A stretch of DNA of 64,000 bases from Pseudomonadota bacterium (lineage in GTDB: Bacteria; Bdellovibrionota; FAC87; UBA2466). The DNA lies in contig JAYUGC010000014.1 in the NCBI GenBank assembly GCA_043767805.1, positions 21,050-85,049 on the forward strand, in the 5' to 3' direction. Of this stretch, positions 1 to 64,000 are shown piece by piece. The notes below the pieces were generated by a model. That model searched no databases. It saw only the letters and a list, made by a program, of their open reading frames with translations, and was not told where the DNA came from. Positions within the stretch are counted from its first letter, which is position 1; each line of letters opens with the position of its first letter. The position numbers and the translations under genes were made by a program.

Positions 1-215
1 ATCGCGATCCTGGCAGGCCGCGCAGGCAAAAGCCTGAGCGGAAACCAGAGTCGAGACCAGCGTTATGAGAGCCAAGCGAAACATCGTACTCAAAGAGAAG
101 TACAAGTCCCGGGCCAGATTCCCAGGCTCGCCGTTTCCGCCCAGATTGACGTTTCTTAGGGCGTATTCCCCCCGAATACCCTCGACCCAAGCCTGTACAC
201 CCCCTGTCCAACCCC

Positions 216-239
216 AAAAGGTGTCTGGATACTTTTAGC
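216..239. repeat. Single copy of the dyad-symmetric motif AAAAGGTGTCTGGATACTTTTAGC upstream of the DUF354 gene; same motif family as the 22449-22663 cluster
   Basis: Direct sequence match to the repeats at 22449-22474 and related copies. The ends CTAAAAG/CTTTTAG are reverse complements of each other. Confidence 0.7.
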
Positions 240-272
240 CATCGCGGCGGGACGGGGGGCGGGGAGAGGGTT

Positions 273-1286
273 ATGATTCGGGCCGTGCGGATTCTCATCG
301 ATATGGTTCACCCGGCGCATGTGCACTTTTTCAGGCCACTGCTGGCGCGTTTGAAGGAGCGGGGGCACGAGCTTTTCGTGACCTCGCGGGACAAGGACTG
401 CACCCTAGATCTTCTCGACGCGTTTCGCATTTCGCATTTGCCGCTCACCAGGGCGGCGAAATCGAAATGGGGACTTGCGCGTGAGATGGTCTTGCGGGAC
501 GCGCGGCTCATCGGCGCAATGAAACGTTTTAAGCCGGATCTCGTGCTGGGCAAAGAAGCGGCGTGTGCGCATCAAGCGGCCTGGCTGCTCGGCGTTCCGT
601 CCCTTGCGGTCGATGACACCGACGATGCGAGCTGGCAGCGAAGGTTGTCGCTTCCTTTCGCCACTCGCGTTGCCGCCGATCCTGCGGCTCGTGTCTCTCG
701 CTCGCACCTGCCCGTCCCCGGCGTGAGCGCGCTCACCTATCTGCATCCGCGGCGCTTCAGCCCTCCGACCGAAGTGAGCGATTCGATTTTGGTGCGGCTG
801 GTGCGGTGGGAATCGAGTCACGATTTGGGAGAGGGTGGCTTCGCAGAAAAAAGCCTGACCACGCTCGTGAAGGGGCTCTCCCGTTTTGGAATGGTAAAAA
901 TTTCTTCTGAAAGACGGCTTCCCGAAAAGCTTCGTCCTTATCTAATCGAGATCGCGCCGGAGCAATTGCATCAATGGATGGCGAGCTGCCGGCTCTACGT
1001 GGGAGAGAGCGCCACCATGGCCGCCGAATGCGCGGTATTGGGCGTGCCAGCGATTTACTGCAGCACGCGTGAGCTTTGGTACACGCGGCTTCTCGAACAG
1101 CGCGGACTTTTGAGCCACGTGCGCAGCACGAAGCTCGCTCTGAAGGCGGCGGCTATTTGGGCCGGCATGCCTCGCGCGGAGCTACGTTCGCGCCGGGACG
1201 CCTATCTGGCCGAAGTCGGAGATCCGGTCGAGCGCTGGGTCCAGATCATAGAGTCAAACCGCCGCTCCAAAGCTGGATCACATTGA
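273..1286 (+). CDS. DUF354 family protein (glycosyltransferase-like fold)
   Basis: N-terminus MVHPAHVHFFRPLLARLKERGHELFVTSRDKDCTLDLLDAF matches the HPAHVHFF signature of DUF354 as I recall it. 337-aa ORF; stop codon included in coordinates. Confidence 0.7.
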   Translation: MIRAVRILIDMVHPAHVHFFRPLLARLKERGHELFVTSRDKDCTLDLLDAFRISHLPLTRAAKSKWGLAREMVLRDARLIGAMKRFKPDLVLGKEAACAHQAAWLLGVPSLAVDDTDDASWQRRLSLPFATRVAADPAARVSRSHLPVPGVSALTYLHPRRFSPPTEVSDSILVRLVRWESSHDLGEGGFAEKSLTTLVKGLSRFGMVKISSERRLPEKLRPYLIEIAPEQLHQWMASCRLYVGESATMAAECAVLGVPAIYCSTRELWYTRLLEQRGLLSHVRSTKLALKAAAIWAGMPRAELRSRRDAYLAEVGDPVERWVQIIESNRRSKAGSH

Positions 1287-1333
1287 TCCAAATCCCATTG
1301 ATCCGGCACGCTCCCGCGTGGCATTTTAGTTAA

Positions 1334-2137
1334 ATGCTCCTCGAACTAAATGACTACCGCGTCTTCCTATCGGAAGAGCTGGCCCGCCGCACCAAGGCGC
1401 ACCCGCGGTACTCCCAGCGCGCCTTCGCCCGGGACTTGAGAATCAGCGCGGGGGAACTATCCGAAGTGCTTCAGAAAAAGCGTCGGCTCAGTGTGCGCTC
1501 GGCGTTGAAGGTCGCCCGCTACCTGTCTCTAAATACCACTGAAACGAAGCACCTTTTGTTCCTGGTTCAGCTGGACGGCGCCGCCGATTCCCGGGAAGCC
1601 CTCGAGCGCGGTCCCTGGCAATCCATGGCGCCGGACGCAAGCGCCGGGCTCGATCGGTTTCGCCTGGTCTCCGACTGGACCTGCTTTGCGATTTTGAACC
1701 TTTCCGAATGCGACAATTTTCGTCCTCTGGAAAGCTGGATGGCCAAGCGCCTCGGCATTTCCGCGTCCCAAACGAGAGTGGCCCTAGGCCGTCTCGAAAA
1801 AGTGGGCCTCGCGAAACGCGCCCAAGGACGCTGGCATTTTCCGAAAGGCGACATCGCCGCGCCTGAAGGCGTGCCTTCGGAATCCATCCGCGCTTATCAC
1901 GGACAAATCTTGGAGAGAGCGGCCCGTGCCTTGGAGCTGCAGCCTGTACACGAGAGAGAATTCGCGGGCGTCGGTTTCGCGGTGGATCCCAAACAGCTTC
2001 CCGCCATGAAGCGTGACGTAAGTCATTTTCTCGATGAGATGATCGCGAAATATGCGAAGGGCAAGAACCGCACGGAAGTATATCAATTGGAAATGGCTTT
2101 GTTTCGGCTGACCGAAGGAGACTCGAATGCGAACTAA
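1334..2137 (+). CDS. TIGR02147-family HTH-containing protein
   Basis: 267 aa. N-terminal pattern 'YR.FL.EEL.RR...P.YS.RAFARDL.IS...LS.VL..KR.LS' is typical of the TIGR02147 paralogous family found in Fibrobacter and Bdellovibrio-like genomes. Assignment from memory. Confidence 0.6.
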   Translation: MLLELNDYRVFLSEELARRTKAHPRYSQRAFARDLRISAGELSEVLQKKRRLSVRSALKVARYLSLNTTETKHLLFLVQLDGAADSREALERGPWQSMAPDASAGLDRFRLVSDWTCFAILNLSECDNFRPLESWMAKRLGISASQTRVALGRLEKVGLAKRAQGRWHFPKGDIAAPEGVPSESIRAYHGQILERAARALELQPVHEREFAGVGFAVDPKQLPAMKRDVSHFLDEMIAKYAKGKNRTEVYQLEMALFRLTEGDSNAN

Positions 2138-2141
2138 GGGA

Positions 2142-3461
2142 ATGTGGTTGTTAGCGTTGCTGATGTCCTGGAGTACGCTCGGGGCGACGAAGGTAGGTAA
2201 CGGCGATGACGGCGCGGATCTCGAAGCCGGCACGCCGGTCACCGAAGGGCCGATTCTCGAGGCGCGGGACGCGGCCGTGAAAAAGCTCGAGTCCTTGAAC
2301 GTACGCGGCATTCCAGGCCTCGGGCAACTCGCGCCCGAGGCGGCAAGCGCGAAGCTCGTCATGGCGAAAGAAGACGTTGAAGCGCGCGTGCAGGAAGACC
2401 AGGGTGCCTTTCACGTGAACTTTCAGGGCAAAGTCTACGCCCGCACTTTTGCGGAGACTCACGCGGCGACTCGCTTTTTCCCCGCCGCCTTGAAGCTCGA
2501 TAAAGAGCAGCTCACGGCGCTCCATATTCACGAAGCACTCCACCGCGCGTTGCCCGAGAGCGTGCGCGAAAACGAGAGCACCGTCGCGGCCATTACGCTT
2601 TCGATGACATCCCCCGAGGCAAATCACGACCGCGTTCGCCACACGGTTGCTTCCCTCGTGCCCGAAACGGTCATCGCCAAAGACGCGAAGCCCGTGGAAA
2701 TCGATCATTTCAAGACGCCCTCGCAAGTCGGCTATCGTTACACTTTGTTTCAGTCGGGAAACACGCCGTCGCAGTATCCGATTCAGTCGATGCACTCGGT
2801 GGTGAGCGAGCTTTATCCTTTTGGTGGCTTGAACGCGCCCTTCGGTATGGGCATCGAAGGCTCTCTGGTGAAAGACGCTAAGGGCAGTCACATGGGCCCG
2901 CTCGGGCTATCGGCGCGACTTAGAGCATGGACCGTGCGGGACTTCGCCGTGGGGTTCTGGGCCGAGGCGAGCCTTAATACGCTTTCCGCCGACGAGCTCA
3001 AAAATTCTCCTTTCGGACGCGATGTTTTCTCGGTGGGAATCTCGTTCAAAAAAGAGCTGACCCGCTTTTACGTCGAGAATCGGGTTGGTATCAGTTTCGC
3101 GGGCGCCGCCGCGCAAAACGTGGGGCTCGTGGCCTATAAGTATGACTACGGTCACGTATGGGATGTGAACCTACGCGCGGGAACGACCCTATGGAAAATC
3201 GACCTTGGAGCCTACGTCGATCTTAAATTGGCCGACCACTTGCGAGTGTCGGGTGGCGCCTTCAATTACGATAGCGGCCGGTACCGGATCCTTTCGGGAG
3301 GTCCGGAGATCGCTTTTCGCACCGAGGACGTGGTTTTCTCCGTCTTCGGCCGGTTTCTTCTCGATTCCACCAAGGGGGCGAGCTTCGATTACTTAGGCAA
3401 CCTCCTCGGCGCCGGCGTGGCTCAGGGTGGCGTAGGCGCGAGCCTGGGGGTCTTCTTCTAA
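2142..3461 (+). CDS. Secreted protein, probable outer-membrane beta-barrel (hypothetical)
   Basis: Signal-like N-terminus MWLLALLMSWSTLGA with RBS AAGGG 6 nt upstream. C-terminus ends ...GASLGVFF, the aromatic terminal residue typical of OM beta-barrels. Start at the internal ATG avoids overlap with the upstream gene. Confidence 0.5.
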   Translation: MWLLALLMSWSTLGATKVGNGDDGADLEAGTPVTEGPILEARDAAVKKLESLNVRGIPGLGQLAPEAASAKLVMAKEDVEARVQEDQGAFHVNFQGKVYARTFAETHAATRFFPAALKLDKEQLTALHIHEALHRALPESVRENESTVAAITLSMTSPEANHDRVRHTVASLVPETVIAKDAKPVEIDHFKTPSQVGYRYTLFQSGNTPSQYPIQSMHSVVSELYPFGGLNAPFGMGIEGSLVKDAKGSHMGPLGLSARLRAWTVRDFAVGFWAEASLNTLSADELKNSPFGRDVFSVGISFKKELTRFYVENRVGISFAGAAAQNVGLVAYKYDYGHVWDVNLRAGTTLWKIDLGAYVDLKLADHLRVSGGAFNYDSGRYRILSGGPEIAFRTEDVVFSVFGRFLLDSTKGASFDYLGNLLGAGVAQGGVGASLGVFF

Positions 3462-4108
3462 TGCGCGCTTTTCTCGCCTTGCCTCTGTTGGCACTTCTCT
3501 CCGGCTGCGGGTATCCGTACTTGGGAGGAACAACCGCTCCCTCCGTGTCCCAAACGTTTTCGCTCGACGCCGTGAAACAAATTTCTCCGGACATCGTCGG
3601 CGGAGACACGCCGTCCGCGTACGGACAAGCCGCTTATGACTTGGCGAGTGAAGCGCGGCTGCTTTTTCGCTACGAAAGTTTCAGTACGCACGTGAGCAAC
3701 GTGAATCTAGAAAATAACAAGCGGGTCCTCGTGCAGGTAACCGTGGAAAGCGACCCCTCCGAGGCGCGCACTCGCTTGAAGCTCTGTCCGCTCGTTTCGG
3801 ATTGGATGATGCTGGCGACTTGGACTCTCGCGCACCCGTTCGGACTCGGCGGGCAGTGGAAGAGCCCCGGAGCGGATTATGATGGCTCCGCCTGCGAGTC
3901 CGCTCAGCCCGTACCGGTCACTCCCGACCTGGATTACAAGCCCGAGCGGCTTTTCTTCGACATGACCCAGTGGTTTGTCGACTATGCGCGAGGACGCAAC
4001 GTGAATTACGGCTGGGTGCTCAAGGCGTCGGGCACCGTGCGTGTCGTGGGGGATACTTCGGCTAGTAACTCCCCGCGGGTCTACTTCGAAAAATACCTCA
4101 CTTATTAA
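3461..4108 (+). CDS. Lipoprotein, hypothetical
   Basis: N-terminus MRAFLALPLLALLSGCGYP contains a lipobox (LSGC). 215-aa ORF following the previous gene with TAATG overlap. Confidence 0.5.
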   Translation: MRAFLALPLLALLSGCGYPYLGGTTAPSVSQTFSLDAVKQISPDIVGGDTPSAYGQAAYDLASEARLLFRYESFSTHVSNVNLENNKRVLVQVTVESDPSEARTRLKLCPLVSDWMMLATWTLAHPFGLGGQWKSPGADYDGSACESAQPVPVTPDLDYKPERLFFDMTQWFVDYARGRNVNYGWVLKASGTVRVVGDTSASNSPRVYFEKYLTY

Positions 4109-4280
4109 GGGGTCTTAACCCGTCCGGGAAAGATCTGTTCCATTTCGGGCAATCGGGCTAGAGTTTCTCCTTTTCGCGAGGAGAAGCCAATGAGCCCTAA
4201 AACGTTTCGCTCCTCGAAATTTAATCACTGCCGTGGTGCGGCGGGCTCAAGCGAGAGCCCACTAGGAGCTAGTAAGCCAA

Positions 4281-5651
4281 GTGCAGTGGACGGAGTTTGA
4301 AACCGAACGCGAGCTGGGTCGAGGCGCCACCGCGCGGGTTTGGCTCGCGCGCCGGCTATCCGATGGCACGCCGCTCTGTCTCAAAGTCTTCCATCCCGGG
4401 CTCGGCGAAGCGGCGGAGCGCCGGATTTTGCGGGAAGCGGAATTCTCGGCAAGCCTCATTCATCCGAACATCGTGCGGGTGCTTGGCGCGGTGGCGGGCG
4501 GAGACACGGCGGTGCTCGCCTTGGAGCTTCTGGATGGAGGCAATCTAGAAGCCCACCAGGCGACTCTGCCCTACGTGCTTCCCGAAGTTTCCGTCGCCAT
4601 TGTTGCCGAAGTGTTGAAAGCGCTCGAGTTCGCGCATTCTCTCGGCGTCATTCATCGCGACCTCAAGCCCGGCAACGTGCTCTTGGATAAACTCGGGCGG
4701 GTCGCGGTAGCGGACTTTGGCCTTGCCCATGTGGTGGGTAACGAGATGACGGCGTCCATGGGACTTTTGGGATCAGTCGATTATCTTTCTCCCGAGCAGG
4801 TTTCCGGAGAAGCGGCTAGAGCCTCTTCCGATCTTTTTTCCGTCGCGGCCCTTCTCTATTTTCTCGTGACGGGAACCCGGCCGTTCACGCGTTTGAGCGC
4901 GGCGGCCACCATGGCGGCCATCCGTACCGAAGCCCCTGAACCGCCTCAAAAAAGAAATCCAAAGATCAGCCCCGAGCTTTCCCGGATTCTCTTGAAGGGT
5001 CTCGACAAAGATCCCGAGCGGCGTTTTAAAGATGCGGTCGAATTTAGGGGGGCGTTGCAGGGCTATCTCGGCGATTTGCGTTTGCTACCGTTCCCGCTGG
5101 CCGAGTGGCAGAAAGATCCGGCGGGCCGTACGATGGCGAGTCTCGAAGCCGCCGCGGAAGCGCTCATCCAGCGGGCCGAAGTCCAGCTGGTGCGCGCGGA
5201 GTGGGGCCCGTTTTTGGAGACCTTGAGCCATCTTTCGCTGAAGGCGCCCAGTACGCCGGCGCTCGCTCGGCTCACCGAGAGTTACCGCAAGGCGAAGCGG
5301 AGCCGCCGAAGGGCCGCGATCTTTTTCTGGACGGGATCGGTCGCGGGGCTGGCACTTCTCGTGTGGGGACTTTGGCCAGAGCGCAAGCTGCTCAAGCCCG
5401 TCCCTCCCGCGGCGGTGGCGGCGCCTGACGCGCTTCCCAAGGTCGCAAAGCCAAAGGTCGGACGCGTTCAGTTCAAAGTTCCGGATTCAGTGACGGTTTT
5501 CTGGGACGGTCACAAGATAGATCCGAAGCTAGGCCTTCTGGAAGAAAAACTAGGGGAGCACTGGCTTCTCATGGAAAGAGAAGGCTTTGCCCCCATTCGG
5601 AGCAAAGTACGGGTGAGGGCGGAAAAACCGACCGTCATCCAAGTCGATTGA
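4281..5651 (+). CDS. Serine/threonine protein kinase (Hanks-type) with C-terminal TM segment
   Basis: GTG start with AGGAG 13 nt upstream. Kinase motifs GRGATARVW (Gly-rich loop), HRDLKPGNVLL (catalytic loop), DFGLA, SPEQ. Hydrophobic stretch AAIFFWTGSVAGLALLVWGLW near the C-terminus. Confidence 0.85.
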   Translation: MQWTEFETERELGRGATARVWLARRLSDGTPLCLKVFHPGLGEAAERRILREAEFSASLIHPNIVRVLGAVAGGDTAVLALELLDGGNLEAHQATLPYVLPEVSVAIVAEVLKALEFAHSLGVIHRDLKPGNVLLDKLGRVAVADFGLAHVVGNEMTASMGLLGSVDYLSPEQVSGEAARASSDLFSVAALLYFLVTGTRPFTRLSAAATMAAIRTEAPEPPQKRNPKISPELSRILLKGLDKDPERRFKDAVEFRGALQGYLGDLRLLPFPLAEWQKDPAGRTMASLEAAAEALIQRAEVQLVRAEWGPFLETLSHLSLKAPSTPALARLTESYRKAKRSRRRAAIFFWTGSVAGLALLVWGLWPERKLLKPVPPAAVAAPDALPKVAKPKVGRVQFKVPDSVTVFWDGHKIDPKLGLLEEKLGEHWLLMEREGFAPIRSKVRVRAEKPTVIQVD

Positions 5652-5661
5652 AGGAAAGTGT

Positions 5662-7374
5662 ATGTGGCTTCATGTAAGCGGCGGCTCCGATGAGCGTTTA
5701 GATAAACCCGTGACGACCGTTGGGCTCGGGGTCGGTTGCGATCTCGATTTAGGCGCCGGGGAGCCCGCGGCGTGGTTCTCGCTTCGGCGGTCGGGCGAAA
5801 CTTTCGAAGTCCTTACCGGAGAGGAAGCGGTTCGGGTGAATGGAAAGCGCGTGTTCGGAAGCCGCCTCCTCGACGACGGCGATCGGCTCGAGTCGGGCAG
5901 CCGAAGTTTTATATTCTTGAAGCAGCTCGCGCGCGCGGTAAACGGCCGAGAGGTGCTGGCGAGTAAATGTTTGGAGCTACTTTCGTCTCTCGCCGCAAGT
6001 CTCGAGCGCGGTGCCGAGGTCGTTCTCGAAGATACGCTCGCGGCGCTCGTCGAGCTCGCCGGCGCTGAGTCGGGTCATTTAGTCGTCGAGAACGAGCGCA
6101 GCGGGGGCTGGGCCATTGCGGCCAGCGTCGGCGGGGAGGGAGCTGCCGGAAAAAAGGAGCTGCTTTCCAATACGGTTCTCAGAGAAGCGATCGCCTGCCG
6201 CAAGGCCGTGCACGTGGAGAGTCTCGTCGGCCATCCTTGGGCCGCCAATGCCTCGCTTCTCGGCGCGCGCATCTTTTCGCTCGCCTGCTTGCCGCTCTTC
6301 GTGTCGGGCCGGTGTTTCGGTTGCGTCTATCTCTACACGCGAACCCCGGGCCGCTCCATTCAGCGCGAGTGCCTGGACGATCTCGCGGTGCTTGCGACTC
6401 AAGCGGCTTTGTTGCTCGCGTCCGAGAGCCGCGCGGGACGTGCAAAAAGTAAAAGCCCCGCGGAACCTCGTTTGTCCTATTCGGAAGGCCCGATGCGGAT
6501 GCTCGAAGAGCGGCTTGCCAAGCTTGCCCCTTCCGAGCTCACTCTTCTCGTTCTGGGTGAGACCGGGACGGGCAAGGAGCTCGTGGCCTGCGCCATTCAT
6601 GGCAGAAGCCGCCGAGCGGCAGGACCTTTCGTGGCCGTCAACTGCGGCGCTTTGCCGCCGACCCTCATTGAATCGGTCCTGTTCGGTTACCAGAAAGGCG
6701 CTTTCACAGGTGCCGACCGCGACACGAAGGGCAAGTTCGCGGCAGCTGACGGAGGAACGCTTTTTCTAGACGAGATCGGGGACTTGCCGCTCGAGCTTCA
6801 GGTGAAGCTTTTGCGCGTGCTTCAAGAGCGGCAGATCGAGCCGCTCGGTGCGACGCGATCGGTTGCGGTGGACATACGCGTCGTCTCGGCGACTCATCGC
6901 GATTTGCAAGTGCTGGTGCGGGAAGGAAAGTTTCGCGAGGATCTCTTTTATCGATTGGGCGGAGCGACTCTCGAGCTTCCACCGCTACGGGAACGTCCGG
7001 GGGATATTTTGCCTCTCGCCCAAGCCTTTCTCGAGCGCACTCACTCGGGCCTCGCTTTGTCGGAAGCCGCTTGTGAAAGGCTTCTCGCTCACCGCTGGCC
7101 CGGAAACGTGCGCGAGCTAGAGCAAGTCGTTGCCCGGGCCGCGGCTCTTGCGTCCGGCACTCTCATTGCGGCTGACGACCTGGAGCTTCGCGATACCGAC
7201 GCTTCGGCTTCAGGGGAATTGCGAGAGGCAAGAGGCATCCACAGTTTTGAAATGGTGCAACGAGCGCTCGCTCGTCTCGGGGGGAGCCGCGCCAGAGCGG
7301 CCTCCGCCCTCGGCATCTCGGAACGAACGCTTTATCGCATCCTTGCTTCTGACGGGAGTGGCAGTGGCGTCTGA
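5662..7374 (+). CDS. Sigma-54-dependent transcriptional activator with N-terminal FHA and GAF domains
   Basis: Starts 11 nt after the kinase stop, with RBS AAGGAAAG. FHA-like N-terminus (TTVGLG..CDLDL..RRSGETFEV...NGKRV). AAA+ sigma-54 interaction motifs GETGTGKELVACAIHGRS, ESVLFGYQKGAFTGA, GGTLFLDEIGDL. C-terminal HTH. Confidence 0.85.
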   Translation: MWLHVSGGSDERLDKPVTTVGLGVGCDLDLGAGEPAAWFSLRRSGETFEVLTGEEAVRVNGKRVFGSRLLDDGDRLESGSRSFIFLKQLARAVNGREVLASKCLELLSSLAASLERGAEVVLEDTLAALVELAGAESGHLVVENERSGGWAIAASVGGEGAAGKKELLSNTVLREAIACRKAVHVESLVGHPWAANASLLGARIFSLACLPLFVSGRCFGCVYLYTRTPGRSIQRECLDDLAVLATQAALLLASESRAGRAKSKSPAEPRLSYSEGPMRMLEERLAKLAPSELTLLVLGETGTGKELVACAIHGRSRRAAGPFVAVNCGALPPTLIESVLFGYQKGAFTGADRDTKGKFAAADGGTLFLDEIGDLPLELQVKLLRVLQERQIEPLGATRSVAVDIRVVSATHRDLQVLVREGKFREDLFYRLGGATLELPPLRERPGDILPLAQAFLERTHSGLALSEAACERLLAHRWPGNVRELEQVVARAAALASGTLIAADDLELRDTDASASGELREARGIHSFEMVQRALARLGGSRARAASALGISERTLYRILASDGSGSGV

Positions 7375-7463
7375 CAAATTTGTCGGTCGCGGTGCTTCCC
7401 GCAAGGCTAATGCGCCCGGCACGGCTGTTGCACAAGGGGTCGGCAATCAAACGGAGGCTTTTC

Positions 7464-8366
7464 ATGCGATTGCTTAAAGCAAAACGCCGGCTTCCCTGGC
7501 CCGCCCTTATGGTTTTGTTCCTTTTGGGTGCGTTGGGAATGTCGGTCGCCGGCTACAGTGAAACTTATAATTTCTATTTCGAGAAAAAGAAGACCGAGGG
7601 CAAAGACGAGGAAGAGGCGGCCCCCGTCGTGCCACCACCCGCTCAAGTGCCGACTCCGATCGTCATCAACAATAACAATACGAACAACGTGGGCACTCCC
7701 GCCGCGGTGACGACGAATAACAACGCCGGCGTCGCCTCGGCGCCGGTCGGCGCTCCCGCGTCGCTGCCGACCCTGGTCTCGCCAGCGCCGGCCCCGGTGG
7801 GGGAAACGTCGATCGTGACGGCGGCTTTCTCTCGCCCGCCGGAGCGATCCCCTTGGCGAATGTCTCTAACCGGGATGGCATTTTTTCAGGAGTACCCCAA
7901 GTCCTATCTGTCCAATGGCGAAAAGAAGTCCTCTACGGCATTCGATCCGACGTGGGGTGGATTGCTCTCCGTGGGTTATAACTTCAGCCGATTCTTCGCC
8001 GTCAATCTCTATGGCGGTTTAAGAGTCGCTGATGTCGACACGAAAAGAGTCCACACCCATCTTGGCGCGGATCTCGAGTTCATGCCCTTCCGAATTCCGG
8101 TGTCCGAGCGCCACGATATCTTTGAGCTTGGTTTCCTCTTGGGAGGCAGTACCGCCTTGGCGGCTAAGAATAAGAATACGCTGACGACGTTCGACTCCGC
8201 TGGGAAATCGGTTCAGATTTCCTCGGGAGAGTCTGATAACTGGGGCAGGCTCCATGTGGGCGTGCGAGTGAACATCAACATCGTGCCGGAATTCGGCATC
8301 ACGACTTCGGCTCGCGGCAATTTAGGCTCCGTCCTCATTGAGGGCGGAATCGTCGCGCGGCTCTAA
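7464..8366 (+). CDS. Secreted Asn/Thr/Pro-rich protein with predicted C-terminal beta-barrel-like domain (hypothetical)
   Basis: ATG at 7464 with RBS ACGGAGG. Signal peptide LPWPALMVLFLLGALGMSVAGYS. Low-complexity VINNNNTNNVGTPAAVTTNNNAGV and PAPAPV tracts. C-terminal region with alternating hydrophobic residues. Confidence 0.5.
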   Translation: MRLLKAKRRLPWPALMVLFLLGALGMSVAGYSETYNFYFEKKKTEGKDEEEAAPVVPPPAQVPTPIVINNNNTNNVGTPAAVTTNNNAGVASAPVGAPASLPTLVSPAPAPVGETSIVTAAFSRPPERSPWRMSLTGMAFFQEYPKSYLSNGEKKSSTAFDPTWGGLLSVGYNFSRFFAVNLYGGLRVADVDTKRVHTHLGADLEFMPFRIPVSERHDIFELGFLLGGSTALAAKNKNTLTTFDSAGKSVQISSGESDNWGRLHVGVRVNINIVPEFGITTSARGNLGSVLIEGGIVARL

Positions 8367-8382
8367 AAAGGAAAGATTATCA

Positions 8383-9015
8383 ATGAAACACATTTCATTT
8401 TTGATGGCACTTTTGGCTCTTCTGATGCTCGGCGGATGCCGGTTCGATCCCGATGGACTTCTTGGTAACGATCCGGCGGTGAAAGAAACCGAAGTACTAA
8501 GTTCCTACGACCGCGAAGAGCTCTGCAAGCAAAAGAACGTTGGCTTCGTAGTGGCGAAGGAGGTCGAGAAGTGCGTCTCTCCTTCCGACCCGGCCTTGAT
8601 TGCGCGCTTCGATTCGTATGCACCAGATACGATCCGTATCGAGCTGGAAAAAATGTCGGACGGCACCTTTCCCAAGATTAACCGCCTTCAATACAAGAAA
8701 ACGATTCCCTGGGCCTCCTCGATCCCTTCGGAAAAGCCTCGGGACTTAACCTGCAAAATCGTCGAGTCACCCAGCGCGGTCCGGAACTATGATTGCCGGC
8801 TGGAAGGTCTAACCAAAAATTCGCATGGAAATGACTTCATTTTCGATTCGATGGAGCTCGGCCATGAGACCTGCGGCTCGACCGCGCTCTACAAGGCAAA
8901 TTTCCTGTTCGATTTTTGCGAAAGTCAGGTCGATATGTCCTATACGCGCGTCGAGGTCTTCTTCAAGAGGGAGAAGCTTCCCGAGATCGATCCCTACGAA
9001 GCGCCTAAGCCCTGA
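8383..9015 (+). CDS. Lipoprotein, hypothetical
   Basis: ATG at 8383 with RBS AAAGGAAAG. MKHISFLMALLALLMLGGCRF lipobox. Confidence 0.5.
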   Translation: MKHISFLMALLALLMLGGCRFDPDGLLGNDPAVKETEVLSSYDREELCKQKNVGFVVAKEVEKCVSPSDPALIARFDSYAPDTIRIELEKMSDGTFPKINRLQYKKTIPWASSIPSEKPRDLTCKIVESPSAVRNYDCRLEGLTKNSHGNDFIFDSMELGHETCGSTALYKANFLFDFCESQVDMSYTRVEVFFKREKLPEIDPYEAPKP

Positions 9016-9024
9016 AATTAAGCA

Positions 9025-9058
9025 GGGCCGGCCCTCGCGAGAGGACCGGCCCTTTAGA
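9025..9058. terminator. Bidirectional rho-independent terminator between convergent genes
   Basis: GGGCCGGCCCTC-GCGA-GAGGACCGGCCC hairpin (12-bp stem, one mismatch) followed by TTTAG. Confidence 0.5.
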
Positions 9059-9073
9059 TTGAGCTCGTTTGGC

Positions 9074-10177
9074 TTACTTAAGCTTCAGCTTGAGTTTCTT
9101 CTCGTTCGTGAGATCGCCCGAGTGGAACTTGCTGCCGGCGTAGCGAACCTTATACGTGATGATTAGGTTCTTCTTGGCCGGAACGCCAGTGACCAGGTCC
9201 ACGAAGCTGGTGACGCTGGAGTTTTTAGAGAGCGGCTTCTCGAAGCTGCCGAGATCGGTAACGGCATGGAACCAGCCGTTGTCGACGACGACCTTAACCG
9301 TCACGAACTTGTCTTCGACATTGGCGAGATCGGCGTCGAAGCCGGCGTCCGCGATGTTTACCGAGAGATTCGAGCCCGCGACCGAAGCCGTGAGGTTCAA
9401 GTCGTTGGTGGCGCGGACCTGCTTGCGGGTGCCCTGAAGCTCGATGACGGTGACGCCATTCTGCTCGGTTTTTCGCTGCGTGTACGCGTTGTAGTATGAG
9501 TTGACGTAGATCGTGTCGTCGACGCCGTCGAAAGAAATCGAGATGGATTCCTTTTCGTTGGCGAGAAGAGGAGCGTCCACGATGCGGACGTCGAACTGTC
9601 GGGTCTCGTTGTGGTGCAGCTGCTTCACCGGAACCGTGACCCAGCCCCAGACCGTCTTGTAGCCGCACTGGCCTTCGGTGAGGTAACCGAGGTTCGTCAT
9701 GTTCTCTTTCTTGAACGTGACCAAAACTTCGTAAGAGAAGCCGGTGTTGTAGCGATCGTCCGCGTCCTGGATGCGGCTCTTGAACTCGCTCCAAGAACGG
9801 GGCTTGTTCGAGAAGGTGCCGTCGTCGATGAGGCGCTTCGCCGTGGAGACTCCCACCCCTTTGATGGCGGCGGCGAGGCGAGAGGGCTTCTCGGCTTTCG
9901 GAACGTTGAAAAACTCTTTCCAATCCCCTTTCGTACCGTCGCCCTGTTGATCGCCTTCGCAATCCCAGACCTGCTCGGCCACGAATTTCTTTTCCGTGGT
10001 AATGCGGTAAATGGACGAAGTGAGGCCGAACGCCTGACGGGCTTCTCCCTTGAGATCCTTACCGGTGCGCTCCAAATGTTTCGTGACCGTGGTGCCTTCG
10101 AAGCTTGCGCCTAGCGCGAGACTGGAGACGAACGCCGTCACCGCCGTAAATCTGACTAACCAAGAAACGTTACGCAT
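9074..10177 (-). CDS. Secreted hypothetical protein
   Basis: 367-aa ORF. N-terminus MRNVSWLVRFTAVTAFVSSLALGAS is signal-like. RBS GGAGGA upstream on the minus strand. Confidence 0.5.
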   Translation of the reverse strand: MRNVSWLVRFTAVTAFVSSLALGASFEGTTVTKHLERTGKDLKGEARQAFGLTSSIYRITTEKKFVAEQVWDCEGDQQGDGTKGDWKEFFNVPKAEKPSRLAAAIKGVGVSTAKRLIDDGTFSNKPRSWSEFKSRIQDADDRYNTGFSYEVLVTFKKENMTNLGYLTEGQCGYKTVWGWVTVPVKQLHHNETRQFDVRIVDAPLLANEKESISISFDGVDDTIYVNSYYNAYTQRKTEQNGVTVIELQGTRKQVRATNDLNLTASVAGSNLSVNIADAGFDADLANVEDKFVTVKVVVDNGWFHAVTDLGSFEKPLSKNSSVTSFVDLVTGVPAKKNLIITYKVRYAGSKFHSGDLTNEKKLKLKLK

Positions 10178-10292
10178 GAAATCCTCCGCGTGATGAAAAC
10201 CAACTATTGGTGCGAGGAATATGCTCCGGCCTAAAATGACATGGCAAGGCGAATAGGTAAGAAGGTGATAACGGAGGGTAACTTTTGGAACA

Positions 10293-10335
10293 AAAAAAAG
10301 AGGCGAGCCCCGAAGGTCCCGCCTCTTTCTAAAGA
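10293..10335 (-). terminator. Rho-independent terminator downstream of slyD-like gene
   Basis: On the minus strand, an AGAGGCG...CGCCTCT hairpin is followed by a TTTTTTTT run (A8 on the plus strand at 10295-10302). Confidence 0.5.
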
Positions 10336-10342
10336 AAACTAA

Positions 10343-10765
10343 CTATTCGCCCGGAAGTTTCAGCAGCTCGATCTCGAAGTGGATCTTCTTGCCAGCGAGG
10401 GGGTGATTGCCGTCGATGGTGACTTTCTCGCCCATGGCGGTCACCCGGAACGGAATTTCCTCATCCATGGTCTTCATGACCACTTCGTCGCCCAGCTGAA
10501 TGCCCGGCTCGACCTGATTCTTCTCGATTTGAAACACGAGGCTTTCGTCGCGCACGCCGTACCCGTTGTCGGGCTCCAGCGAAACGTCGCGCTTCTCGCC
10601 GACTTTCATTCCCACCATGGCTTTTTCCACGCCCGGAATGATGCTGCCGTCGCCCAGCTCGAACTCGAGCGGGTCGCCGTCGTACGTCGAGACGAAAATA
10701 GTCTTATCTTCCAGTCGGCCGACCAAGTGGACTTCCACCTTCGAGCCGTCGGTTACAGTCTTCAT
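10343..10765 (-). CDS. slyD: FKBP-type peptidyl-prolyl cis-trans isomerase (SlyD/FkpB-like)
   Basis: 140 aa. GDGSIIPGVEKAMVGMKVGEKRDV... is the FKBP_C fold with an inserted flap (IF) domain, typical of SlyD. RBS GGGAGGGGG. Confidence 0.8.
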   Translation of the reverse strand: MKTVTDGSKVEVHLVGRLEDKTIFVSTYDGDPLEFELGDGSIIPGVEKAMVGMKVGEKRDVSLEPDNGYGVRDESLVFQIEKNQVEPGIQLGDEVVMKTMDEEIPFRVTAMGEKVTIDGNHPLAGKKIHFEIELLKLPGE

Positions 10766-10825
10766 GGGTCCCCCTCCCGATTTGACTATGCCAAACTTAA
10801 ATTTTGCCGAAAAACTTGTAAACTT

Positions 10826-11074
10826 TTAGGCCGGGCGCGCGAATCCCGGTTTATTGAGGCGCTCGCGGCTCAAGATCAGGCCGTGGGTCAGGTCGTAAGG
10901 CGACATGCCGATGGTGACCTTATCGCCGACGATGATGCTGATCCGAAATTTCCGAAGCCGTCCCGAAAGCTTGGCGAGCACTTCTTTGCCGTTGCCTAGC
11001 TTGATGGCGAAGAGCCCGCCCGACTTGATGTCGGACACTACACCGGGAAGCTGAATTAGATCCTCTCGGCTCAT
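10826..11074 (-). CDS. infA: Translation initiation factor IF-1
   Basis: Internal ATG (cat at 11072-11074). LSGRLRKFRISIIVGDKVTIGMSPYDLTHGLI aligns with E. coli IF-1 [32 protein letters not shown]. Carries a short C-terminal extension. Confidence 0.8.
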   Translation of the reverse strand: MSREDLIQLPGVVSDIKSGGLFAIKLGNGKEVLAKLSGRLRKFRISIIVGDKVTIGMSPYDLTHGLILSRERLNKPGFARPA

Positions 11075-11253
11075 AGGCCTCTCCTCACCAAAAATAAAAC
11101 CGGCCCACCGGAATAAGGTCCTCGGTAGACCGTACTTCTTTTCATTCGCAGAAAACGTCTTTGGAACCAAAAAAGACTCTAGCAGAAGGCATGCCAAAAT
11201 GGGACCTAAAAACGCCACATTACGGGAAACCGGGGATAGGAGGAAGGGCGGCC

Positions 11254-12060
11254 TCAGGCAGCCTGGGAGGGGCTCTGGCCGGGGCGCTCGATCGATGAAT
11301 CCGGGTAAAAAATCGCATTCGTATCGGGGGTTTCGGTCCGCATCCAGCGATCCCAGAACGTGAAATAGAGGCCGTAGTTTCCGCGAAAGCGGGCGTGGTG
11401 GAGGCTGTGGTGGGTGGCATTGATGATCTGCCGCCCGAAGGAAGAGGTCTCAAATCGCCTCGGGTACATCTCATACCCCAAGTGATTGATGACCCCGAGG
11501 ACGGTCATCCCCATGAGGAAAACGAGCAGAACGGCGAGGTGGGTCGGCACGAGCCAGACCAGCCCGGGGAGGACGATTGCCTGAATGAGGGCTTCCCACG
11601 GATGAAAAGAGAACGCGGCCCAAGGGGTGGGGTTGTGCGATTCGTGGTGAACGAGATGCACGCGCCGAAATAGCGCCGGGTGATGGATCCAGCGGTGAGT
11701 CCAATAAAAATACGTTTCGTGAAGGAGCATTAGACACGGAAGACTCAAGAGGAGCCACGCCCAGCCGTACTCGTCCGGTTTCAAGTAGATCCGCAAATAA
11801 CCTAAGTTCCAGGCGTGGAGAAGGACCGCGCCCGACACCGCGAAAATCGCGGAGGTCACGAGTGACCACCCGATCTCTTTTTGCATCCTTTCCTTCGGCG
11901 CGTTTTGCGCGCGCAGCTTTCTCGCCGAGGGAACCCCGCGCTTATAGAAGAGCCAGTAGAAGGCGCCCGCGAAGCAAAAATAGCGAGCCGTCAGGATGGT
12001 GAAAAGCACCATCGTGGTCTCCAGAAAGCCGGGCAGCTCGAATGGCAAAGGCGAAGGCAT
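11254..12060 (-). CDS. Fatty acid hydroxylase / sterol desaturase superfamily membrane protein
   Basis: Histidine boxes HRWIHH, HLVHHESH, HHSLHH. Multiple TM segments. Confidence 0.75.
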   Translation of the reverse strand: MPSPLPFELPGFLETTMVLFTILTARYFCFAGAFYWLFYKRGVPSARKLRAQNAPKERMQKEIGWSLVTSAIFAVSGAVLLHAWNLGYLRIYLKPDEYGWAWLLLSLPCLMLLHETYFYWTHRWIHHPALFRRVHLVHHESHNPTPWAAFSFHPWEALIQAIVLPGLVWLVPTHLAVLLVFLMGMTVLGVINHLGYEMYPRRFETSSFGRQIINATHHSLHHARFRGNYGLYFTFWDRWMRTETPDTNAIFYPDSSIERPGQSPSQAA

Positions 12061-12117
12061 ACGTTTTACTTATCGGCATAAAAGCCCGGCGAGTGCAGCG
12101 GGGGCAACGCGAGGCGT

Positions 12118-13413
12118 CTATTTTGCGAGGTACCCTTTGAGCTGAACGTAGACCCGGCTTCCCGCTTGAAAAGCCCCGAACTGACTGCGCGCCCCTCCGA
12201 GGAGCAAGTCGGTACCGAACATGAGCTCGAACTGCTGGGAGGTCGGAATGGTGTACTGCAAACGCGAAAGCGTACTGCCGTCGTGTATCGCCCAGCTCAC
12301 AATCGCGTCCAAGCTTTGTTCGCGGTAAATCGGCGCTTTCACATTGGCCGAGAGGAGCTCGCGGTTTTTCGGTGTCGTGGAGGCCGCGTTCCAATGCGGA
12401 ATGCCTTGGTAGGCGAACTGAATCGCCACGCGCCAGGGAAGCCAGCCCGTGTACTCCGCTTCGGAGGCGACGGTGACTTCGTCTCCCGTGTAAAAGGAGA
12501 GGCCCGTCGAATCGAACTTCTGAAACGCCTTGCCTTTCGTAAATAGGCTCTCCCAGCGCACCAGCCAGCTCGAATAATCCTTGGTGAAGGTGAGCCCGAG
12601 GGAGCCCACTCGACTATGGCTCGCGATGAGATCGAGCCCCGCCGGGCCGGGCGCGGAAGTGTAAACGGGCTGCCTGTCGAAATAAGTGAAGAAGAAGAAG
12701 CCGAGATCGTACCCCTGAAGTAGGGTCGTCATCCTTACGCCCACCTCTCCATCCCCAATGGAGAATTTGCCTTGGGGATTATCGATGAGCCGGACAGGCG
12801 TGGTCGGGAAGAGATTTTTCCAGGGCGAAAAATCCCCGTCCACTCCCGGAACGAGATTGAAGAACGGCTTCGGCGCGAAAAGAAATTGGATGGACGCGCC
12901 TTTGAGAAAAAACACCGTGTTCAGCATCGGCATCATGAGCCGCTGAGCGGTGAGATCTCTCAAGCCGAAGTCGCGCAGGTCTTTGGGATTGATTAGGTCG
13001 GCGTAATAAAAACCGAAGGCCTCGCCCCAGACCACTTGCTGATTGCCCAGTTTGACGAGGAGCCGCCGGGTTTTCGCCTGAAGATAAAAATCGCGGAGTC
13101 TCAGCTCCGCGGACTCGTCGTGACGGACTTGCGGGCCGTAGCGGTTGTCATTGACGGCGAACGCCCCTTCGGCGTAAGCGCGAAGGCCAACCACCGCCAT
13201 CCAGTCGGGATCGAACGTGAGTGTCTGCTCGGCATCGAGAATGTGGCGGTGAGAGGCGAGATCCCGCGGCGCTTTCGCGTGATAGGCAAGGCGTGACTCG
13301 GCCGTGATCTTGTAGCTCGTCGAAAAGCCCCATCTTGCCTGGGCCGAGGCCGAAGCCAGGGCGGCGGCGAGCGAGAGACTACGGCAGAGATTCTTTGTTG
13401 AAGAAGCTGTCAT
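12118..13413 (-). CDS. Secreted protein, probable outer-membrane protein (hypothetical; DUF1302-like is a guess)
   Basis: Signal peptide MTASSTKNLCRSLSLAAALASASAQA from the internal ATG at 13413. 430-aa mature region rich in alternating aromatic residues. Start choice is uncertain; the ORF extends to 13476. Confidence 0.45.
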   Translation of the reverse strand: MTASSTKNLCRSLSLAAALASASAQARWGFSTSYKITAESRLAYHAKAPRDLASHRHILDAEQTLTFDPDWMAVVGLRAYAEGAFAVNDNRYGPQVRHDESAELRLRDFYLQAKTRRLLVKLGNQQVVWGEAFGFYYADLINPKDLRDFGLRDLTAQRLMMPMLNTVFFLKGASIQFLFAPKPFFNLVPGVDGDFSPWKNLFPTTPVRLIDNPQGKFSIGDGEVGVRMTTLLQGYDLGFFFFTYFDRQPVYTSAPGPAGLDLIASHSRVGSLGLTFTKDYSSWLVRWESLFTKGKAFQKFDSTGLSFYTGDEVTVASEAEYTGWLPWRVAIQFAYQGIPHWNAASTTPKNRELLSANVKAPIYREQSLDAIVSWAIHDGSTLSRLQYTIPTSQQFELMFGTDLLLGGARSQFGAFQAGSRVYVQLKGYLAK

Positions 13414-14110
13414 CCAGCTTCTCCCGCTGGTAGTTGCTGTATCTGAGGTTGGAGCCCCGGCTCGTCTGCACTGCATCCTTGATCACCACGCGCGAGAGAA
13501 TTTCCCGATCGAGCGCCTTCATGGGCATCGAGAACTCACCGGTCTTGAGAAGCTTGCCCGAGAGCGCGAAGAAGCCCGCGCGGAAAGGGCGATAGGTCGC
13601 CGGATCTACGAGCAGCTCGATGCGGCGGTAGGTGACATCGGGACGTTTCGCCGCGAGATTCAGTTTCAGGTAGCTCTTCCCGTCGACCGTCGCCATGCCT
13701 TTTTTCGAAGCTTTGTAGTCGACGTGGAAGCGGACGCGGGCGATGTCGCCGTTACTGACTTCGCCGGTCAAGCGCTGCTGAAAGCTCACGCGGGTCGGGC
13801 GCTTGATGCTGGGAAGATAGAGCCAAAGATCGTTGTCCCGCATGAGGAGCTTTCTGCCTTTTAAGCGCTCGGGCGCGGTGGTCTCGATGCGGGCCAGGTG
13901 ATCGCCCTTGGCGAAAACCCGGTACTCGGTCTCGCGCACGACAGATTTGTCCTCCACGTCTTCGACGGTGACCGTGAAGGAGAAGTCGCCGCCCGGCGTG
14001 CGCATATCGTCCACCCGGCGGAGGATTTCATCCGCGTCCGGCCTCGCGGTGGGCGGTTTAGCGGCAAATGAAGTTGATGCGACGAGACAAAGCGCGAGAA
14101 TCCATTTCAT
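13379..14110 (-). CDS. LolA-like outer-membrane lipoprotein-sorting/carrier family protein
   Basis: Signal peptide MKWILALCLVASTSFAA. About 240 aa. Resembles LolA-like proteins (PF17131-type) commonly encoded beside FtsX/ABC exporters. Family assignment from memory. Confidence 0.55.
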   Translation of the reverse strand: MKWILALCLVASTSFAAKPPTARPDADEILRRVDDMRTPGGDFSFTVTVEDVEDKSVVRETEYRVFAKGDHLARIETTAPERLKGRKLLMRDNDLWLYLPSIKRPTRVSFQQRLTGEVSNGDIARVRFHVDYKASKKGMATVDGKSYLKLNLAAKRPDVTYRRIELLVDPATYRPFRAGFFALSGKLLKTGEFSMPMKALDREILSRVVIKDAVQTSRGSNLRYSNYQREKLDDSFFNKESLP

Positions 14111-14164
14111 CCAGATAGTTTAACCGTACCTTTACGGAGCGCTAACCGCGCTCCGTCATACGCT

Positions 14165-14761
14165 TTAGAACCACGCGGAGAGGGGCGGGAGGTCCGGCTT
14201 GTGGACCATGAGGAAGAAGATGATCAAGAGGGGTGCGAAGCCCAGGAAGTTGATGATCATCCGCCGCCACAGGAGCTTCTTCAGCTCCGCCGGTAAGACT
14301 TCGCTCCCTTTGGGCATCTCCGCGAAGAGGCGCTTCACCTTATGCTGATTGGGAATGTCCGCCACGATCCACACGAGCCCCGAGAGCAGGAAGAGGAGAA
14401 ACGCCAGAGAAAGCCAGCCCATGCTCCAGACGCCTCCCAGAATAGTGCCAAGCATGATGCCCGACATCACCGAAAAGATGATGAGCGGCGCTGTGAAGAC
14501 GGCGTCGAGCCAAAGTACGGTGCGGTAAGTGTGCTCGACGATAATCGGGTTATCAGAGGTGAGACTTCTCAGCTCCCAGAGGGTGCCGATGACGGTGTTC
14601 GCAAAGAAAAGCGTCACGCACAAGATGTGAACGAACTTCACGTGCAAGTAGAGCTCGGGCCGCTCCAGCATGGACGTAAACGCGCGGGGGAAAAGAAGGC
14701 CGGCGAGCAGTAAGAACGCCATCAAACCGACATTAAAAATGAGAATCCGGCTCGTCTTCAT
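14165..14761 (-). CDS. DUF2269-family integral membrane protein
   Basis: 198 aa with 4-5 TM helices. Pattern RPELYLHVKFVHILCVTLFFANTVIGTLWE resembles DUF2269. Confidence 0.5.
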   Translation of the reverse strand: MKTSRILIFNVGLMAFLLLAGLLFPRAFTSMLERPELYLHVKFVHILCVTLFFANTVIGTLWELRSLTSDNPIIVEHTYRTVLWLDAVFTAPLIIFSVMSGIMLGTILGGVWSMGWLSLAFLLFLLSGLVWIVADIPNQHKVKRLFAEMPKGSEVLPAELKKLLWRRMIINFLGFAPLLIIFFLMVHKPDLPPLSAWF

Positions 14762-15525
14762 CGGTTCAAGGCATCCACCAGATACGCGATATCGCCGCGG
14801 TGATAGTAAACCTTATCGGGGGCGCGGCTAAAGAACGGTCCCTTTACGCGGACGTCTTTCAAGGCCGACCCTTCGATGGCGTGAAATCTCGCCGAGGTAA
14901 AACGGCTGTTGGTATTCACGAGATCGAAGGTTTTTCCTTCATTGAAGAAGGAGATGTCGTTGAAAGCGAGATAGTCGTCGGAAAGCCGAATCGTCGCCGT
15001 CATATCACTCAAGGGCTGATTGAGGGTAAAGCCCTCAAAGGCGATCTCGAGCTTGTCGCGGCCAAGCTCATACTTCAGCGGTACGAGCTTTCCGCACCCA
15101 TAAATGAAAATCACCATCCGCTCGGCCATTTCACAGATTCGCCCGACGAGGCTCGGCTTTTCGTCCAAGGACACCAAGGGTGAGCCACTGAAAACGAGAA
15201 TGCCTTTTCGGCCTTTCGGATCGGTCACGAAGGTATTTATCTCGCACCGGGCGCGGCGGATGTGAGCGAGCTCGGACTTCGGGTACTTGATGAGGTACAG
15301 GTTGTAGCTCACCCAAAACTCCGGAACGCAATCCTCGTCGGTAAAACGGACTTTTTGGGGCATGAAGCCAGGGGGCAAGCACTCGCGAACGGCGTCCGCC
15401 TCCTCGGGAGAGAGCTTGAAGTTCACGAAGAGGGGATCGGTCGTCTCCAGGGCGAAAAACGTCTTGAGCCCCAGGCCGAGCTCCATGAACTTGAAGATGA
15501 GACGTTTCAAGAAAAACATCTTCAT
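14758..15525 (-). CDS. Hypothetical protein (operon member)
   Basis: 255-aa ORF with stop/start overlaps to both neighbours. No family recognised. Confidence 0.5.
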   Translation of the reverse strand: MKMFFLKRLIFKFMELGLGLKTFFALETTDPLFVNFKLSPEEADAVRECLPPGFMPQKVRFTDEDCVPEFWVSYNLYLIKYPKSELAHIRRARCEINTFVTDPKGRKGILVFSGSPLVSLDEKPSLVGRICEMAERMVIFIYGCGKLVPLKYELGRDKLEIAFEGFTLNQPLSDMTATIRLSDDYLAFNDISFFNEGKTFDLVNTNSRFTSARFHAIEGSALKDVRVKGPFFSRAPDKVYYHRGDIAYLVDALNR

Positions 15526-15965
15526 CCCATCTTGAGGGCGAGCTTATATAGCCGGCCGAAGAGCGGAATCACCCCGATGGACTCCATGGGGTCGTAGTAC
15601 TCGCGCTGGTAGATGACTTTTCCGTTCTCGACCTGGGCGTGCACGAGGCCATGGATGGTCATCTCGAACCAGGTGAAACGGATCTTCAGGCTAATGGTCC
15701 ATTTCCAGACGACGAGCTCCGGCGAGTCGACGAGGAGAGCGAAGTGAAACTTGTCGTTGGCGGCGCGCGGCACGTACTTCGCGAGCATCTTCAAGACTTC
15801 CGCCCGGCCATGCCTCTCGTGCACGGGGTCCACGTAATGGACGTCGTCGGCCAGCACTTCGCCCATCAACGCGACGTACTCGTCGAAACGGCGCGCGGGC
15901 AGAAGGACTTTGGAAACGTACTCGACCCGCTTGCCTACGGTATCGACATGGTGCGGAAAACTCAT
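15522..15965 (-). CDS. NTF2-like / SnoaL-like (ketosteroid-isomerase fold) protein
   Basis: 147 aa. Typical NTF2-like length and pattern (VDTVGKRVEYV...DDVHYVDP...NGKVIYQREYYDP). Confidence 0.5.
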   Translation of the reverse strand: MSFPHHVDTVGKRVEYVSKVLLPARRFDEYVALMGEVLADDVHYVDPVHERHGRAEVLKMLAKYVPRAANDKFHFALLVDSPELVVWKWTISLKIRFTWFEMTIHGLVHAQVENGKVIYQREYYDPMESIGVIPLFGRLYKLALKMG

Positions 15966-15974
15966 CCGCCCAAC

Positions 15975-17201
15975 TTAGACGACATTTCTCCGGAGGGCAT
16001 CCGAGATTTCGAGCCGGGCGGCTCGCCAGGCGGAAATCAGGGCCGCGGCGGTCGCCGCGAAGAGGGACAGAGCCGTAGCGCCCAGGAAAGCGGCCAGAAA
16101 GAGGTCCACGTGCACGACGATGAAAGTCGTCGCCCCCGGCATGACGATCTTTATCCCCAAGGCGTTCAAGGTCGCGGCGAGGGCCGCGCCGAAGACGAGC
16201 CCAATCAGAGAGCCGAGAGCGCCCAGGATGAAGCCTTCCCGCAAGAATTGCCGGATGACGCTGCCTTGGGTTTCTCCCAAGGCGCGGATCGTTCCGATTT
16301 CGCCCGTGCGCTCGAAGACCGACATGCCGATGGTATTTGAGATCGCGCAAAGGGTGAGCACGCCGATGATGAGCGCGATGAGCAAGTTCTGCACGCGCAA
16401 GAAACCGGAAATCTGATTGTAGAGTTTCGCGACGTCGGTCCAGAGCTTCAGCTGCACGCCCGGATGTTCGGCCGCGAGCTTCGCCTGGAAGGCCCCGCCG
16501 ATGGAGGCGGTAAGCGGGGTCGCGTGGAGGCCGACCAAGATTTGCTCGACGTCCGTGGTGTCTAGAAGCGCCTGGGTCGAGGACAGCGGCAAGTGAAACG
16601 TGAGATCGTCCACTTCGGCGATGCCCGTCTGGAAGAGCCCCGCCACTTCGACGTCTTGGGCGTTGATGACGCCGTCAAACGTGTTGGCGATGAGGGTCAG
16701 AGAATCTCCGGTCTTTGCGCCGATGCGCTTCGCGAGTCCCTTCCCCAGAATAACCTGGAAGGGGGCGTCGACGGTGAGGCCGTGGCCTTCGGTGAAAATC
16801 AGGCCGTCCTGGCGATCCTTTTCAAGCGCCGGATCGAAGCTGATGCCGCGCGCGCTCACCGACTGATCCTTCGTGCTCACCAAACCGTAGAAGGAGAGCC
16901 GTCCCGCCGCATATTTCACCCCGGGAGTTGCGTTCAAGTCCGCGAGGATTTTCGGATAATCCTTCAAGAGGCCTTCTTTCGGCTTCTTGACTTCGCTTTC
17001 CCAAAATTTCGCGTTGGCGATTTGGAGATGCGACGTCTGGGTGCGGATGGTCGTTTCTCTTAAAGAATCGACGAGGTTTCTGGTAAAGCCCTCAAAAATG
17101 AGAATGGAAGTGACGCCGGAGGCGATCATGAAGAGGTTCAGGGCCGTGCGCCGGCGGTTTCTGAAAATATTGCGGAACGCGAGACTCCAAAGCAACTTCA
17201 T
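15975..17201 (-). CDS. ABC transporter permease, FtsX/LolCE/MacB-like
   Basis: 408 aa. N-terminal TM (FRNIFRNRRRTALNLFMIASGV), large periplasmic domain, then three C-terminal TM helices of the FtsX-like fold. Confidence 0.8.
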   Translation of the reverse strand: MKLLWSLAFRNIFRNRRRTALNLFMIASGVTSILIFEGFTRNLVDSLRETTIRTQTSHLQIANAKFWESEVKKPKEGLLKDYPKILADLNATPGVKYAAGRLSFYGLVSTKDQSVSARGISFDPALEKDRQDGLIFTEGHGLTVDAPFQVILGKGLAKRIGAKTGDSLTLIANTFDGVINAQDVEVAGLFQTGIAEVDDLTFHLPLSSTQALLDTTDVEQILVGLHATPLTASIGGAFQAKLAAEHPGVQLKLWTDVAKLYNQISGFLRVQNLLIALIIGVLTLCAISNTIGMSVFERTGEIGTIRALGETQGSVIRQFLREGFILGALGSLIGLVFGAALAATLNALGIKIVMPGATTFIVVHVDLFLAAFLGATALSLFAATAAALISAWRAARLEISDALRRNVV

Positions 17202-17920
17202 GCGGCCTGCCTTTCGAGAGCGGAGGTTACGGAGCCGTCACAGAGACGGACGCCGTCGGTCGCGCGGGCGAGCACCAGGGGATCGTGGCTCGCGATGACG
17301 ATGGTGAGGTTCTCGTGGGTGCGCAGGCCGTCTAAAAGCGTGAGAATCTCTTTGGTCGTCGCTTGGTCGAGGTTCGCGGTGGGCTCGTCGGCCAATATCA
17401 CGCTCGGCTTTTTCACGAGCGCGCGCGCGATGGCGACTCGCTGGCGCTGTCCCCCGCTCATGTCGCCTGGCTTATGAGGCCCGAACTTTTCGAGGCCGAC
17501 TTTGGTCAGCGCTTCCTGAGCGCGCGCCCGGCGTTCCGCGGCTCCCACACCCAAGAGAAGGAGCGGGTACTCCACGTTTTCCAGCGCGGTCAGCACCGGA
17601 AGCAAATTGAAAGTCTGAAAGATGAATCCGATGCGCTCGGCCCGAAGGCGGGCTTGGTCGCGCTGGTTGAGGGTGCCCAGCTCCTGACCGCCAATGAGCA
17701 CGCGCCCCGAGGTGGGCCGATCGATGCCGCCCATCAGATTGAGCAGCGTACTCTTGCCGCTGCCGGAGCTTCCGGCGAGCGCGTAGAAGGACCCCGTGGT
17801 CACCGAGAGTGACACGTTCTTCACAGCGGTCACGGTCATCTTGTTTAAACGGTACTCTCGGCAAACGCCCTCGACACTAATCGGAGTGTTGCCCGGAAAC
17901 GGAAGAATTTTGGCAGTCAT
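17198..17920 (-). CDS. ABC transporter ATP-binding protein (LolD/MacB-NBD-like)
   Basis: Walker A GSSGSGKST, ABC signature LSGGQRQRVAIARAL, Walker B ILADEPT. Start taken at the internal ATG (cat at 17918-17920, MTAKILPF...) because the 5' extension is Pro/Arg-rich and overlaps the upstream gene. Confidence 0.8.
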   Translation of the reverse strand: MTAKILPFPGNTPISVEGVCREYRLNKMTVTAVKNVSLSVTTGSFYALAGSSGSGKSTLLNLMGGIDRPTSGRVLIGGQELGTLNQRDQARLRAERIGFIFQTFNLLPVLTALENVEYPLLLLGVGAAERRARAQEALTKVGLEKFGPHKPGDMSGGQRQRVAIARALVKKPSVILADEPTANLDQATTKEILTLLDGLRTHENLTIVIASHDPLVLARATDGVRLCDGSVTSALERQAA

Positions 17921-17973
17921 ACGCCTTACTTTTCGGCCGTTTGGCCGGAAAAGCTGAGGGAAAGAACGCTGTG

Positions 17974-19197
17974 TCAGAAGAAGCAGTGGCCGAGGCCGCG
18001 GTAGGTGGGGGCGCGGCCCACGAGAGTCCCGTTTCTGAGGAGGAGATAGTCGGGGAAACGCTCTGCAATTTCCCCGGCTTTGGCGGGGCGGCAAAACACG
18101 GGATCGCCGAGCGCGAGGCCATCTGCCGCCGGGCCTCGCAGCGGTGTTTGCACTTCACCGAAGCCTTCGAGCGAAAGGGGGGCGAGCTCCCCGGGGAGAA
18201 AGACGGACGGCTGTTTCTCGGGGCCCAACGCGCCGCTCGCGATGAAGCCGCCGCTCTGACAGGTAACGACGCCAGGCTCGGGACGGCGAGCGACCGGGAG
18301 CGCGAAGGCAAAGGCCGGCGTGGAGGCATTGCCTTCGAAGTAGTCGAAGATTTGCGACTGTAAAATCCCGGAGCCCACGGTGACTTCCGTCAAAACGGTT
18401 TCTTCGAGCGCGCCTTGAAAGGAGCCGGAGCCTCCGCCGTTAAAAAAATCTAGAACGGTTCCGCGGCTTTTGAGAAACGTGGCGATTTCCGCCCGCCGCC
18501 TTCGAATGCCTCTCCGAGAAAGAACTTTCATCGCCCGGCGAGCGAGATTGGAGACGGCCGCGCCCGGAACCCTATCGGGCACGCCGGCGACCTGCGCTTC
18601 GTACGCCATCACGCCGGTCAAGCGCACGCGGTCGCTCGCCAGAATCCGGTCGTGCAGGCGCGTGAAGCCCGCGAGATCCCGCACGGGAGAACGTTGCACG
18701 CCGATATGAAGCGAGCCAAACGCACGGAACGAAACATCGGCTTCGATACAGACGTTCAGGCGAGCGCCTTTCGAAACGGCTTGCAGCACCGTCTCGATTC
18801 TCTCAACGTGCTCCACCGAGTCGATGACGAGGCTCACTTTTCGTCCGCGAAGAGAAAGACTGTGAAGGGCCTCGATATCGACCGCTTGGGCGGAAGGGTA
18901 AGCGACCATCAAATCGTCGAAGCCGAGATCTCCAAGGAACGCGGCTTCTCGGGCCGAGTAACACATCAGGCCCTGAAACGTGGGCGAGCCCGCGGCCAGA
19001 ATCACTCGCAAGAGATCCGGCACTCGCACGGATTTCGTGGCGAGCCGCACTTTCTTTCCGGCTTTCTGCGCCCAGTCCGCGAATCGTCGCGTATTGGCCT
19101 CGACCAGATCCAGGTCGACCACCATCGCGGGCAGTGGCTCGTCTTTAAGGAGGGCCTTCAGCCGACCGTAATCCCAGGCCTTGGGCTCATTCGCCAT
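17974..19197 (-). CDS. Fold-type III PLP enzyme, alanine-racemase-N-domain / D-serine-deaminase-like (DSD1 family)
   Basis: 407 aa. Alr N-terminal-like TIM-barrel pattern with conserved Lys (RLATKSVRVPDL). Resembles low-specificity D-threonine aldolase / D-Ser dehydratase-like proteins. Confidence 0.55.
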   Translation of the reverse strand: MANEPKAWDYGRLKALLKDEPLPAMVVDLDLVEANTRRFADWAQKAGKKVRLATKSVRVPDLLRVILAAGSPTFQGLMCYSAREAAFLGDLGFDDLMVAYPSAQAVDIEALHSLSLRGRKVSLVIDSVEHVERIETVLQAVSKGARLNVCIEADVSFRAFGSLHIGVQRSPVRDLAGFTRLHDRILASDRVRLTGVMAYEAQVAGVPDRVPGAAVSNLARRAMKVLSRRGIRRRRAEIATFLKSRGTVLDFFNGGGSGSFQGALEETVLTEVTVGSGILQSQIFDYFEGNASTPAFAFALPVARRPEPGVVTCQSGGFIASGALGPEKQPSVFLPGELAPLSLEGFGEVQTPLRGPAADGLALGDPVFCRPAKAGEIAERFPDYLLLRNGTLVGRAPTYRGLGHCFF

Positions 19198-20677
19198 GAT
19201 CGCTCCCGCATTTTTGCCCGTGAGAATCGAGCCGGAACGCTATCGGTAAGAGACTTAGGAAACGGCCCGGCCCTTCTTGAAAGAGGGCGAGGGTCAGCTC
19301 GCGAAAGAGCCGGTACTTTTCTCGCGTGTAAGGAAACCAATTCGCCTCGAACTTGCGATGGCTTTTGTCGAACAAAACGGATTTCTGATTGGTCATCTCT
19401 CGCAAGCCCGCCGCGCCTTTAGTGCGCCCGAAGCCGCTTGAGCCCACGCCGCCAAAGGGAAGGGCCGGATTGCCCTCGGTGAGCATGACGTTATTGACGG
19501 AGACGTTGCCCACTTTAAGGGCGGCGACCAGGCGATTCGCCCGCTTTGAATCTTTCGTCCAAACGCTCGCCGACAAGCCAAAGGGCGAGTCGTTCGCGAG
19601 GCCGACGACTTCCGCTTCTTTATCGAACGGGACGAGAGGCAGCACGGGACCGAACGTCTCCTGACGCAGCAGAGCACAGTCGTTCGGAACGTTTTCCAAA
19701 ATCAAAGGCGGGATCGCTTTCGAGACCCCATCCCAGCTTTCTCCGGTGAGAAGGCGCGCCCCGCGAGCCTTGGCCTCGTCGATGTGCTTTTTGACGGTGG
19801 CGACTTGAAAATCGGTCGTCATGCGGCCGAGATCCACCGCGGTATCGCGGCCCGGTTTTTGGACGAGCTTCGCCGCCCGAGTCAGCAGGCGCTTCTTGAA
19901 CTCCTCGAAGGCCGGGCGCTCCACGTACAGTCTCTCCACCGAAGTGCACGATTGACCGAGATTCGTGAGGCCTCCCCACAGGGCTCCCGCCGCGGCTCGA
20001 TCGAGATCCGCGTCGGCGAAAACGATCATGGCGTCTTTGCCTCCAAGCTCGAGGGTCACCGGAATCAAAAGAGGCGCGGCCTGGGCCAGCACCTTTTTAC
20101 CGGTGGCGACGCTGCCCGTAAAAACGATGCGTTCCGGCGCCGAGGCAATGAGGTGCGAGGCGGTCTGCCCGTCACCGTAGATAATCTGAATCCAGTTTGA
20201 GGCGATACCCGCTTGCACGAAGAGGCCTTCGAGAAGCCCTTCGAGCGGAGTCCATTCGGAGGGCTTGAAGACGACGCTATTGCCCGCGAGAAAAGCCGAC
20301 ATCATGGGTACGAGGCCCAGGTAGAAGGGATAGTTCCACGGAGAAATCACTAGGACGGTGCCGAGCGGATCGTAGCGAAGGCGCGAGCGCTTGCCGAAAA
20401 GCGCGATGGGAGTCCGGATCTTTTCCTCAGCGAGGATCTTCGGGCCTTCCCCTTCCAGAAAATGCAGATAGTCGAGTGTCGAGAAGATTTCCGAGACGAG
20501 AGCGTCGGTGCGCGGCTTTCCGGTGTCGTTTGAAATGCGCTCCACGATTTCATCGAGCCGGCCCAGAATGGCGCGCTTGAGATTGCCACAGCGTTGCGCT
20601 CGAGCCGCGAGCGTGAGGCCCGCAACTTCGGCTGCTGCACCCCGCGCGCGCTCTCGGATGTCTTGCGTGGGCGTCAT
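19187..20677 (-). CDS. Aldehyde dehydrogenase family protein
   Basis: ISPWNYPF, catalytic Glu box LELGGKD, catalytic Cys GQSCTSVERLYV. Confidence 0.85.
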   Translation of the reverse strand: MTPTQDIRERARGAAAEVAGLTLAARAQRCGNLKRAILGRLDEIVERISNDTGKPRTDALVSEIFSTLDYLHFLEGEGPKILAEEKIRTPIALFGKRSRLRYDPLGTVLVISPWNYPFYLGLVPMMSAFLAGNSVVFKPSEWTPLEGLLEGLFVQAGIASNWIQIIYGDGQTASHLIASAPERIVFTGSVATGKKVLAQAAPLLIPVTLELGGKDAMIVFADADLDRAAAGALWGGLTNLGQSCTSVERLYVERPAFEEFKKRLLTRAAKLVQKPGRDTAVDLGRMTTDFQVATVKKHIDEAKARGARLLTGESWDGVSKAIPPLILENVPNDCALLRQETFGPVLPLVPFDKEAEVVGLANDSPFGLSASVWTKDSKRANRLVAALKVGNVSVNNVMLTEGNPALPFGGVGSSGFGRTKGAAGLREMTNQKSVLFDKSHRKFEANWFPYTREKYRLFRELTLALFQEGPGRFLSLLPIAFRLDSHGQKCGSDHGE

Positions 20678-21051
20678 GGAGCGGTCTCCCGTTGAATGTG
20701 CGTGTCCCAGCCGAGGCGCTTGCGAATGGCTGGGTCAGAGTAATAAAGCGTGTAGAGAAACCCCTTCACACCCAGATCGAGCTGTCTGAGGAGCGAGCCC
20801 ACGGGATCGGGAAAGCGAGAGGCGTGGCCCGCGAGCCAAAAGAGCGCCGCGATGGCCCAACTGGGCAGCCAAGCAAAAAGCTCGGCGAGATCGACGAGCT
20901 TTTTGCGATCGCCCCCGGGTAAATAGGCGAGCATGCGATCGACTTCTCGAATGAGACCGCTTTGCGAGAAAGACGGAAGTCCTTCCGTTCCCGGCACGAG
21001 AAGATCGCCGGCTTTCTCCATTCCGCGTGTCGCTTTGGGAGTGAGGATCAT
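20674..21051 (-). CDS. Small hypothetical protein (putative accessory subunit of the GMC oxidoreductase)
   Basis: 125 aa from the internal ATG that overlaps the GMC stop as ATGA. The longer ORF upstream would overlap the GMC gene. Confidence 0.45.
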   Translation of the reverse strand: MILTPKATRGMEKAGDLLVPGTEGLPSFSQSGLIREVDRMLAYLPGGDRKKLVDLAELFAWLPSWAIAALFWLAGHASRFPDPVGSLLRQLDLGVKGFLYTLYYSDPAIRKRLGWDTHIQRETAP

Positions 21052-22430
21052 TTGATTACCTCCGCGGCGGCCCGAAGGGACAAAGCTAAAATGGTGAGGG
21101 ATGGGTTTAAGCCAGGGGCACTCGGAAAGACGGAGGAATCGGCGGAGTAGACGTGCTTTTCGCCGTGGAGTCTGAAGTCGGCGCCGACCACAGACGTTTT
21201 CGGATCTCTCCCCAGCGCGCATCCACCCATCAGATGAAGCCCGATGGTTACGCGGCCGGGGAGAATCTGCCGGGCGCCGGTCGACCGAAAAATGCGGGAG
21301 ATGGCGTTCATGCCGGCGGCTCGCCTGCGCAAATCTTCCGCGTTCCAGTTTTTATCGACGACCGTAGCGCCTCCCGGGCCAACTCGAATCTGACCGGCGT
21401 TCGTGTCTCGCACGGCCACTTCGATGCACGCGAAATGGCGAAGGCGAGTCATCATCGTCTGATGGGCTTTGCCAGCTTGGGGCAAGAGCATCGCGAGGCC
21501 CACGGGCGGCGCGAAAACATTTTCGAGTTTGAAGCCTTGGCGGCGAAACCCCGGGTCATCGGATTTCATCGTCTGAAAAGATCCCCGAAAGGCATCGACG
21601 GGCTCGTCGTAGAGCGCGAGCACCATCTCTTGCGGGTGGGTGTAGAAGCCCGTGCCGGTCGCGGGAAGTTTATCCGCGTACCCCGACTGCAAGAGCAACT
21701 TGCTATTGCCGATGGCGCCGCCCGCAAGAATGAGTCTCCGGCCCGAAAAGTGGGCGAGCGTCCCGTCTTTCAAGCGGACGTGCACTTCGGCGCCGTCGTC
21801 ATCGGAGCGCACGCCAAGCACTTCGGTTTCCGCGTAGAGCTCTAGTCCTGCTTCGAGCGCGTGCTTGAGCGTCGTGACGGGGGTGCTTTGCTTGCTGTCC
21901 AGCGGACAGCCTTGCAGGCACTCGATGCAATCGTTGCCTTCCTCGTTCTTACAATCCTTCTGAGCGCGGCGGAGGGCGGCCGCTTGATACCCGTTCCTGC
22001 GGAATCCCTCGTCGAAAATGCGCGCGTTCCGGTTTCGCTTTGAGCTTGGGATCGTTTGGAGCGAAAGCTGGGCTTCCGCTTTCTCGTACCAGGGGGCCAT
22101 TTCGCGCGGAGAAAAGAGAGAGGTGCCAGAAAGAGCTTCCCACTCATCCAAAGCGAGAGCATCGAAGCGATCGGCCAGCGCCTGGTTGACGATGGTGCCG
22201 CCGCCGACGGCTTTGGGCCGGAGGAGACCGAGGTCGGCCCGCCGGTTCAACTCGATTCCGCCCGCCCAATAGAGCTGGCTACTCGCGTCGATTTCCTCGC
22301 GGGGGTAGGTGGCCGCGGTGAAATGCTTGCCCGCTTCAAACAGCGCGCATTTGAGGCCCGCGCGACAAAGCTCTTGAGCAAAGGCGGAGCCCGAAACCCC
22401 GGACCCCACGATAAGGGCATCATAGCGCAC
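21048..22430 (-). CDS. GMC-family FAD-dependent oxidoreductase (choline/cholesterol-oxidase-like)
   Basis: N-terminal Rossmann YDALIVGSGVSGSAFAQELCRAGLKCALFEAG. About 460 aa. Typical GMC C-terminal domain. Confidence 0.8.
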   Translation of the reverse strand: MRYDALIVGSGVSGSAFAQELCRAGLKCALFEAGKHFTAATYPREEIDASSQLYWAGGIELNRRADLGLLRPKAVGGGTIVNQALADRFDALALDEWEALSGTSLFSPREMAPWYEKAEAQLSLQTIPSSKRNRNARIFDEGFRRNGYQAAALRRAQKDCKNEEGNDCIECLQGCPLDSKQSTPVTTLKHALEAGLELYAETEVLGVRSDDDGAEVHVRLKDGTLAHFSGRRLILAGGAIGNSKLLLQSGYADKLPATGTGFYTHPQEMVLALYDEPVDAFRGSFQTMKSDDPGFRRQGFKLENVFAPPVGLAMLLPQAGKAHQTMMTRLRHFACIEVAVRDTNAGQIRVGPGGATVVDKNWNAEDLRRRAAGMNAISRIFRSTGARQILPGRVTIGLHLMGGCALGRDPKTSVVGADFRLHGEKHVYSADSSVFPSAPGLNPSLTILALSLRAAAEVIK

Positions 22431-22448
22431 GCGCCTATTCTAACGCGC

Positions 22449-22663
22449 TAAAAGGTGTGTGGATACTTTTAGCTAGGCAATTGCCTTTTGGAAATCAAGA
22501 GCCAATAGGGCGCACGCGCCGTTATTTTGGCTAAAAGTATCCACACACCTTTTAGCCCCCCAAAAGGGCCCTGGATACTTTTAGCCAGCGCGGGCATGCC
22601 GCTTGCCCGTCTAAAAGTGTCCACACACTTTTTAGACGCTTAATGTGTCCAGACACCTTTTAG
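22449..22663. repeat. Five copies (both orientations) of a 24-26 bp dyad-symmetric motif CTAAAAGGTGTGTGGATACTTTTAGC in a 229-bp intergenic region
   Basis: Copies at 22449-22474 (+), 22530-22556 (inverted), 22561-22586 (+, degenerate), 22611-22635 (inverted) and 22645-22663 (inverted, partial). Also a GGCAATTGCC palindrome at 22477-22486. Confidence 0.8.
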
Positions 22664-23928
22664 AAGTCGGCGAGGGTGATGTTGGCGAGATTGATCTTGT
22701 TGGCGAAGACGGAATAGCAGAGGTAGGCCGCGAGGCACTTGCGGTTCTCGAGCCACGGCGGTTCGTACAGCGGATTTTTGATGAAGCCAGTCGCGAAGAA
22801 CGGCTCGAGCTGAACGATGTCGGCGAGAGTGAATCGCCCGGCGAAGAGATGCTCGGCGTAGTGAAACTTATTGGCTTGAATCGCCTTGCGCAAAAACGTG
22901 TGGGTGAAGATGAGGCCGCGCAGGTAGACGCAGTCCTTTGTAAACACCACGCCGCCCTTGGGATTGCCGCCGCGAAAAATGCGCGCGGCCGACTGGAAAC
23001 TTTCGGTATCTTCCTGTCCCGCCGCGAGAAAGTACTTAAACACTTCGATGAAGTCGGCGCCGTCCAAAGCCATCTGAATCCCGTGAATGCGCAAGGCAAT
23101 GCGCTCCAGACGGTTCAGGTCGATGGAAGAGGTGAAAAGCTCGGCGAAGGTGGCGATGCCTTCTTGAGTCGCCGTGGTGCGGGGCGATCCGAGCCCGAGA
23201 CTTGGCAAATTTTCCTGCGCCATCCCGTTCAAGGCGGTCAGCATGTGGACGTAGCCTTCATGATGGACGAGCTGGGGCAAATCATGCGCGGAAAAGCAGG
23301 TCGCGTCTCTAAGGCGCACCCGCTTCGGGCCCGCCGCGGCTTTGGAGGCGAGCTTCGGATCGACGATAATCTCGATCTTGTGATGCTTAAAGAAGGGAAC
23401 GAGCTCTTTTCTGAGAGTCTCCGCCGCTTGCTCCGCGGGGATGCAATATTCCCCGTCGTTTATCTTGTAGGCCGAGACAAAATCGCGCGTGCTCTCGATG
23501 AAGTAGTCGGCGGCTTGCAAGCTCGAGAGCTGATTGAGGCCGATGGCGTCGCTCGGTTTTCCGTAGAGCTCGATGGAGAGCTCGGTGAAAAGAGGCGTGC
23601 CCACGGCTCCGATGAGGCGCGCCGCCGTTACGTACGACTCGGCCGTCTGATAAATGTAGTTTCCGATGGGGTGGCGTTGATCCGCCTCCGCCATGATCGC
23701 TTTCAGCTCTTTGATGTTTTCCCGGTGATCGGGCGGGGTGTACTCCACCCGCGGAATCCTGGGCTTTCCGGCGCGCCAGGATTTCACGAAAGCGGTGCTG
23801 CGCTCCTCGTCCCACGAGAGCGTCGTCAGAATCTTGATGGGCTTTGCGGCCGCCACCAATTTGCGATCGAGCTCGGTGAAGCGGGCGAGTTGCTTGGCGG
23901 CTTTTTCTTTGGGAAGGGCGGAAGTCAC
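22660..23928 (-). CDS. DUF1704-domain protein (QEGLA-motif family, putative Tyr/Phe-carboxypeptidase-like)
   Basis: 422 aa. Contains TTATQEGIATFAE, matching the QEG[LI]A signature of TIGR02421/DUF1704. Confidence 0.6.
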   Translation of the reverse strand: MTSALPKEKAAKQLARFTELDRKLVAAAKPIKILTTLSWDEERSTAFVKSWRAGKPRIPRVEYTPPDHRENIKELKAIMAEADQRHPIGNYIYQTAESYVTAARLIGAVGTPLFTELSIELYGKPSDAIGLNQLSSLQAADYFIESTRDFVSAYKINDGEYCIPAEQAAETLRKELVPFFKHHKIEIIVDPKLASKAAAGPKRVRLRDATCFSAHDLPQLVHHEGYVHMLTALNGMAQENLPSLGLGSPRTTATQEGIATFAELFTSSIDLNRLERIALRIHGIQMALDGADFIEVFKYFLAAGQEDTESFQSAARIFRGGNPKGGVVFTKDCVYLRGLIFTHTFLRKAIQANKFHYAEHLFAGRFTLADIVQLEPFFATGFIKNPLYEPPWLENRKCLAAYLCYSVFANKINLANITLADF

Positions 23929-23977
23929 TGTCTGCTCATTTTACGGGGCGCCGCCCCGCTTGGGACGTCAATGCGCG

Positions 23978-24244
23978 TCAGAGAGGGGCGGCGTTCGGCG
24001 GAACGTCTCCGCTTCCCTCATCGCCTTCGTCAAAAACTTCGGGCGGAATGGTCTCCATGTCCTCTCCCACGTCGGACGGGTACGTGACGGACGGCGCGGC
24101 CTCGAGCGGCTGACCCCAAGCGGGGAAAATCACGTGGAGGAAAACGCCTCCAAAAATGAGAATCACCGCGATTAACACTCCGATGAGCGTGTTGCGCTGC
24201 TGCTTAGAAAGTTTGGAAGCCGGGGGCGATTTGCCGTCGATCAT
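23978..24244 (-). CDS. Small membrane protein with acidic/Pro-rich C-terminal tail (hypothetical)
   Basis: 88 aa from internal ATG (MIDGK...). One TM helix LIGVLIAVILIFGGVFLHVIF. The 5' two-thirds of the 343-aa track ORF is antisense to the hutG-like gene and rejected. Confidence 0.35.
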   Translation of the reverse strand: MIDGKSPPASKLSKQQRNTLIGVLIAVILIFGGVFLHVIFPAWGQPLEAAPSVTYPSDVGEDMETIPPEVFDEGDEGSGDVPPNAAPL

Positions 24245-24307
24245 GAAGGGGACAGCGTAGCCGAAGGGTCGGCGCTTGGAAAGTTCCCATCCCCGGGGGT
24301 AAACTCT

Positions 24308-25135
24308 TTGGCTGTGGCAACCAACGATCCCTTTTTCGTATCCCAGCCCGTCTCGGGCATTCCCATCCTGCTGAGCGTCCCTCATTGCGGGGTGGAGTTT
24401 CCCCCTGAAGTCGCGGCGAAGATTCGCCCGCGCTACGTGGAAAATCCCGAGGACACCGACTGGTTCGTGCACGACCTCTACAATTTCGCCACAGACATGG
24501 GAATTACCACGTTGCACGCCCGTTATAGCCGGTACGTGGTGGACCTGAACCGGGACCCGGAAGGGCAACCGCTCTATAAGGATGGTCGGCAAGAGACCGA
24601 GCTGATGCCCACCCGATCGTTCGCGGGCGAGCCGCTCTACGACGGCGCGGCACCGGACGCGGCCGAGCAGAAGCGGAGAGTCGCCGCTTACTATCGCCCC
24701 TACCATGACAAGCTCCGCGGGCTTCTCGCCGAGATGAAAAAGAAGTTCGGCGTGGTACTTTTGTACGACGCTCATTCCATCGTGCGTTTCGTGCCGACGA
24801 TCCGGCCGACTCCGTTTCCGGATCTCATTTTGGGAGATCAGAGGGGCCGCACCGCGGACGCCCGGATCATTCAGACGGCGGTGGATAGCCTTCAAGCGGG
24901 CGGCCGCTATGAGCTTTCTCACAACGATCCCTTTCAGGGTGGCTACATCACGCGCCACTACGGCCAGCCTTTCGCGGGCGTGCATGCGTTGCAGCTCGAG
25001 ATGTCTCAAGATGTTTACATGGAAGGCGGCAAGCTCGATACCAAGAAAGCGGAGCCGCTCCGCGCGGTGCTCAAGACGACGCTGGAGCGCCTCGCCGAAG
25101 GTATCCAGGGCTTTGGATCGAGGCGTGCGCGATGA
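24308..25135 (+). CDS. hutG: N-formylglutamate amidohydrolase family protein
   Basis: 275 aa. ILLSVPHCGVEFPPEV resembles the PHsG motif of the FGase family (PF05013). Confidence 0.65.
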   Translation: MAVATNDPFFVSQPVSGIPILLSVPHCGVEFPPEVAAKIRPRYVENPEDTDWFVHDLYNFATDMGITTLHARYSRYVVDLNRDPEGQPLYKDGRQETELMPTRSFAGEPLYDGAAPDAAEQKRRVAAYYRPYHDKLRGLLAEMKKKFGVVLLYDAHSIVRFVPTIRPTPFPDLILGDQRGRTADARIIQTAVDSLQAGGRYELSHNDPFQGGYITRHYGQPFAGVHALQLEMSQDVYMEGGKLDTKKAEPLRAVLKTTLERLAEGIQGFGSRRAR

Positions 25136-26493
25136 AGCGTTTTCATTTCGAGGCCCTTTGGCAGGAGACGGGGTGGCTCGAGAAGGCCGTCGTTTCCGTC
25201 GACGAGCGCGGCAAGATCGCGAAGGTAGAGAGCGGGACGCCCGAGGGAGCGGAGAGTATCGCGGGCTGGGCCTTGCCCGGAATTCCCAACGCGCACTCGC
25301 ACGCGTTTCAGTTTGCTCTCGCCGGCATGGCGGAGCACGTGCCGGAGGGCCGCAAGGACGATGATTTTTGGAGCTGGCGCCAGGTCATGTACGAGCTCGC
25401 GCTTTCCGTCGAGCCCGAGGGCGTGCAAGCCATTGCCGCTTATGCTTACAGTGAAATGGTGGCGCGGGGCTTTACCTCGGTGGCGGAATTTCACTATCTG
25501 CATCACCAGCCCGACGGACTTCCCTATGCGGATCCGACGGTGATGGCCGAAGCTCTGTGCCGGGCGGCCAATCAAGCGGGCATCAAGCTGACCCTCGTTC
25601 CCGTGCACTATCACTTCGGAGATTTTGGAAAACCGGCTTCGCCTCGTCAGCGCCGTTTTCTTTTTGAGAGTGCGGACGCTTATCTGAAGTTCGCCACCCT
25701 CTGCGCCGCGGTCGCGAAAAAGCACGGACAGACTAGCGGAGGCGGCGTTCATTCCTTGCGCGCGAGCTCGCCCGAGGAAACGAAAGCCATCTTCAAGGCG
25801 CTTCCCAAAGAGTGGCCCCGGCATTTGCATCTCGCCGAGCAAAAGAAGGAAGTCGACGCTTGCGTCGCCTCCCTCGGAAAGCGCCCCGTGACCTGGGCCT
25901 TGGAAAATTTGAGTCTCGACGAGCGTTTTCATCTCGTGCACGCGACTCACTCAGATGAGCGAGAGACGCGCGCGCTCGCGAAAAGCGGCGCGAACGTCGT
26001 GCTCTGCCCGACCACCGAGGGCAACCTCGGAGACGGCATTTTTCCGCTCGCGCTCTACCAACAGTGCGGAGGCCGCTTCTCCCTCGGCACGGACAGCCAC
26101 GTAGGCATCGACCCGTGGGAAGAGTTACGTCTGCTGGAGTACGGGCAGCGCTTGACACTGCAGAAGAGAAATCCGCTTTGCCGGCCCGGCGAATCAAGCG
26201 GGGAAGGGCTGCTTAAAGCAGTCGTCGCTTCGGGCGCGCGCGCGATGGGCCGCGCCGGCAAAAAAGGTTTTGTCGTTGGCGACGCTTTCGATGCAGTGGT
26301 GATCGACGCTTCCGATCCGCTCAATGCGGCGCTGAGACCTAAGTTTCGGATCGACACCCGCGTTTTCGCGGGTGGGTCGGGCCCGCTCCTAGGCACGTTA
26401 ATCGACGGTATATGGGTCGCTCGCGCCGGCCGCCATTTGCAGCGCGAAGCGCTCGCGACGGCGGCTCGTCTCGCGCTCGGCCACCGCCGCTAA
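25132..26493 (+). CDS. hutF: Formimidoylglutamate deiminase-like amidohydrolase
   Basis: 453 aa. Metal-binding HSH (PGIPNAHSHAFQ). Amidohydrolase-1 fold. ATGA overlap with the hutG-like gene. Confidence 0.65.
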   Translation: MKRFHFEALWQETGWLEKAVVSVDERGKIAKVESGTPEGAESIAGWALPGIPNAHSHAFQFALAGMAEHVPEGRKDDDFWSWRQVMYELALSVEPEGVQAIAAYAYSEMVARGFTSVAEFHYLHHQPDGLPYADPTVMAEALCRAANQAGIKLTLVPVHYHFGDFGKPASPRQRRFLFESADAYLKFATLCAAVAKKHGQTSGGGVHSLRASSPEETKAIFKALPKEWPRHLHLAEQKKEVDACVASLGKRPVTWALENLSLDERFHLVHATHSDERETRALAKSGANVVLCPTTEGNLGDGIFPLALYQQCGGRFSLGTDSHVGIDPWEELRLLEYGQRLTLQKRNPLCRPGESSGEGLLKAVVASGARAMGRAGKKGFVVGDAFDAVVIDASDPLNAALRPKFRIDTRVFAGGSGPLLGTLIDGIWVARAGRHLQREALATAARLALGHRR

Positions 26494-26770
26494 ATCAAAC
26501 CCCAACCAAGTTGAGCTCGCTTGCGCGGGCAATGCCGCGCCACGCCTTCCAGAAGAGCTTGTCATGTAGTTAACCTAACTTAAGTTATACGACCATTTGT
26601 ATTTCCCGACACCCGCGCCGAGTGTTCCAAACCACACAAAGGTACTCTCTTTAAAAAAACCCGAATTGACGATGCCAACTCGCGAGCCTACTTTTCTCCT
26701 CGTCACCCAGGGCTCGAGCGAATCTTGAGCGCTTAAATGACACGGAAACTTTTTTCCAAGGAGGCACTTC

Positions 26771-27988
26771 ATGCGAACCCAGATCAGAGTAGGGCTGTTG
26801 GCCCTGTTTATTTCGGTATCAGCTTTTGCCGTCGACGCGCGCGTCGCGGGCGAGGCCAGTAACCAATTCGGCGTTCAACTTTTTAAATCGACCACGAAGC
26901 GGACGGCGAAGGGAAATAAATTTCTTTCGCCGCTCTCGGCGTACTTAGCGCTCTCGATGGCCTACAACGGCACCGAGGGAACTACCCAAGCCGAGATGGA
27001 AAAAGCGCTCGCGCTCACGGGCATGACCCGCGATGAAGCGAACGATGCCAATCGTCAGCTCATCGCCGCGCTCACCACGGGCCGCGACTTTGACTTGAGC
27101 GTCGCCAACTCCCTCTGGGCTCGTAACCAGTTCGTGATGAAGGACACCTTCTTGAATCCCGTGCGCACGAACTACGGCGCTCGCCTCGAGATGCTGGACT
27201 TCGATTTGCCCACCGCCTCGAAAACGATCAACGACTGGGTTAAGACCGCGACCCATAGCAAGATCGACTCCATCGTTCCGGACAAGCTCGATCCGCAGCT
27301 TCGCCTGGTGCTCATCAACGCGACCTACTTCGAAGCGAAGTGGACGGCCCCGTTTCAAAACTCGGGCACGTACAATGAGCCCTTCAAACGCCCTGACGGC
27401 ACGCGCGTGATTGTCCCCACCATGCACAAAGCCATGGTGGGTAAGCACCTGAAGGCCAGAGAGTATGAGGCCATCGAGCTCCCGTACGGCAAATCGGCGG
27501 AAGCCTCGATGATCGTCGTGGTCCCCACGGACCTCGCGGCTTTCGAGACCGCGCTCTCGGCCAATCAATGGAAATACATCGCTACTCAGCTCACCGCCGC
27601 GCCGGCCGAGCTCGGAACGCTTGCGCTTCCGAAAGTGGAGATCACCTACGAGTCGAGCCTCGTCGATTCGCTCAAGCAACTCGGCATGGTTCGGGCCTTC
27701 GATCTGAAGAACGCTGAGTTTAAGCCGTTGAGCGACGAACAAGTCGGCATCTCCGATGTGCTTCAGAAAACCTACGTAAAGGTATTCGAAGAAGGCACCA
27801 TCGCCGCGGCCGTCACGAGCGTCAGCGTCGGTGCGGCTTCGATTCCGCAGTACAAATTCCAAATGAAGGTGGATCGCCCGTATCTCTTCGGCATCCAGGA
27901 CAAGAAAACCGGCACGCTCCTTTTCATGGGAACCGTGCAGGAGCCCGAAGGCGGCAAGCTTCCGCCTCCGCCGAAGCCTCGCCCTTAG
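26771..27988 (+). CDS. Secreted serpin-family protease inhibitor
   Basis: Signal peptide MRTQIRVGLLALFISVSAFA. Hinge/RCL EEGTIAAAVTSVSVGAAS. Serpin signature FQMKVDRPYLFGI (cf. F.[VA]D[HR]PF[LIVMF][FY][LIVMFY]I). Pro-rich C-terminal tail. Confidence 0.85.
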   Translation: MRTQIRVGLLALFISVSAFAVDARVAGEASNQFGVQLFKSTTKRTAKGNKFLSPLSAYLALSMAYNGTEGTTQAEMEKALALTGMTRDEANDANRQLIAALTTGRDFDLSVANSLWARNQFVMKDTFLNPVRTNYGARLEMLDFDLPTASKTINDWVKTATHSKIDSIVPDKLDPQLRLVLINATYFEAKWTAPFQNSGTYNEPFKRPDGTRVIVPTMHKAMVGKHLKAREYEAIELPYGKSAEASMIVVVPTDLAAFETALSANQWKYIATQLTAAPAELGTLALPKVEITYESSLVDSLKQLGMVRAFDLKNAEFKPLSDEQVGISDVLQKTYVKVFEEGTIAAAVTSVSVGAASIPQYKFQMKVDRPYLFGIQDKKTGTLLFMGTVQEPEGGKLPPPPKPRP

Positions 27989-28004
27989 TGGGTTAGCGTT
28001 CTCC

Positions 28005-28087
28005 AAGAGACCCCGGCGGGCGCCATTCAACGTTCAAGCTTAGCTTGAACGTTGAATGGGTACGGCCTGCCGGGGTCTCTTTTTTTG
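28005..28087 (+). terminator. Rho-independent terminator (long nested hairpin plus T7)
   Basis: Inner arm CATTCAACGTTCAAGC-TTA-GCTTGAACGTTGAATG and outer arm AGAGACCCCGGC/GCCGGGGTCTCT, followed by TTTTTTT. Confidence 0.75.
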
Positions 28088-28132
28088 GGCGAGACAACTC
28101 GGATAAAACCGGCTAAAAAGTCGGGTAGTTAC

Positions 28133-28204
28133 TGGGGCGTAGAAAAGCGGTAATTCACTGGATTTTGATTCCAGCATTCCCAGGTTCGAATCCTGGCGCC
28201 CCAA
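28133..28204 (+). tRNA. tRNA-Gln (anticodon UUG)
   Basis: Cloverleaf: acceptor TGGGGCG/CGCCCCA, anticodon stem CTGGA/TCCAG with loop TTTTGAT, T-arm CCAGGTTCGAATCCTGG. Closely matches E. coli tRNA-Gln(UUG). Confidence 0.9.
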
Positions 28205-28260
28205 TTTTTTAGTCACTCATGGTTCACGGCTCAACCTCCCGAAATTCCTGGAGATCGACC

Positions 28261-29109
28261 TCAGCGCTTTTGAAAGAAGAGCGAGTGGAAGTCCGATACG
28301 AGCCGAAGCCAAGTCAACGCCCGGGACACCGCGCTTTTCGAAATCTTCAGCTTGAAGGTTTCCACGGGCTTCGTCGGTTTCAATGTCTCGTGAGTCACGA
28401 GACCGTCTCTGGTTGTGAGAGTGAGAAGCGCGCTCTGTTTGCAGGGAAGCGAAAGCACCGTCGGCGTCAGCCCGCCCGACCAAACGCGGTTCACCCGCAC
28501 TTGAGTGCCGGAAGGCGTGGTTTCGAGCTCCACCAAGCAGCGAGGCCCGGAGCCCGGCACTTGATATACGGGAAAACCTTTTCCGTTGGTTTGTTGCGGC
28601 CGCGCGGTGGCGGGTTTCGACAAGGGGCTTAGGTACGAGTGAAACGCCGTCATCCAAGCGCCGCCCAAAAATCCCAAGACGATCAAAACATAGAAGCTGC
28701 GAGAGACGGGCTGGCGGTCGGGCGCTGAAACGCGGGGACGGCGGAAGGAACGCGCTTTGAAAGGCTTGGTGATGAGCACCCGTTCGCCTGTTTCCCGTCG
28801 CTCGGGCTCGGGAGTCGGCATCGCCTTCGGTTCCCACGACGGCTCACGGCGCGCGGGTGGCTGATGGCGCCCGCTGTCGGGGCTCTCGTCGATGGGAACG
28901 AGGTCGTGTTCCTTGGTATCGATCGCGAGGTTGTTTTTTTTGGGCTTTTTGGTCAAGAAAGCAGATCCTCCGACGCGGGGTTTCCCAATGACGTTTCGGC
29001 TTAAGGCCGCGCTTTCTTGAACTAAATTTATACGTCGTGTCGAATGCTTGACGGCGCCACCGCTTGCGAGTTTGATCGGCGCAGTTCCATGCAACTCTCT
29101 CCCTTTCAT
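28261..29109 (-). CDS. Membrane-anchored protein with C-terminal PEGA-like domain (hypothetical)
   Basis: TM segment FYVLIVLGFLGGAWMTAF. C-terminal SGTQVRVNRVWSGGLTPTVLSLP resembles PEGA repeats. Start uncertain. Confidence 0.4.
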   Translation of the reverse strand: MKGRELHGTAPIKLASGGAVKHSTRRINLVQESAALSRNVIGKPRVGGSAFLTKKPKKNNLAIDTKEHDLVPIDESPDSGRHQPPARREPSWEPKAMPTPEPERRETGERVLITKPFKARSFRRPRVSAPDRQPVSRSFYVLIVLGFLGGAWMTAFHSYLSPLSKPATARPQQTNGKGFPVYQVPGSGPRCLVELETTPSGTQVRVNRVWSGGLTPTVLSLPCKQSALLTLTTRDGLVTHETLKPTKPVETFKLKISKSAVSRALTWLRLVSDFHSLFFQKR

Positions 29110-29511
29110 ATCCTGGGCCTCTCGCTTCCGACTTTGGTGATGCTTTTTGCGTTATCCGTGCCTTCGCTCGGCGGACCGCGCGTGCACCGCGAAGTGTACG
29201 GAGATGGCCACATGGAGTTCGAAGCGCGGTTTGATACCAATCCGGATGGTTTCCTGCGCCGCCGCGATCCGGCCGGAGTGAAGTTCGCGGGCTTTTTCCG
29301 CGAAGCCGCTCGCAGTGTCGAAGTCGAAGGCGTCCGCTTTCTGAAACAGGGAAAGCCCCTCTATCGTTTCAAGGGCGAGGGCGGATCGGGAGAGGGCGAG
29401 CTGTCCGCCGGCCGGGGCGGATGCCCGGGCGAGCTGCACGTGCGTTGGCAAGAAGCGGGAACGAGCTCGCGCGAAGGCGTCTTGCCTTCGGGCCCGTGCC
29501 ACGCCTTTTAA
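29089..29511 (+). CDS. Small secreted hypothetical protein
   Basis: Internal ATG giving the signal-like MQLSPFHILGLSLPTLVMLFALSVPSLGG. Weak support; partly overlaps the divergent gene start. Confidence 0.3.
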   Translation: MQLSPFHILGLSLPTLVMLFALSVPSLGGPRVHREVYGDGHMEFEARFDTNPDGFLRRRDPAGVKFAGFFREAARSVEVEGVRFLKQGKPLYRFKGEGGSGEGELSAGRGGCPGELHVRWQEAGTSSREGVLPSGPCHAF

Positions 29512-30986
29512 TCTTCCAAGTCCACCGTTCTGAAATCCCAGTTGCCCAAAATATCCCGGGAGAGATTGGAAACTCGTTCGGCCACGAGCGATTGCCGGCG
29601 AATGCCGAGCAGAGGGAGCACCATCGCCTGAGTCTGCACCAGATCTTTTTCCACGTTCTGCAAGGTCAGATTCTTTTCCTCGAGCGTCGGCGACCAGTCC
29701 GCGTCGGCGAGTTTTTCTTCGAGGGCGCGCACGCGGTTGTGTCCCCAACGCTCGCCGTAGAGAGTGAGCCAACGTTTCAGATCCGTTTCGGGATGCAGGG
29801 GATTCCACGTCGCTTCGACGATGAGGCCCGGGGCGACCGAAGAGCTCGGGCTCAAGCCGAGGCGTTTCCCCCATTGAGCTTGGAGATTCGCCGCAAGCTC
29901 CGCGGGGGTCGCGGACTCGGTGCCGTGAACCGTATGCAAAAGAGGAGCGTGGCGGTCGGGGAGTGCGCTCAAATGTTTCGCGGCGCTCTCGGGCGCGAAG
30001 GCGATGGCCCAGCTCGGGACGGGCGCTTCCGCCGGGGCGGCAATGAGGCGGGTGATGCGGTAATGAGGCCAGTGCAAGAGCGGCAAAATCTCCGCGGGAT
30101 CGACTGCCTGGATGAGCGAGCGCCGCCCGATCTCGTCAAAGCCACCGGGAGGTAAGACGAGAAACCAACCGGTTGGCACCGCGAAGGATTTTAGCCGGGG
30201 GTCGCCGGCCAAGGCCGCCGTGGTGGACTCGCTCAAGCCATCGACCGCGTCGGACTCCCTGGCGAAGAAACTTTGAACACGATGCGTTGCGTTCTTCATG
30301 CCCGGCATCAGCTCAATGCCGTCCAGGGGAGTGGCGCTGCCAAAATAAAAAGGATTTCGTTCGAAGCGGTCCGCCGTCTCGCCGGGCCGGAAAGGGCCGA
30401 GCCCCAAGCCCGCGTGAAAGGGCCAGGCCGCCGGCGAGGCGAGCCACATGGGAAAATCGGGGGCCGGCCCGGTGAGCCAGACACGAAAGTGGCGTGCGTC
30501 CTCGATTTTGATGCCCACCCGACTAAAAGGGGCCCGGCCGTGACAGAAAGCGCGCGCCGCTTCGATGCGGCCGAAGGTTTCCATGGCCGCGGGATAAGCG
30601 CGGCACCGGGAAATCACCTGTTTCCAGGACTCGATCACGTCCGCCGCGGTGAAACTCGTGCCGTCGCTCCACTTCAGGCCGTCGCGGAGCTCGATTCGCC
30701 AGGAGCTCGGTGTCACCGCTTTCAAACTTTGCGCAAGTGCCGGCGCCGCGATCCATTGTCCCGAGGTCCAGCTTGCTCGCACCAGTCCTTCTTGAGTCAG
30801 GCAAGCGGGAGCGGAGAGAAAAGGATGCCGCTTCATCTCGCTCGCCGGACAAAGATCCTGGGCGTCGCCCGACCAACGAAGCCACTTTGCTTTTATCGTC
30901 GATAAACTGGGCGCGGGCGCTTTCGAACAGGCAGCGAGAAGGCCCAAAAGAAAAAGAGAAAAAAGAATTCTGCTTGACACCCGCAT
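29508..30986 (-). CDS. ABC-type solute-binding protein, family 5 (oligopeptide/nickel-like), orphan
   Basis: Lipoprotein signal MRVSSRILFSLFLLGLLAACS. W.DG..FTA.DV..SW pattern typical of SBP_bac_5. No permease or ATPase genes adjacent. Confidence 0.55.
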   Translation of the reverse strand: MRVSSRILFSLFLLGLLAACSKAPAPSLSTIKAKWLRWSGDAQDLCPASEMKRHPFLSAPACLTQEGLVRASWTSGQWIAAPALAQSLKAVTPSSWRIELRDGLKWSDGTSFTAADVIESWKQVISRCRAYPAAMETFGRIEAARAFCHGRAPFSRVGIKIEDARHFRVWLTGPAPDFPMWLASPAAWPFHAGLGLGPFRPGETADRFERNPFYFGSATPLDGIELMPGMKNATHRVQSFFARESDAVDGLSESTTAALAGDPRLKSFAVPTGWFLVLPPGGFDEIGRRSLIQAVDPAEILPLLHWPHYRITRLIAAPAEAPVPSWAIAFAPESAAKHLSALPDRHAPLLHTVHGTESATPAELAANLQAQWGKRLGLSPSSSVAPGLIVEATWNPLHPETDLKRWLTLYGERWGHNRVRALEEKLADADWSPTLEEKNLTLQNVEKDLVQTQAMVLPLLGIRRQSLVAERVSNLSRDILGNWDFRTVDLED

Positions 30987-31108
30987 TTGAAACTCATTGT
31001 AACCTCGGATCGCTTGAAGATCGCTGGGGAAATTATTTGACCGCCTTTTTACGAATTGCTAAATCCTCTGTTCGACACGCTTTTCAGACATGGGGAGGAA
31101 TCACTAAA

Positions 31109-31381
31109 ATGAATAAGGCTCAGCTTGTGGAGCATCTCGCCTCGGAAGTCCAGCTTACGAAAGCCGACTGCGAACGCATTCTCGATAACGCTCTCGACAC
31201 GATCCGTAAGACCGTGAAGAAGGGCGATGACGTGACGCTCGTTGGTTTCGGCACGTTCACGCGCACGAAGCGAAAGGCTCGCAAAGGCCGTAACCCGCAA
31301 ACCGGCGAAGCGATCAAGGTTCCCGCTCGCACCGTTCCGAAGTTTCGCCCTGGAAAGGGTTTCAGAGACTTCCTGAACTAA
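31109..31381 (+). CDS. hup: HU-family DNA-binding protein
   Basis: 90 aa. MNKAQLVEHLA...GFGTF..R.R.ARKGRNPQTGE.I.VPA. RBS GGGGAGG. Confidence 0.9.
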   Translation: MNKAQLVEHLASEVQLTKADCERILDNALDTIRKTVKKGDDVTLVGFGTFTRTKRKARKGRNPQTGEAIKVPARTVPKFRPGKGFRDFLN

Positions 31382-31396
31382 TTTTTTGGAACTTCA

Positions 31397-31436
31397 AAGG
31401 CCCCCGGTGCATTTTTGTGCCGGGGGCCTTTTTTTT
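31397..31436 (+). terminator. Rho-independent terminator after HU gene
   Basis: AAAGGCCCCCGGTGC-ATTTTTG-TGCCGGGGGCC followed by TTTTTTTT. Confidence 0.8.
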
Positions 31437-31498
31437 AGAGGTCAAAAGCCCCGTCCGAGTTAAGATTTATAGTGAATCCAGAAAAAAAGGGGGCCTTG

Positions 31499-31864
31499 AT
31501 GACCGTGACGGAACTGATCGTGGATGCGTACGGCTGTACTGCGGATCTCAGTGACACCGACCGTCTCATGGAAGTTGCCCGGCAAGCGGCCCGATCCGTA
31601 GGCGCGACTATCGCGGAAGAGTCCTGCCATCGTTTTCAACCCCATGGCATCACGCTCTGTCTGATTCTGAAGGAGTCCCATCTCATACTGAGCACCTGGC
31701 CCGAGCACGGTCTGGTCATTGTAAACGTGTTTCTGTGCCATCCTCAGATGAACACGCACACCGTTTGGGAAACGATCTCCAAGTTCTTAAGGCCCACGCG
31801 TACCACGTTCCATTCCGTGGACCACAAGATCGGCAAGCAGGTAAAAGCCATCAGTGCGGCTTGA
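31499..31864 (+). CDS. speH: S-adenosylmethionine decarboxylase proenzyme (pyruvoyl-dependent, SpeH type)
   Basis: ATG at 31499 with RBS AAGGGGG. DAYGC...KESHLILSTWPEHGL aligns with B. subtilis SpeH (AEFYGC...SESHLTIHTWPEYGY). The ES|H cleavage site is present. Confidence 0.8.
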   Translation: MTVTELIVDAYGCTADLSDTDRLMEVARQAARSVGATIAEESCHRFQPHGITLCLILKESHLILSTWPEHGLVIVNVFLCHPQMNTHTVWETISKFLRPTRTTFHSVDHKIGKQVKAISAA

Positions 31865-31893
31865 GTCCTCGGCTGAACCAAGGCCGAAAAAGC

Positions 31894-32988
31894 TTAGAGC
31901 ATCTCGAGCGTTTCGGTGTCGCCGCGTTTTCCGTCCACGCCGACCTGGAACGACTGCACGAACTCGCCAGGCCCGTCTTCTCGCTCGTAGCTCACTTCGA
32001 CGCTGAGTCTTTCGGGGATCGTCGCGAGCTCCAGCGTCATGAGGCCGTCTGAAGAAAGGGTGGCGGCTCCCAAGTCGCGCTCAGTGCCATCGAACTCGCG
32101 CTGGAATAGATGGGCCGAGACCGGCTTCAATAGAATCCATTCGCCGCGCTCGACCTGGTTGTAGATGAAGTCATCTTTGCCGAGCTTACCGATAGCAATC
32201 GCCGGGCCGGGTTTCGGGGCAACGATGCCTTTCAGTACGAAGCCACCCTCGGGCTTGCGTTCACCGGTCCAAATCCGAGTCTGATAGAAGCGATGGGTTT
32301 GCGGCATGGCGAGATACGCGTTCGAAAGAGACGCGTAAATCCCGGGAGAAGACTCCCATGGGGTGAGTCGCCCCTTCGGCTCGGTGAGACGCTTCACGAC
32401 CGGGCGATAAGCCTCGGAATCTTGCGAAAAAAACTCGAGCGCTTGATCCTCGGAGAGGAGAGTCACTTCTCCTCCTTCACGCACGTTGGGGTGGAACACG
32501 ATGAACTTGTCCTCACAATCGCGGAACGCCTTCGGGACGAGGGCATCCAACCGCGCGTTCGCGCCGAGTAATCTTTCCGCGGTGGACTTATTGCCTTCCT
32601 GCACGGAGATATATTTTCCTTCTTCTCCGCGCACTCTTTGGTAAACGATCCGGCCTTTTCCTTCCATGCGAAAGACCACGACCGATTCGCACTTCATGCG
32701 GAAAGACAGATGCTCATCGGGAGCGATGGAAAGGGAAGCGGACCAGCCCCATTGCGCGAAGTCGCGGTCTTCGGCGAGGATCTGCGCGCGGCCGGGGCCG
32801 AGGAAAATGATCTGAGAGTAAGCTTTGCCCTGCTGCGCTTCGATGAGAGAGGGCGCGGTGACGTAATTGCCTCGCCACCCCAAAGGCGGCTTTCGGCTCA
32901 TCACGGAAATGCGGTTGTTGTTGGAACAACCCCACAAGGCCAGAGACAGAACTCCGATAAGGAAAGCTCGCGCCAAAGTAACCTCCAA
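31894..32988 (-). CDS. Lipoprotein, hypothetical
   Basis: MEVTLARAFLIGVLSLALWGCSNNN lipobox. 364 aa. Confidence 0.5.
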   Translation of the reverse strand: MEVTLARAFLIGVLSLALWGCSNNNRISVMSRKPPLGWRGNYVTAPSLIEAQQGKAYSQIIFLGPGRAQILAEDRDFAQWGWSASLSIAPDEHLSFRMKCESVVVFRMEGKGRIVYQRVRGEEGKYISVQEGNKSTAERLLGANARLDALVPKAFRDCEDKFIVFHPNVREGGEVTLLSEDQALEFFSQDSEAYRPVVKRLTEPKGRLTPWESSPGIYASLSNAYLAMPQTHRFYQTRIWTGERKPEGGFVLKGIVAPKPGPAIAIGKLGKDDFIYNQVERGEWILLKPVSAHLFQREFDGTERDLGAATLSSDGLMTLELATIPERLSVEVSYEREDGPGEFVQSFQVGVDGKRGDTETLEML

Positions 32989-33090
32989 GTGACGAAATCG
33001 AAAAGGACGAGCAGTTTAGCTAAAGGCGCAGTCCCGCCGCGAGGACAAAGAATGTCACCGGCTTAAGTGCTTGAAATGGGGAACGAAGGC

Positions 33091-34953
33091 CTACTTGGCC
33101 CAGAGTCTAAAGGGCCACAAAATCACGTGCCCGTTCTTCGGGTTCACCTTGATGTTCAGCTGCTCCTGCGGCTGCAGATAGAAGAGGAAACCCATGAACA
33201 TCTCATCCTGAGTGCGCTCTCCGTTGATGGGAGCGATCTTATGGTTGGGGTTGTAGGTGTTCATGTCGGAGTTATCGTACAGCGCATGAAAAGTGAGTGG
33301 CGTGTTCTTACGCAGAATCATCGAGCCAGGTGTAAGCAGGTAAGCCATCTGCCAGGAGAAGCTATAAGCCGGCACTTCGGCGACTTTCTTCTCATTCGCG
33401 CCGTAACCTTGAGTGAGCCACATGGCTTTCCCGCGCAAATGCATGTGGGGATAGAAGCCCACGAGATCCATGTCCTCAGGCGCTAACTTCGGCACGGTCA
33501 AGCGGACGTCGCCATCGCCCGCGGGAATATTGAAATTCCCGTGCTCGCTGATGGAGAACATCATGCTCTTGAGCCGCTTGGTGATGGGGCCGCGGGCGTA
33601 ACGGATGCCTACTCTGATGTTGGCAACCTCATCTCGTCCGGAGGCGACGAAATGGATTTGAAAGCCGAGGACCGAGAGCGCGGGAATCACCACGCCGATG
33701 CCTTGGCCGAGCTTCTTCGTTTCCAAAGGCGTCGCGCCGGGTACATAGCCCGCGAGGAAAGTATTCGCCGAAGCGCCTTCGCCGGTACGGATGCGCTCCT
33801 GGACGTTCCAGAAAATTAAGTTCGCGTGGTGAGTGACGGTTTTATTGGTGGGAAGAATCTCGATGGACTCAATCCAAGTGTCTCTCGCGAAGGCCGTGGG
33901 CAAGACGGCGTTGACGTATTTTTCGTCGGCGCTTGCCTTCACGATGAAATCGGTGCGGAAGGTCAAAATCTTGTCCGGAGTGCCGATCTTCCATTCGGAA
34001 GTATTCTTAGGCGGGAGGACCTTTGCTTCCGACGGGCTTCCTTCGCGCTCGCCGCCCCGGATCCAGGACTCGAGAGTGAGCTTGTCGGTTTCCGTCATCT
34101 CTCGGTGATTGAGAAAGCGATACACTTTCTTTTGAGAGAACGCCGGCGGCATGATCTCCGCTTTCACGAAGCTCAGGATCGTCGAGTCGTGGTCTTTCAC
34201 GTCCTCGTAAGAGACGAGCGGGAAGGGGGCTTCTCCGCCGTCCCGATGGCAATCCCAGCAATTGCGGCTGAGGATCGGCTGAATGTCTTTATAGAAGGAA
34301 ATGTCGTGGCTATCGGGAAGCACGGGCTTGTCGTAATCCATGACGCAGCCTTCGGAAGGCGTCTCCGAAATCTCAGGCGTTCTGGCGACCAATAAGCGCA
34401 GCGCGCGGTGGAGCTCTCCTTCGAGGATGTTGGCGGCGGGCTTACTGCCCGCGTGTCCCACGCGGCCGTCGATGCGGCCGCGATAAATCATCCGCCCGCC
34501 TTTTTGAATCACGACGACTTGAGGCGAGCGCTTGACCCCCAGAATCTGTCCCGCGAAGACTTCGTTCTCGGGGTTGGAAATGTCGGGCTCGGGCAAATCT
34601 TTTCCCATGAGAAAGGGAATGTTCATGTCCACGCGGTAGGTGGCCGTATCCAAAATGGATTGGTTCGGGCGGCCGTAGAGGCCGACGAACTCGACGCCTT
34701 GCGCGCGAAACTCCTTATAGAGCGCGGCGAGGGTCGGGGCCTGGCGCTTCGCCAAGGGGCAATCGAGAAGGCCGAAGACTAAGACGTAAGCTTCGCGCGT
34801 GGGGAGATCCGAGTAATGGCGGCGGACTTTGTCCGTATCGAGGAAGCTGAAGTTAGGCACGATCTCGCCGGGGTTCACGGTTTTGGGAGGAGCTCCAAAG
34901 GCGACCGAGGTCACTAAGCTCAAAGGACCGAGAAGTGTGGCGAAACGGACCAT
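33091..34953 (-). CDS. Secreted multidomain protein: thioredoxin-fold domain + PSCyt1-like cytochrome-c (CXXCH) domain + type-II copper monooxygenase (PHM/DBH-like) domain
   Basis: Signal peptide. Redoxin-like region (..VLVFGLLDCPLAKRQAP..GVEFVGLYGRP). CWDCH...MPP motif typical of planctomycete cytochrome C domain. Cu sites HHANLIF (H-H), HMHLRGKAM (H-x-H), downstream Met (DEMFMGF). Confidence 0.6.
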   Translation of the reverse strand: MVRFATLLGPLSLVTSVAFGAPPKTVNPGEIVPNFSFLDTDKVRRHYSDLPTREAYVLVFGLLDCPLAKRQAPTLAALYKEFRAQGVEFVGLYGRPNQSILDTATYRVDMNIPFLMGKDLPEPDISNPENEVFAGQILGVKRSPQVVVIQKGGRMIYRGRIDGRVGHAGSKPAANILEGELHRALRLLVARTPEISETPSEGCVMDYDKPVLPDSHDISFYKDIQPILSRNCWDCHRDGGEAPFPLVSYEDVKDHDSTILSFVKAEIMPPAFSQKKVYRFLNHREMTETDKLTLESWIRGGEREGSPSEAKVLPPKNTSEWKIGTPDKILTFRTDFIVKASADEKYVNAVLPTAFARDTWIESIEILPTNKTVTHHANLIFWNVQERIRTGEGASANTFLAGYVPGATPLETKKLGQGIGVVIPALSVLGFQIHFVASGRDEVANIRVGIRYARGPITKRLKSMMFSISEHGNFNIPAGDGDVRLTVPKLAPEDMDLVGFYPHMHLRGKAMWLTQGYGANEKKVAEVPAYSFSWQMAYLLTPGSMILRKNTPLTFHALYDNSDMNTYNPNHKIAPINGERTQDEMFMGFLFYLQPQEQLNIKVNPKNGHVILWPFRLWAK

Positions 34954-35137
34954 GGGCGCTCCCTTGGAAAATAGGATTGATGCGATGTGTTACCATTCTC
35001 CGCGGTTCGGGGTCAACGGAGAGGGTGGTTAATAAATCCTTTAATTCCGACAATTTTTGTCACCTCGCTTTCTGCTTGGCTTGGAATAACTCGGTGCAGT
35101 AAATTCACCCGTCAATTTCTAAAAGTGAGGTTCTCGC

Positions 35138-36574
35138 GTGAAGGGTTCTCTACTCTTGGTTTCGTTGTGGCTCTCGGCGCTGGCGTTCGCCGCGCCCGGC
35201 TTCTTTGGCGAAAAAGGCGACGGCTATCGCCCGCGCTGCTTAACGAATCCCGCGTCCCGGACGCATCTATTTTTCACCTGGAAAGAATCTGAAAAGACCG
35301 AGCGCAAAATTTGGGCGCGCGTGCGCCGCTTGTCTTGCGGGCAGTGGCGCTCGGCCGGCTCCTGGCTCGCGGTACATTCCTGGACGGAAGTCGCTCCCAA
35401 TCAAGACGTCGTTCTCGGCTACCGTCTCGATGCGGCCACGCGCGAAGCGCTTCGCCAAGTTCGTTATGGGGCGAGTGAGCTGCGCGCGGAGCCCAAAGCC
35501 GCCGACTGGATCCGCGCCCACCCTATCGGGAAGTACACCCACGAGGTGAACGTCGCGCTCACCCAACGTTTCGGCATGGGCTTCTCGGGCGACGTCTATC
35601 AGGCATGGATCGAGCTTCGTCCCGAAAATCATTCGGTGAGAGATCGGTATCGCTACTGGTTCAATGAAGTGCGCAAAGACGCGTCTCGCACGGACTCGCT
35701 CCGCCAAAGAATGAAGGGCCGCAAGGTGCTCATCTCTCTCGGCATGGGCTGGGATCCCAAATCGGCTTCCGTTGGCAGCGAAGTGGATACGTTCGCGCGC
35801 GAGATCGGCGCGATGGGCGCCGACGTCACCATCTTGAAGAACTATCCGTTCGACGACATTCAAAGCAACGTGGGCATTCTCTGGGAGCAGTTGAACGGCG
35901 AGCTCAATAAAGGAAGCGACGTCATTTTAATCGGCATGTGCAAGGGCTCGGTCGAGCTCATGGCCGCGTACTCACTCGCGACTCGTCAGTACCTCGACGC
36001 GCAAAAATCGCAAAACTCGAGAGCCCCGGGCCGTGGCCGGGTCGTTGCTTACTTAAATCTCTCCGGCATGATCGGGGGCACGTTCTTGGGCGATGTCCTA
36101 AACCGCGTGCCTTTTCACGAAACGATCAGCGCTTACCTCCATGACGATTTCAAGGGCACCAAGCACGAGATCGGCCAGGCGCTACTTCAGTTAGAAACCA
36201 TGGGCACGGCAGAGATCAGAAAATTCACGGCCAGCACTTGGGGCAAGGGCGTCCCCGCGGACACCGTCTATTTTAACGTCGTCGGCGTTCCGCCGGAATC
36301 CGGGATCGCGCCTTACGAAACGGGTCTGCTAAAGAGCCTGCGCGCCGGAATCCGGCGCTACCAGCTCTCGAATGCGGCGAGCGATGCTTACATCGAGTAC
36401 CCGTTGAACGAGCTTCCCGCGGGCCTTGGCAAAACTCAGTACACGCTCGTGTTGCCCGGCTCTCATATGTTGTGGGACGGCGTCTATCAGGGTGAAGTTA
36501 TGAGCAAGACGGAAAATCGTCAGGCCCTGACAATGGCGATGTTTCACACACTGCTCGACGTGATCCCGGACTAA
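35138..36574 (+). CDS. Secreted hypothetical protein (possible alpha/beta-hydrolase-like with G-x-C-x-G elbow)
   Basis: GTG start with RBS AAGTGAGG. Signal MKGSLLLVSLWLSALAFAA. Motif VILIGMCKGSVEL. Confidence 0.45.
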   Translation: MKGSLLLVSLWLSALAFAAPGFFGEKGDGYRPRCLTNPASRTHLFFTWKESEKTERKIWARVRRLSCGQWRSAGSWLAVHSWTEVAPNQDVVLGYRLDAATREALRQVRYGASELRAEPKAADWIRAHPIGKYTHEVNVALTQRFGMGFSGDVYQAWIELRPENHSVRDRYRYWFNEVRKDASRTDSLRQRMKGRKVLISLGMGWDPKSASVGSEVDTFAREIGAMGADVTILKNYPFDDIQSNVGILWEQLNGELNKGSDVILIGMCKGSVELMAAYSLATRQYLDAQKSQNSRAPGRGRVVAYLNLSGMIGGTFLGDVLNRVPFHETISAYLHDDFKGTKHEIGQALLQLETMGTAEIRKFTASTWGKGVPADTVYFNVVGVPPESGIAPYETGLLKSLRAGIRRYQLSNAASDAYIEYPLNELPAGLGKTQYTLVLPGSHMLWDGVYQGEVMSKTENRQALTMAMFHTLLDVIPD

Positions 36575-37446
36575 TAGCGGCCAGAGTCGTGTATGAGCTG
36601 CGCGAACTTCGCCTGTCCGTTCGGGCCGAGGTGATAGCAGTCGACGCTGAAGTACTCTGCGAGAAAATCGGTACTCAGCGCGCCCAGCATGATTTCAAAC
36701 GAGTTGAACTTGGAGCGGTGATTCCATTTGTCCACGAGCACGGACATCGCGAGGTCCAAAGCTTCCGAGCGCGGCTTGACGAACTCTTCCAAGGTTCCGT
36801 CTTTGGCCTTGCGCGCAAAGCCCATGCAGTAGGGAAAGAACTTGTTCCAGGAATCCTCGCAGCGGTACTCCGTTTTGCCGTGGTACCAGACGTGGCCCTT
36901 TAAGGTCGCGAACACTTTATCCACGCGGGCCATCGGAATGAGAATGGCGCGCGAGCCGGAATGGGTCGCGTCCCATTTGGAGAGCGCGCGATCGAAGCCC
37001 TGAATGATTCCCGCGACGAGATCCTCCACGGCGGCGGGGTTGTCGCAAAGATCGTTGTGACCGGAGAAGAAGAAGGCGAGGGCGCCTGAGCCCTGCTCCA
37101 CGAGCTGGGATTTCAGGTCTCCCGCCTTCGACGCGGTCACCGCATGATTCTCAACTTCCACGACTGAGCCATCACGGCGCAAGATATCCGCGAGCTGATT
37201 GGGCCAAGCGCGTTTCTTGTCTTCGTGGGCCGCGATGTAGTGACCCTCACCGGTGAGCCGAAACATCGCGCCGTCCGACATGATTTTCCCGATGTCCTTC
37301 AGAGAAGGCGGGTTCATCAGACTCAAGTGGCTCAGGAAACCGGCGGTGAGAGAGTCGCCGTAGGTCTCCAGGCGATAACCCGACGAGGCGAGCGCAACCG
37401 TGCTCAAAAAAAAGGAGAGATAAGTCCAGGCGCGGAACGGTGGCAT
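36571..37446 (-). CDS. SGNH/GDSL-family hydrolase (secreted esterase/lipase-like)
   Basis: Block I YGDSLTAG, block III GHNDL, block V DCYHL (Asp/His of the catalytic triad). Signal peptide. Confidence 0.75.
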   Translation of the reverse strand: MPPFRAWTYLSFFLSTVALASSGYRLETYGDSLTAGFLSHLSLMNPPSLKDIGKIMSDGAMFRLTGEGHYIAAHEDKKRAWPNQLADILRRDGSVVEVENHAVTASKAGDLKSQLVEQGSGALAFFFSGHNDLCDNPAAVEDLVAGIIQGFDRALSKWDATHSGSRAILIPMARVDKVFATLKGHVWYHGKTEYRCEDSWNKFFPYCMGFARKAKDGTLEEFVKPRSEALDLAMSVLVDKWNHRSKFNSFEIMLGALSTDFLAEYFSVDCYHLGPNGQAKFAQLIHDSGRY

Positions 37447-37596
37447 GTGAGACCCCTCAAAAACCTAACTTTGACTTACCGCGACGAAGGAGGCCCGGGA
37501 AGAAAAAAGTCTCCGCGCTGGGGAATCTTTTTCCGCCTAGCGGAACTGTTTTCCCCTATCAGCGTATCGGTTTTCAGGGATTTCAGCGAGTTAAAG

Positions 37597-37612
37597 TGGC
37601 ATCGGGGTTGCA
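37597..37612 (+). promoter_or_regulatory. Candidate sigma-54 (-24/-12) promoter upstream of flgF
   Basis: TGGCAT-CGGGG-TTGCA vs consensus TGGCAC-N5-TTGCW: GG/GC spacing correct, one mismatch. Sits 65 nt upstream of the flgF ATG. Confidence 0.6.
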
Positions 37613-37676
37613 GGAGAGAAGAGACGCACCCCTTCGTCTTCTTATCGGTTTTTTTCCCCCAGTACTTGAGAGGCAA

Positions 37677-38522
37677 ATGGATAAAGGAATCTATACGGCG
37701 CTTTCGGGCGGCATCGCTCGGGGCCACGAAGTCGAGATCCTCGCCAACAACTTGGCGAACGTGAACACGCCTGGCTTCAAGCGCGATCAGGGGACGTTCA
37801 ACGAGTATCTCACCGAGCTTCGGCGTCCGGACTCGGTGGAAGGCTTGAAGCGGGAGATCGTCAACGCCGCTTCGCCGGACGGCCGTCCAGCGGGCGATAA
37901 AAGTTTCGTCGAGATGGACGGGGTCTATACGGATTATCGCCAAGGCGCGCTTCAAAAGACCAACCGCGATCTAGACGTCGCCATCGACGGCAAAGGTTTC
38001 TTCGAAGTGCTCACGCCGGCGGGCATTCGTTACTCACGCCAGGGAAATTTCACCTTGGACGGAGAGGGCCGCCTCGTAAACGGCGCGGGCCATCTCGTGC
38101 TCGCCCGCGATCCTCGTTTGACGCAAACCCTGCCAGCGGGAGCTCGCTTCGAGCCCACCGCGCCTGAATCGCGCGTCATTCAGATGGGCCGTATCGGCCG
38201 TCCTGAAATGACGCCCGACGGCCGCGTGATGCAGAACGGCGCGGAAGTTGCGAGTCTTTCTATCGTCGAGTTTCATGAGTCTCAGTGGCTCGAGAAGATG
38301 GGCAACGGCTTGTACCGCAACACGCACGAGAACAATTTAAAGCACGCGGCGCCGGAAAGCTCCATTCATCAAGGCTTCATCGAAGGCTCCAACGTAAACC
38401 CCGTCCAAGAAATGACCCGCCTCATCGAGGCCACTCGCGCCTATGAGTCCCAGCTGCAAACCATCAAATCCTACGGCGAGATCGATTCGCGTTCCGTGAA
38501 CGACATCGCCCGTCAACGTTAA
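37677..38522 (+). CDS. flgF: Flagellar basal-body rod protein FlgF
   Basis: MDKGIYTALSGGIARGHEVEILANNLANVNTPGFKRD is the flagellar rod N-terminal signature. 281 aa. C-terminal rod motif. Confidence 0.8.
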   Translation: MDKGIYTALSGGIARGHEVEILANNLANVNTPGFKRDQGTFNEYLTELRRPDSVEGLKREIVNAASPDGRPAGDKSFVEMDGVYTDYRQGALQKTNRDLDVAIDGKGFFEVLTPAGIRYSRQGNFTLDGEGRLVNGAGHLVLARDPRLTQTLPAGARFEPTAPESRVIQMGRIGRPEMTPDGRVMQNGAEVASLSIVEFHESQWLEKMGNGLYRNTHENNLKHAAPESSIHQGFIEGSNVNPVQEMTRLIEATRAYESQLQTIKSYGEIDSRSVNDIARQR

Positions 38523-38552
38523 CCCTCTGCTCAACTTTTTGGAGAAGAACCC

Positions 38553-39335
38553 ATGGTAAACGCTCTGCACTCCGCCGCTTCCGGCATGGAAGCTCAAATG
38601 GAGCAAATCGAAAACATCGCCAACAACCTGGCCAATGTGAACACCACGGGCTTCAAGCGCTCCCGCGCCGAGTTTCAGGATCTTTTGTACGAGACCTTGC
38701 AGGAGCCCGGAGCGAATACCTCCGCGCAGACTCAAGCGCCGGTCGGCATTCAGCGCGGCATGGGCGTTACCGTCTCGGGAACCCAGCGTAATTTCGAGCA
38801 GGGCTCTCCCCAGAGCACGAACCGCGATCTCGACGTCATGATCAAAGGCGACGGCTTCTTCGTGGTCCAGCTTCCCAATGGCGAACCGGGCTTCCGCCGG
38901 GACGGCTCCTTCTTTAAGAGCGCGAACGGCCGCATCGAGACCAACGACGGCTATCCGCTGCAGCCGGAAATCGTCGTGCCTCAGGGCGCGCGGAAAATCG
39001 AAATCTCGGAAGAGGGGGAAGTGCGCGCGGTCTTCAACGAGAACGAGAAAACCCAGATCGGGCAAATTCAGCTCGCTACTTTCGTCAATAACGGCGGCTT
39101 GAAAACCATGGGTAAGAACATTTACCTCGCGACCGAAGCGAGCGGCCCGGCCAATCTCGCCACTCCGGGTGACGGGCTCGCGGGCGGTCTTCTGCAGCAG
39201 CATTTGGAAGCGTCCAATGTCGACATCGTGCGCGAGATGACGAATATGATTTCCGCCCAGCGCGCCTTCGAGCTCAACTCGAAGGTGGTCCAGTCCGTCG
39301 ATCAAATTCTCCAACACACGGTGAGCATCCGATGA
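38553..39335 (+). CDS. flgG: Flagellar basal-body rod protein FlgG
   Basis: MVNALHSAASGMEAQMEQIENIANNLANVNTTGFKR. 260 aa, typical of FlgG. Confidence 0.85.
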   Translation: MVNALHSAASGMEAQMEQIENIANNLANVNTTGFKRSRAEFQDLLYETLQEPGANTSAQTQAPVGIQRGMGVTVSGTQRNFEQGSPQSTNRDLDVMIKGDGFFVVQLPNGEPGFRRDGSFFKSANGRIETNDGYPLQPEIVVPQGARKIEISEEGEVRAVFNENEKTQIGQIQLATFVNNGGLKTMGKNIYLATEASGPANLATPGDGLAGGLLQQHLEASNVDIVREMTNMISAQRAFELNSKVVQSVDQILQHTVSIR

Positions 39336-39955
39336 AAAAATGGCTGATTCTGCTTCTCGCCGCTAGCGCTTACGGCGCCAGCACGCCCGAAGCGGCTCTC
39401 GAAAAAGCGGTACGTAAATCATTGGGTCATCCCGCCACCGTCGAGGTTCATAAGGTGAGCCTCAATCTTCCGTGGCCGGGAAACGCCGAAGTGCGTCTCT
39501 TGAATCCCGATCACCCCTATGGCCTGGTGGCCTTCGAAGGGGGAGGGGTGAACGGAACCGCGGAAGTGCGGGCGGTGGCGAGCGTCGTCGTTGCTTCCAT
39601 GCCTATCTACGACGGTGATTCGTTCACGTCGAGCAACACCCGATTAGAAGAGCGCGAGCTTACGCGAGTAGCGGCCGGCGGGTACCACACTGATTTAAAG
39701 ACGCTCGCTCCCATGCGCGCGCGCGGGCGGGTGATGGCTGGCTCGGTCATCGGCATTCGACAGACTCAGGCCCCGGTGCTGGTACAGCCCGGCCAGCTGG
39801 TCGATCTCGTCATCGATCGCAACGGCATGAAGGTGAAAGCCCGGGTCGAAGCGCTGCAGAGAGGCCGCGACCAGGAGTGGATCCGCGTGCGCAATCCCAG
39901 CACCAAAAAAGTGCTCCAGGCGAAAGTGGTCGAAGAGGGCACGGTTACCCTCTAG
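39332..39955 (+). CDS. flgA: Flagellar basal-body P-ring formation chaperone FlgA
   Basis: Signal peptide. C-terminal SAF-like domain. Position between flgG and flgH. Confidence 0.65.
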   Translation: MKKWLILLLAASAYGASTPEAALEKAVRKSLGHPATVEVHKVSLNLPWPGNAEVRLLNPDHPYGLVAFEGGGVNGTAEVRAVASVVVASMPIYDGDSFTSSNTRLEERELTRVAAGGYHTDLKTLAPMRARGRVMAGSVIGIRQTQAPVLVQPGQLVDLVIDRNGMKVKARVEALQRGRDQEWIRVRNPSTKKVLQAKVVEEGTVTL

Positions 39956-39965
39956 AGGAGAAGTT

Positions 39966-40598
39966 ATGCGTTGGATTTCCTTTTTTCTGTTTAGCGTCCT
40001 GGCGGTAGCGGCTCTTGGGGGCTGTGCCACGGCGGACTTGCGTCCCATAGTCGATAACAAAAAGCCCAAGCCGGTCGTCGTTGCGCCCCGCAAGGAATGC
40101 CCGAAAGAACTGGGCTCCATTTGGTGTGAGAACTCCGACTGGAACGACATCTATTCGGAAGCGCCCAATCGTTTCCCGGGCGATACCATTTTGGTCAAGC
40201 TCACGCCTCGCTTTAGACAGCAGATGCTCCGCCGCCTGAAGCACGACTACCCCATCCGCGTGAAAACTAAGGTCGAGGGGGTCGACAAGCTGAAGCCCAA
40301 GGTCGTCGCCAAGATCGAAAATACCAGCAATGCTTTGGCGGACGACGATACCCAGCAGATTTACGTGACCATCACCGAAGTGCTCCCGCGCTATCTCTAC
40401 AAAGTGAAAGCGCAGGAGACCGTTCGTCTCGGATCCCGCGAGCCTATCATCACCCTTGAGGGCGAGATTCGTAACCGCGACATCCAGGGCGACGAAAGCG
40501 TCAGCTCGGACAACATCATGAATAGCGCCTTCGACGTGAAGCCGTACGGCGGCGATCGCCAGATCGCCTCGGAAGAAGCAGCTGAGGAAAACTCATGA
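39966..40598 (+). CDS. flgH: Flagellar L-ring lipoprotein FlgH
   Basis: Lipobox LGGCA. About 210 aa. Position before flgI. Confidence 0.7.
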   Translation: MRWISFFLFSVLAVAALGGCATADLRPIVDNKKPKPVVVAPRKECPKELGSIWCENSDWNDIYSEAPNRFPGDTILVKLTPRFRQQMLRRLKHDYPIRVKTKVEGVDKLKPKVVAKIENTSNALADDDTQQIYVTITEVLPRYLYKVKAQETVRLGSREPIITLEGEIRNRDIQGDESVSSDNIMNSAFDVKPYGGDRQIASEEAAEENS

Positions 40599-41638
40599 AA
40601 ACCCTTTTACTGGCCCTCTCTCTGTGCGCGGGTTCGGCTCACGCGACCCGCATCAAGGATCTCGCTCAGATCCGGGGCGCGCGCACCAATCAGCTTTCGG
40701 GCTACGGCTTGGTCGTCGGTCTCTCCAATACCGGCGATAAGAGCTTCGCGCTCACCGATAGCTCGCTGGCTCTCATCGTCAAAGGGCTTGGCGTCGAGCA
40801 AAAGCCCAACGGCAAATCGGAAAGCCGAAACGCCGCGGCGGTCATGGTCACGACGGTCCTCCCGGCGTTCAGCCGGGTAGGCTCCCAGCTTGACGTCACC
40901 GTATCGTCTATCGGCACCGCCACGTCTCTCGATGGCGGCACGCTCATGATGACGGCGTTAAAAGGCGCGGACGGCAAAATTTACTCCATGGCGCAAGGCA
41001 AGCTCGTGACCACGAAGCGCAATGAGCGCATTCGCGGCGGTCCCACGGGACAGAGCATGGTGACGGCGGGTATTCCCGGCGGCGGTCTCGTCGAAAAAGA
41101 AGTGCAGTTCGACATGACCCAGCAGCACGAGATCGAGTACCAGCTGCTCGCGGCGGATTTTACGACTTCCGCTCGGATCGCGCGCGCCATTAACGAGGAG
41201 CTCGGCGGCAAGTACGCCACCCCTCAAGACGCCGGCGCGGTGCACGTGATTTTTCCTTACTCCCACACGGGCACGCCGGTGGATCTCATCGCGCAGATCG
41301 AGAACATCGAAGTCGAAGCCGACAGACGCGCGAAGATCGTCATCAACCAGCGTACCGGCACCATCGTGCTCGGCTCGCAGGTGAAAATTTTGCCCGTCGC
41401 CATCGCTCACAACAACTTGTCCGTCGAAGTGCGCGAGCCCGCGTCCATTTCGGCGAGCGGCCTGGGTCTTGAAGCCCCCGCGAAGCCCCGTCGCGTGATG
41501 ATGATGGAAAGAGGCGCCACCATGGCGGACCTCGTTTCCGGATTAAACGAAATGGGAGCGTCCGCCGACGATCTTGTCGCACTGGTTCAATCGTTAAAAG
41601 TCTCTGGGGCGCTTGTGGCCGAGGTGGTGATACAATGA
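40595..41638 (+). CDS. flgI: Flagellar P-ring protein FlgI
   Basis: Signal peptide, then RIKDLAQIRGARTNQLSGYGLVVGLSNTGD, the conserved FlgI N-terminus. 347 aa. Confidence 0.85.
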   Translation: MKTLLLALSLCAGSAHATRIKDLAQIRGARTNQLSGYGLVVGLSNTGDKSFALTDSSLALIVKGLGVEQKPNGKSESRNAAAVMVTTVLPAFSRVGSQLDVTVSSIGTATSLDGGTLMMTALKGADGKIYSMAQGKLVTTKRNERIRGGPTGQSMVTAGIPGGGLVEKEVQFDMTQQHEIEYQLLAADFTTSARIARAINEELGGKYATPQDAGAVHVIFPYSHTGTPVDLIAQIENIEVEADRRAKIVINQRTGTIVLGSQVKILPVAIAHNNLSVEVREPASISASGLGLEAPAKPRRVMMMERGATMADLVSGLNEMGASADDLVALVQSLKVSGALVAEVVIQ

Positions 41639-41931
41639 AAATAGCCCCACCCGCATCATCGCCCATGGCCCAAGCTCCCCAAGACGCTCAGAACGCCCAA
41701 GACGAAAAGCTCATGGCCGTTTCCAAGCAGTTCGAGGGGATCTTCGTGAACCAAATGGTTTCGGCCATGCGTAAAACGGTAGTGCGTCAGGGTATCGTGC
41801 CTGAGAGTCACGCTGAGCGCGTCTATCAGGGCATGCTGGACCAAGAGCATGCGCAGCACATCACGGAAAGCGGCGAGCTCGGCCTCGCCAACTTGGTGTA
41901 CCAGCATTTGAAGACTCAATCGTCTCGGTGA
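41635..41931 (+). CDS. flgJ: Flagellar rod-binding protein (FlgJ N-terminal domain only; no muramidase domain)
   Basis: 98 aa. QFEGIFVNQMVSAMRK matches the rod-binding domain of FlgJ. ATGA overlap with flgI. Confidence 0.65.
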   Translation: MKIAPPASSPMAQAPQDAQNAQDEKLMAVSKQFEGIFVNQMVSAMRKTVVRQGIVPESHAERVYQGMLDQEHAQHITESGELGLANLVYQHLKTQSSR

Positions 41932-41962
41932 TACACTAGAGACGTAGACCAAAGGAGACGCC

Positions 41963-42289
41963 ATGAAGGTCACTAATAATCCGTCCGCCAATACGCAGCT
42001 CATCGACTCGACGCGTGCTGCTTCAACCACCAAAGGGACGGAAAAAGCCATCGAAAGCGGCCGCAAGGCGGCGTCGGCGGCGGGCTCTCAAGTGACGATT
42101 TCTGAACGGGCTCAGCTGATGAACCAGGCTTCGGAAGTCGCTCACAATGCTCCCGACGTTCGCCGGGAAAAAGTGGACGCGCTGAAAGCTCAGATTCTGG
42201 GCGGCACCTACAAGATCGACAGCGAGACCATCGCCGAGAAGCTCCTCCAGAGCCACGTCGATTCCGATTTCGGCAAAAATAATCTGTAA
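41963..42289 (+). CDS. flgM: Anti-sigma-28 factor FlgM
   Basis: 108 aa. C-terminal VRREKVDALKAQILGGTYKIDSETIAEKLL is the FlgM sigma-28-binding helix pattern. Confidence 0.75.
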   Translation: MKVTNNPSANTQLIDSTRAASTTKGTEKAIESGRKAASAAGSQVTISERAQLMNQASEVAHNAPDVRREKVDALKAQILGGTYKIDSETIAEKLLQSHVDSDFGKNNL

Positions 42290-42361
42290 GCAATCGACCT
42301 CCTGAAAGATAAGGACGATTGTCCTGAGCCGTAGGCGAAGGATCCTCTCCTTAAATTGACC

Positions 42362-42841
42362 ATGGAACAGGCACACGCGCACGTCTTCGACCTCCACGAG
42401 GAGTGTATTCGGCTCTGTGCGGAGCTACGTCTTTGCCTGGGCCGGGAGCGGGCATTTCTGGTCGAGCTGAAGGTCTCCGAAATTCCTCACGTGACGCTCC
42501 AGAAGGAAAGCCTCGTGCTTTCCCTGACGAGAAAGCGCCGGGAGCTCAAAGAGTACATCCTGCATTGTTACGGCTACGAGAAAGTCTCCTTGTTCGCGGA
42601 GAAGCTCGAAGGCGACGATCGCGCGCGCTGGATCGAACGCGAGACGCGCTGGCGGATGGAATGGACCGAACTTCGCCAGGCCGTTCGCAGCAACCAAGAT
42701 TTTTTGAAGCATTCCCTCAAAATGTTCTCGACCCTCGCCGACAGCCTCAAGCGCTGTCTGGGCGAGCCGTCTCTGTACTCGGCCAAGGGCGCGCGGGTAG
42801 AGACTCAAGTCGAAGGCAAAGTCGTCGCTGGCAGTTACTAA
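42362..42841 (+). CDS. flgN: FlgN-like flagellar export chaperone
   Basis: About 160-aa helical protein between flgM and flgK, as in Bacillus/Campylobacter-type loci. Weak direct similarity. Start at ATG 42362. Confidence 0.5.
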   Translation: MEQAHAHVFDLHEECIRLCAELRLCLGRERAFLVELKVSEIPHVTLQKESLVLSLTRKRRELKEYILHCYGYEKVSLFAEKLEGDDRARWIERETRWRMEWTELRQAVRSNQDFLKHSLKMFSTLADSLKRCLGEPSLYSAKGARVETQVEGKVVAGSY

Positions 42842-42859
42842 TTCCCCGAAGAGGAGCGC

Positions 42860-44308
42860 ATGGCGATTTCAGAAATCCTCGATATCGGTAAATCGGGCAT
42901 GGCGGCCAACCGCCAGGCGATGAATACGGCTTCGAACAACATCGCCAACGCCAATACCCCCGGTTACTCCCGCCAGCGCGCCGTTTTTACTCCTACCGAG
43001 CAGACTTTCATCAACGGCGTGCGCATCGGCCGCGGCGTGCAGGTCAAAGAAGCGCTTCGCATTCACGACGTTTTCGTCGAAAAGCAGCTCATCGAAGAAG
43101 GTAAATCTTTTGGCTCGGCGAAGGCGCGCTCGGAAGTCTTGAAGCGGGTGGAAGGCTCGCTCGCAACCGACTCCAACCGCGTGACCGATCTGATGAACAA
43201 TTTCTTCAACGACGTGCGCGAGCTTTCGGTGAACCCGGAACAGGTCGCGCTCCGCTCGTCGGTGCTGATGTCGGCAAAGAACGCGGCCGGCGGCTTTCGC
43301 GAGCTGGGCGATTCGCTGCGAGGCATTCGCGAGAACCTAGACACGCAAATCGAGGTCGACGTCGTTCAGGTCAACTCGCTCGCCAAAGAGCTTGCGGGAC
43401 TAAACGTGAACATCGCTTCCGCCGCGGCTCGCGGCGTGGAAGCCCCTCACGAGCTTGAAGATCGCCGCCAGCAGGTCATGCAGGAGCTATCCGAAAAGAT
43501 GGGCGTCGACAGCACCACCGATCAGTTCGGCCGCAAGGTCGTGCAAATCGGCGGCATCGGCGTCCTGGTCAACGGCGATCAGGTGAACGAGCTCATTACC
43601 ATGCGGACTCCGCCGTCGGAAGGTAAGGCGGCCGGCTCCGTCGACATTTTCATCAAGGACGGCAATGGGCTGTCGAAAGTCACTTCCCGCATCGACCAGG
43701 GAAGCATCGGTGGCAGCATCCACGTCCGCGACAACCTCATTACGAAATCCTTGGGCGATCTCGATCGCTCGGCGTTTCAGTTCGCCTCTCGCGTGAACGA
43801 AATCCACCGCGAGGGGGTGGGCGCCGACGGACAGACGGGCAGAAATCTCCTCACCCAGCCCGACGGCGAGCACGACGCGAGCCAGTTCTTGAAATTATCA
43901 GCCGACCTCGAAGGCAATCCGGATGGCTTGGCGCTGGGCTACACGCCCAACGCGCCTTCCGATAACCGAGTGGCTTTGGAGCTGACTAAGCTCCAGGAAG
44001 AGAAAATCGTCCCGTCCCGGAGGCAAGGCGAGGGCACGCTCTCCCAAGGCGGCGGCCAGACTTTGAACGAGTCTCTTACGACTCTCGTAGGTGAAATTGG
44101 CCTGCAGACCCGCAACGAAGAGCAGGCATTTCAGCGCCAAGACAGCATCATGAAGCAGCTGAACAACTACCGCGAGTCCGTATCGGGCGTGAACCTCGAG
44201 GAAGAGGCGATGAACCTCATGCAGTATCAGACGGTTTACAATGCTTCCGCCAAGGCCATGAAGGTCGGCGCGGAGCTCTTTGATACCTTACTTCATATCG
44301 TCGATTGA
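42860..44308 (+). CDS. flgK: Flagellar hook-associated protein 1 FlgK
   Basis: ILDIGKSGMAANRQAMNTASNNIANANTPGYSRQ N-terminal signature. 482 aa. Confidence 0.85.
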   Translation: MAISEILDIGKSGMAANRQAMNTASNNIANANTPGYSRQRAVFTPTEQTFINGVRIGRGVQVKEALRIHDVFVEKQLIEEGKSFGSAKARSEVLKRVEGSLATDSNRVTDLMNNFFNDVRELSVNPEQVALRSSVLMSAKNAAGGFRELGDSLRGIRENLDTQIEVDVVQVNSLAKELAGLNVNIASAAARGVEAPHELEDRRQQVMQELSEKMGVDSTTDQFGRKVVQIGGIGVLVNGDQVNELITMRTPPSEGKAAGSVDIFIKDGNGLSKVTSRIDQGSIGGSIHVRDNLITKSLGDLDRSAFQFASRVNEIHREGVGADGQTGRNLLTQPDGEHDASQFLKLSADLEGNPDGLALGYTPNAPSDNRVALELTKLQEEKIVPSRRQGEGTLSQGGGQTLNESLTTLVGEIGLQTRNEEQAFQRQDSIMKQLNNYRESVSGVNLEEEAMNLMQYQTVYNASAKAMKVGAELFDTLLHIVD

Positions 44309-44310
44309 TT

Positions 44311-45216
44311 ATGTCTACCAGCCGCGTATCCACAGGCCAGATGTACACCAACGCTCAACAGCACGTGGCCTCGGCCCGTGACAAAGAGCAGCTCTCGGCT
44401 GAGAAAACGTCGACTAATAAACAGATCAATCGCCCCAGCGAAGACCCCGCCGGCTGGATGCTCGCCAACACTTTGAAAGACGATCTCAGCGTGCGCGAAA
44501 CGCTGACCAAGAACGCTCAGGTCGCCAATCACGTATTGACCGCGACCGAGACTATTTTCGATCAGGCGCAACAGTACGTGAACCGCGCTTATGAGCTGGC
44601 CATCGGTAACTCCGGCACCGCCCTCGGCGGTCCCGTCGCTCGGCAGGGAGCGCTGACCGAAGTGCAGGGCATTTACGAAGGCTTGCTCCAGGCGCTCAAT
44701 TTTCGGTACGGAAGCCGCACGCTCATGGCCGGTCATCACAGCCAGGGACCGGCGTTCGATGCGAACGGAAATTTCGTGGGCGATAGCGGCGTGCTCGCCA
44801 TCGACATCGACAAGGAAACGCAAGTTCCGCTTACCATGTCCGCCGAGCGCCACATCCTCGGCATGGGCGAGAAAGGCGGCGTCAATATCGTTCAGACCTT
44901 TCACCGGCTGATGGACGGGCTAGGCACCGATGACTCCCAGATGATTCAGAGCACCTTGGAAGACATGAAGCGCGGGATCGAGCAGCTCTCCGCCGCGCGC
45001 GCCGAAGTGGGCACGCGCATGCAGAACATCGACCGTGCCTTGGGCCGCCACGCTTCCCATCTCATCAGCACGGCGGAGCAGGTTTCCAAGATCGAGGACG
45101 CGGATGCCATCAAGGCGTTCTCCGATCTCTCCCGCGATCAGACCATTCTCAAAGCCGCGATCTCCACCAGCGAGAAAATCCTCTCGCAAGACGCGGCCAG
45201 TATCTTCTTCAAGTAG
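44311..45216 (+). CDS. flgL: Flagellar hook-associated protein 3 FlgL
   Basis: Flagellin-like N-terminal (MSTSRVSTGQMYTNAQQH...) and C-terminal helices. Follows flgK with overlap. Confidence 0.75.
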   Translation: MSTSRVSTGQMYTNAQQHVASARDKEQLSAEKTSTNKQINRPSEDPAGWMLANTLKDDLSVRETLTKNAQVANHVLTATETIFDQAQQYVNRAYELAIGNSGTALGGPVARQGALTEVQGIYEGLLQALNFRYGSRTLMAGHHSQGPAFDANGNFVGDSGVLAIDIDKETQVPLTMSAERHILGMGEKGGVNIVQTFHRLMDGLGTDDSQMIQSTLEDMKRGIEQLSAARAEVGTRMQNIDRALGRHASHLISTAEQVSKIEDADAIKAFSDLSRDQTILKAAISTSEKILSQDAASIFFK

Positions 45217-45222
45217 GAACCC

Positions 45223-45417
45223 GCGCGTCCCGCGCGTTTCGATCCGGGCAGTCACTGGTTGCTGGATGCTGGACCGAGGTAGGCTATTTTGATCTTAGCC
45301 TCCCGCACTTCTCAAAGCGCGGTACTGGCGTTCACGGGCAGTCCGCAAGGGAGAGATCTACTAATGGATTACCTCGGTCCAGCAACCAGTGACCGGGCTG
45401 GATCGAACGCGCGGGTA
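45223..45417. repeat. About 195-bp imperfect palindromic element (about 45-bp inverted arms around an 88-nt core) between flgL and csrA
   Basis: Left arm CCCGCGCGTTTCGATCCGGGCAGTCACTGGTTGCTGGA[TGCTGGA]CCGAGGTA. The reverse complement of the right arm (45371-45417) is CCGCGCGTTCGATCCAGCCCGGTCACTGGTTGCTGGACCGAGGTA. Several GGA motifs in the core. Confidence 0.7.
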
Positions 45418-45537
45418 GCGCGGGGGCTCGATTCACGGCGGGGGATGTCATAAAAGATACTGAAACGGATGAAGATTTGCTTAAGTCCCAGGCGCTAGCT
45501 GCCGAGAAGATTGGTGAGCCAAGTGACGGCTTACCCC

Positions 45538-45768
45538 ATGCTTGTACTTACCCGCAAATTAGGTGAAACCATCGCAATCGACGACGATATCAAAATCGTC
45601 GTCGTTCAGATCAAAGGACGCCAAGTCCGATTAGGTATCGACGCCCCTCGTCATACTAAGATCCACCGCGAAGAGATTTACCTCGAGATTCAGGAGCAGA
45701 ACAAATCTGCCGCTGAGTCCCAACCCACCCAGCCAAAAAAAGTTGCTAAGCAAGTACGTGCCAGCTAA
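45538..45768 (+). CDS. csrA: Carbon storage regulator / translational repressor CsrA
   Basis: MLVLTRKLGETIAIDDDIKIVVVQIKGRQVRLGIDAPRHTKIHREEIY is the canonical CsrA sequence. Start at the internal ATG. Confidence 0.9.
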   Translation: MLVLTRKLGETIAIDDDIKIVVVQIKGRQVRLGIDAPRHTKIHREEIYLEIQEQNKSAAESQPTQPKKVAKQVRAS

Positions 45769-45810
45769 CATTCAAGCTGGATTTCCCAAATAAAATCAGG
45801 AGAGCTGGGG

Positions 45811-46356
45811 ATGCAAATCGAAACCACGCGTTTCGGGACAGTGACTGTTGAAGATACCGACGTCATCACGTTTCCCGAAGGGATGCTGGGCTTCTCGAAG
45901 ATCCACGAGTACGTGCTGATAGAGCGCACGGACGACTCGCTTTTTGTTTGGCTACAAGCCTTAAAAAAGCCGAGCGTGGCCTTCCCGCTCCTCGAGCCGC
46001 AAATTTTCGAAATGAACTTCCGGGTCGACATGGAAGAAGCGGATCGCAAGATCCTGAAACTCGATAAGCTGAAGTTCGCGAAGGTCTTCTCCATCGTGAC
46101 GATCCCCTCGGATCCCTCGAAGATGACGGCGAACCTGAAAGCTCCCATCGTCATCAATTTGAAAAAACGCTTGGCTCATCAAGTCATCCTGCATCAGCAG
46201 GAGTACCCGATCCGGCGTGCGATTTACGCCGAGCTGCAAAAGCATTGCGCGGCTTCCCACCGTTCGGTTTTCCCGGACGTGGACGCCCAGCCGGCGTACC
46301 AAGCCATCCACATCAGCGAACAGATGCCCAGCGAAGGCGTCGAGCTGCACCGCTAA
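45811..46356 (+). CDS. fliW: Flagellar assembly factor FliW (CsrA antagonist)
   Basis: MQIETTRFGTVTVEDTDVITFPEGMLGF is the FliW N-terminal signature. RBS AGGAGAG. About 30-aa C-terminal extension relative to typical FliW. Confidence 0.8.
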   Translation: MQIETTRFGTVTVEDTDVITFPEGMLGFSKIHEYVLIERTDDSLFVWLQALKKPSVAFPLLEPQIFEMNFRVDMEEADRKILKLDKLKFAKVFSIVTIPSDPSKMTANLKAPIVINLKKRLAHQVILHQQEYPIRRAIYAELQKHCAASHRSVFPDVDAQPAYQAIHISEQMPSEGVELHR

Positions 46357-46395
46357 ACGGCGCGGGCTCTTCTGCACCGCTAGAACGGCGGCCGC

Positions 46396-46851
46396 TCAGT
46401 TTCGCTTTTGTTTGAGCTCTTCGTAGAGAGCGAGAACGCGCTTTACGTACTCGCGTGTCTCTCGGAAGGGCGGAATGCCGCCGTAACGGGCGACGTTGCC
46501 GGGGCCCGCGTTGTAGGCGGCCAGCGCAAGCTTCAAATTGCCTCGGTAGCGGTTGATGAGCGATCGCAGATACTCGCAGGCGCCCATCAAATTGTTCACC
46601 GTGTGATAGGGCGCGTGGATGCCGGAAGCGTCCGCCGTTTTCGGCATGACCTGCATGAGGCCCATGGCGCCCTTGGGAGACGTGAGCGGCTTGAAATTGG
46701 ACTCCTGCTTCACTATCGCGGTGACGAGCTTCGGGTCGACGGAAGCTCGCAGGGCGGCGTCTTTAATCTTCTGCTGAAGATCCGCCGAAGCCCAGCCGGT
46801 CAAAAGAAAGCACGCCGCCGCGAGGGCGGCGCTTCTAGAGAGAAACGCCAT
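46396..46851 (-). CDS. Lytic transglycosylase (SLT domain), secreted
   Basis: Signal peptide MAFLSRSAALAAACFLLTGWASA. Catalytic-Glu region VKQESNF. GLMQVMP and AYNAGPGNV motifs of SLT family 1. Confidence 0.75.
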   Translation of the reverse strand: MAFLSRSAALAAACFLLTGWASADLQQKIKDAALRASVDPKLVTAIVKQESNFKPLTSPKGAMGLMQVMPKTADASGIHAPYHTVNNLMGACEYLRSLINRYRGNLKLALAAYNAGPGNVARYGGIPPFRETREYVKRVLALYEELKQKRN

Positions 46852-48058
46852 AGGAGAAGCCGTAGCTGCCCAAGAGGATGCTGCCCGCGCCCATGTAGAA
46901 TTTGAGCCCGCCACGGAGATTCGCACCGAGCAAGGGGACGGTGACGGTGATGCCGGGCCCGAAGAGGAACCCGCCCGATAATTTCGCAAAGTCGACACCT
47001 ATATTGTCGGAAGCCTGGAAGAGAACCATCCCAAAACCAAGGGATGCGTCCAAAAACACGTACTTACCCGATAACGGCAGTTGGTACTTTGTGTCAAGAG
47101 AGAGGAGCCCGTAGGTGAAGATGTCCAAACCGGCTTCCACCGTCCAACGTTGCGCGACCCGATAGCCCGCGAACGCGCCCAGATCGACGACGCTATTGGT
47201 GGTGCCCGCATCGGCGTAGCGAGCCATGCCGAGGTTCGCGCCGAGATAAAAGGGCGTATCGGAAAGAGCGGCGAGTTCGCGGAAAAGATGGCCCGCTTCG
47301 GAAGCTTTGCGACGGGCGAGATCCGCTTCGTCGGAGCTGGCGTAGTTCTCGTTGCCCTTTTCGCTCCCCGCGCCGGGAAGGTATTGGAACTTTCCCGCCT
47401 TGTATTGAGCGAAGGCCTCGTTGAAAGTTTTGCGGAGCTTGTCCTCGAGAATGGGCGTAGTCAGCTGGGATTGTCCGGGGTCGAGAAGCGGATTGACGGC
47501 GACGATGAACTCGCCGGGTTTCAGCGTATCGAACATGAAAACGGAAATGCGCTCGCGATCCAGATAAGACAGGGCGATGAGCTCCGTCTTTAAAGTCGTG
47601 TGCGCTTTTTTCGTCTCCTCGGAAGTAAACGCGCCGAGGGTGTAGGCCGCGAGCTCGACGTCAAAACCCTCGATCGTTTTAAAGAGCTGACCGATCGCAA
47701 ATTGGAGAGCGGAGCCCAGGTTGTAACCGGACGTATCGCTGCCCGTAAGAATGGTGACGCTCCGATGGCCTTTGGTCGCCGGGCGAGGAGCCGCCGCTTG
47801 AGCCGCTGCCGCCGGAGGAACTTCCGCGGGAGCGGCTGCTTGGGCCTCGGGCTGCGCGGCGGTTTCGGGCGCGGCCGCAGGGGCAGCCTCGGGCTGCGCG
47901 GCTGCTTGAGCCTCGGGCTGCGCGGCGGTTTCGGGCGCGGCCGCGGGGGCAGCCTCGGGCTGCGCGGTCACCGCTTGCGCCGGGTCCGCGGGAGGAGCCG
48001 TTTCAGCCAGAGCCGCTAGAGCAATGCCAAGCCAAGCTATGAGTAGGGTGCGTCGCAT
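46835..48058 (-). CDS. Secreted protein with Pro/Ala/Glu-rich tandem repeats and C-terminal beta-barrel-like domain (hypothetical OMP)
   Basis: Signal peptide. 2 x 22-aa repeat AQPEAAPAAAPETAAQPEAQAA. Aromatic-rich C-terminal half ending GSYGFSYGVSL. Confidence 0.5.
   Translation of the reverse strand: MRRTLLIAWLGIALAALAETAPPADPAQAVTAQPEAAPAAAPETAAQPEAQAAAQPEAAPAAAPETAAQPEAQAAAPAEVPPAAAAQAAAPRPATKGHRSVTILTGSDTSGYNLGSALQFAIGQLFKTIEGFDVELAAYTLGAFTSEETKKAHTTLKTELIALSYLDRERISVFMFDTLKPGEFIVAVNPLLDPGQSQLTTPILEDKLRKTFNEAFAQYKAGKFQYLPGAGSEKGNENYASSDEADLARRKASEAGHLFRELAALSDTPFYLGANLGMARYADAGTTNSVVDLGAFAGYRVAQRWTVEAGLDIFTYGLLSLDTKYQLPLSGKYVFLDASLGFGMVLFQASDNIGVDFAKLSGGFLFGPGITVTVPLLGANLRGGLKFYMGAGSILLGSYGFSYGVSL
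47836..47967. repeat. 2 x 66-bp tandem direct repeat (coding; gives the Pro/Ala repeat)
   Basis: GCTGCTTG(G/A)GCCTCGGGCTGCGCGGCGGTTTCGGGCGCGGCCGC(A/G)GGGGCAGCCTCGGGCTGCGCG repeated twice. Confidence 0.8.
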
Positions 48059-48140
48059 AAGGTAAGGGAGAGTAGCTTTTATTTTAGCACGGAAGGCGCC
48101 ACTTTGAGGCCGTCCGCTCTAAAGGAAGAACTGGTAAGTT

Positions 48141-50270
48141 TTACGCGGCGAGACGCGTTTTAACTTTCTTGCGGGAGAAGTAGTAGTTCGACGCGCGCTT
48201 GTGAGCGCTGGTCAAAGGCACGCAGTTGAGGGCGAGGCCCACGGGCGCTTTCGAGAAGACTTTGCAGGTCTGGATGGCTTCCAGAATGTCCTTCGGCCGG
48301 GTCACGTACATGCGGGCGACCAGCACGATGAGGTCCGCCATGCCCGACCATTGGTGCGCGAGGTTCGAGGCAAAGAGCGGCGGCGTATCGATGAGTATCA
48401 AATCGTACTCGGTGCGGAGCTGCTTCACCATCGCTTCGATGGATTTAAGATTGTGGTGGAGCTGAGTCGGATCGACGCGCTCACCGCGCGGCATGTACGA
48501 CACGCCTTCGATGGTGGTGTGCACGATGAGATCTTTCGGGTTCGGCATCACGTCGGAATAGAGAACCGACTTCAAACCCGGTGTCTGGTCTTCCTGGATG
48601 TTGGCGAACTTGTACGGCCTGAGCGTCAGCATGTCGCCGTCGATAAGGAGCGTTTTTCTCGTCGGGCTTTGCGAGGTGATGGCAAGGCTGTGCACGACGG
48701 TGCTCTTTCCTTCGCGGGCGTTGGGCGAGCTCACTACCACCACCGGGCAGGGGACGTCTTTCGTCTCCCGCAAGATGCGATAGTGCATGATCTTCAAGTG
48801 CTCGAGGCCGAACGAGGGAATGTCTTCGACGGAGCGGCCCGTCTGGCGCATGGACGGAATCTTGCCGATGACCGGGAGGTTCAGGCGATTCACTTCGGCC
48901 TCGCTATCCAGGCGAGGCACGAGGGCGAGCAGCAAGATGACCGTGACGGCGATGGCGAAAATGGAAAGCGAAAGGGCGCGGTAGAGGAAGTTGGAGAGAA
49001 ACGGCGCGACTCGCTTGTCGTTGCGGGAAGGCTCGCGCAGGCGGAAGATTTCCGCTTGCCCCGCCGATAGCTCGATCTCGGTGCGTTGTTCGCGCTTATA
49101 GAGGTTGTCGAGCATGGTCTTATGATGCCGCAGCTCTCCGGTGAGCCGGTCGTACTGGAGAAAGAGCGACTGGAACTTGCGGATCTTGCGGTTCGCGTCC
49201 TCGAGATCGGCCTCGGCGCGCTTAAGGCCCGTGAGCTTGACGCGGAAATCGAACTCGAGCTTCGCAATCTGCGCGCGGGCGTCGTCGGCCTTGATGGGCG
49301 TCTTCAGATAGAGGTCCATCTCCTTCTCGTTCAGAGTGGAGAGCCGGGCGGAGGATTGGGCGATCTCCTCGTTGAGGGAATCGAGGCGCTCTTTCTTGCC
49401 GGGGTCGGTGGACTGCTCGGTGAGCTGGAGCTCGTTGGTCAGATCGCCCACTTGCTTGGTCAGCTGGTCAATCGCCAGGCGGAGGGAAGTGTGCTCGCCG
49501 CGCTTGGCCGACGGGACGTTGAGCAGGAGATTACGCAAGGAGCGGTTGTCCTCGATCTCGTTCTTCAGCTTGCGGACGGCCTCGCGCAAGAGACGGGGTA
49601 ATTTTTCCTTGCCGCCTTCCGACATGAAATCGATGAACTCCGGGTTGTCCTTCTGGAACTCGTTGAGGCTATTCTCGCGCTCGCCGATTTCGCGCGTCTC
49701 GCTGGAAATCTGGCGAGAGAGGAACTCGCGCTTCATCATGTCCTCGCGCTGCCCGATCTCCGGGTAGTAGTCGTGGATCGTGTTCATGTAGACGAGGCAA
49801 AGCGCGTGAGCCGCGTCGGGATTGGGGCCAGTACAGCCAATGTTGTAAATGTCGCTCTTCGAGTCCCAGTTCAGGTTGATGAACTGACGGAAATGGTTCG
49901 GCGGATAGCCGCCCTCGGGAAAGAGCATGCGCAGGTACTTCGGCCGGCCTTCTTCGTTGTAGTAATCAGTGAGGGCGGTCTTCAAGCGCTGAAAGACTTC
50001 GTGGGAGTTCAACAAGTGAACGAGGTTTCGTTTCTTGTCCTCGTTGCGGGTGTTGCCCAGCATGTACGTGCGATACATCCGGCCCTTGGAGTTATCGATG
50101 AGAAGAGAAGCGTCGGAGGCGTAAACAGGAGGCGTTTGCGAGTACGTGAAAATATTGTACCCGTAGATCAAAAGCGCTTCGGCGAGCAGAAGCCACCAAT
50201 GGGTTTTTAGATAACCCAAGGCTTTCAGAATGACCTGAAGCTCTGTATTTGATTGTTGGGCAGCTCGCAT
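48141..50270 (-). CDS. Polysaccharide co-polymerase / tyrosine autokinase (Wzc/BY-kinase family)
   Basis: 709 aa. N-terminal TM, periplasmic coiled-coil, second TM, C-terminal P-loop ATPase (Walker A NAREGKSTV, Walker B DLILIDTPP). Confidence 0.75.
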   Translation of the reverse strand: MRAAQQSNTELQVILKALGYLKTHWWLLLAEALLIYGYNIFTYSQTPPVYASDASLLIDNSKGRMYRTYMLGNTRNEDKKRNLVHLLNSHEVFQRLKTALTDYYNEEGRPKYLRMLFPEGGYPPNHFRQFINLNWDSKSDIYNIGCTGPNPDAAHALCLVYMNTIHDYYPEIGQREDMMKREFLSRQISSETREIGERENSLNEFQKDNPEFIDFMSEGGKEKLPRLLREAVRKLKNEIEDNRSLRNLLLNVPSAKRGEHTSLRLAIDQLTKQVGDLTNELQLTEQSTDPGKKERLDSLNEEIAQSSARLSTLNEKEMDLYLKTPIKADDARAQIAKLEFDFRVKLTGLKRAEADLEDANRKIRKFQSLFLQYDRLTGELRHHKTMLDNLYKREQRTEIELSAGQAEIFRLREPSRNDKRVAPFLSNFLYRALSLSIFAIAVTVILLLALVPRLDSEAEVNRLNLPVIGKIPSMRQTGRSVEDIPSFGLEHLKIMHYRILRETKDVPCPVVVVSSPNAREGKSTVVHSLAITSQSPTRKTLLIDGDMLTLRPYKFANIQEDQTPGLKSVLYSDVMPNPKDLIVHTTIEGVSYMPRGERVDPTQLHHNLKSIEAMVKQLRTEYDLILIDTPPLFASNLAHQWSGMADLIVLVARMYVTRPKDILEAIQTCKVFSKAPVGLALNCVPLTSAHKRASNYYFSRKKVKTRLAA

Positions 50271-50531
50271 AATTAAGTCACTTCGGACGTCTCCGAATAG
50301 ACTCCTACAGAGTCCTTAACGGTTAGATTCCCCTGGAAATTGAGGGTAAACGTGCGCAATTGCCTAACGAATTTTGGTCTGTCCGCAATGCTCCGCGGCG
50401 AGCGATCCCCGACGCGCTGAAAAAAAACCGGCCCGGAAAGCTCTTCCCAAGATTTCGCCATCTTGACGCAAAGCATTTGTCTCCCATTCCGAACCGTCGA
50501 CAAGCCTGAGTCCATCGCCTTCAATGAAGCG

Positions 50532-51059
50532 GTGAGAATTTTGACTTTGTCCGGAAGTCTTCGTTTGGCGTCCTCTAATGTTAAGCTGCTCCGCGCCATA
50601 AAGGACTTTTGTCCCGTGGGGGTGGAGGCCGAGGCGTTTGAGGGGTTGGCGGGTTTACCGGCGTTCAATCCCGATCTAGATGGAGAGTCGCCGCCGGAGC
50701 CCGTACGCCAGTGGCGAGCGAGTCTTGCCAGGGCTGATGCGGTCGTAATCTCGAGCCCTGAGTACGTGCACGGCGTGCCGGGGGCCTTGAAGAACGCGCT
50801 CGATTGGATTGTTTCCAGCGGGGAAATTTCCTCCAAGCGGGTCGGGCTCATCAATGCCTCGGCGGGAAGCGGTGAGTTCGCCGAAGCTCAGTTGAAGGAA
50901 ACGCTTACCGTAATGGAGGCGCGAGTTCTCTTTTCGATTTCCTTGCCCGGCCCGCTCGTACGCCGGGGTTTCGACGAGAGCGGAAAGCCCGTGGAGGCGG
51001 AAATCATCACGGCGTTAACGGCTTGCGTGGATACCCTTATCGCTTCTTGCCTGATGTAA
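50532..51059 (+). CDS. NAD(P)H-dependent FMN reductase family protein
   Basis: VRILTLSGSLR...VISSPEYVHGVPGALKNALDW matches the FMN_red family. GTG start at 50532 is tentative; the ORF extends to a TTG at 50463. Confidence 0.6.
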   Translation: MRILTLSGSLRLASSNVKLLRAIKDFCPVGVEAEAFEGLAGLPAFNPDLDGESPPEPVRQWRASLARADAVVISSPEYVHGVPGALKNALDWIVSSGEISSKRVGLINASAGSGEFAEAQLKETLTVMEARVLFSISLPGPLVRRGFDESGKPVEAEIITALTACVDTLIASCLM

Positions 51060-51108
51060 ATCGGGCCGAGTACGATGCGGCCATTGTTTCGAAGGATGAA
51101 AAAAATAC

Positions 51109-51804
51109 ATGAATAAACTAATCAAGAACGCGACGGAAGCCGTAGCCGATGTCTTCGACGGCGCGACGCTAGCCCTGGGCGGTTTCGGTCTATGCGGCAT
51201 CCCCGAGAATTGCATCGCGGCCCTCGTCGAAAAGGGCGTGAAAAATCTCACCTGCATTTCCAATAATGCGGGCGTCGATGATTTTGGCATCGGCCTCATG
51301 CTGCAAAAGCGGCAGGTCAAAAAAATGATCTCGAGCTACGTCGGCGAGAACAAATTATTCGAGCAGCTCGTCCTTTCCGGCGAGATGGAGCTGGAGCTCA
51401 CGCCTCAGGGAACGCTCGCTGAAAAATTGCGTGCGGGGGGCGCGGGTATACCGGCCTTTTTCACGGCGACCGGCTATGGCACTCAGATCGCCGAAGGTAA
51501 GGAAGTGCGCGAGTTCAAAGGCCGCAAGTACATTTTGGAACAGTCCTACTTCGCCGACTTCGCTTTGGTGAAAGCATGGAAGGGCGACACCATGGGCAAC
51601 CTGGTCTTTCGCGGAACGAGCCGCAACTTCAATCCCATGGTCGCCACTTGCAGCTATAAGACCATCGCGGAAGTCGAAGAGCTCGTGCCCGCGGGCGAGC
51701 TCGATCCCGACAATATTCACGTGCCCGGCATTTACGTGAAACGGATTTTCCAGGGCAAGCACTACGAAAAGCGCATCGAGAAGCGCACCACGAGGCAGGC
51801 ATAA
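51109..51804 (+). CDS. scoA: 3-oxoacid CoA-transferase subunit A
   Basis: [39 protein letters not shown] is the CoA-transferase family I alpha-subunit signature. Confidence 0.85.
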
Positions 51805-51805
51805 T

Positions 51806-52465
51806 ATGGCTCTGACCAGAGAACAGATCGCTCAGCGGATTGCTTTGGAGCTAAAGGACGGCGACTACGTCAACCTCGGCATCGGCATTCCCACTTTGGT
51901 GGCCAATTACGTGCCGAAGGGCATTACCGTCGTGCTGCAAAGCGAGAATGGGCTCCTTGGCGTCGGGCCTTATCCCAAGGAAAGCGAAGTCGATCCGGAT
52001 TACATCAACGCCGGCAAAGAAACGGTGACGACGCTCCCCGGGTCCGCCATTTTTTCGAGCTCCGATTCCTTCGCGATGATCCGAGGCGGGCATGTGGATC
52101 TCACCGTCATGGGCGCCATGGAAGTCGACGAGACCGGCAGCATCGCCAACTGGATCATTCCCGGTAAGATGGTCAAAGGCATGGGAGGCGCCATGGATCT
52201 CGTCGCCTCGGGAAGTCGCCTCATCGTGGCCATGCAGCACGTATCGAAAAACGGCGAGAGCAAAATTTTGCCGAAGTGTCAGCTGCCGCTCACCGGCGTG
52301 AACGTGGTGAAAAAGATCGTCACCGAGCTCGCCGTCATCGACGTGACCCGGGAAGGGCTCGTGCTGAGGGAACGCGCGCCCGGCGTGACCACGGAAGACA
52401 TTCGTAAAGCGACCGCGGCGAAGCTCACTATCCCGGCGGACGTGCCGGAAATCCGCCTCCGATGA
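51806..52465 (+). CDS. scoB: 3-oxoacid CoA-transferase subunit B
   Basis: Follows scoA by 2 nt. [10 protein letters not shown] and the beta-subunit catalytic Glu region (GAMEVDE/SENG). Confidence 0.85.
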
Positions 52466-53685
52466 CTGGGAAGGCCTCTTCGAAGCTGCTCTCGCCTCTG
52501 GTTTTGGTGGGAGCGCTCGGCTATTTCGTCGATATCTACGATCTGGTTTTGTTTAGCATCTTGCGAACGGCGTCTCTCAAGGGACTGGGCGTACCGGAGT
52601 CCGAGCTCTTGGATAAAGGGGTGCTTCTGCTCAACTGGCAGATGTCGGGTCTGCTTTTGGGCGGCATTCTCTGGGGAATTCTCGGCGATAAGCGCGGGCG
52701 GCTCAGCGTGCTCTTTGGCTCCATCCTCCTCTATTCGGCCGCCAATATCTGTAACGCTTTCGTGCAGACGGTGAACCAGTACGCCGCACTCAGATTCATC
52801 GCGGGCATTGGCCTTGCGGGCGAGCTCGGCGCCGCCATTACCTTGGTCTCGGAGAGTCTCCCGAAAGAAGTGCGTGGCTACGGCACGGCTATCGTGGCCG
52901 GCGTGGGGCTTTCGGGTGCGGTCTTCGCGGGCCTCGTCGCCGATTTTCTCGACTGGAAGTCCGCCTATTTTACGGGCGGTGCCCTCGGCCTTTCCCTGTT
53001 ATTCGCGCGCGTGCGGCTTGCCGAGTCCGGAATGTTTCGCGAAGTGCGCGCGAGCGCGGTACGACGCGGGGATTTGACTTTGCTTTTCGCTAATGGAAAA
53101 CGCGCATGGCGCTATCTCTGCTGCATTTTGATCGGCGTGCCCATTTGGTATGTCGTTGGTATTCTGGTCACCTTTTCGCCCGAGATCACGAAATCTCTGG
53201 GCGCGGTCGAGCCAATTTCGGCGGGCCGGGGCATATTATTTTGTTACGCAGGTGTCGCGATCGGAGATTTGGCGACGGGAGTCATCAGCCAGTGGATCGG
53301 AAGCCGCAAGAAGGTGGTCGCCGTGGCGTTGGCCATTGAAGCCGCTCTAGTGGTGGCGTTACTCACGTCGCATGGCTTCACGGCCGCCTATTTCTACGGG
53401 TTTTGCGTGTTGATGGGCCTTGCCACCGGCTATTGGGCGGTCTTCGTGACCATGGCGAGCGAGCAGTTCGGGACGAACTTACGAGCTACCGTCACAACCA
53501 CGGTGCCGAACTTCGTACGGGGCTCGGTCGTGCTTCTGACGCTTGCCTTTAGAAAGTATCAGACGGATTTGGGGCTCGCCGGCAGCGCGCTCGCGCTCTT
53601 TGCGGTCGTGGGCCTTCTCGCGGTCGTAGCCCTTTTGTCTCTGGACGAGACGCATTCGCGAGACCTCAATTATCTTGAAGCCTGA
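52462..53685 (+). CDS. MFS transporter
   Basis: 12 predicted TM segments. MFS signature-like [13 protein letters not shown] overlap with scoB. Confidence 0.7.
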
Positions 53686-53879
53686 CTAATCTTTCGTGCG
53701 AGGACTGATCGGCGTTTCCTGGAGGACGGCCAGCAAAAGAATAAAAACGATTTTAGTCCATTTGGTTTGTTGTATGTAAATGGATCCTGAAAGGGCCCGA
53801 CCTGACGTCACACGGCGTGCCGAAAAACGTCACCGCGAAACAAGACAACCGGACCGGCTCGTGGTGTGATTGAGGGGTC

Positions 53880-54212
53880 ATGGCGAAACTCACTCTCAAT
53901 GAAAACGATCTCGTGATCGAGCACCTGAAAGGGAGCGGCCCCGGGGGCCAGAATAAGAACAAGCGGCAAACGGGAATTCGCATTACCCATTTGCCGACGG
54001 GCCTCATCGGCTTTGCCACTGAATGGCGGACTCAATCGGATAATTTGCGCGTTGCGAAGGAGCGTCTCGAGGAACGAATCGCCGCGCATTTCTACCGGCC
54101 CCCCAAGCGGCGGCCCACCAAGAAAACCAAGGGGTCCAAGGAACGCCGCCTCCAAGGAAAGAAGCTGCACAGTGCGGTGAAAAAGGCCCGAAATCCCAAA
54201 GGGTGGGAATAA
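53880..54212 (+). CDS. arfB: Alternative ribosome-rescue factor ArfB (peptidyl-tRNA hydrolase, GGQ domain)
   Basis: GSGPGGQNKNK GGQ motif. C-terminal basic tail RPPKRRPTKKTKGSKERRLQGKKLHSAVKKAR matches E. coli ArfB/YaeJ tail ([28 protein letters not shown]). Confidence 0.75.
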   Translation: MAKLTLNENDLVIEHLKGSGPGGQNKNKRQTGIRITHLPTGLIGFATEWRTQSDNLRVAKERLEERIAAHFYRPPKRRPTKKTKGSKERRLQGKKLHSAVKKARNPKGWE

Positions 54213-54248
54213 TGAAAGCTGCCGCCGAGCGCGGTATAATGAAAAGCG

Positions 54249-54887
54249 ATGAACTCCTTCTTCGGCGTGCTCCAGGGCTCCTACGCATATCTGCTTATTT
54301 TTCAGATCGTGATCGTCACGACCTTGTTGCTCTTTCTTCTCTGGCTCATCGCGAGACGGCTACGGGAGACGGGAGTACCGGAAACCGGGGGTGGCGGTGG
54401 CACCACCGTGGTGCAGGACCAGACCATCGTGAAACTTTCCCGGGAACAGGCTCAAAAGATCGAGGCGCTCGAGCGCCAGGTCGCAGAGCTCGATCAGGGC
54501 AGCGCGAACCTCGTGCAGGCCACCGAAAAGAGCAAGGCCTCCGAGGACAAGGTGAAGTACCTCGAACAAAAGCTACTCGAGTACGAAATCCTGCAAGAAG
54601 AGATCAGCACGCTGAGCGTACTGAAAATCGAGAATGAAAAGCTAAAGGCCCAGGTCATCGAGTTAGGGGCAACGCCGAACTTGAGAGGGGGGTCTTCCCC
54701 GCCCACGCACGCGACCGCGCCGCAAAAGGCTTCGGCTTCGCCGTTGACCAGTGACGCCTCGACGACGGGCTTAAAGCCGTTCGAGGACCTCTCCGACGAT
54801 AAACCGGCTTCTTCCACGGGCGCGCTCGAGCAGAGCGAGATCGACGGATTGATCGCAAAGATCGACTCGTTGTCGTCGAAGAAGTAG
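54249..54887 (+). CDS. Membrane-anchored coiled-coil protein (hypothetical)
   Basis: N-terminal TM helix IFQIVIVTTLLLFLLWLIA, Gly-rich linker, heptad-like coiled coil (EALERQVAELDQ...KLKAQVIEL). TATAAT box 11 nt upstream of the ATG. Confidence 0.5.
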   Translation: MNSFFGVLQGSYAYLLIFQIVIVTTLLLFLLWLIARRLRETGVPETGGGGGTTVVQDQTIVKLSREQAQKIEALERQVAELDQGSANLVQATEKSKASEDKVKYLEQKLLEYEILQEEISTLSVLKIENEKLKAQVIELGATPNLRGGSSPPTHATAPQKASASPLTSDASTTGLKPFEDLSDDKPASSTGALEQSEIDGLIAKIDSLSSKK

Positions 54888-54913
54888 CAGCGCAGCTCCA
54901 ACCGCGCCGAGCG

Positions 54914-55399
54914 CTACCGCTCGGCCGGCTGTTTGTTCATCGTCTTGTCCATCTTCAGAAGATGCTCCATCCGATAGAGCAAGACCTGCTCTTCGATGCC
55001 GTCTGAATAGTACGGCGTCCAGCCCGTATAAAAGTCCTGAAATCTCTCCAAATTCTTCACGACGCGAACCCGGGTCAGCGGCCGTTTGTCGTCGCCCTGA
55101 AGCTTTGCGAAATTAAAATCCATGGAATACCGGTACCGCTCGGGAAGCTCGATTTTCTCGGGATACTGAAACAGCAAATCGTTGTACGGCCCGTTGACGA
55201 CCTCCGTCGTAATGCGGCCCGTATCCTTGTTGCTGAGCTTCAGCGGGTAATCGGCCAAAGCCTTGAGGCTCGACGCCCAAAGCTCGTCGTAAGAACCGTC
55301 GTAAATGCGGGTATGAAACGGCTTGCGCGAAGGCGGCGTGGAACAGCCGGCGAAAACCACCGAAAAAAACAGAACCAAGAAGCCTAATCGAAGGTGCAT
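54914..55399 (-). CDS. Lipoprotein, hypothetical
   Basis: Internal ATG gives MHLRLGFLVLFFSVVFAGCS lipobox. 161 aa. Confidence 0.5.
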   Translation of the reverse strand: MHLRLGFLVLFFSVVFAGCSTPPSRKPFHTRIYDGSYDELWASSLKALADYPLKLSNKDTGRITTEVVNGPYNDLLFQYPEKIELPERYRYSMDFNFAKLQGDDKRPLTRVRVVKNLERFQDFYTGWTPYYSDGIEEQVLLYRMEHLLKMDKTMNKQPAER

Positions 55400-55710
55400 T
55401 ACGGAAAACGGTACCAGAAACCGGTGAAAAAAGGACCAAAGCCGTCGAGAAAACAACCGGCACTTCGTGTCATCCGGTCATGCAATGTGAGAGCGGCTTT
55501 CCGAGGTATTTGCGATCCTTGTTTCGAATTCGACGAAAATAGGGCGCCCAAACCCGCCGTAACCCCGTAAATCGACGATAAACGAACCTAAGAGCAACCT
55601 GCTGAAAATCTCCGAAAACTGAAAAGCCCGCCAAACGAACGCGCCCGCGAGCGTTCGATAAAACCGAGAAATGAGAAAAACCGACCATAAAAACAGGTTC
55701 CGAAGTCCGA

Positions 55711-55750
55711 TTTATTAGTTATAATTTTAGTTATCACTAATAAAAATAGG
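55711..55750. other. AT-rich segment with 8-bp inverted repeat (TTATTAGT...ACTAATAA) and TATAAT box, immediately upstream of the recombinase gene
   Basis: TTTATTAGTTATAATTTTAGTTATCACTAATAAAAATAGG in an otherwise 60% GC region. Confidence 0.5.
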
Positions 55751-55759
55751 CAATAAACG

Positions 55760-57013
55760 ATGGAACACACCTTCTTCAGCCTGAATCGTTTCTTTCGGTT
55801 TTTAGGGTTCGTTTCGCTTTTCGAGCGAGTCGCGTACCGAGTCACGCTCAAGCTGTCGGGCTGGCTACAGCGCAACGCGCAACACCGGTGGCTTTTAATC
55901 GTGGCTTTGCGCGAGGGGCAGTCCACCATGGCTATTTCGCCTTTTATCGGCGAGGCCAACGGTATTAGTGGAGAATCAAAAGGCTCGTATAACTTCGAAT
56001 ACGAGAAGGCATTGAAAACGCCTTTGCAGCTGCAGAGACACACCGACACGTCGCACGAAAATGCGGCGCTCGTTTCTTTGCCGTCCTGGGCGAGAGAGAT
56101 TCAGCCGTTTTTACAGAATCAGTTGAGCGAGCACACGCGTCGGGCTTACGAGACCGACCTGCGTCAGTTCTTTTTGTTCCTGGAAGGCCGTCTCGACCCT
56201 CACAAGCTCGATACTTTGCGGCCCGAGCATCTCATTTTGTTCCGGAAATCCCTCGAGGAGGGGCGGGTGACCGGAAAACCCATGGCGAAGTCCTCCATCA
56301 ATCGAAAGCTCGCCGTGGTGAAGAGCTTTTTGAACTGGCTGCGCTTAAACCGGGTGATTCAGGAGAATCCGGGCCAGCTGGTCAAAGGCTATCCCCAGAC
56401 TCAAGAATCGGGCTTGAACGGGCTCTCCGATCTGGAGGCCCGTCGCATTCTGGATCTTCCCGATCGCCACTCCAAGTCAGGCGCTTTGCACCAAGCCATT
56501 CTCCACGTTCTACTCTATCTTGGGCTTCGCAAGGGCGAGCTCATTGGTTTGAAGGTGGGAGACTGGGATACGGAGCGTGGAACCGCGGTATTCAAGGTGC
56601 GGGGGAAGGGCCATCGCGTTCGCATCTTGCCGCTCACCGCCTCCGTGCGCGCGGCGCTCGATCATTATTTCTGGGTCTGTGGCCGTAGCCACAGCGAGAA
56701 AGAGGCGCCTCTCTTCATGCCGACGAAAAACCCGCGCTCAGGAAAGCTCGAGAAGCCGCTCAATCCGAACTCGATTACCTATCTCGTCGCTCGCTACGCG
56801 AAGAAGGCAGGCGTCTTGAAGAAGGTCTCCCCGCACTCTTGCCGCGCCACCTGCATCTCCAATGCGCTCGACAGGAAAGCCACTCAGCGAAGCGTGCAGC
56901 ATCTGGCGGGATGGTCCACGCCTCTCATGATTCAACGCTACGACAAGCGCCGCGAGGATTTGAAGAACTCCGCCGCCTTCCTCGTCGACTACCAAGAAAC
57001 CCACGCCTCCTAG
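55760..57013 (+). CDS. Tyrosine-type site-specific recombinase/integrase (phage-integrase family)
   Basis: Core-binding domain (TRRAYETDLRQFFLFL). Catalytic domain residues LGLRKGEL (Arg), HSCRATCISNA (H-x-x-R), LAGWSTPLMIQRYDK (catalytic Tyr). Confidence 0.8.
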   Translation: MEHTFFSLNRFFRFLGFVSLFERVAYRVTLKLSGWLQRNAQHRWLLIVALREGQSTMAISPFIGEANGISGESKGSYNFEYEKALKTPLQLQRHTDTSHENAALVSLPSWAREIQPFLQNQLSEHTRRAYETDLRQFFLFLEGRLDPHKLDTLRPEHLILFRKSLEEGRVTGKPMAKSSINRKLAVVKSFLNWLRLNRVIQENPGQLVKGYPQTQESGLNGLSDLEARRILDLPDRHSKSGALHQAILHVLLYLGLRKGELIGLKVGDWDTERGTAVFKVRGKGHRVRILPLTASVRAALDHYFWVCGRSHSEKEAPLFMPTKNPRSGKLEKPLNPNSITYLVARYAKKAGVLKKVSPHSCRATCISNALDRKATQRSVQHLAGWSTPLMIQRYDKRREDLKNSAAFLVDYQETHAS

Positions 57014-57247
57014 GACAGAGTCGTCAAGGCCAGGCTCCGGGCTGTAAAGGCGGCCAGCCCTGGCCCTGAGAAATCCGAGTCCCCAAAGGGACTTAGCGCC
57101 GTGGCTTCCCCCCAATCCCGAGCTGTTCAAGAGCTAAGCGAGAGTTACCTATATATTTCAATAGCTTATGCGTTTGAGCTGGCCGGGCCGTAAGAAGCTT
57201 GGGCATCCGAATAGGCTCTAGGCAGCTGACTTCAGACTGCGCGGTCG

Positions 57248-57263
57248 TGGCACGGAACTGGCT
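57248..57263 (+). promoter_or_regulatory. Candidate sigma-54 promoter upstream of the CXXCH/Calx-beta cluster
   Basis: TGGCACG-GAAC-TGGC: GG and GC correctly spaced. -12 box TGGC vs consensus TTGC. 40 nt upstream of the TTG start, with GGAG RBS in between. Confidence 0.4.
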
Positions 57264-57302
57264 TAACTAATTAGTGCCGTCCTTAGTTTTCGGAGTCTAC
57301 GT

Positions 57303-58523
57303 TTGAATCGCCCTTTATCAGAACGTTTGTTCTTCCTTTTATCGTTCGCGTTGCTCCTTGGCTGGAGCGCGCCGGCGCACGCGCAGGCTCGCGAGCTCGC
57401 TTCCCGCATGTTTCAGCGTCTTACCGGCTACTCGCTTCCTTTGACCGATCCCCGACGAGCTCAAATGGAGGCCGCGATCACGGCTTTGAATTTCACGGGC
57501 GCCGCCGCCATCGCCACGGCCGATCCGAAGTTCATCAATGTAACCGTGCGCCAGTTCGCCGCGCCCATGTCCAATCTCGAAGAAAGCCGCCGCGTGAGGT
57601 TGAACGACTTCATCGCCATGGTGATGGGTTTCACCCGGGACAATCTCGATGCCCGCGCGCTACTCACGGACAATAAGCAATACGTCGTGGACGTCGCCAA
57701 TCCGGAAATTGCCTCCAATACTATTTTAAAACCGTGGGACCCGCTTTTTCCGACCGTTCACTATGTGTCGGTCGATCAGGCAGTCATAGACGTGCAAAGA
57801 TATTTGATCGTGCGCCCTCAAGAGATGGGCGCCACCGACGGCGCGACACCGCCCAACGTCGTCATCACACCGCTCGGCACGAACGCTTCGGGCTTGCTCA
57901 CGAGCCATGCCTGGACCTTGTCCCATCTGGTCGCGGGCACCAATCGCCGCGCCATCTCCTACGCCTTCAGAGAATTTCTCTGCACGCCCATTGAGTCACT
58001 TTCCGATACGTCGGCGCTGGATAACCGGGTTCGAAGAGACGTGGACCGCTCGCCTGGCGGCGTCCCCGCTACTTATCAGAACACCTGCCGGGGCTGTCAT
58101 GCGGGGCTCGATGCTTTGGCGGGCGCATACGCGCATTACGACTACGGCAATCGCCTCGTCGTAACGGCCGCCATTCGCCCAAAATATAGCCAAAACGCTA
58201 CTTTCAGCCCGACCTACATCACCACTGACGATTCCTGGATGAACTTGTGGACGCAGAATCAAAACGCGGCGCTCGGCTGGAGCGCTACCGCGGGTCTCTC
58301 CGGAAACGGAGTAAAGGCCTTGGGCAACATGCTCGCCAATTCGGATGCTTTTGCCAACTGCATGGCGACGCGAGCGTTTCGGGAAGTGTGCGGCGTTCGC
58401 ACCATGACGCCCGCGTTGCAGACGGTAATTACGTCGCTGAAAAATGATTTTAAGACGAACGGCTACAAGTTAAAGCGCCTGTTCGAGCGCACCGCCGCGC
58501 ACGAAAGCTGTTTGGGTAGGTAA
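57303..58523 (+). CDS. Secreted CXXCH-motif protein (planctomycete-type DUF158x-like; family uncertain)
   Basis: TTG start. Signal peptide LFFLLSFALLLGWSAPAHA. Single heme-binding-like motif NTCRGCHAG. 406 aa. Confidence 0.55.
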   Translation: MNRPLSERLFFLLSFALLLGWSAPAHAQARELASRMFQRLTGYSLPLTDPRRAQMEAAITALNFTGAAAIATADPKFINVTVRQFAAPMSNLEESRRVRLNDFIAMVMGFTRDNLDARALLTDNKQYVVDVANPEIASNTILKPWDPLFPTVHYVSVDQAVIDVQRYLIVRPQEMGATDGATPPNVVITPLGTNASGLLTSHAWTLSHLVAGTNRRAISYAFREFLCTPIESLSDTSALDNRVRRDVDRSPGGVPATYQNTCRGCHAGLDALAGAYAHYDYGNRLVVTAAIRPKYSQNATFSPTYITTDDSWMNLWTQNQNAALGWSATAGLSGNGVKALGNMLANSDAFANCMATRAFREVCGVRTMTPALQTVITSLKNDFKTNGYKLKRLFERTAAHESCLGR

Positions 58524-58526
58524 TCG

Positions 58527-61500
58527 ATGAAATCACGTTTGAAACATTTGAATCGATTCTTGCTCGCACTGACCTTGAGCTTCGTCGTGTCCGCTTGCGG
58601 ACTGAAAAACGGCAAAGACGCGACCGATCGAAAGGACGGTTCAGTCACCGGCGGCGGCTCCTTGGCACTCCGCCGAGAGGCCTTCCGGACCACGCTCTAT
58701 CCCATCGTGAAGCGAGACTGCACGGAATGCCACGTAGCCTCGCAAGCGCCGACGTTTGCCGCTTCTGACGTAGGTGTCGCTTTTAACGCCGTTATGCCCA
58801 CGGTGAACTGGGAGAGCCTCTCTTCGTCAAAGCTCGTCGCGAGAAGCACCGACTCTCATTGCGGCCGTCCGAGCTGTGCGACGGATGGCTCGCTCTTTCT
58901 GAGCGCCGTTAAGGCCATGGACGACCAGTGGAAGCAGGGAACGGCCGGCTCGATCTTGGTGAAGTGGGATGCCGCGGTGGATTCCGGCACGGAAGAAGCT
59001 TTGGTCACGACCCGGAAGGAAGCTTCCTTCACGCTTTCGCGCGCGGTCGATCGCGAGCTGACTATTTCGTATCAGGTTTCCGGAACCGCCACGCTCGGCG
59101 TCGATCATGAGCTCGCGGCCACGGGTGAGGTGGTCATTCCGGCTTTGGAAAAGACCGGCAAAATTGCTATCCCCGTGCTCGACGACGCTCTCTTTGAGCC
59201 GGATGAAACGATCGTCCTGAAGCTCCTTCCGGCCGAAGGCATTGAAATTTCCGGTTCCGACACGTTCACGCTCACGGTTCAAAATGACGCCGATCCCGCG
59301 CCGAGCGTACAGTGGAAGCTCACCTCGTCGAGCGTCAACGAAGGCGCGAGCGCGACCCTCGAGGCCGAGCTTAGCGGCGCTTGCAGCGTCGACGTCTCGG
59401 TCCCGGTCACGGTTGCCGTCCCGGCCGGAGTCGCGGCCGCCGACATGCAGTTATCCAATGCTACCCTTCGCATTCCCGCGGGCATGCTCACGGGCTCCGT
59501 TACTCTCTCCCGGGTGCAGAACACTCTGGACGAAGTGGACGCGGTAGTAACGGTCGGTTTAGGAAATCCCACCAACGCCACGCTCGGCGCTAATACCACG
59601 CACTCTTTGACCGTTGCCGACGACGATGCGGCTCCCGCGGTGCAGTGGGCTCTGGCCTCTAGCTCCGTGAACGAGACGGTGGGCATGGCGACTTTTAACG
59701 CGACGTTGAGCGCCGTGAGCACGAAGACCGTCACGGTCTCCTATCAAATCAGTGGTGCCGTGGACGCGGCGCAAAGAGGCTTTTCGAATGGTTCGGTGAC
59801 GATCGCCCCGGGGCAGAGCTCGGGCTCGTTCCAGGTCGCGGTTACCAACGATCTGACTTTCGAAGGCCCCGAATCGATCATTATGACGCTTTCGTCGCCC
59901 GTGAATGCGTCTCTCGGCGCTCGCACGACCCATACCGTAGCGCTCGTCGACGATGAAACGGCGCCTCTCGCCGATTGGTCTCTGACCTCGTCTTCCGCGA
60001 GTGAGTCCGCGGGAACGGTTAATATTACGGCGAGGCTCAGTCGCGCGAGCCAGGCTAACGTCACTCTGAATTATACGGTCGCGGGCACGAGCACGAGCGC
60101 GGACCACGCTCTTGCCGCTGGTTCTTTCACCATTGCGGCGGGAGATACCACCGATATGCTTAGTTTCAATCTGACCAACGACGTTTTGGATGAGACGGAT
60201 GAGACCGTGGTGGTCACGCTCGCTAGTGTTACGGGCGCGTCGCTTGGCACGAACCTGATTCATACCCTTACGATTACGGATGACGATGCCTCTCCGGATT
60301 TGAATTTTGTTTCCGCGGCGCAGACCGTGGGCGAGAACGCCGGCACCGTGACGGCGACCGTCAGTCTCAGCGCGGCTAGTGGAGGAGCGGTAAGCGTTCC
60401 TTATACCGTCTCTGGAACGGCGACCAATCCCGCCGATCACAATCTCGCGGCGGGAACTCTGAGCTTCCCGGCGGGGACGACTTCCAAGACGATCTCTTTC
60501 AGCGTGGCCCAGGATTCCACGCCCGAAGCCGACCAGACGGTGATTATCACGCTCGGTACGCCGACCGCGGCTACGCTCGGCACCGGGCAAGTGCATACCG
60601 TCACGATTACCGAAAACACGCTCATTCCGATCGTGCAGTGGGGCCAGGCCACGCGGACGGTAGCCGAGGGCGTTGGTTCCGTGGTGATCCCGGTAACCTT
60701 GTCTTCTCAGTCTTCGAGCGCCATTACGGTGCCGGTTGCCGTGAGCGGCACGGCGACTGCCGCCGATTTTACTTTGTCGTCGGCGACTCTCTCCGTTCCG
60801 GCCAATTCGGCCACGGGAAGCGTCACCCTCACCGTCACTCAAGATACGATGGATGAGAACGACGAAACGGTCATTCTAACTCTGGGCACTCCCACGAACG
60901 CGTCTCTCGGCGCGACCTCGGTGCAAACGATAACTCTTACCGACGACGATAATGCTCCGAACGTGCACTTCAATGCCGCGACTCAAACCGTGGTGGAAGG
61001 CGCGACCGGCGCGGTTACGGTTACCGCGGCACTTTCCGCGGCGAGCGGCAAGGCGGTTAGCGTGCCCTTCACGGTCAGCGGCACGGCGAGCCGCCCCGGA
61101 GACCACAATCTCGTCAACGGAACCTTTAACTTCGCGGCCGGCGCTACCGCTGCCATGGTCTTGTTCAACCAGGCCGACGACACCATCTTTGAAGGCAATG
61201 AAACGATTATCCTGACTTTGGGCACGGCCACCAATGCGACGGTGAACACGCCGTCGGTCCTTACGCTGACTATTACGGACAATGAAGCCATGCCGGCCGT
61301 GCAATGGGCGATTGCCTCGCAAACGAAGCTGGAAAACGCGGGAACAGTACAGATTGCCGCGAACCTCAATCGCGCGAGCACCGCCGCCATCAGCGTGCCT
61401 TACGTGATTACCGGTACGGCGACGAGCACCGATCACAACTTGGCGGACGGTACCTTGCAGTTTCCCGCGGGCTCGCTTTCTGCGAGCGTCGTGCTCACCC

Positions 61501-62462
61501 TCTTAAACGACACCGTCGACGAGGATGCCGAGACGGTGATTTTGACTTTGGGCGCACCCACGGGCGCCACTAAAGGGGCGACGGTCACCCATACGTTGAC
61601 GATTACCGACGATGATCCTCTACCGGTGGTCACTTTTTCGGCGGCCGCGCAAACGGTGGCCGAGTCTTCGACCGCCACCCTTACGACGAACGTTCGCCTC
61701 AATACGGTGAGCGGCCGTGACGTGACGATTCCCATCGCGGTCAGCGGCTCGGCCTCGCAGCCTAGCGATCATAATTTGACGGTGACCAGCGTCGTCATTC
61801 CGAAGGGCACCTTGAGCGTGCCAATTAGCTTTAGAGTCTTTCAGGACACCGTTTACGAAGGTACGGAGTCGATTGTCATTAAGCTTGGTGCTCCCATGAA
61901 CGCCGCGGCCACTCTCGGAACGCCGGCGGAGCACATTGTCAGCATCGCGGACGACGATGCGCCTCCCGTGCTTCTGGTGGGAGGCAACTTAGCGCTGCAG
62001 TCGTTCAAGCAGTACGAGGAAAAGCTCACCAATCTTTTCGATTCCCCAATCGCGGTCAATAACGGCGTGGTCTACAACGCCGCCCTTCAAGTCGTTTCCG
62101 ATGACGGCGACCCGGGCGAGTTCAGCGATCCGATGGCCTCGGCCTATGTCGCCGCCGCCCACGCTCACTGCCGGGCGTTTGTCGTTGCCGAGGGGGCCCT
62201 GGCGCAAGCCGCCCGCACAATCAACGCGGGCGCGGACTTATCGGTTTACGCCAATAACACGGAAGCGACGAAGCGTACCGTGATTCGCCGGTACGTACAG
62301 GCGCTTTGGACCCGGGACCCGCTAGCGACAGAAGAAACGATCCTGCTCCAACTGATGGACGCGACCGCCGCCACGGTACTGCCCACCGGCAGTCCCTCCT
62401 TTAAGGCACACGTCAGCGTGTGCACGGCCGTCGCCGGAAGTCCCGAAGGAATTCGTAATTGA
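58527..62462 (+). CDS. Giant lipoprotein with N-terminal CXXCH domain, about nine tandem Calx-beta-like repeats and a distinct C-terminal domain
   Basis: Lipobox LSFVVSACG. DCTECHV motif. Nine roughly 110-aa repeats, each ending in an acidic ...T(I/V)TDDD(A/P)P... boundary and containing DE.DETVILTLG...NA.LG, typical of Calx-beta. 1311 aa. Confidence 0.7.
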   Translation: MKSRLKHLNRFLLALTLSFVVSACGLKNGKDATDRKDGSVTGGGSLALRREAFRTTLYPIVKRDCTECHVASQAPTFAASDVGVAFNAVMPTVNWESLSSSKLVARSTDSHCGRPSCATDGSLFLSAVKAMDDQWKQGTAGSILVKWDAAVDSGTEEALVTTRKEASFTLSRAVDRELTISYQVSGTATLGVDHELAATGEVVIPALEKTGKIAIPVLDDALFEPDETIVLKLLPAEGIEISGSDTFTLTVQNDADPAPSVQWKLTSSSVNEGASATLEAELSGACSVDVSVPVTVAVPAGVAAADMQLSNATLRIPAGMLTGSVTLSRVQNTLDEVDAVVTVGLGNPTNATLGANTTHSLTVADDDAAPAVQWALASSSVNETVGMATFNATLSAVSTKTVTVSYQISGAVDAAQRGFSNGSVTIAPGQSSGSFQVAVTNDLTFEGPESIIMTLSSPVNASLGARTTHTVALVDDETAPLADWSLTSSSASESAGTVNITARLSRASQANVTLNYTVAGTSTSADHALAAGSFTIAAGDTTDMLSFNLTNDVLDETDETVVVTLASVTGASLGTNLIHTLTITDDDASPDLNFVSAAQTVGENAGTVTATVSLSAASGGAVSVPYTVSGTATNPADHNLAAGTLSFPAGTTSKTISFSVAQDSTPEADQTVIITLGTPTAATLGTGQVHTVTITENTLIPIVQWGQATRTVAEGVGSVVIPVTLSSQSSSAITVPVAVSGTATAADFTLSSATLSVPANSATGSVTLTVTQDTMDENDETVILTLGTPTNASLGATSVQTITLTDDDNAPNVHFNAATQTVVEGATGAVTVTAALSAASGKAVSVPFTVSGTASRPGDHNLVNGTFNFAAGATAAMVLFNQADDTIFEGNETIILTLGTATNATVNTPSVLTLTITDNEAMPAVQWAIASQTKLENAGTVQIAANLNRASTAAISVPYVITGTATSTDHNLADGTLQFPAGSLSASVVLTLLNDTVDEDAETVILTLGAPTGATKGATVTHTLTITDDDPLPVVTFSAAAQTVAESSTATLTTNVRLNTVSGRDVTIPIAVSGSASQPSDHNLTVTSVVIPKGTLSVPISFRVFQDTVYEGTESIVIKLGAPMNAAATLGTPAEHIVSIADDDAPPVLLVGGNLALQSFKQYEEKLTNLFDSPIAVNNGVVYNAALQVVSDDGDPGEFSDPMASAYVAAAHAHCRAFVVAEGALAQAARTINAGADLSVYANNTEATKRTVIRRYVQALWTRDPLATEETILLQLMDATAATVLPTGSPSFKAHVSVCTAVAGSPEGIRN

Positions 62463-62490
62463 ACGTGAGCCTTCCCGAAAGGGGTAACCC

Positions 62491-63918
62491 ATGAAGAAAA
62501 GAAACCGAGAAAAATTCGTTGGGATGCGGCACCAGGATCACCCGAGACCGGCGACCCGGCGCGAGTTTCTCGCCCAAGGCATGGTGCAGGCCAGCAGCTT
62601 CCTCATGATGCCCGCTATCTTAAAAGGGATGTTTGGGTCCGAGATAGCTCAAGCCGTGTGCCCGAGCTCGGGAAACCTCCCGGGCCTTTTGCCGCTCATC
62701 ATTTTGGACATGGCGGGTGGGGCGGGCTTACATGGTAATTTCATCGCGGGTAAGGAAGGCGGCGCTCAGGACTATTTGAGCAGCTATATGACCATGGGCG
62801 TGCCCTTTAATCCGGGAAGTACCCCGGGCTCCGTCGATACGAGATTTGGCGCTCCCATGTGGACGACGGTCAGCAATATCCGTAAAGGGATGCTCGGGAA
62901 AATGAGCACGCAGGCGATGGCTAACACCAGCATCATGACGGTGTGCCATACATCGGCCGATGATTCGAAGGGCAACCGGCACTCTCCGTTGATCCTCGCT
63001 TCGAAAGCGGGCGCGGCGGGCACTGTACTGAGAACCGGCGTTGGCTTGGGAGGAAACTCCTCGTCGCCTATCGTCGACCAAAGTCTCATTCCGTTTCAAA
63101 TGCGGTCGCCGACTTCGCTGCGCGATTTGTTCGGCTATGGTTCGGTGTCGGTGCTCGATACCGATCCCGCGAAGCAGGCTTTTTCGGCGGCTATTCACAA
63201 GCTCGGTCAGGCGCAGGCGCCGCTGCTTCAGCCGCTCGCTAATGCCGCCGGGCTAAATAACGCGTTTGAGTGCGCGCACCTCGCCCAAGGGGCGTTGGTC
63301 GGAAATCTTGCCGCGCTCGATGCGCGCCTCGATCCGGCGGTGCAGGCGGTCTACGGAGTGACGGCGACTTCCACCGATACGACTTCGGTGCGCGCCGCGG
63401 TCGCTTACCACGTGCTTCAGGGGCATACGGGCCCCGGTGTCATCCAAATCGGCGGTTGCGACTATCACACTTCGGATCGGACCACGGGAAATACCAAAGA
63501 CGAAGAGATCGGCGTCGAGCTCGGTAGAATTTTGGAGCTCGCTCGTCGCCTGGGAAAGGGCGTCGTTGTCGTCGGTATTTCTGACGGCAGCGTCTACTCG
63601 AGCCAGACCGTTCTCGATCCGGTCACCCAGGAATTGGCCTGGATCGGCGACGCGGGCTCAAAAGGCATGAGCTTTCTCGCCTGCTACAAGACGACCGGAA
63701 AACCTACGGTCCAGAAATCTCAAATCGGACATTTTCTAAATACCAGTAATCCGGGCGCCGACCGCAGTACGTTCTTCGGCTCGAACCCGGCGATGGTGGC
63801 CAATATCTTATTCGCCAACTATCTCAATCTGAGTGGCAAGCTTAGTCTCTTCGACTCAGTCGTCGCGGCCGCGGCCTTTCCGCGCGCGGAGATGACCGGT
63901 ATCCTCGGTCTCGGCTAA
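62491..63918 (+). CDS. Tat-signal secreted protein (DUF1552/DUF1501-like partner protein; family uncertain)
   Basis: Twin-arginine motif TRREFLAQG followed by hydrophobic h-region. 475 aa. RBS AAAGGGG. Confidence 0.5.
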   Translation: MKKRNREKFVGMRHQDHPRPATRREFLAQGMVQASSFLMMPAILKGMFGSEIAQAVCPSSGNLPGLLPLIILDMAGGAGLHGNFIAGKEGGAQDYLSSYMTMGVPFNPGSTPGSVDTRFGAPMWTTVSNIRKGMLGKMSTQAMANTSIMTVCHTSADDSKGNRHSPLILASKAGAAGTVLRTGVGLGGNSSSPIVDQSLIPFQMRSPTSLRDLFGYGSVSVLDTDPAKQAFSAAIHKLGQAQAPLLQPLANAAGLNNAFECAHLAQGALVGNLAALDARLDPAVQAVYGVTATSTDTTSVRAAVAYHVLQGHTGPGVIQIGGCDYHTSDRTTGNTKDEEIGVELGRILELARRLGKGVVVVGISDGSVYSSQTVLDPVTQELAWIGDAGSKGMSFLACYKTTGKPTVQKSQIGHFLNTSNPGADRSTFFGSNPAMVANILFANYLNLSGKLSLFDSVVAAAAFPRAEMTGILGLG

Positions 63919-64000
63919 TCAAGAAGAGGAAGGCCTATTTACTTTTCAAAATGAGAGGGGGCTTCGGGAAACCGCCCAGGAGGAAAACGGCCACCTTGGT

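Follow-up and report, generated by a model that had tools for sequence, protein, structure and literature searches.

A conserved Hanks-type kinase and FHA-fold sigma-54 activator gene pair with a likely downstream target promoter in Bdellovibrionota

The window analyzed here, a stretch of 64 kb, contains two adjacent plus-strand genes for a receptor-type Hanks Ser/Thr kinase and a sigma-54 enhancer-binding protein (EBP), and both genes named in an original prediction for this DNA proved to be real, with Pkinase and Sigma54_activat matches, respectively. The kinase gene (4281–5651, plus strand, GTG start, stop TGA at 5649–5651) encodes 456 aa. Pkinase (PF00069) was matched at residues 6–249 with 148.3 bits against a Pfam cut-off of 31.7, and the catalytic motifs are complete, with the Gly-rich GRGATARV at residue 13, Lys34 (LCLKVF), HRDLKPGN at 125, DFG at 145 and SPE at 170. 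The aligned orthologues keep HRDxKxxN, SPE/APE and the Lys of subdomain II, as well as an activation-loop Thr, and in L017 DFG is changed to DLG; the kinase ORF of L019, as extracted, is without its N-terminus. By profile and motifs, the window ORF is a Hanks-type Ser/Thr kinase, for which phosphotransfer is predicted.

A single TM helix of the kinase was predicted at residues 345–365 (5313–5375, plus strand; AAIFFWTGSVAGLALLVWGLW, read directly from the sequence), after the basic stretch KAKRSRRR, and most aligned kinases have a hydrophobic segment at this position. The conserved cytoplasmic juxtamembrane helical region (HLSLKAPSTPALARL at residue 317) is common to the clade kinases and clade-specific in the alignment, and is a plausible docking surface. 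The extracytoplasmic or periplasmic tail (residues 394–456; 5460–5648, plus strand) is PEGA-like and a putative sensor, the matches being weak: PEGA (PF08308) was the top family in 14/14 orthologous tails, all under the 20.8-bit cut-off, with a best E of 2e-4 and a sub-threshold E of 0.046 for the window kinase. This domain architecture is common to 16 loci.

The EBP gene (5662–7374, plus strand, ATG at 5662) encodes 570 aa comprising a pseudo-FHA domain, GAF, AAA+, lid and HTH_8. The GAF, AAA+ sigma-54 and HTH modules expected from the original prediction were all matched in Pfam. Sigma54_activat (PF00158) covers residues 277–437 with 224 bits and AAA_lid_14 was also matched; Walker A (GETGTGKE, 299), GAFTGA (346) and Walker B (LFLDEIGD, 367) are present, and a C-terminal Fis-type HTH (HTH_8, PF02954) was found at residues 530–559 with 29.7 bits against a cut-off of 22. 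With an AAA+ module containing GAFTGA, an HTH, and a candidate −24/−12 promoter with dyads, the EBP is, as judged from its sequence, a sigma-54 activator. No other GAFTGA-containing EBP was found within the 64-kb window. The sigma-54 gene was also looked for and is absent from the window, so the presence of rpoN in this genome is only assumed.

The two genes are separated by a 10-nt spacer (5652–5661, plus strand), which bears out the close spacing predicted and corrects its value of 11 nt. An RBS-like, Shine-Dalgarno-like GAAGGAAA runs across the kinase stop codon, and with so short a gap, translational coupling is plausible. In 16/16 distinct loci with upstream sequence, the EBP gene is directly preceded, in the same orientation, by a Hanks kinase gene; these loci are all from Bdellovibrionota, with EBP identities of 45–80%, and all compared loci come from MAGs or metagenomes. 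Where start codons were called, the kinase–EBP gaps range from −10 to +12 nt (individual orthologous gaps of 12, −10, 2, 3 and 2 nt), and the genes outside the pair differ among loci, with unrelated flanks. This adjacency in the midst of changing neighbors is otherwise hard to explain and therefore supports a functional interaction, and by gene order the kinase and EBP form a conserved functional unit in Bdellovibrio-like bacteria. Three relatives with a canonical FHA domain have no adjacent kinase gene, and tight kinase linkage is, among the loci compared, specific to the pseudo-FHA clade.

The N-terminal domain of the EBP (residues 1–88; 5662–5925, plus strand) was assigned by profile comparison, AF2 and Foldseek as an FHA-fold domain without canonical pThr-binding residues. 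An FHA domain had been predicted here, and the Pfam check set beforehand came out against it: neither FHA (PF00498) nor any other Pfam family matched residues 1–117 even at E ≤ 10, and PF00498 and PF16697 (Yop-YscD_cpl) were found in 0/37 of the closest EBP homologues. The predicted fold was nevertheless recovered by other methods. Comparison with FHA-positive relatives in hhalign gave 98.4% probability (E 6e-15), and a PDB profile search matched the FHA domains of KIF13B (6.5e-5), EssC, Dun1 (0.0076), Ki67 and Rad53. The AF2 model had a pLDDT of 93.5, and the top 50 Foldseek matches listed from the PDB comprised FHA domains only, with query TM-scores of 0.7–0.87 for the majority. According to these profiles and the model, the N-terminal domain is an FHA fold, in place of a receiver domain.

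FHA domains bind pThr through Arg of the GR motif (loop 3–4), Ser and Arg/Lys of SR/SxxH (loop 4–5), and His (PMC4157861). The GR Arg was found in 0/35 clade members vs. 30/40 FHA-positive relatives, and its column is variable in the clade (T/S/W/I/G/A/L). The His of SxxH, which most FHA-positive relatives have in the aligned motif, was also found in 0/35 clade members. In the window EBP, Leu22 stands for the GR Arg, Trp38 for the His and Pro35 at the Ser position; the lost residues are replaced by variable or hydrophobic ones, and in the window EBP and the members inspected, Ser/Arg is missing at the SxxH position. Since the pThr-contacting Arg and His are missing clade-wide, canonical pThr reading by the pseudo-FHA domain is unlikely, and the phospho-Thr-dependent sigma-54 control originally proposed to act through it is not supported. 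Arg75 is invariant and Asn60 is kept in 35/35 members, and the pseudo-FHA domain may have a non-canonical phosphate pocket.

A working FHA domain could still be proposed, which would bind a pThr of the kinase, once autophosphorylated, or of another substrate and give canonical pThr-dependent activation of sigma-54 transcription. The high-confidence fold, the retained Asn60-Gly61 and Gly21 of the window EBP, the activation-loop Thr conserved in the kinases, the strict gene linkage, and the distant relatives with a Pfam-detectable FHA domain and both Arg and His are in agreement with it. However, we consider it quite improbable in view of the Arg, His and SxxH losses, a Pfam model silent even at E ≤ 10, and the best sequence relatives that the clade profile found in the PDB, which include EssC/YukB (E 0.003–0.005). 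These type VIIb secretion proteins (PDB 5fwh, 9qks) likewise have FHA folds without pThr-recognition motifs (PMC4925161). In T7SSb, they reportedly work beside a kinase-fold partner, the pseudokinase EssB/YukC (PMC9600267). In contrast, the kinase partner in the window has all catalytic motifs, and the window protein is a predicted transcription activator with one FHA domain, not a secretion ATPase with two.

The GAF domain (residues 118–250; 6013–6411, plus strand; GAF_2, E 9.5e-8) matched no sequence in the PDB at E ≤ 1, and its His191 (GHPW) and Cys209 (ACLPL) are invariant across the clade. NorR, NifA, FhlA and PexR also carry GAF N-terminal to the AAA+ module, and in such EBPs it is an intramolecular repressor, relieved by signal (PMC12754779, PMC2941729). 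Unlike them, the window EBP has an extra FHA-fold domain before GAF and a dedicated kinase encoded upstream. A GAF domain with invariant His and Cys could be the real sensor, with the kinase then accessory. On this basis, the kinase and EBP might be co-transcribed and signal independently, with GAF sensing ligand, metal or redox as in NorR, NifA and PexR, and with the pseudo-FHA domain serving oligomerization or stability only. The established negative regulation of the AAA+ module by GAF in PexR (PMC12754779) and NorR (PMC2941729), the two invariant residues, reminiscent of the PexR His/Cys/Asp metal centre, the lack of phosphate-binding residues, and protein stability as the only role assigned to the EssC pseudo-FHA domains (PMC4925161) are consistent with such independence. 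It is nonetheless unlikely in our view, as it sits poorly with the 16/16 kinase adjacency, kept by gaps of 2–12 nt or overlaps while all other neighbors change, and with the clade-specific juxtamembrane domain on which the EBP could dock.

Two tandem 16-bp dyads with the consensus CTGACA-N4-TGKCAG were found at the end of the EBP gene and make up the candidate enhancer (UAS). Dyad 1 (CTGACGGGAGTGGCAG, 7349–7364) lies within the last EBP codons, and dyad 2 (CTGACAAATTTGTCGG, 7371–7386) contains the EBP stop TGA (7372–7374). At ≤1 mismatch, 26 dyad matches occur in 18 loci (221 kb), 23 of them within −60 to +120 of the EBP stop at the fixed offsets of −25 and −3; in the 64-kb window, the only matches are those at 7349 and 7371. 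A copy of dyad 1 at offset −25 is present in six distinct loci, including the window, and this dyad is degenerate at L001, L003 and L008; dyad 2 at −3 is common to 13 distinct loci.

A candidate sigma-54 −24/−12 element (cGGCACggctgTTGCA, 7417–7432, plus strand; GG at 7418–7419, GC at 7430–7431) follows the dyads, which lie 39 and 61 bp upstream of it. It is the third window site within one mismatch of the sigma-54 consensus searched (TGGCAC-N5-TTGCW) and had been overlooked in the original prediction. Consensus matches in the 64-kb window are at chance level (21 vs. 21.6 expected at ≤2 mismatches and 3 vs. 1.35 at ≤1) and therefore prove little alone. The 7417 element is, on comparison of the loci, the ≤1-mismatch site with conservation behind it, as 14 distinct loci have GG-N10-GC at the corresponding site. 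In L012, where the gene for the putative outer-membrane protein (OMP) is 870 nt from the EBP gene, the dyad and promoter have moved along with the OMP gene. Overall, dyad centers lie about 39–91 bp upstream of the −24 GG. From the center of the proximal dyad to GG, the distances are 39, 39, 47, 48, 49, 59 (four times), 59.5, 58.5 and 60 bp, and three times 69–69.5 bp; they cluster near 39, 48, 59 and 69 bp, which fits helical phasing of roughly 10 bp. Many characterized enhancers sit farther from their promoter than these dyads, which are only about 40–90 bp upstream of −24. Based on this conservation, the promoter at 7417–7432 is most likely the target of the EBP.

The two sigma-54-type sites named originally do exist, each one mismatch from the consensus: TGGCATCGGGGTTGCA at 37597, with the flgF ATG (37678) 66 nt downstream, and TGGCACGGAACTGGCT at 57248, upstream of the Calx-beta cluster and 40 nt before the TTG at 57303. 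Their short distances to plus-strand genes, together with the status of the EBP as the sole GAFTGA-containing one in the window, would suit a main regulon lying elsewhere, for example at the flgF operon or the Calx-beta cluster, with the downstream promoter incidental. The proposal that they are EBP targets is not supported, given the lack of any ≤1-mismatch dyad near either site; the nearest 2-mismatch dyad (58085) is in-gene, about 840 nt downstream of 57248. The chance-level frequency of consensus matches also speaks against it, as do the integrase that precedes the Calx-beta cluster and the lack of synteny between this cluster and the module elsewhere among the loci. Flagellar rod genes dependent on sigma-54 usually answer to dedicated EBPs of the FleQ/FlrC/FlbD/FlgR type, which argues against flgF as a target. 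A regulon centered elsewhere is thus very improbable.

The first putative target gene (7464–8366, plus strand, RBS GGAGG at 7453–7457) encodes the putative OMP of 300 aa, with a predicted signal peptide, TYNFYF, a disordered Pro/Asn-rich linker and a predicted C-terminal beta-barrel. A hydrophobic signal-like N-terminal segment was read from the sequence, and the TYNFYF motif is invariant at the mature N-terminus (residues 34–39, nt 7563). No Pfam or NCBIfam match was found for this family. The AF2 model has 10 long beta-strands at residues 131–300, with a pLDDT mostly of 70–90 there and 63.6 overall, and its Foldseek matches were OmpA-TM (3.9e-6), Ail, OprG, NspA, OmpW and OmpX. The model resembles small outer-membrane barrels of the OmpA-TM/OmpX/Ail/OmpW-like type; the protein ends in Leu and not in an aromatic residue. 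Downstream of the EBP gene, 15/18 distinct loci have a TYNFYF gene, which mostly follows directly and can be present in as many as five tandem copies. No terminator-like hairpin was found in the EBP–OMP intergenic region. The second putative target gene (8383–9015, plus strand) encodes a predicted lipoprotein of 210 aa with the lipobox MKHISFLMALLALLMLGGC; in L001 and L005, homologues found by BLASTP come after the OMP gene(s), and lipobox proteins occupy the equivalent position in L002 and L004. A strong 13-bp GC-rich hairpin (9024–9053), between the lipoprotein gene and a convergent minus-strand gene, is likely the operon end.

Considering the above results, we have proposed a plausible model, in which a self-contained module of Bdellovibrionota joins one kinase, one activator and one promoter into a signaling unit; we regard this reading as probable. 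The single-pass membrane Hanks kinase would sense an envelope or extracellular cue through its periplasmic PEGA-like domain, and the AAA+ ATPase of the co-transcribed EBP would be restrained by the pseudo-FHA and GAF region, by analogy with GAF-regulated EBPs. The kinase may dock on this region, phosphorylate it, or both, and its action is probably not canonical pThr recognition, given the loss of the residues with which FHA domains bind phosphate. The active EBP would then bind the tandem dyads (7349–7386) at the end of its own gene and activate the sigma-54 promoter for the TYNFYF OMP and lipoprotein genes. Against this reading stand the assumed rpoN, the short dyad–promoter distance, the degeneracy of dyad 1 at some loci, the modest overall pLDDT of the OMP model with no family match, and the sub-threshold PEGA match. 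More tentatively, we suggest that the pseudo-FHA domain has been repurposed for phosphorylation-independent docking, the kinase regulating the EBP by directly phosphorylating the pseudo-FHA/GAF region and not through pThr reading. If so, one receptor Hanks kinase would be hard-wired to one sigma-54 activator, as a Ser/Thr-kinase equivalent of NtrB/NtrC in Bdellovibrionota, with a single OMP operon as output and an operator of its own that includes the EBP stop codon.

As in NtrB/NtrC, the sensor kinase gene is immediately upstream of the EBP gene, AAA+ with GAFTGA is followed by a Fis-type HTH, and tandem dyads, here candidate ones, precede a −24/−12 promoter. In contrast, the window kinase is a Hanks Ser/Thr kinase and not a histidine kinase, the EBP has pseudo-FHA and GAF domains instead of a receiver with its phospho-acceptor Asp, and the candidate enhancer is embedded in the last part of the EBP gene, at an unusually short distance from the promoter.

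FHA-domain EBPs have reportedly been described in Myxococcus xanthus (Jelsbak, Givskov & Kaiser 2005, PNAS 102:3010, as cited in PMC11980068 and PMC4320627), and the window EBP has full-length homology, at 35–39% identity, to many FHA(PF00498)-GAF-AAA+-HTH proteins of Myxococcota. Like the M. xanthus proteins, it has an FHA fold replacing the NtrC-like receiver and a presumed link to a Hanks kinase. Unlike them, its clade has lost Arg and His in 35/35 members, with a domain invisible to Pfam, has the kinase gene in the same operon at every locus, and in the window has a target promoter and candidate operator defined directly downstream.

Control of an FHA-bearing regulator by a Hanks kinase is known from mycobacterial PknH-EmbR and PknB/PknG-GarA (OdhI), and embR and pknH are neighboring genes. 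EmbR is a SARP/OmpR-type sigma-70 regulator and GarA a metabolic enzyme inhibitor, neither being a sigma-54 AAA+ activator. The FHA domains of EmbR, GarA and OdhI, which are canonical pThr binders unlike the window pseudo-FHA domain, were among its top structural matches in Foldseek (TM 0.75–0.87).

The kinase gene and the gene for the sigma-54 enhancer-binding protein (EBP) were both found exactly where the original prediction had placed them, on the forward strand at 4281-5651 and 5662-7374, respectively. The kinase gene has a GTG start codon with AGGAG ahead of it (4264-4268). Residues 6-249 of its 456-aa product match Pkinase (PF00069) at 148 bits, the cut-off being 31.7. The Hanks motif set is complete, comprising GRGATARV at 13, Lys34, HRDLKPGN at 125, DFG at 145, and SPE at 170. 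C-terminal of the kinase domain, a conserved helical juxtamembrane region is followed by a basic stretch and a hydrophobic helix (residues 345-365), beyond which a Pro/Ala-rich linker leads to a C-terminal domain of about 65 aa. This last domain weakly matched PEGA in the window and in 14 of 14 orthologues (best E 2e-4, all below the Pfam cut-off), and its profile gave a single, insignificant match against the PDB. The protein is read here as a putative receptor kinase that crosses the membrane once and has a small domain in the periplasm. The predicted closeness of the two genes also stood, with the kinase stop codon at 5649-5651 and the EBP ATG at 5662, the gap being 10 nt instead of the claimed 11 nt, and an RBS-like GAAGGAAA overlaps the kinase stop codon. 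No promoter of the kinase-EBP operon emerged when 3900-9300 was scanned for sigma-70 promoters.

This pairing of genes is more than chance. Loci were collected by exact-protein look-up (5) and by a scan of one genome per species with an alignment of the EBP N-terminus and GAF domain (16), and removal of duplicates left 18 distinct loci including the window, all of them Bdellovibrionota MAGs (Pseudobdellovibrionaceae, Bacteriovoracaceae, and Oligoflexia). In all 16 loci with upstream sequence, a same-strand kinase ORF carrying HRDxKxxN ends beside the EBP start (gaps where called: 12, -10, 2, 3, and 2 nt), and the outer neighbour genes are unrelated from locus to locus. An adjacent kinase gene was present in none of three loci from relatives with canonical FHA domains; in one of these, a Pkinase-PEGA gene lies 4 kb upstream, and in the other two no kinase gene occurs within 5 kb. 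In one orthologous locus, L005, the kinase gene (4383-6000) stops 331 nt short of the EBP gene and its C-terminal third cannot be aligned with the other kinases, probably reflecting a frameshift or assembly error and not a real truncation. The genes upstream of the kinase in the window (273-4108) were considered as members of the module and rejected, as their conservation was limited to the closest relative, L001. They comprise DUF354 (273-1286), DUF4423 (1334-2137), and two family-less ORFs (2127-3461 and 3461-4108), and in L001 an adh_short gene is inserted between them and the kinase gene.

The EBP (570 aa) carries the GAF, AAA+ sigma-54, and HTH modules that had been proposed for it, as GAF_2 (118-250), Sigma54_activat (277-437, 224 bits), AAA_lid_14, and HTH_8 (530-559), and its Walker A, GAFTGA, and Walker B motifs are all intact. 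NCBIfam returned generic EBP and kinase equivalogs alone for the two proteins, with scores far below the cut-offs. The N-terminal FHA domain of the original prediction was upheld in its fold and lost its canonical phosphothreonine (pThr)-binding residues. The domain failed the HMM search that the original prediction had itself set as a test, as Pfam found nothing in residues 1-117 even at E≤10. The 37 homologues nearest to the EBP (42-82% identity) have neither PF00498 nor PF16697, while both are carried by remoter full-length homologues of equal length (35-39% identity) from Myxococcota and others. We compared the N-terminal profile of clade A (the window and 34 close relatives) with that of clade B (FHA-positive relatives), which aligned over 90 columns with an hhalign probability of 98.4% (E 6e-15). 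The clade A profile alone matched FHA domains in the PDB, led by KIF13B (6.5e-5), EssC (0.0028), YukB (0.005), and Dun1 (0.0076), followed by Ki67 and Rad53. The AlphaFold2 model of residues 1-92 (pLDDT 93.5, pTM 0.84) was searched against the PDB with Foldseek, and 50 of 50 among the matches listed were FHA domains, most with query TM-scores of 0.7-0.87, including GarA, Ki67, KIF1A, OdhI, FhaA, EmbR, and Bdellovibrio DgcB. As profile alignment, PDB profile matches, and structural model agree, the N-terminal fold was assigned to FHA.

The residues that contact phosphate in canonical FHA domains are a different matter. The Arg of the "GR" position occurs in 0 of 35 clade A members, which have T, S, W, I, G, A, or L there, vs. 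30 of 40 in clade B, and the His of "SxxH" is likewise absent from all 35; the window EBP has Leu22, Pro35, and Trp38 at these positions. Gly21, Asn60-Gly61, and Asp74 are invariant in clade A. By sequence, the domain is thus a pseudo-FHA domain, with the FHA fold and a missing phosphate-binding apparatus, for which the FHA domains of EssC, likewise without pThr motifs, provide a precedent (PMC4925161). The family is small, as its profile, run over 1.84 billion cluster representatives, retrieved only 37 at E≤1e-10; about half of these have the size of an EBP (~550-620 aa) with the domain at the N-terminus, and most others are shorter and probably fragments. Kinase linkage in 16 of 16 loci with upstream sequence and in 0 of 3 of clade B makes tight linkage a trait of the clade without pThr residues. 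This warns against taking every "FHA fold" for a "pThr reader", and it hints at another coupling mechanism.

In the main rival explanation, sensing falls to the GAF domain, as it does in PexR and NorR (PMC12754779, PMC2941729), and the kinase is an accessory. This view gains from two residues invariant across the clade, His191 (GHPW) and Cys209 (ACLPL), which lie 18 residues apart in the GAF segment encoded at 6229-6300 (residues 190-212) and recall the His/Cys/Asp metal centre of the PexR GAF domain (PMC12754779); a search of the GAF domain against PDB sequences gave no match at E≤1. We regard this explanation as unlikely. Control of the EBP by the kinase is the reading we favour with fair confidence, and that such control would run through canonical pThr reading seems very improbable.

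A candidate DNA target lies directly beside the EBP gene. Within the 89 nt that separate the EBP stop (7374) from the next gene lies the sigma-54 -24/-12 element cGGCACggctgTTGCA (7417-7432), one of three matches to TGGCAC-N5-TTGCW at ≤1 mismatch in the window; a sigma-54 consensus count over the whole window is uninformative, with 21 matches vs. 21.6 expected. A GG-N10-GC element occupies the equivalent position in 14 distinct loci, for example TGGCACtcgcgTTGCA, TGGCATcgacgTTGCA, TGGCACtgtggTTGCA, and TGGCACtgaggATGCT. Upstream of the promoter are two 16-bp inverted repeats spaced 22 bp, dyad 1 (CTGACGGGAGTGGCAG, 7349-7364) and dyad 2 (CTGACAAATTTGTCGG, 7371-7386), the latter enclosing the EBP stop codon (C-TGA-CA). 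The pattern CTGACA-N4-TGKCAG (≤1 mismatch) occurs 26 times in 221 kb from the 18 loci, 23 times within -60 to +120 of the EBP stop, with offsets of exactly -3 in 13 loci and -25 in 6 loci, and in the window it is found at the EBP 3' end only. In L012, an orthologous locus whose target gene is ~870 nt away, dyad and promoter lie beside the target gene and not beside the EBP gene. The dyads were also considered as RNA hairpins or terminators, and this was rejected, since their stems are 6 bp and contain AT, no T-run follows, and they stand in tandem 22 bp apart in phase with the promoter. Measured from the centre of the promoter-proximal dyad, the -24 GG lies at distances that cluster about 39, 48, 59, and 69 bp, which resembles helical phasing and therefore favours a protein-DNA architecture. 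The EBP tail past the HTH (7315-7374, ending ILASDGSGSGV) shows an S-D-x-x-G-S pattern that recurs loosely in distant orthologues, probably because the codons of the tail also serve as dyad 1 and as one half of dyad 2; the tail is thus probably under dual coding and operator constraint.

The predicted target encodes a 300-aa protein named here after its invariant TYNFYF motif. Its start is ATG 7464 (gene 7464-8366, RBS GGAGG at 7453-7457), and the TTG at 7380 from a mechanical ORF list was rejected, in agreement with the public gene call. A signal peptide precedes the TYNFYF motif, which would stand at the N-terminus of the mature protein, and a disordered linker rich in Pro and Asn leads on to a C-terminal beta domain. 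Of the 18 distinct loci, 15 have a TYNFYF gene downstream of the EBP, mostly as the very next gene. The AlphaFold2 model is of moderate quality (overall pLDDT 63.6) and has ten long strands in residues 131-300, and Foldseek matched it to OmpA-TM, Ail, OprG, NspA, OmpW, and OmpX. We read it as a putative small outer-membrane beta-barrel (OMP) with a periplasmic or surface extension. A predicted lipoprotein gene follows (8383-9015, lipobox LGGC), with homologues by BLASTP in the orthologous loci L001 and L005 and lipobox proteins in the equivalent position in L002 and L004, and a GC-rich 13-bp hairpin (9024-9053) probably closes the unit. Neither protein has a Pfam or NCBIfam family, and an indexed search gave only 8 homologues, none of them named. 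In L005, five tandem TYNFYF paralogues (8008-11799, 33-44% identity among them) have one dyad and sigma-54 promoter ahead and a lipoprotein gene after, and L017, another orthologous locus, has three copies.

Considering these results, we propose a plausible model, wholly computational and drawn from genomes of uncultured bacteria. It builds on a kinase and an EBP that are both intact, an FHA fold that lacks the pThr residues, apparently obligate gene linkage, and a conserved candidate operator, promoter, and target. The kinase would sense an envelope cue via its PEGA-like domain and, by docking on the pseudo-FHA/GAF region and/or phosphorylating it directly, control the EBP, which would then assemble on the tandem dyads and switch on the sigma-54 promoter of the OMP-lipoprotein operon; that the EBP activates this adjacent promoter is likely. 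The candidate chain is compact and fully specified (sensor kinase, activator, 2 x 16-bp operator, -24/-12 promoter, and two envelope genes) and conserved in more than a dozen genomes, and control of a sigma-54 AAA+ activator by a Hanks kinase should therefore be directly testable on a 5-kb fragment. The TYNFYF family may also be relevant to how predatory or Bdellovibrio-like bacteria remodel their envelopes.

Catalogues of sigma-54 activators with an FHA domain go back to 2005 and cover mostly myxobacteria, where the FHA-(GAF)-AAA+-HTH architecture of the window EBP was already known, reportedly from the Myxococcus FHA-EBPs of Jelsbak et al. in 2005 (cited in PMC11980068). The kinase-EBP operon logic parallels that of NtrB/NtrC. 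To our knowledge, a chain from kinase through FHA-EBP to promoter has not been laid out end to end. What appears to be new is a Bdellovibrionota clade with a degenerate FHA domain and an invariably co-operonic kinase, a candidate operator that takes in the stop codon of the EBP gene itself, and a dedicated, uncharacterised OMP family as predicted output. The FHA-positive relatives (loci L023-L025) have another conserved neighbour pair, a ~180-aa protein and a ~580-aa CarboxypepD_reg-like protein, and L024 also has a TGGCACgccgtATGCT element some 35 nt ahead of the first gene of the pair. Therefore, placement of the sigma-54 target right after the EBP gene may hold for the wider family.

Two further sigma-54 promoters, at 37597 and 57248, had been suggested as targets of the EBP; the sequences exist, and nothing supports a link from them to the EBP, the dyad being near neither site. 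Neither an rpoN box nor a second EBP turned up in a search of the window. The element at 37597 (TGGCATCGGGGTTGCA, one mismatch) is 66 nt upstream of flgF, between a divergent minus-strand GDSL-lipase gene and flgF, the true ATG of which is 37678, and precedes a flagellar rod/ring cluster (flgF-flgG-flgA-flgH-flgI, 37597-41638). As a rule, flagellar genes with sigma-54 promoters have dedicated EBPs of their own, and this site is plausibly a sigma-54-dependent flagellar promoter under another EBP. The sigma-54-like site at 57248 comes after a tyrosine integrase gene (55760-57013) and an AT-rich gap, and is followed by a signal-peptide protein (weak PSD2 match), a 1311-aa protein with five Calx-beta repeats, and a 475-aa family-less protein. 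The region 55760-63918 may be an integrated island; no tRNA gene lies beside it, the sole tRNA gene of the window being tRNA-Gln(TTG) at 28133-28204.

Follow-up and report, generated by a model that had tools for sequence, protein, structure and literature searches.

A twelve-gene row in a Bdellovibrionota genome is probably a recent packing of separately inherited gene modules

Here we show that a row of twelve genes in the window (the whole stretch of 64,000 nucleotides that was analysed) is divided by synteny into four parts, modules A, B, C and D, and that the row is probably a recent, lineage-specific packing in which three or four separately inherited gene modules have come to lie side by side. 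An earlier note on this DNA had read the twelve genes as one pathway in which a sterol-like lipid is oxidised or hydroxylated and then carried to the outer membrane by a Lol-like route. Because the modules are inherited separately in other bacteria, a single modification-and-export system for a sterol-like lipid is not supported by the data, and neither is a common substrate for all four modules.

The interval 11254-22430 is filled by twelve co-directional open reading frames on the minus strand, as the earlier note had described, and a separate gene prediction made on the source contig returned the same genes (ABC ATPase, 240 aa; outer-membrane protein, OMP, 431 aa). The protein families named previously were all confirmed by Pfam, the OMP weakly, as DUF1302, and the ketosteroid-isomerase/NTF2-like protein as SnoaL_2; the 125-aa and 255-aa proteins fell into none. 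The genes are as follows:

21048..22430, minus strand: GMC-family FAD dehydrogenase, 460 aa (module A, gene 1)
20674..21051, minus strand: adaptor, 125 aa (module A, gene 2)
19187..20677, minus strand: NAD(P)-dependent aldehyde dehydrogenase (ALDH), 496 aa, Aldedh (module A, gene 3)
17974..19197, minus strand: fold-type III PLP enzyme, 407 aa, Ala_racemase_N (module A, gene 4)
17198..17920, minus strand: ABC ATPase, LolD/MacB-like, 240 aa, ABC_tran (module B, gene 1)
15975..17201, minus strand: FtsX/MacB-type permease, 408 aa, FtsX and MacB_PCD (module B, gene 2)
15522..15965, minus strand: SnoaL_2 (NTF2-like) protein, 147 aa (module C, gene 1)
14758..15525, minus strand: 255-aa protein, acetoacetate-decarboxylase-like fold (module C, gene 2)
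14165..14761, minus strand: DUF2269 integral membrane protein, 198 aa (module C, gene 3)
13379..14110, minus strand: periplasmic LolA-like carrier, 243 aa, PF17131 (module B, gene 3)
12118..13413, minus strand: DUF1302-like OMP, 431 aa (module B, gene 4)
11254..12060, minus strand: FA_hydroxylase/sterol-desaturase-family di-iron membrane enzyme, 268 aa (module D)

The row had been described as at least eleven genes joined by ATGA overlaps. Such 4-nt overlaps are found at five of the eleven junctions (GMC/adaptor, adaptor/ALDH, ABC/FtsX, SnoaL/255-aa and 255-aa/DUF2269), but two overlaps are longer (ALDH/PLP, 11 nt; LolA-like/OMP, 35 nt) and the other four junctions are gaps of 53 nt (PLP to ABC), 9 nt (FtsX to SnoaL), 54 nt (DUF2269 to LolA-like) and 57 nt (OMP to FA_hydroxylase), the last as previously noted. 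All four gaps coincide with the module borders defined by synteny, and the overlaps are confined to module interiors. A search of the row's interior, where gaps do not exceed 57 nt, found no convincing internal terminators or promoters; given this and the tight packing, the genes are likely to be co-expressed here, and the row probably gives rise to one transcript or a few. Such co-expression could mirror a role common to the modules in this clade.

The synteny survey covered approximately 110 related loci, with flanks of at most 10 kb and metagenome fragments included. Conservation of the whole row, proposed in the earlier note as a check on its reading, proved to be confined to close relatives, namely locus L005, which keeps the gene order at approximately 75% amino-acid identity, and short contigs with near-identical copies. 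An extra CPBP-like gene in L005 lies exactly on the border between modules A and B. In every more distant genome examined the modules come apart. The flanks showed no genes for sterol or hopanoid biosynthesis.

Copies of module A at 45-61% identity, in which the PLP gene may lie to one side or the other, turned up in 80 metagenome loci representing several phyla. None of these loci has FtsX, LolA-like, OMP, SnoaL, DUF2269 or FA_hydroxylase genes nearby, and module A also stands by itself in two MAGs, one from Bdellovibrionota and one from Binatia. Elsewhere, it is flanked by amino-acid and peptide genes (gamma-glutamyltranspeptidase, Opp-type permeases, a Peripla_BP_6 binding protein and an M1 peptidase), with no lipid genes among them, and no membrane segments were found in its proteins. 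The first enzyme (GMC_oxred_N, 85 bits; GMC_oxred_C, 63 bits) had been called cholesterol/choline-oxidase-like, a description that the profile scores do not bear out: it reaches 76 bits against a cut-off of 850 for cholesterol oxidase and 41 bits against 605 for choline dehydrogenase. It is closest to the catalytic subunits of Fe-S sugar (fructose, glucose) dehydrogenases, the top PDB matches being 7w2j and 6a2u by sequence and 8jej and 6a2u by fold (TM 0.78-0.81). The cysteines of its C160-x7-C168-x2-C171-x3-C175 motif are invariant in 15 orthologues, and three of them (C168, C171 and C175) match the Cys-rich Fe-S loop of fructose dehydrogenase in an alignment. From this aligned motif, which falls in a poorly modelled region (residues 163-186, pLDDT below 50), we infer that the enzyme may carry an Fe-S cluster. 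Module A resembles the membrane-bound FAD fructose/glucose dehydrogenases (7w2j, 6a2u) in its Cys-rich loop, which aligns with their loop of 3Fe-4S type, and in the small partner gene that lies directly downstream of the GMC gene. Unlike those complexes, module A has neither a Tat or Sec signal nor a cytochrome c subunit, identity is approximately 18%, and the GMC enzyme, with no signal peptide or transmembrane segment, is cytoplasmic.

The 125-aa adaptor, overlapped by ATGA at both ends, carries a GDxxxPG...PxFS motif and has no Pfam, NCBIfam or PDB match, profile search included. No similarity could be detected between it and either the gamma subunit of the sugar dehydrogenases or Gluconate_2-dh3, and, unlike that subunit, it is often fused to ALDH. 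Of 25 well-flanked loci, 24 have its gene after that of the GMC enzyme, and in 23 of 36 loci it is joined in frame to the N-terminus of ALDH, with fusion products of 626 and 657 aa in independent gene calls. The ALDH itself (Aldedh, 373 bits) falls under every NCBIfam equivalog cut-off, the best being PRK09407 (360 against 521 bits). The PLP enzyme (Ala_racemase_N, 32 bits), whose gene is a direct neighbour of the GMC gene, on its upstream or its downstream side, in 19 of 25 well-flanked loci, matches D-threonine aldolases (7dib, 4v15), a D-3-hydroxyaspartate aldolase (6qkb) and a D-serine dehydratase (3anu), with K54 aligned to a lysine of the aldolase HAKxHK stretch. Judged by sequence, it is D-threonine-aldolase/D-serine-dehydratase-like, its nearest relatives being D-specific aldolases and dehydratases.

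Module A is probably a cytoplasmic catabolic cassette in which the adaptor would link an FAD dehydrogenase of the GMC family, bearing an Fe-S-type Cys loop, to ALDH. According to this model, the two dehydrogenases would take a substrate of amino-alcohol or amino-sugar type, oxidise its CH2OH or aldose carbon and so yield a D-beta-hydroxy-alpha-amino acid for cleavage or deamination by the PLP enzyme. There is a precedent in TRIS degradation, where TaoA (GMC) and TaoB (ALDH) turn an amino-polyol into a hydroxy-amino acid and PLP enzymes degrade it via a D-amino acid (PMC10848231). The likeness does not go beyond the logic: the TRIS pathway uses mSHMT and DsdA as its PLP enzymes rather than a D-threonine-aldolase-like fold-type III enzyme, it lacks an adaptor, and its GMC enzyme, TaoA, is a member of the choline-dehydrogenase clade.

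The four genes of module B are a conserved unit in other Bdellovibrionota, being found together in all six further loci (L022, L023, L024, L105, L106 and L107) in three different arrangements, always with the OMP gene directly after the LolA-like gene and with no module A or D genes nearby. The Lol-like export route with carrier and outer-membrane protein that had been proposed therefore stands as a four-gene unit, but its tie to the oxidoreductases has no support in the data. The ATPase (ABC_tran, 126 bits), whose start at 17920 matches the external gene call, is accompanied by a permease (FtsX, 58 bits; MacB_PCD periplasmic domain, 37 bits) with hydrophobic segments at 21-39 and 273-378. The carrier matches LolA_like PF17131 ('TP_0789-like'; 124 bits) and 3buu (NE2245, LolA superfamily; E 1e-37), and its N-terminus, MKWILALCLVASTSFA, reads directly as a Sec signal. 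The OMP, whose N-terminus (...LSLAAALASASAQA) reads as a signal peptide, covers profile positions 85-378 of 541 in a weak DUF1302 match (42 bits). Every expected topological signal is present, and module B could plausibly serve as a carrier route dedicated to a hydrophobic cargo. It would act as a type VII, MacB/Lol-like ABC transporter, passing such cargo from the inner membrane to the soluble carrier for delivery to the outer-membrane barrel; the architecture is seen in the genes, and the cargo and direction of transport are inferred.

Two kinds of known system resemble this arrangement. With LolCDE-LolA-LolB lipoprotein sorting and type VII (MacB-type) ABC transporters module B has in common a separate ATPase, a permease of FtsX type that bears a MacB-like periplasmic domain, and a secreted LolA-superfamily carrier; it differs in having one permease gene, a PF17131 carrier rather than LolA, scores below all Lol equivalog cut-offs and a DUF1302-like partner of 431 aa in place of the lipoprotein LolB. 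DUF1302/DUF1329/BNR/RND clusters (AmeABCD of Castellaniella, PMC6394551; a Shewanella and Pseudomonas co-fitness cluster, bioRxiv 10.1101/072470; PP_0765/0766, bioRxiv 10.1101/2020.07.04.188060) likewise place a DUF1302-type OMP beside a LolA-superfamily periplasmic protein and an inner-membrane pump; for clusters of this composition, links to apolar compounds or to components of the envelope have been described (PMC6394551; bioRxiv 10.1101/072470). In module B, however, the pump is ABC/FtsX rather than RND, the carrier PF17131 rather than DUF1329, a BNR protein is absent, and the OMP is a partial match approximately 170 aa shorter. Pathway-specific LolA/LolB paralogues have also been proposed for flexirubin (PMC11885536).

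Module C is a trio specific to Bdellovibrionota and inserted between the two halves of module B. The 255-aa protein belongs to a family specific to Bdellovibrionota, and in all 20 loci its gene is immediately preceded by SnoaL_2 (37 bits) and adjoined by DUF2269 (73 bits; approximately five hydrophobic segments, inner-membrane protein), a constant pairing not shared by members of the acetoacetate decarboxylase (ADC)-like superfamily (3cmb; MppR, 4jm3; Sbi00515, 4zbo), from which it differs also in that Pfam gives no ADC match and that no lysine suited to Schiff-base chemistry is invariant. About 17 of the 20 loci have the trio by itself, the surrounding 10 kb containing no transporter; genes of the other modules lie nearby only in L005 (A, B and D) and L022 (B). 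Module D would be a single membrane hydroxylase or desaturase (FA_hydroxylase, 97 bits), with His boxes HRWIHH, HLVHHESH and HHSLHH in its translation and no PDB relative by sequence; its gene adjoins module B in the window and L005 only.

How far, then, do the modules work together? That all twelve genes form one pathway for a sterol-like lipid is highly improbable. The co-directional, tightly packed genes, their order in L005 and the capacity of all named families for hydrophobic substrates are consistent with it, but the dispersal of the modules in more distant genomes, the grouping of the GMC enzyme with soluble-sugar dehydrogenases, the amino-acid and peptide genes that flank a membrane-segment-free module A elsewhere and the lack of any sterol or hopanoid biosynthesis gene among those seen in the flanks all argue against such a pathway; the ketosteroid-isomerase-like protein, taken as a further sterol hint, matches SnoaL_2 only. 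It is quite improbable, too, that module B is the housekeeping lipoprotein-sorting (Lol) pathway, of LolDF type with a divergent LolA. LolE, LolF and LolC are the closest solved permeases (approximately 56 bits), the ATPase is nearest LolD and the carrier lies in the LolA superfamily, yet all three proteins fall far under the equivalog cut-offs (LolD TIGR02211, 227 against 308 bits; lolCE TIGR02212, 100 against 362; LolA TIGR00547, 16 against 112), and the carrier, outside the LolA family proper, is always paired with a DUF1302-like barrel that canonical Lol systems lack.

Cooperation between modules B and C in this clade, with the trio producing, modifying or sensing what the ABC/LolA-like/OMP route carries and with A and D as unrelated passengers, seems to us rather unlikely. 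Against it, most trio loci have no transporter and show no other recurrent neighbour, and the trio is absent from module B in five of the six other loci. On the other side are the inner-membrane nature of DUF2269, the position of the trio inside module B in both the window and L005, and its divergent placement beside the ABC/FtsX genes in L022, an arrangement different from that of the window which hints at a link between the two modules.

The twelve co-directional ORFs at 11254-22430, all on the minus strand, combine three conserved modules and a lone hydroxylase gene in a packed row that is specific to the lineage. The same genes with the same starts were returned by an independent gene call (source contig, Logan metagenome assembly), and the families that the earlier note had assigned to them are all backed by Pfam. 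The 125-aa and 255-aa proteins match no Pfam or NCBIfam family, and no protein of the row reaches an NCBIfam equivalog cut-off.

Organisation of the gene row, from its upstream end (all minus strand; positions are those of the window; Pfam families in brackets)
Module A: GMC dehydrogenase (GMC_oxred_N, GMC_oxred_C), with a Cys-rich loop at 21900-21955
Module A: 125-aa small adaptor protein, 20674-21051
Module A: aldehyde dehydrogenase, ALDH (Aldedh)
Module A: fold-type III PLP enzyme (Ala_racemase_N)
Border A/B: gap PLP/ABC, 53 nt (17921-17973)
Module B: ABC ATPase (ABC_tran)
Module B: permease (FtsX with MacB_PCD)
Border B/C: gap FtsX/SnoaL, 9 nt (15966-15974)
Module C: SnoaL_2 protein (SnoaL_2)
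Module C: 255-aa protein, 14758-15525
Module C: DUF2269 protein (DUF2269)
Border C/B: gap DUF2269/LolA-like, 54 nt (14111-14164); hairpin at about 14134-14156
Module B: LolA-like carrier (LolA_like, PF17131)
Module B: outer-membrane protein, OMP (DUF1302, weak)
Border B/D: gap OMP/FA_hydroxylase, 57 nt (12061-12117)
Module D: FA_hydroxylase protein (FA_hydroxylase)

At least eleven of these genes had been described in the earlier note as joined by ATGA-type stop/start overlaps. Five junctions are of this type, two are longer overlaps (11 and 35 nt) and four are gaps; the gaps coincide exactly with the borders between modules, and every overlap lies inside one. A promoter scan found no sigma-70-like site, and terminator-like sites occurred at chance level only; both scans are uninformative about transcription units, and co-transcription of the packed row is therefore still likely. 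Folding of the spacers gave a strong hairpin solely in the 66-nt DUF2269/LolA-like spacer (z -3.0), which folds at -23 kcal/mol. The hairpin has the 9-bp, GC-rich form ACGGAGCGC-GGUUA-GCGCUCCGU; it has no U-tail, and its sequence is not kept in L005, a close relative of the window.

All window proteins were compared by tblastn with 20 loci that bear a homologue of the 255-aa protein. Among these the whole row was found only in L005, at approximately 75% amino-acid identity and between the same flanking genes, which encode a MATCAP/QEGLA protein upstream and infA and FKBP downstream; at the other loci with long flanks the remaining nine genes are absent within 10 kb. The row had earlier been read as one system for the modification and outer-membrane export of a sterol-like lipid, a reading that is unsupported: the parts of the row are inherited independently of one another, and the GMC enzyme belongs to neither the cholesterol nor the choline type. 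A tight row of overlapping genes is accordingly not necessarily one pathway, the packing here being recent and the histories separate. Modules A, B and C are now delimited sharply enough for testing.

The GMC enzyme of module A has more than 1000 relatives, and the best 120 of them (56-100% identity) belong to Binatia, Acidobacteriota, 'Deltaproteobacteria' and Bdellovibrionota. At 80 metagenome loci the small gene comes after the GMC gene, with the ALDH gene usually next in line; the PLP gene lies upstream in 22 and downstream in 8. Of the 25 loci whose flanks were long enough, 24 have the small gene, 19 the PLP gene and 12 the ALDH gene. Homologues of the FtsX, LolA-like, outer-membrane, SnoaL, 255-aa, DUF2269 and FA_hydroxylase proteins were found at none of the 80 loci, and clustering of the neighbours there gave no further conserved partner or transporter; annotated neighbours of the module elsewhere encode a gamma-glutamyltranspeptidase, Opp-type permeases, a Peripla_BP_6 binding protein and an M1 peptidase.

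Of 36 cases in which the small gene and the ALDH gene are adjacent, 23 show an in-frame fusion that places the small protein at the N-terminus of the ALDH. The fusion is borne out by independent gene calls, with products of 626 and 657 aa in a Bdellovibrionota and a Binatia MAG, in both of which module A stands alone. Fusion products range from 626 to 673 aa, at loci that include L025, L028, L029, L037, L108 and L109, and the 125-aa protein of the window is the free-standing form of the ALDH-fused domain. A 16-sequence profile of this adaptor yielded only noise against the PDB and Pfam, the best match being Gluconate_2-dh3 at an E-value of 0.22 in one of the 16 members; the adaptor is therefore not assigned to the Gluconate_2-dh3 subunits. 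The small partner has no Tat (RR) motif and no detectable kinship to the gamma subunit, and a signal peptide or membrane segment was found in none of the module A proteins. Module A is a widespread, multi-phylum cassette, with an unannotated adaptor domain as the link between an Fe-S-type GMC enzyme, an ALDH and a D-specific PLP enzyme.

The Fe-S assignment concerns residues 160-175 of the GMC enzyme, where the motif C160-x7-C168-x2-C171-x3-C175 is invariant among 15 orthologues from several phyla. The best PDB matches of the enzyme, by sequence as well as by fold (TM 0.78-0.81), are fructose dehydrogenase and Burkholderia FAD-glucose dehydrogenase; in the large subunit of the former, a Cys-rich loop lines up with three of the four cysteines. 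Both of these enzymes carry a 3Fe-4S cluster. The GMC enzyme has an Fe-S-type Cys loop and, judged from its sequence, a putative cluster. Although this loop of the catalytic subunit is common to module A and to the fructose and FAD-glucose dehydrogenase complexes, the latter also have a Tat-signal gamma subunit (Gluconate_2-dh3) and a cytochrome c, neither of which is present in the row. Such a loop is unexpected in a cytoplasmic GMC enzyme that has no cytochrome partner. Assignment as a cholesterol oxidase (CholsOxChoxAB, 76 bits; cut-off 850) or as a choline dehydrogenase (PRK02106, 41 against 605 bits; betA, 28 against 732) was rejected.

The PLP enzyme has the N-terminal alanine-racemase-type barrel (Ala_racemase_N at 32 bits, cut-off 24), and among solved structures it is closest to D-threonine aldolases, D-3-hydroxyaspartate aldolase and D-serine dehydratase. 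When it is aligned with 7dib and 4v15, its K54 falls on a lysine of their HAKxHK stretch, presumably the one that binds PLP. It scores 61 bits against the BhcC cut-off of 690, and the C-terminal region, where the metal-binding His/Asp residues would lie, aligned poorly. Taken together, the three enzymes could form a cytoplasmic three-step route, in which the GMC enzyme would oxidise an alcohol or aldose carbon, the aldehyde would be handed via the adaptor to the ALDH, and the D-specific PLP enzyme would cleave or deaminate the resulting D-beta-hydroxy-alpha-amino acid. The TRIS pathway offers a precedent for this GMC/ALDH/PLP logic (PMC10848231).

The components of module B likewise recur together. 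Homologues of the LolA-like carrier (44-55% identity) are followed directly by a gene for a DUF1302-like OMP at all six further loci (L022, L023, L024, L105, L106 and L107), and at each an ABC ATPase and an FtsX/MacB_PCD permease are encoded 0-4 kb away, in three arrangements overall; the GMC, ALDH, PLP and FA_hydroxylase genes are absent from these six loci. In the window the ATPase and permease genes overlap by ATGA, and their products belong to the type VII (MacB/FtsX) ABC transporters, with FtsX at 58, MacB_PCD at 37 and ABC_tran at 126 bits, all above the cut-offs. The permease is nearest to LolE, LolF and LolC, the ATPase to LolD and the carrier to NE2245 (3buu). All three fall far short of the Lol equivalog scores: the ATPase has 227 bits for LolD (TIGR02211, cut-off 308), the permease 100 for LolC/E (TIGR02212, cut-off 362) and the carrier 16 for LolA (TIGR00547, cut-off 112). 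The carrier instead belongs to PF17131 (LolA_like/TP_0789-like; 124 bits, cut-off 30; 3buu E 1e-37) and has a visible N-terminal signal sequence. The 431-aa OMP matches DUF1302 weakly, at 42 bits (cut-off 23) and over profile positions 85-378 of 541 only.

These features suggest a Lol-like relay, in which a type VII ABC extractor would pass hydrophobic cargo to a soluble carrier and on to an outer-membrane protein. The closest described analogues are the DUF1302/DUF1329/BNR/RND clusters, which have been implicated in apolar monoterpene efflux (PMC6394551), in the export of an envelope component (bioRxiv 10.1101/072470) and in the ability to grow on fatty esters (bioRxiv 10.1101/2020.07.04.188060). 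However, DUF1329, BNR and RND are absent from the window and from the related module B loci, and the ABC/FtsX pair and PF17131 replace them. Bst-type or HpnN-type sterol/hopanoid transport was rejected because an RND protein is missing. For flexirubin, it has been proposed that LolA/LolB paralogues are dedicated to the pathway (PMC11885536); an arylpolyene/flexirubin-type export cluster was rejected here because the row has no ketosynthase or ACP gene. A literature search on TP0789, PF17131 with FtsX, and LolA-like ABC transporters of Bdellovibrio returned nothing relevant. Module B is best regarded as an ABC-driven counterpart of the DUF1302/LolA-like/RND clusters, and is a further indication that the cargoes of LolA-like carriers are not confined to housekeeping lipoproteins.

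Genes for ThiF-like and nitroreductase-like proteins adjoin module B in L024 (4716-7913) and L106 (6703-9934), together with a FeeM-type N-acyl amino acid synthase with a PilZ domain in the former and a UDP-glycosyltransferase in the latter; these neighbours may provide a lead to the cargo. At L023 (12523-14064) and L105 (12118-13617) two extra genes, for a 251-283-aa protein of no family and an OMP_b-brl_2 small barrel, lie between the OMP and FtsX genes.

Module C is a Bdellovibrionota-specific trio. The SnoaL_2, 255-aa and DUF2269 genes are adjacent at all 20 loci, where clustering of neighbours gave no further conserved partner, and the 255-aa protein has its relatives in uncultured Bdellovibrionota, among them MAGs of Pseudobdellovibrionaceae and Bdellovibrionaceae. 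At L022 the trio adjoins the ABC/FtsX pair in divergent orientation, a hint of a link between modules B and C and the only such sign outside the clade of the window. The trio includes a protein of the acetoacetate decarboxylase (ADC) fold that has no catalytic lysine: the 255-aa protein has this fold, and no invariant or near-invariant lysine that could form the Schiff base occurs among the 20 members of its family, the distant relatives of which have no Pfam domain. The SnoaL_2 protein was rejected as a ketosteroid isomerase, as it matches only SnoaL_2, SnoaL and LEH, at no more than 37 bits, and no NCBIfam model; its likeness to that enzyme is at clan level only. Between the window and L005 (10001-10759) the 255-aa protein is 57% identical while its neighbours are 73-85% identical, which could reflect either faster evolution or allele replacement. 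The DUF2269 protein of L022 (15401-16630) has 409 aa, about twice the usual length, with an extra C-terminal region; nothing relevant was found in the literature on DUF2269.

The product of the lone module D gene belongs to the FA_hydroxylase/sterol desaturase superfamily (97 bits, cut-off 31), a match from which the substrate class is not readable. Its translation has the His boxes HRWIHH, HLVHHESH and HHSLHH, and it has no solved relative by sequence.

It is conceivable, but in our judgement very improbable, that the modules were joined in one transcription unit in this Pseudobdellovibrionaceae clade because they handle a single amphiphilic amino-diol lipid, such as a sphingoid base derived from the envelope of the cell itself or of a prey. 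The ABC/LolA-like/DUF1302-like route would then carry the lipid across the periplasm, and the GMC enzyme, adaptor and ALDH would take C1 to the acid, so that a serine-derived 2-amino-1,3-diol would become a D-configured beta-hydroxy-alpha-amino acid, from which the D-threonine-aldolase-like enzyme would release glycine and a fatty aldehyde. Apart from this lipid reading, module A would represent a multi-phylum pathway not yet described, its new adaptor domain linking an Fe-S flavoenzyme and an ALDH.

Several observations concern the surroundings of the row. In L005 an extra gene, missing from the window, lies between the PLP and ABC genes at the A/B border (about 6580-7427); its product has the CPBP/CAAX-protease-like motifs EEAVFRGW and FAAAHL and a signal peptide or membrane segment. 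Further features of the window are as follows.

8338-9015, plus strand: predicted secreted protein or lipoprotein of 225 aa, of no Pfam/NCBIfam family
9074-10177, minus strand: predicted secreted protein or lipoprotein of 367 aa, of no Pfam/NCBIfam family
22660-23928, minus strand: MATCAP/QEGLA-motif (TIGR02421-like) protein directly upstream of the row, 288 bits against a cut-off of 339, syntenic in L005 at 83% identity
28133-28204, plus strand: tRNA-Gln (anticodon TTG), the sole Rfam/ARAGORN match in the 64-kb window

Follow-up and report, generated by a model that had tools for sequence, protein, structure and literature searches.

The window (the whole 64-kb stretch of DNA analysed here) contains two minus-strand genes that are separated by a 229-nt gap. 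The upstream neighbour codes for a DUF1704/MATCAP (TIGR02421-like) protein (22660–23928; Pfam PF08014, E = 7.5e-105), and the downstream neighbour codes for a GMC oxidoreductase (21048–22430; Pfam GMC_oxred_N and GMC_oxred_C). As anticipated in the original prediction, this gap is filled by five copies of a short repeat. The predicted architecture of the motif also proved to be accurate: its arms are mutual reverse complements around an 11-nt core, and the five clustered copies, together with a distant sixth, occur in both orientations.

A search for CTAAAAG-N11-CTTTTAG with at most two mismatches returned six matches in the 64-kb window, where 0.10 would be expected, and six or more matches occurred in 0 of 100 shuffles. 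The six copies of the repeat consensus CYAAAAGGTGTSTGGAYACTTTTAG fall into a group of five (22448–22663) and a single distant copy, with the 25-nt motif located at 214–238, 22448–22472, 22531–22555, 22560–22584, 22611–22635, and 22639–22663. The same six sites were retrieved with a pattern based on the asymmetric core (GGTGTSTGGAYACTTTTAG, at most three mismatches; expected 0.01) in the orientations +,+,-,+,-,-. An nhmmer profile made from the copies detected exactly these sites and none further in 64 kb, and a left-side extension reaching 1,970 nt beyond the window (L018) contains no extra copy. The approximately 66 kb of genome examined hence hold six copies at two loci that are 22 kb apart. 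All six are intergenic with respect to the predicted genes, the only overlap being that of copy 5 with the DUF1704 stop codon. The G+C content is 59% for the window and 49% for the array.

Within the array, copies 1 to 5 are arranged in the orientations +,-,+,-,- with gaps of 58, 4, 26, and 3 nt between the 25-nt motifs, and one singleton (copy A) completes the set. The repeat units end in GCTAAAAG, CCCAAAAG or TCTAAAAG. Copy 1 (GCTAAAAGGTGTGTGGATACTTTTAGC, 22447–22473, plus strand) and copy 2 (22530–22556, minus strand) are the left and right arms of an inverted doublet. The reverse complement of copy 2 is identical to copy 1 (100% complementarity), and the two arms form a perfect 27-nt inverted repeat across a 56-nt spacer (22474–22529), which holds two small palindromes, GGCAATTGCC and GGCGCACGCGCC. 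Arms and spacer add up to 110 bp, and together with one C on each side they form a 112-bp unit (22446–22557) that is either present or absent as a whole (see below). Copy 3 (22558–22593, plus strand) measures 36 nt and belongs to the subtype of copy A. Its core is mutated in the window (GGGCC for GTGTC), but intact in L004, a contig from sample SRR22198355 that represents a very close strain. Copy 4 (CGTCTAAAAGTGTCCACACACTTTTTAGACG, 22608–22638, minus strand) forms an inverted pair with copy 3 across a 26-nt spacer. Copy 5 (22638–22664, minus strand) is the most degenerate; it follows copy 4 head-to-tail after a 3-nt gap and supplies the TAA stop codon of DUF1704 (22660–22662). Copy A, a solo 36-nt unit (CCCCAAAAGGTGTCTGGATACTTTTAGCCATCGCGG, 212–247, plus strand) recovered by the pattern, core, and profile searches, sits in a divergent spacer between a minus-strand gene for a secreted protein (start near 93) and a DUF354 gene (273–1286).

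As DNA, single copies are predicted to fold into modest hairpins (-1.2 to -6.2 kcal/mol) with weak, A/T-rich stems of 7–8 bp. Copy 1, for example, has an 8-bp stem (-4.9 kcal/mol), and copy 4, the best individual hairpin, has a stem of 10–11 bp with one bulge and a GTGG loop (-6.2 kcal/mol). Copies 1, 2, and 4 range from -4.5 to -6.2 kcal/mol with z between -3.5 and -6.3, and the degenerate copies A, 3, and 5 fold weakly. The doublet as single-stranded DNA adopts one long hairpin (-36.4 kcal/mol, z = -8.8). The transcribed strand of the whole spacer, folded as RNA, reaches -110.3 kcal/mol (z = -7.8), with copy 5 paired to copy 3, copy 2 paired to copy 1, and copy 4 folded on itself. A covariation test gave no two-sided or compensatory changes among only five distinct sequences, a sample that gives this test no power. 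Rfam returned nothing at gathering thresholds, and at permissive thresholds only sub-threshold matches to generic hairpins (miRNA precursors). We can also eliminate intrinsic terminators, since the stems are A/T-rich, there is no U-tract, and the two terminator-like matches correspond to the TTTT arm of the motif itself. The original prediction had already judged terminator arrays to be less likely, and this holds: no T-tract follows the copies.

A different structure was noticed elsewhere in the window. Positions 45220–45424 form an imperfect hairpin of about 205 nt with arm segments of 47 nt (77% complementary) and 32 nt (81%), which folds as RNA with -133.7 kcal/mol (z = -10.9) and has no match in Rfam. 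It lies between a gene of the flagellin family, probably flgL (ends at 45216), and an unannotated csrA just upstream of fliW. This small CsrA gene (45539–45769, plus strand), which we identified by reading the sequence, occupies a seemingly gene-free 594-nt gap directly upstream of fliW (45811–46356). The hairpin could be another MITE-like element, or a structured terminator or leader of the flagellar csrA–fliW module.

The two loci in relatives

The closest genome in the GTDB species set is the uncultured Pseudobdellovibrionaceae MAG CAZZHG01, with 83% amino acid identity in DUF1704. In three relatives with 83–88% amino acid identity, the spacer between the DUF1704 and GMC genes measures only 14–21 nt. 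According to gene coordinates, this spacer is 15 nt in P0002 (88%; JGI 3300071358) and 14 nt in P0003 (83%; JGI 3300071325). In L009 (83%), the GMC gene starts about 15–21 nt past the DUF1704 stop codon, and 21 kb of this relative contain no match to the motif. The stop codon of DUF1704 is TAG in the relatives, and the sequence beyond it is either unrelated or similar only in part. The 94% relative L019 also shows this TAG, followed by 23 nt and then a conserved TAGAAT, at which the contig stops; it contains no array. The spacer of P0121 (JGI 3300071358), a member of the same 90% protein cluster, is 139 nt long and represents a third length class. Apart from the window's own protein, no GMC variants above 81% identity were found. 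In 42 kb of a relative (L009 and L022), there are no short-range inverted repeats comparable to the array.

By this sequence comparison, the reconstructed ancestral state is a tight intra-operon junction, to which roughly 200 nt of repeats were added in the window's own lineage. The original prediction had placed the array in the promoter region of an 11-gene operon. This assignment does not hold: both flanking genes are on the minus strand and are 14–21 nt apart in relatives, so that the site is an intra-operon junction, not a promoter region. A scan of positions 22300–22800 found no sigma-70-like promoter. Absence of the motif upstream of the orthologous operon in relatives had been named beforehand as evidence against the prediction, and the motif is indeed absent at their DUF1704–GMC junction. 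For annotation, this means that the 229-nt gap is best described as a recent insertion into a tight DUF1704–GMC junction rather than as the promoter of the GMC operon, and that DUF1704, and probably also a small upstream gene, belong to the same transcription unit. This small gene is a conserved ORF of 88–89 residues without a family match (23978–24244, minus strand), which directly precedes DUF1704 and shares its strand; gene calling recovers it in L019 too (167–436). It is probably the first gene of the operon. The promoter would then fall in the spacer at 24245–24307, which is shared with a divergent FGase gene (24308–25135, plus strand).

Two further features of this junction were noted. 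A TTAGAAT/TAGAAT hexamer located 6–9 nt upstream of the GTG start codon of the GMC gene is kept in all four strains and relatives, despite the otherwise unconserved spacer (window: 22437–22443, TTAGAAT on the minus strand; L004: 47–53; L009: about 11276–11282; L019: 1780–1786). This hexamer may serve as the -10 box of a transcript that starts internally or is leaderless, or it may contribute to the context for translation initiation. In L019, the stretch right after the DUF1704 stop codon (1757–1786) reads CCAAAAGGTGCCAGTGCC, the first 10 nt of which are common with CCAAAAGGTG at the start of copy A and of copy 3 in L004. This stretch may represent an old copy that has decayed, or else a sequence preferred as a target.

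At the second locus, L022 and L023/L024 both retain the DUF354–DUF4423 (TIGR02147) pair together with the divergent upstream gene, with no copy of the motif in their orthologous spacers. The sixth copy was originally taken for a 5' site of the DUF354/TIGR02147 pair; its absence in two relatives that keep the pair shows that it is not a conserved one. The corresponding contig from the L004 sample begins inside DUF354. An observation of its own is the element GTACAAGTCCCRGGCCA (window: about 100–120; L022: 10013–10032), which is situated directly upstream of the minus-strand secreted-protein gene that starts near 93. It is common to the window and to the relative with 61% identity despite an otherwise diverged spacer, and may be a regulatory or leader element.

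Presence and absence between strains

Logan short-read contigs of SRR23617225 and SRR23617224 match the window at 100% identity and thus represent the same strain. The comparison with L004 is more informative: over 2,974 coding nt this contig has a single mismatch to the window, but window positions 22446–22557 (112 bp) are missing from it. The missing segment is exactly the 110-bp doublet with its perfect arms plus one C per side. The single proximal copy in L004 combines the left flank of copy 3 with the right flank of copy 1, a mosaic that is not obtainable by a single crossover between the copies of the window. Nor do the two copies share enough consecutive bases (14) for an assembly chimera at k = 31.

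The simplest reading of this difference is that L004 shows the empty site and that the window carries a recent insertion beside copy 3. This interpretation agrees with the outgroups and with the 27 of 27 identical arm positions. Formally, the difference could also reflect a precise deletion or excision; in either case the doublet behaves as a unit. In this single event, the segment that comes or goes has identical arms, and the solo copies 3 and 5 are degenerate. The comparison of window and L004, the sole pair of filled and empty sites, revealed no target-site duplication: the difference consists of 110 bp and the flanking Cs, with no direct repeat.

The same-strain assemblies point indirectly to additional copies. 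Contigs L001 and L002 end exactly at 22610 and L003 starts exactly at 22556, positions that coincide with repeat edges; other breaks in these assemblies occur only every 2–5 kb. Contigs in k = 31 graphs that break at repeat edges imply that the same 30-mers occur elsewhere with other flanks, which suggests further copies beyond the two loci.

Small differences between window and L004 are also clustered in the spacer. Relative to L004, positions 22568–22570 in the core of copy 3 have changed from ACA to GGC, creating GGGCCC, and positions 22433–22434 just upstream of the GMC start show a CG/GC swap. Set against one mismatch in 2,974 coding nt, these changes suggest locally raised mutation or gene conversion near the repeats.

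Origin of the repeats

The copies appear to descend from one another. Among seven copies, the 11-nt core is 90% identical and the arms are 94% identical, and the polarity of the core is fixed relative to the arms. Copy A and copy 3 of L004, 22 kb apart, are identical in 35 of 36 nt over CCCCAAAAGGTGTCTGGATACTTTTAGCCAKCGCGG, which includes flanks beyond the dyad. A core that is as conserved as the arms, together with near-identity across 22 kb, argues for copying and not for convergent binding sites; the operator of a dimeric protein would keep its half-sites, but not the spacer and the flanks.

We consider it likely that the repeats form a lineage-specific, REP/REPIN-like (BIME-like) family of short, non-autonomous, and non-coding mobile palindromes. 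A small REP- or MITE-like repeat family had been offered as an alternative in the original prediction, and this option fits the copies, their absence at both orthologous sites, the turnover of the doublet, and the contig breaks at repeat edges. Such elements would have been copied to new intergenic sites and would have piled up side by side into a BIME-like cluster. Successive insertions may thus have widened the DUF1704–GMC junction from 14–21 nt to 229 nt in this uncultured Pseudobdellovibrionaceae strain. In this scheme, copy 5 at the stop codon would be a decayed solo copy, copies 3 and 4 with their 26-nt spacer an inverted pair, and the doublet of copies 1 and 2 the most recent arrival. 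Transcribed as part of the operon, the array would give rise to RNA hairpins of high stability. As with REP/BIME elements elsewhere, such as those of E. coli, a likely consequence would be a change in the stability or processing of the DUF1704–GMC transcript, or in how translation of DUF1704 terminates, a by-product rather than a designed regulatory function. This is plausible because a hairpin-forming repeat starts at the DUF1704 stop codon.

Movement would presumably depend on a trans-acting transposase with its gene in another part of the genome. None of the 59 ORFs of the window that were scanned with Pfam codes for a transposase (Y1/RAYT or other), and the sole recombinase in the window is a tyrosine recombinase at 55.8–57.0 kb. 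Tentatively, we favour a hairpin-recognising HUH/Y1 enzyme (RAYT or IS200/IS605-type) as the likeliest mobiliser, given the hairpin ends and the lack of a visible target duplication. The tyrosine recombinase gene itself (55760–57013, phage-integrase family) is located at the edge of the kilobase with the lowest GC content (55000–56000; 50% versus 59% for the window) and is flanked by small ORFs without a family match. The only tRNA gene of the window (28133–28204) is not adjacent. This region may be an integrated element.

Exact-pattern scans returned 0 matches among GTDB species representatives. The same scans uncovered no family member in JGI metagenome contigs (four single matches in unrelated contigs with 35–48% GC, judged to be chance) and none in IMG/VR (two single matches, also chance). 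BLASTN of the whole array against plasmid and phage collections gave no match. These scans thus yielded no independent second genome with the family. One of the metagenome contigs with a chance match (L007, MPMD02468478.1; 41% GC, unrelated) contains four copies of a palindrome resembling AAAGTGTTTGGACACTTT at 255–275, 543–564, 1297–1317, and 1586–1606 (spacings of 289, 753, and 289 nt), apparently a repeat family of their own.

The main rival to movement by an HUH/Y1 enzyme is a classical MITE: an internally deleted insertion sequence of 110 bp, with 27-bp terminal inverted repeats as the recognition sites of a DDE transposase. Under this reading, solo copies would represent broken MITE ends. 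The doublet alone makes a reasonable MITE, being non-coding, 110 bp long, bounded by perfect 27-bp terminal inverted repeats, and present or absent as a unit between strains. Nonetheless we rate this explanation as improbable, because the one insertion that could be compared shows no target-site duplication and four of the six copies stand alone or are paired in other ways (spacers of 26, 4, and 3 nt). Furthermore, each arm is itself a hairpin, which, like the solo and oddly paired copies, is typical of REPs and unusual for MITE ends, and no insertion sequence with these ends was found in the window, in plasmids, or in phages.

A second alternative is that the array is not mobile but a selected RNA device (for mRNA stabilisation, processing, or attenuation, for example), which arose by local duplication and uncouples DUF1704 from GMC. 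The stable fold of the transcribed strand (-110.3 kcal/mol, z = -7.8) is consistent with this idea, and so is the position of the array between two cistrons: the classical REP/BIME mRNA stabilisers of E. coli are placed in the same way (reviewed in PMC3337134 and PMC3733652). Local duplication by itself, however, is insufficient to explain a near-identical 36-nt unit 22 kb away in an unrelated divergent spacer. The array is also unconserved in close relatives and variable between strains, compensatory changes are not seen, and without a U-tract there is no intrinsic terminator. We therefore regard a purpose-built RNA device as very improbable.

We give equally little credence to the proposal, made in the original prediction, that the repeats are operators for a dimeric factor such as the TIGR02147/DUF4423 HTH protein, with the GMC operon and the DUF354–TIGR02147 pair as its regulon. 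In its favour, the motif is a dyad, one copy is found in a divergent spacer 35 nt ahead of the DUF354 start, and the neighbouring TIGR02147 protein (267 residues) gave a weak match to an HTH. On the other hand, relatives that retain the genes, TIGR02147 among them, lack the motif at both orthologous sites, and the site at 22.5 kb is an intra-operon junction that was ancestrally 14–21 nt long. In addition, the dyad spacer (90%) is as conserved as the half-sites (94%), the copy number varies between strains that differ by one mismatch in 2,974 coding nt, and one copy overlaps a stop codon.

Other identities can be dismissed briefly: a sigma-54 promoter (TGGATAC-N-TTTTAGC) by a GG-to-GC distance of 11 instead of 12 (by inspection) and by absence of the motif in relatives; an integron attC site, also an imperfect palindrome of about 110 bp, by lack of an RYYYAAC/GTTRRRY core and a distance of 33 kb to the only tyrosine recombinase; a CRISPR array by the mixed orientations and the gaps of 58, 4, 26, and 3 nt; and DNA-uptake sequences by orientation, spacing, and length.

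Comparison with known repeat families

MITEs such as Correia/NEMIS of Neisseria, RUP, and ERIC resemble the doublet in length (about 100–150 bp), in their terminal inverted repeats of about 26 bp, in being non-coding, in their intergenic insertion, and in their co-transcription with neighbouring genes. Unlike the family described here, where no duplication is visible and solo copies dominate, MITEs usually create target-site duplications (TA in the case of Correia elements) and rarely leave functional-looking solo ends.

The REP/BIME elements of Enterobacteriaceae and Pseudomonas are closer relatives in organisation. They are short, extragenic, imperfect palindromes capable of forming stem-loops (20–40 nt in general, 25–36 nt in the present case), often located between co-directional operon genes, and specific in sequence to a species or lineage. 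REPs occur as singletons, as head-head and tail-tail dimers with spacers of 20–100 bp, and in clusters (PMC3733652). The window likewise holds a singleton, inverted dimers (with spacers of 26 and 56 nt), a head-to-tail pair, and a mosaic cluster, all of which are known from REPs (PMC3733652). The lack of a target duplication also agrees with what is published on REPs and REPINs (PMC3733652, PMC3337134, PMC3116915). In the REP superfamilies described so far, one end is typically marked by a conserved tetranucleotide, either GTAG or CGTC (PMC3733652). The present repeats have no such terminal tag; only copy 4 is flanked by CGTC...GACG. This absence places the family outside the GTAG- and CGTC-tagged superfamilies. 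The stem is also different: it is weak and A/T-rich here (CTAAAAG/CTTTTAG) and GC-rich in classical REPs. Finally, the host is represented by a Pseudobdellovibrionaceae MAG (Bdellovibrionota), of which about 66 kb with six copies at two loci were read; REPs are dispersed over the genome in high copy number. In the literature that we searched, no paper describes REPs, REPINs, or MITEs from Bdellovibrio-like bacteria. The kind of element is well known, and what we describe is a previously undescribed palindromic repeat family with strain-level turnover in an uncultured Pseudobdellovibrionaceae lineage. In practical terms, such repeats fragment short-read assemblies of these MAGs, as observed here, and are useful as strain markers. 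By analogy, they might also change operon expression by way of RNA hairpins.

The doublet finds its nearest counterpart in the REPINs of Pseudomonas fluorescens SBW25, which are mobilised by RAYT (PMC3116915, PMC3337134). A REPIN consists of two inverted REPs and a spacer, forms a hairpin, excises as a doublet, and is better conserved than REP singlets (PMC3337134). The hallmark of a replicating REPIN population is a spacer that is conserved across copies, and REPIN–RAYT systems have one RAYT gene (HUH/Y1 transposase, Pfam Y1_Tnp), present in single copy with the same repeats on its flanks. The window differs from SBW25 in that it contains no associated RAYT gene and shows only one copy of each doublet type. 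An active REPIN-like population in Bdellovibrionota, with an untagged, A/T-stemmed repeat and a RAYT-like or other hairpin-recognising HUH enzyme not yet linked to such repeats, is a speculative proposal that we find rather doubtful. If true, it would extend REPIN–RAYT-type systems beyond the lineages in which they have been characterised, with insertion events visible between strains whose coding sequences show about one difference per 3 kb. The doublet resembles the SBW25 elements in three ways: the inverted repeats and their spacer fold into one long hairpin, the doublet with its 27 of 27 identical arm positions is better conserved than the degenerate solo copies, and near-identical genomes either have the whole doublet or lack it.
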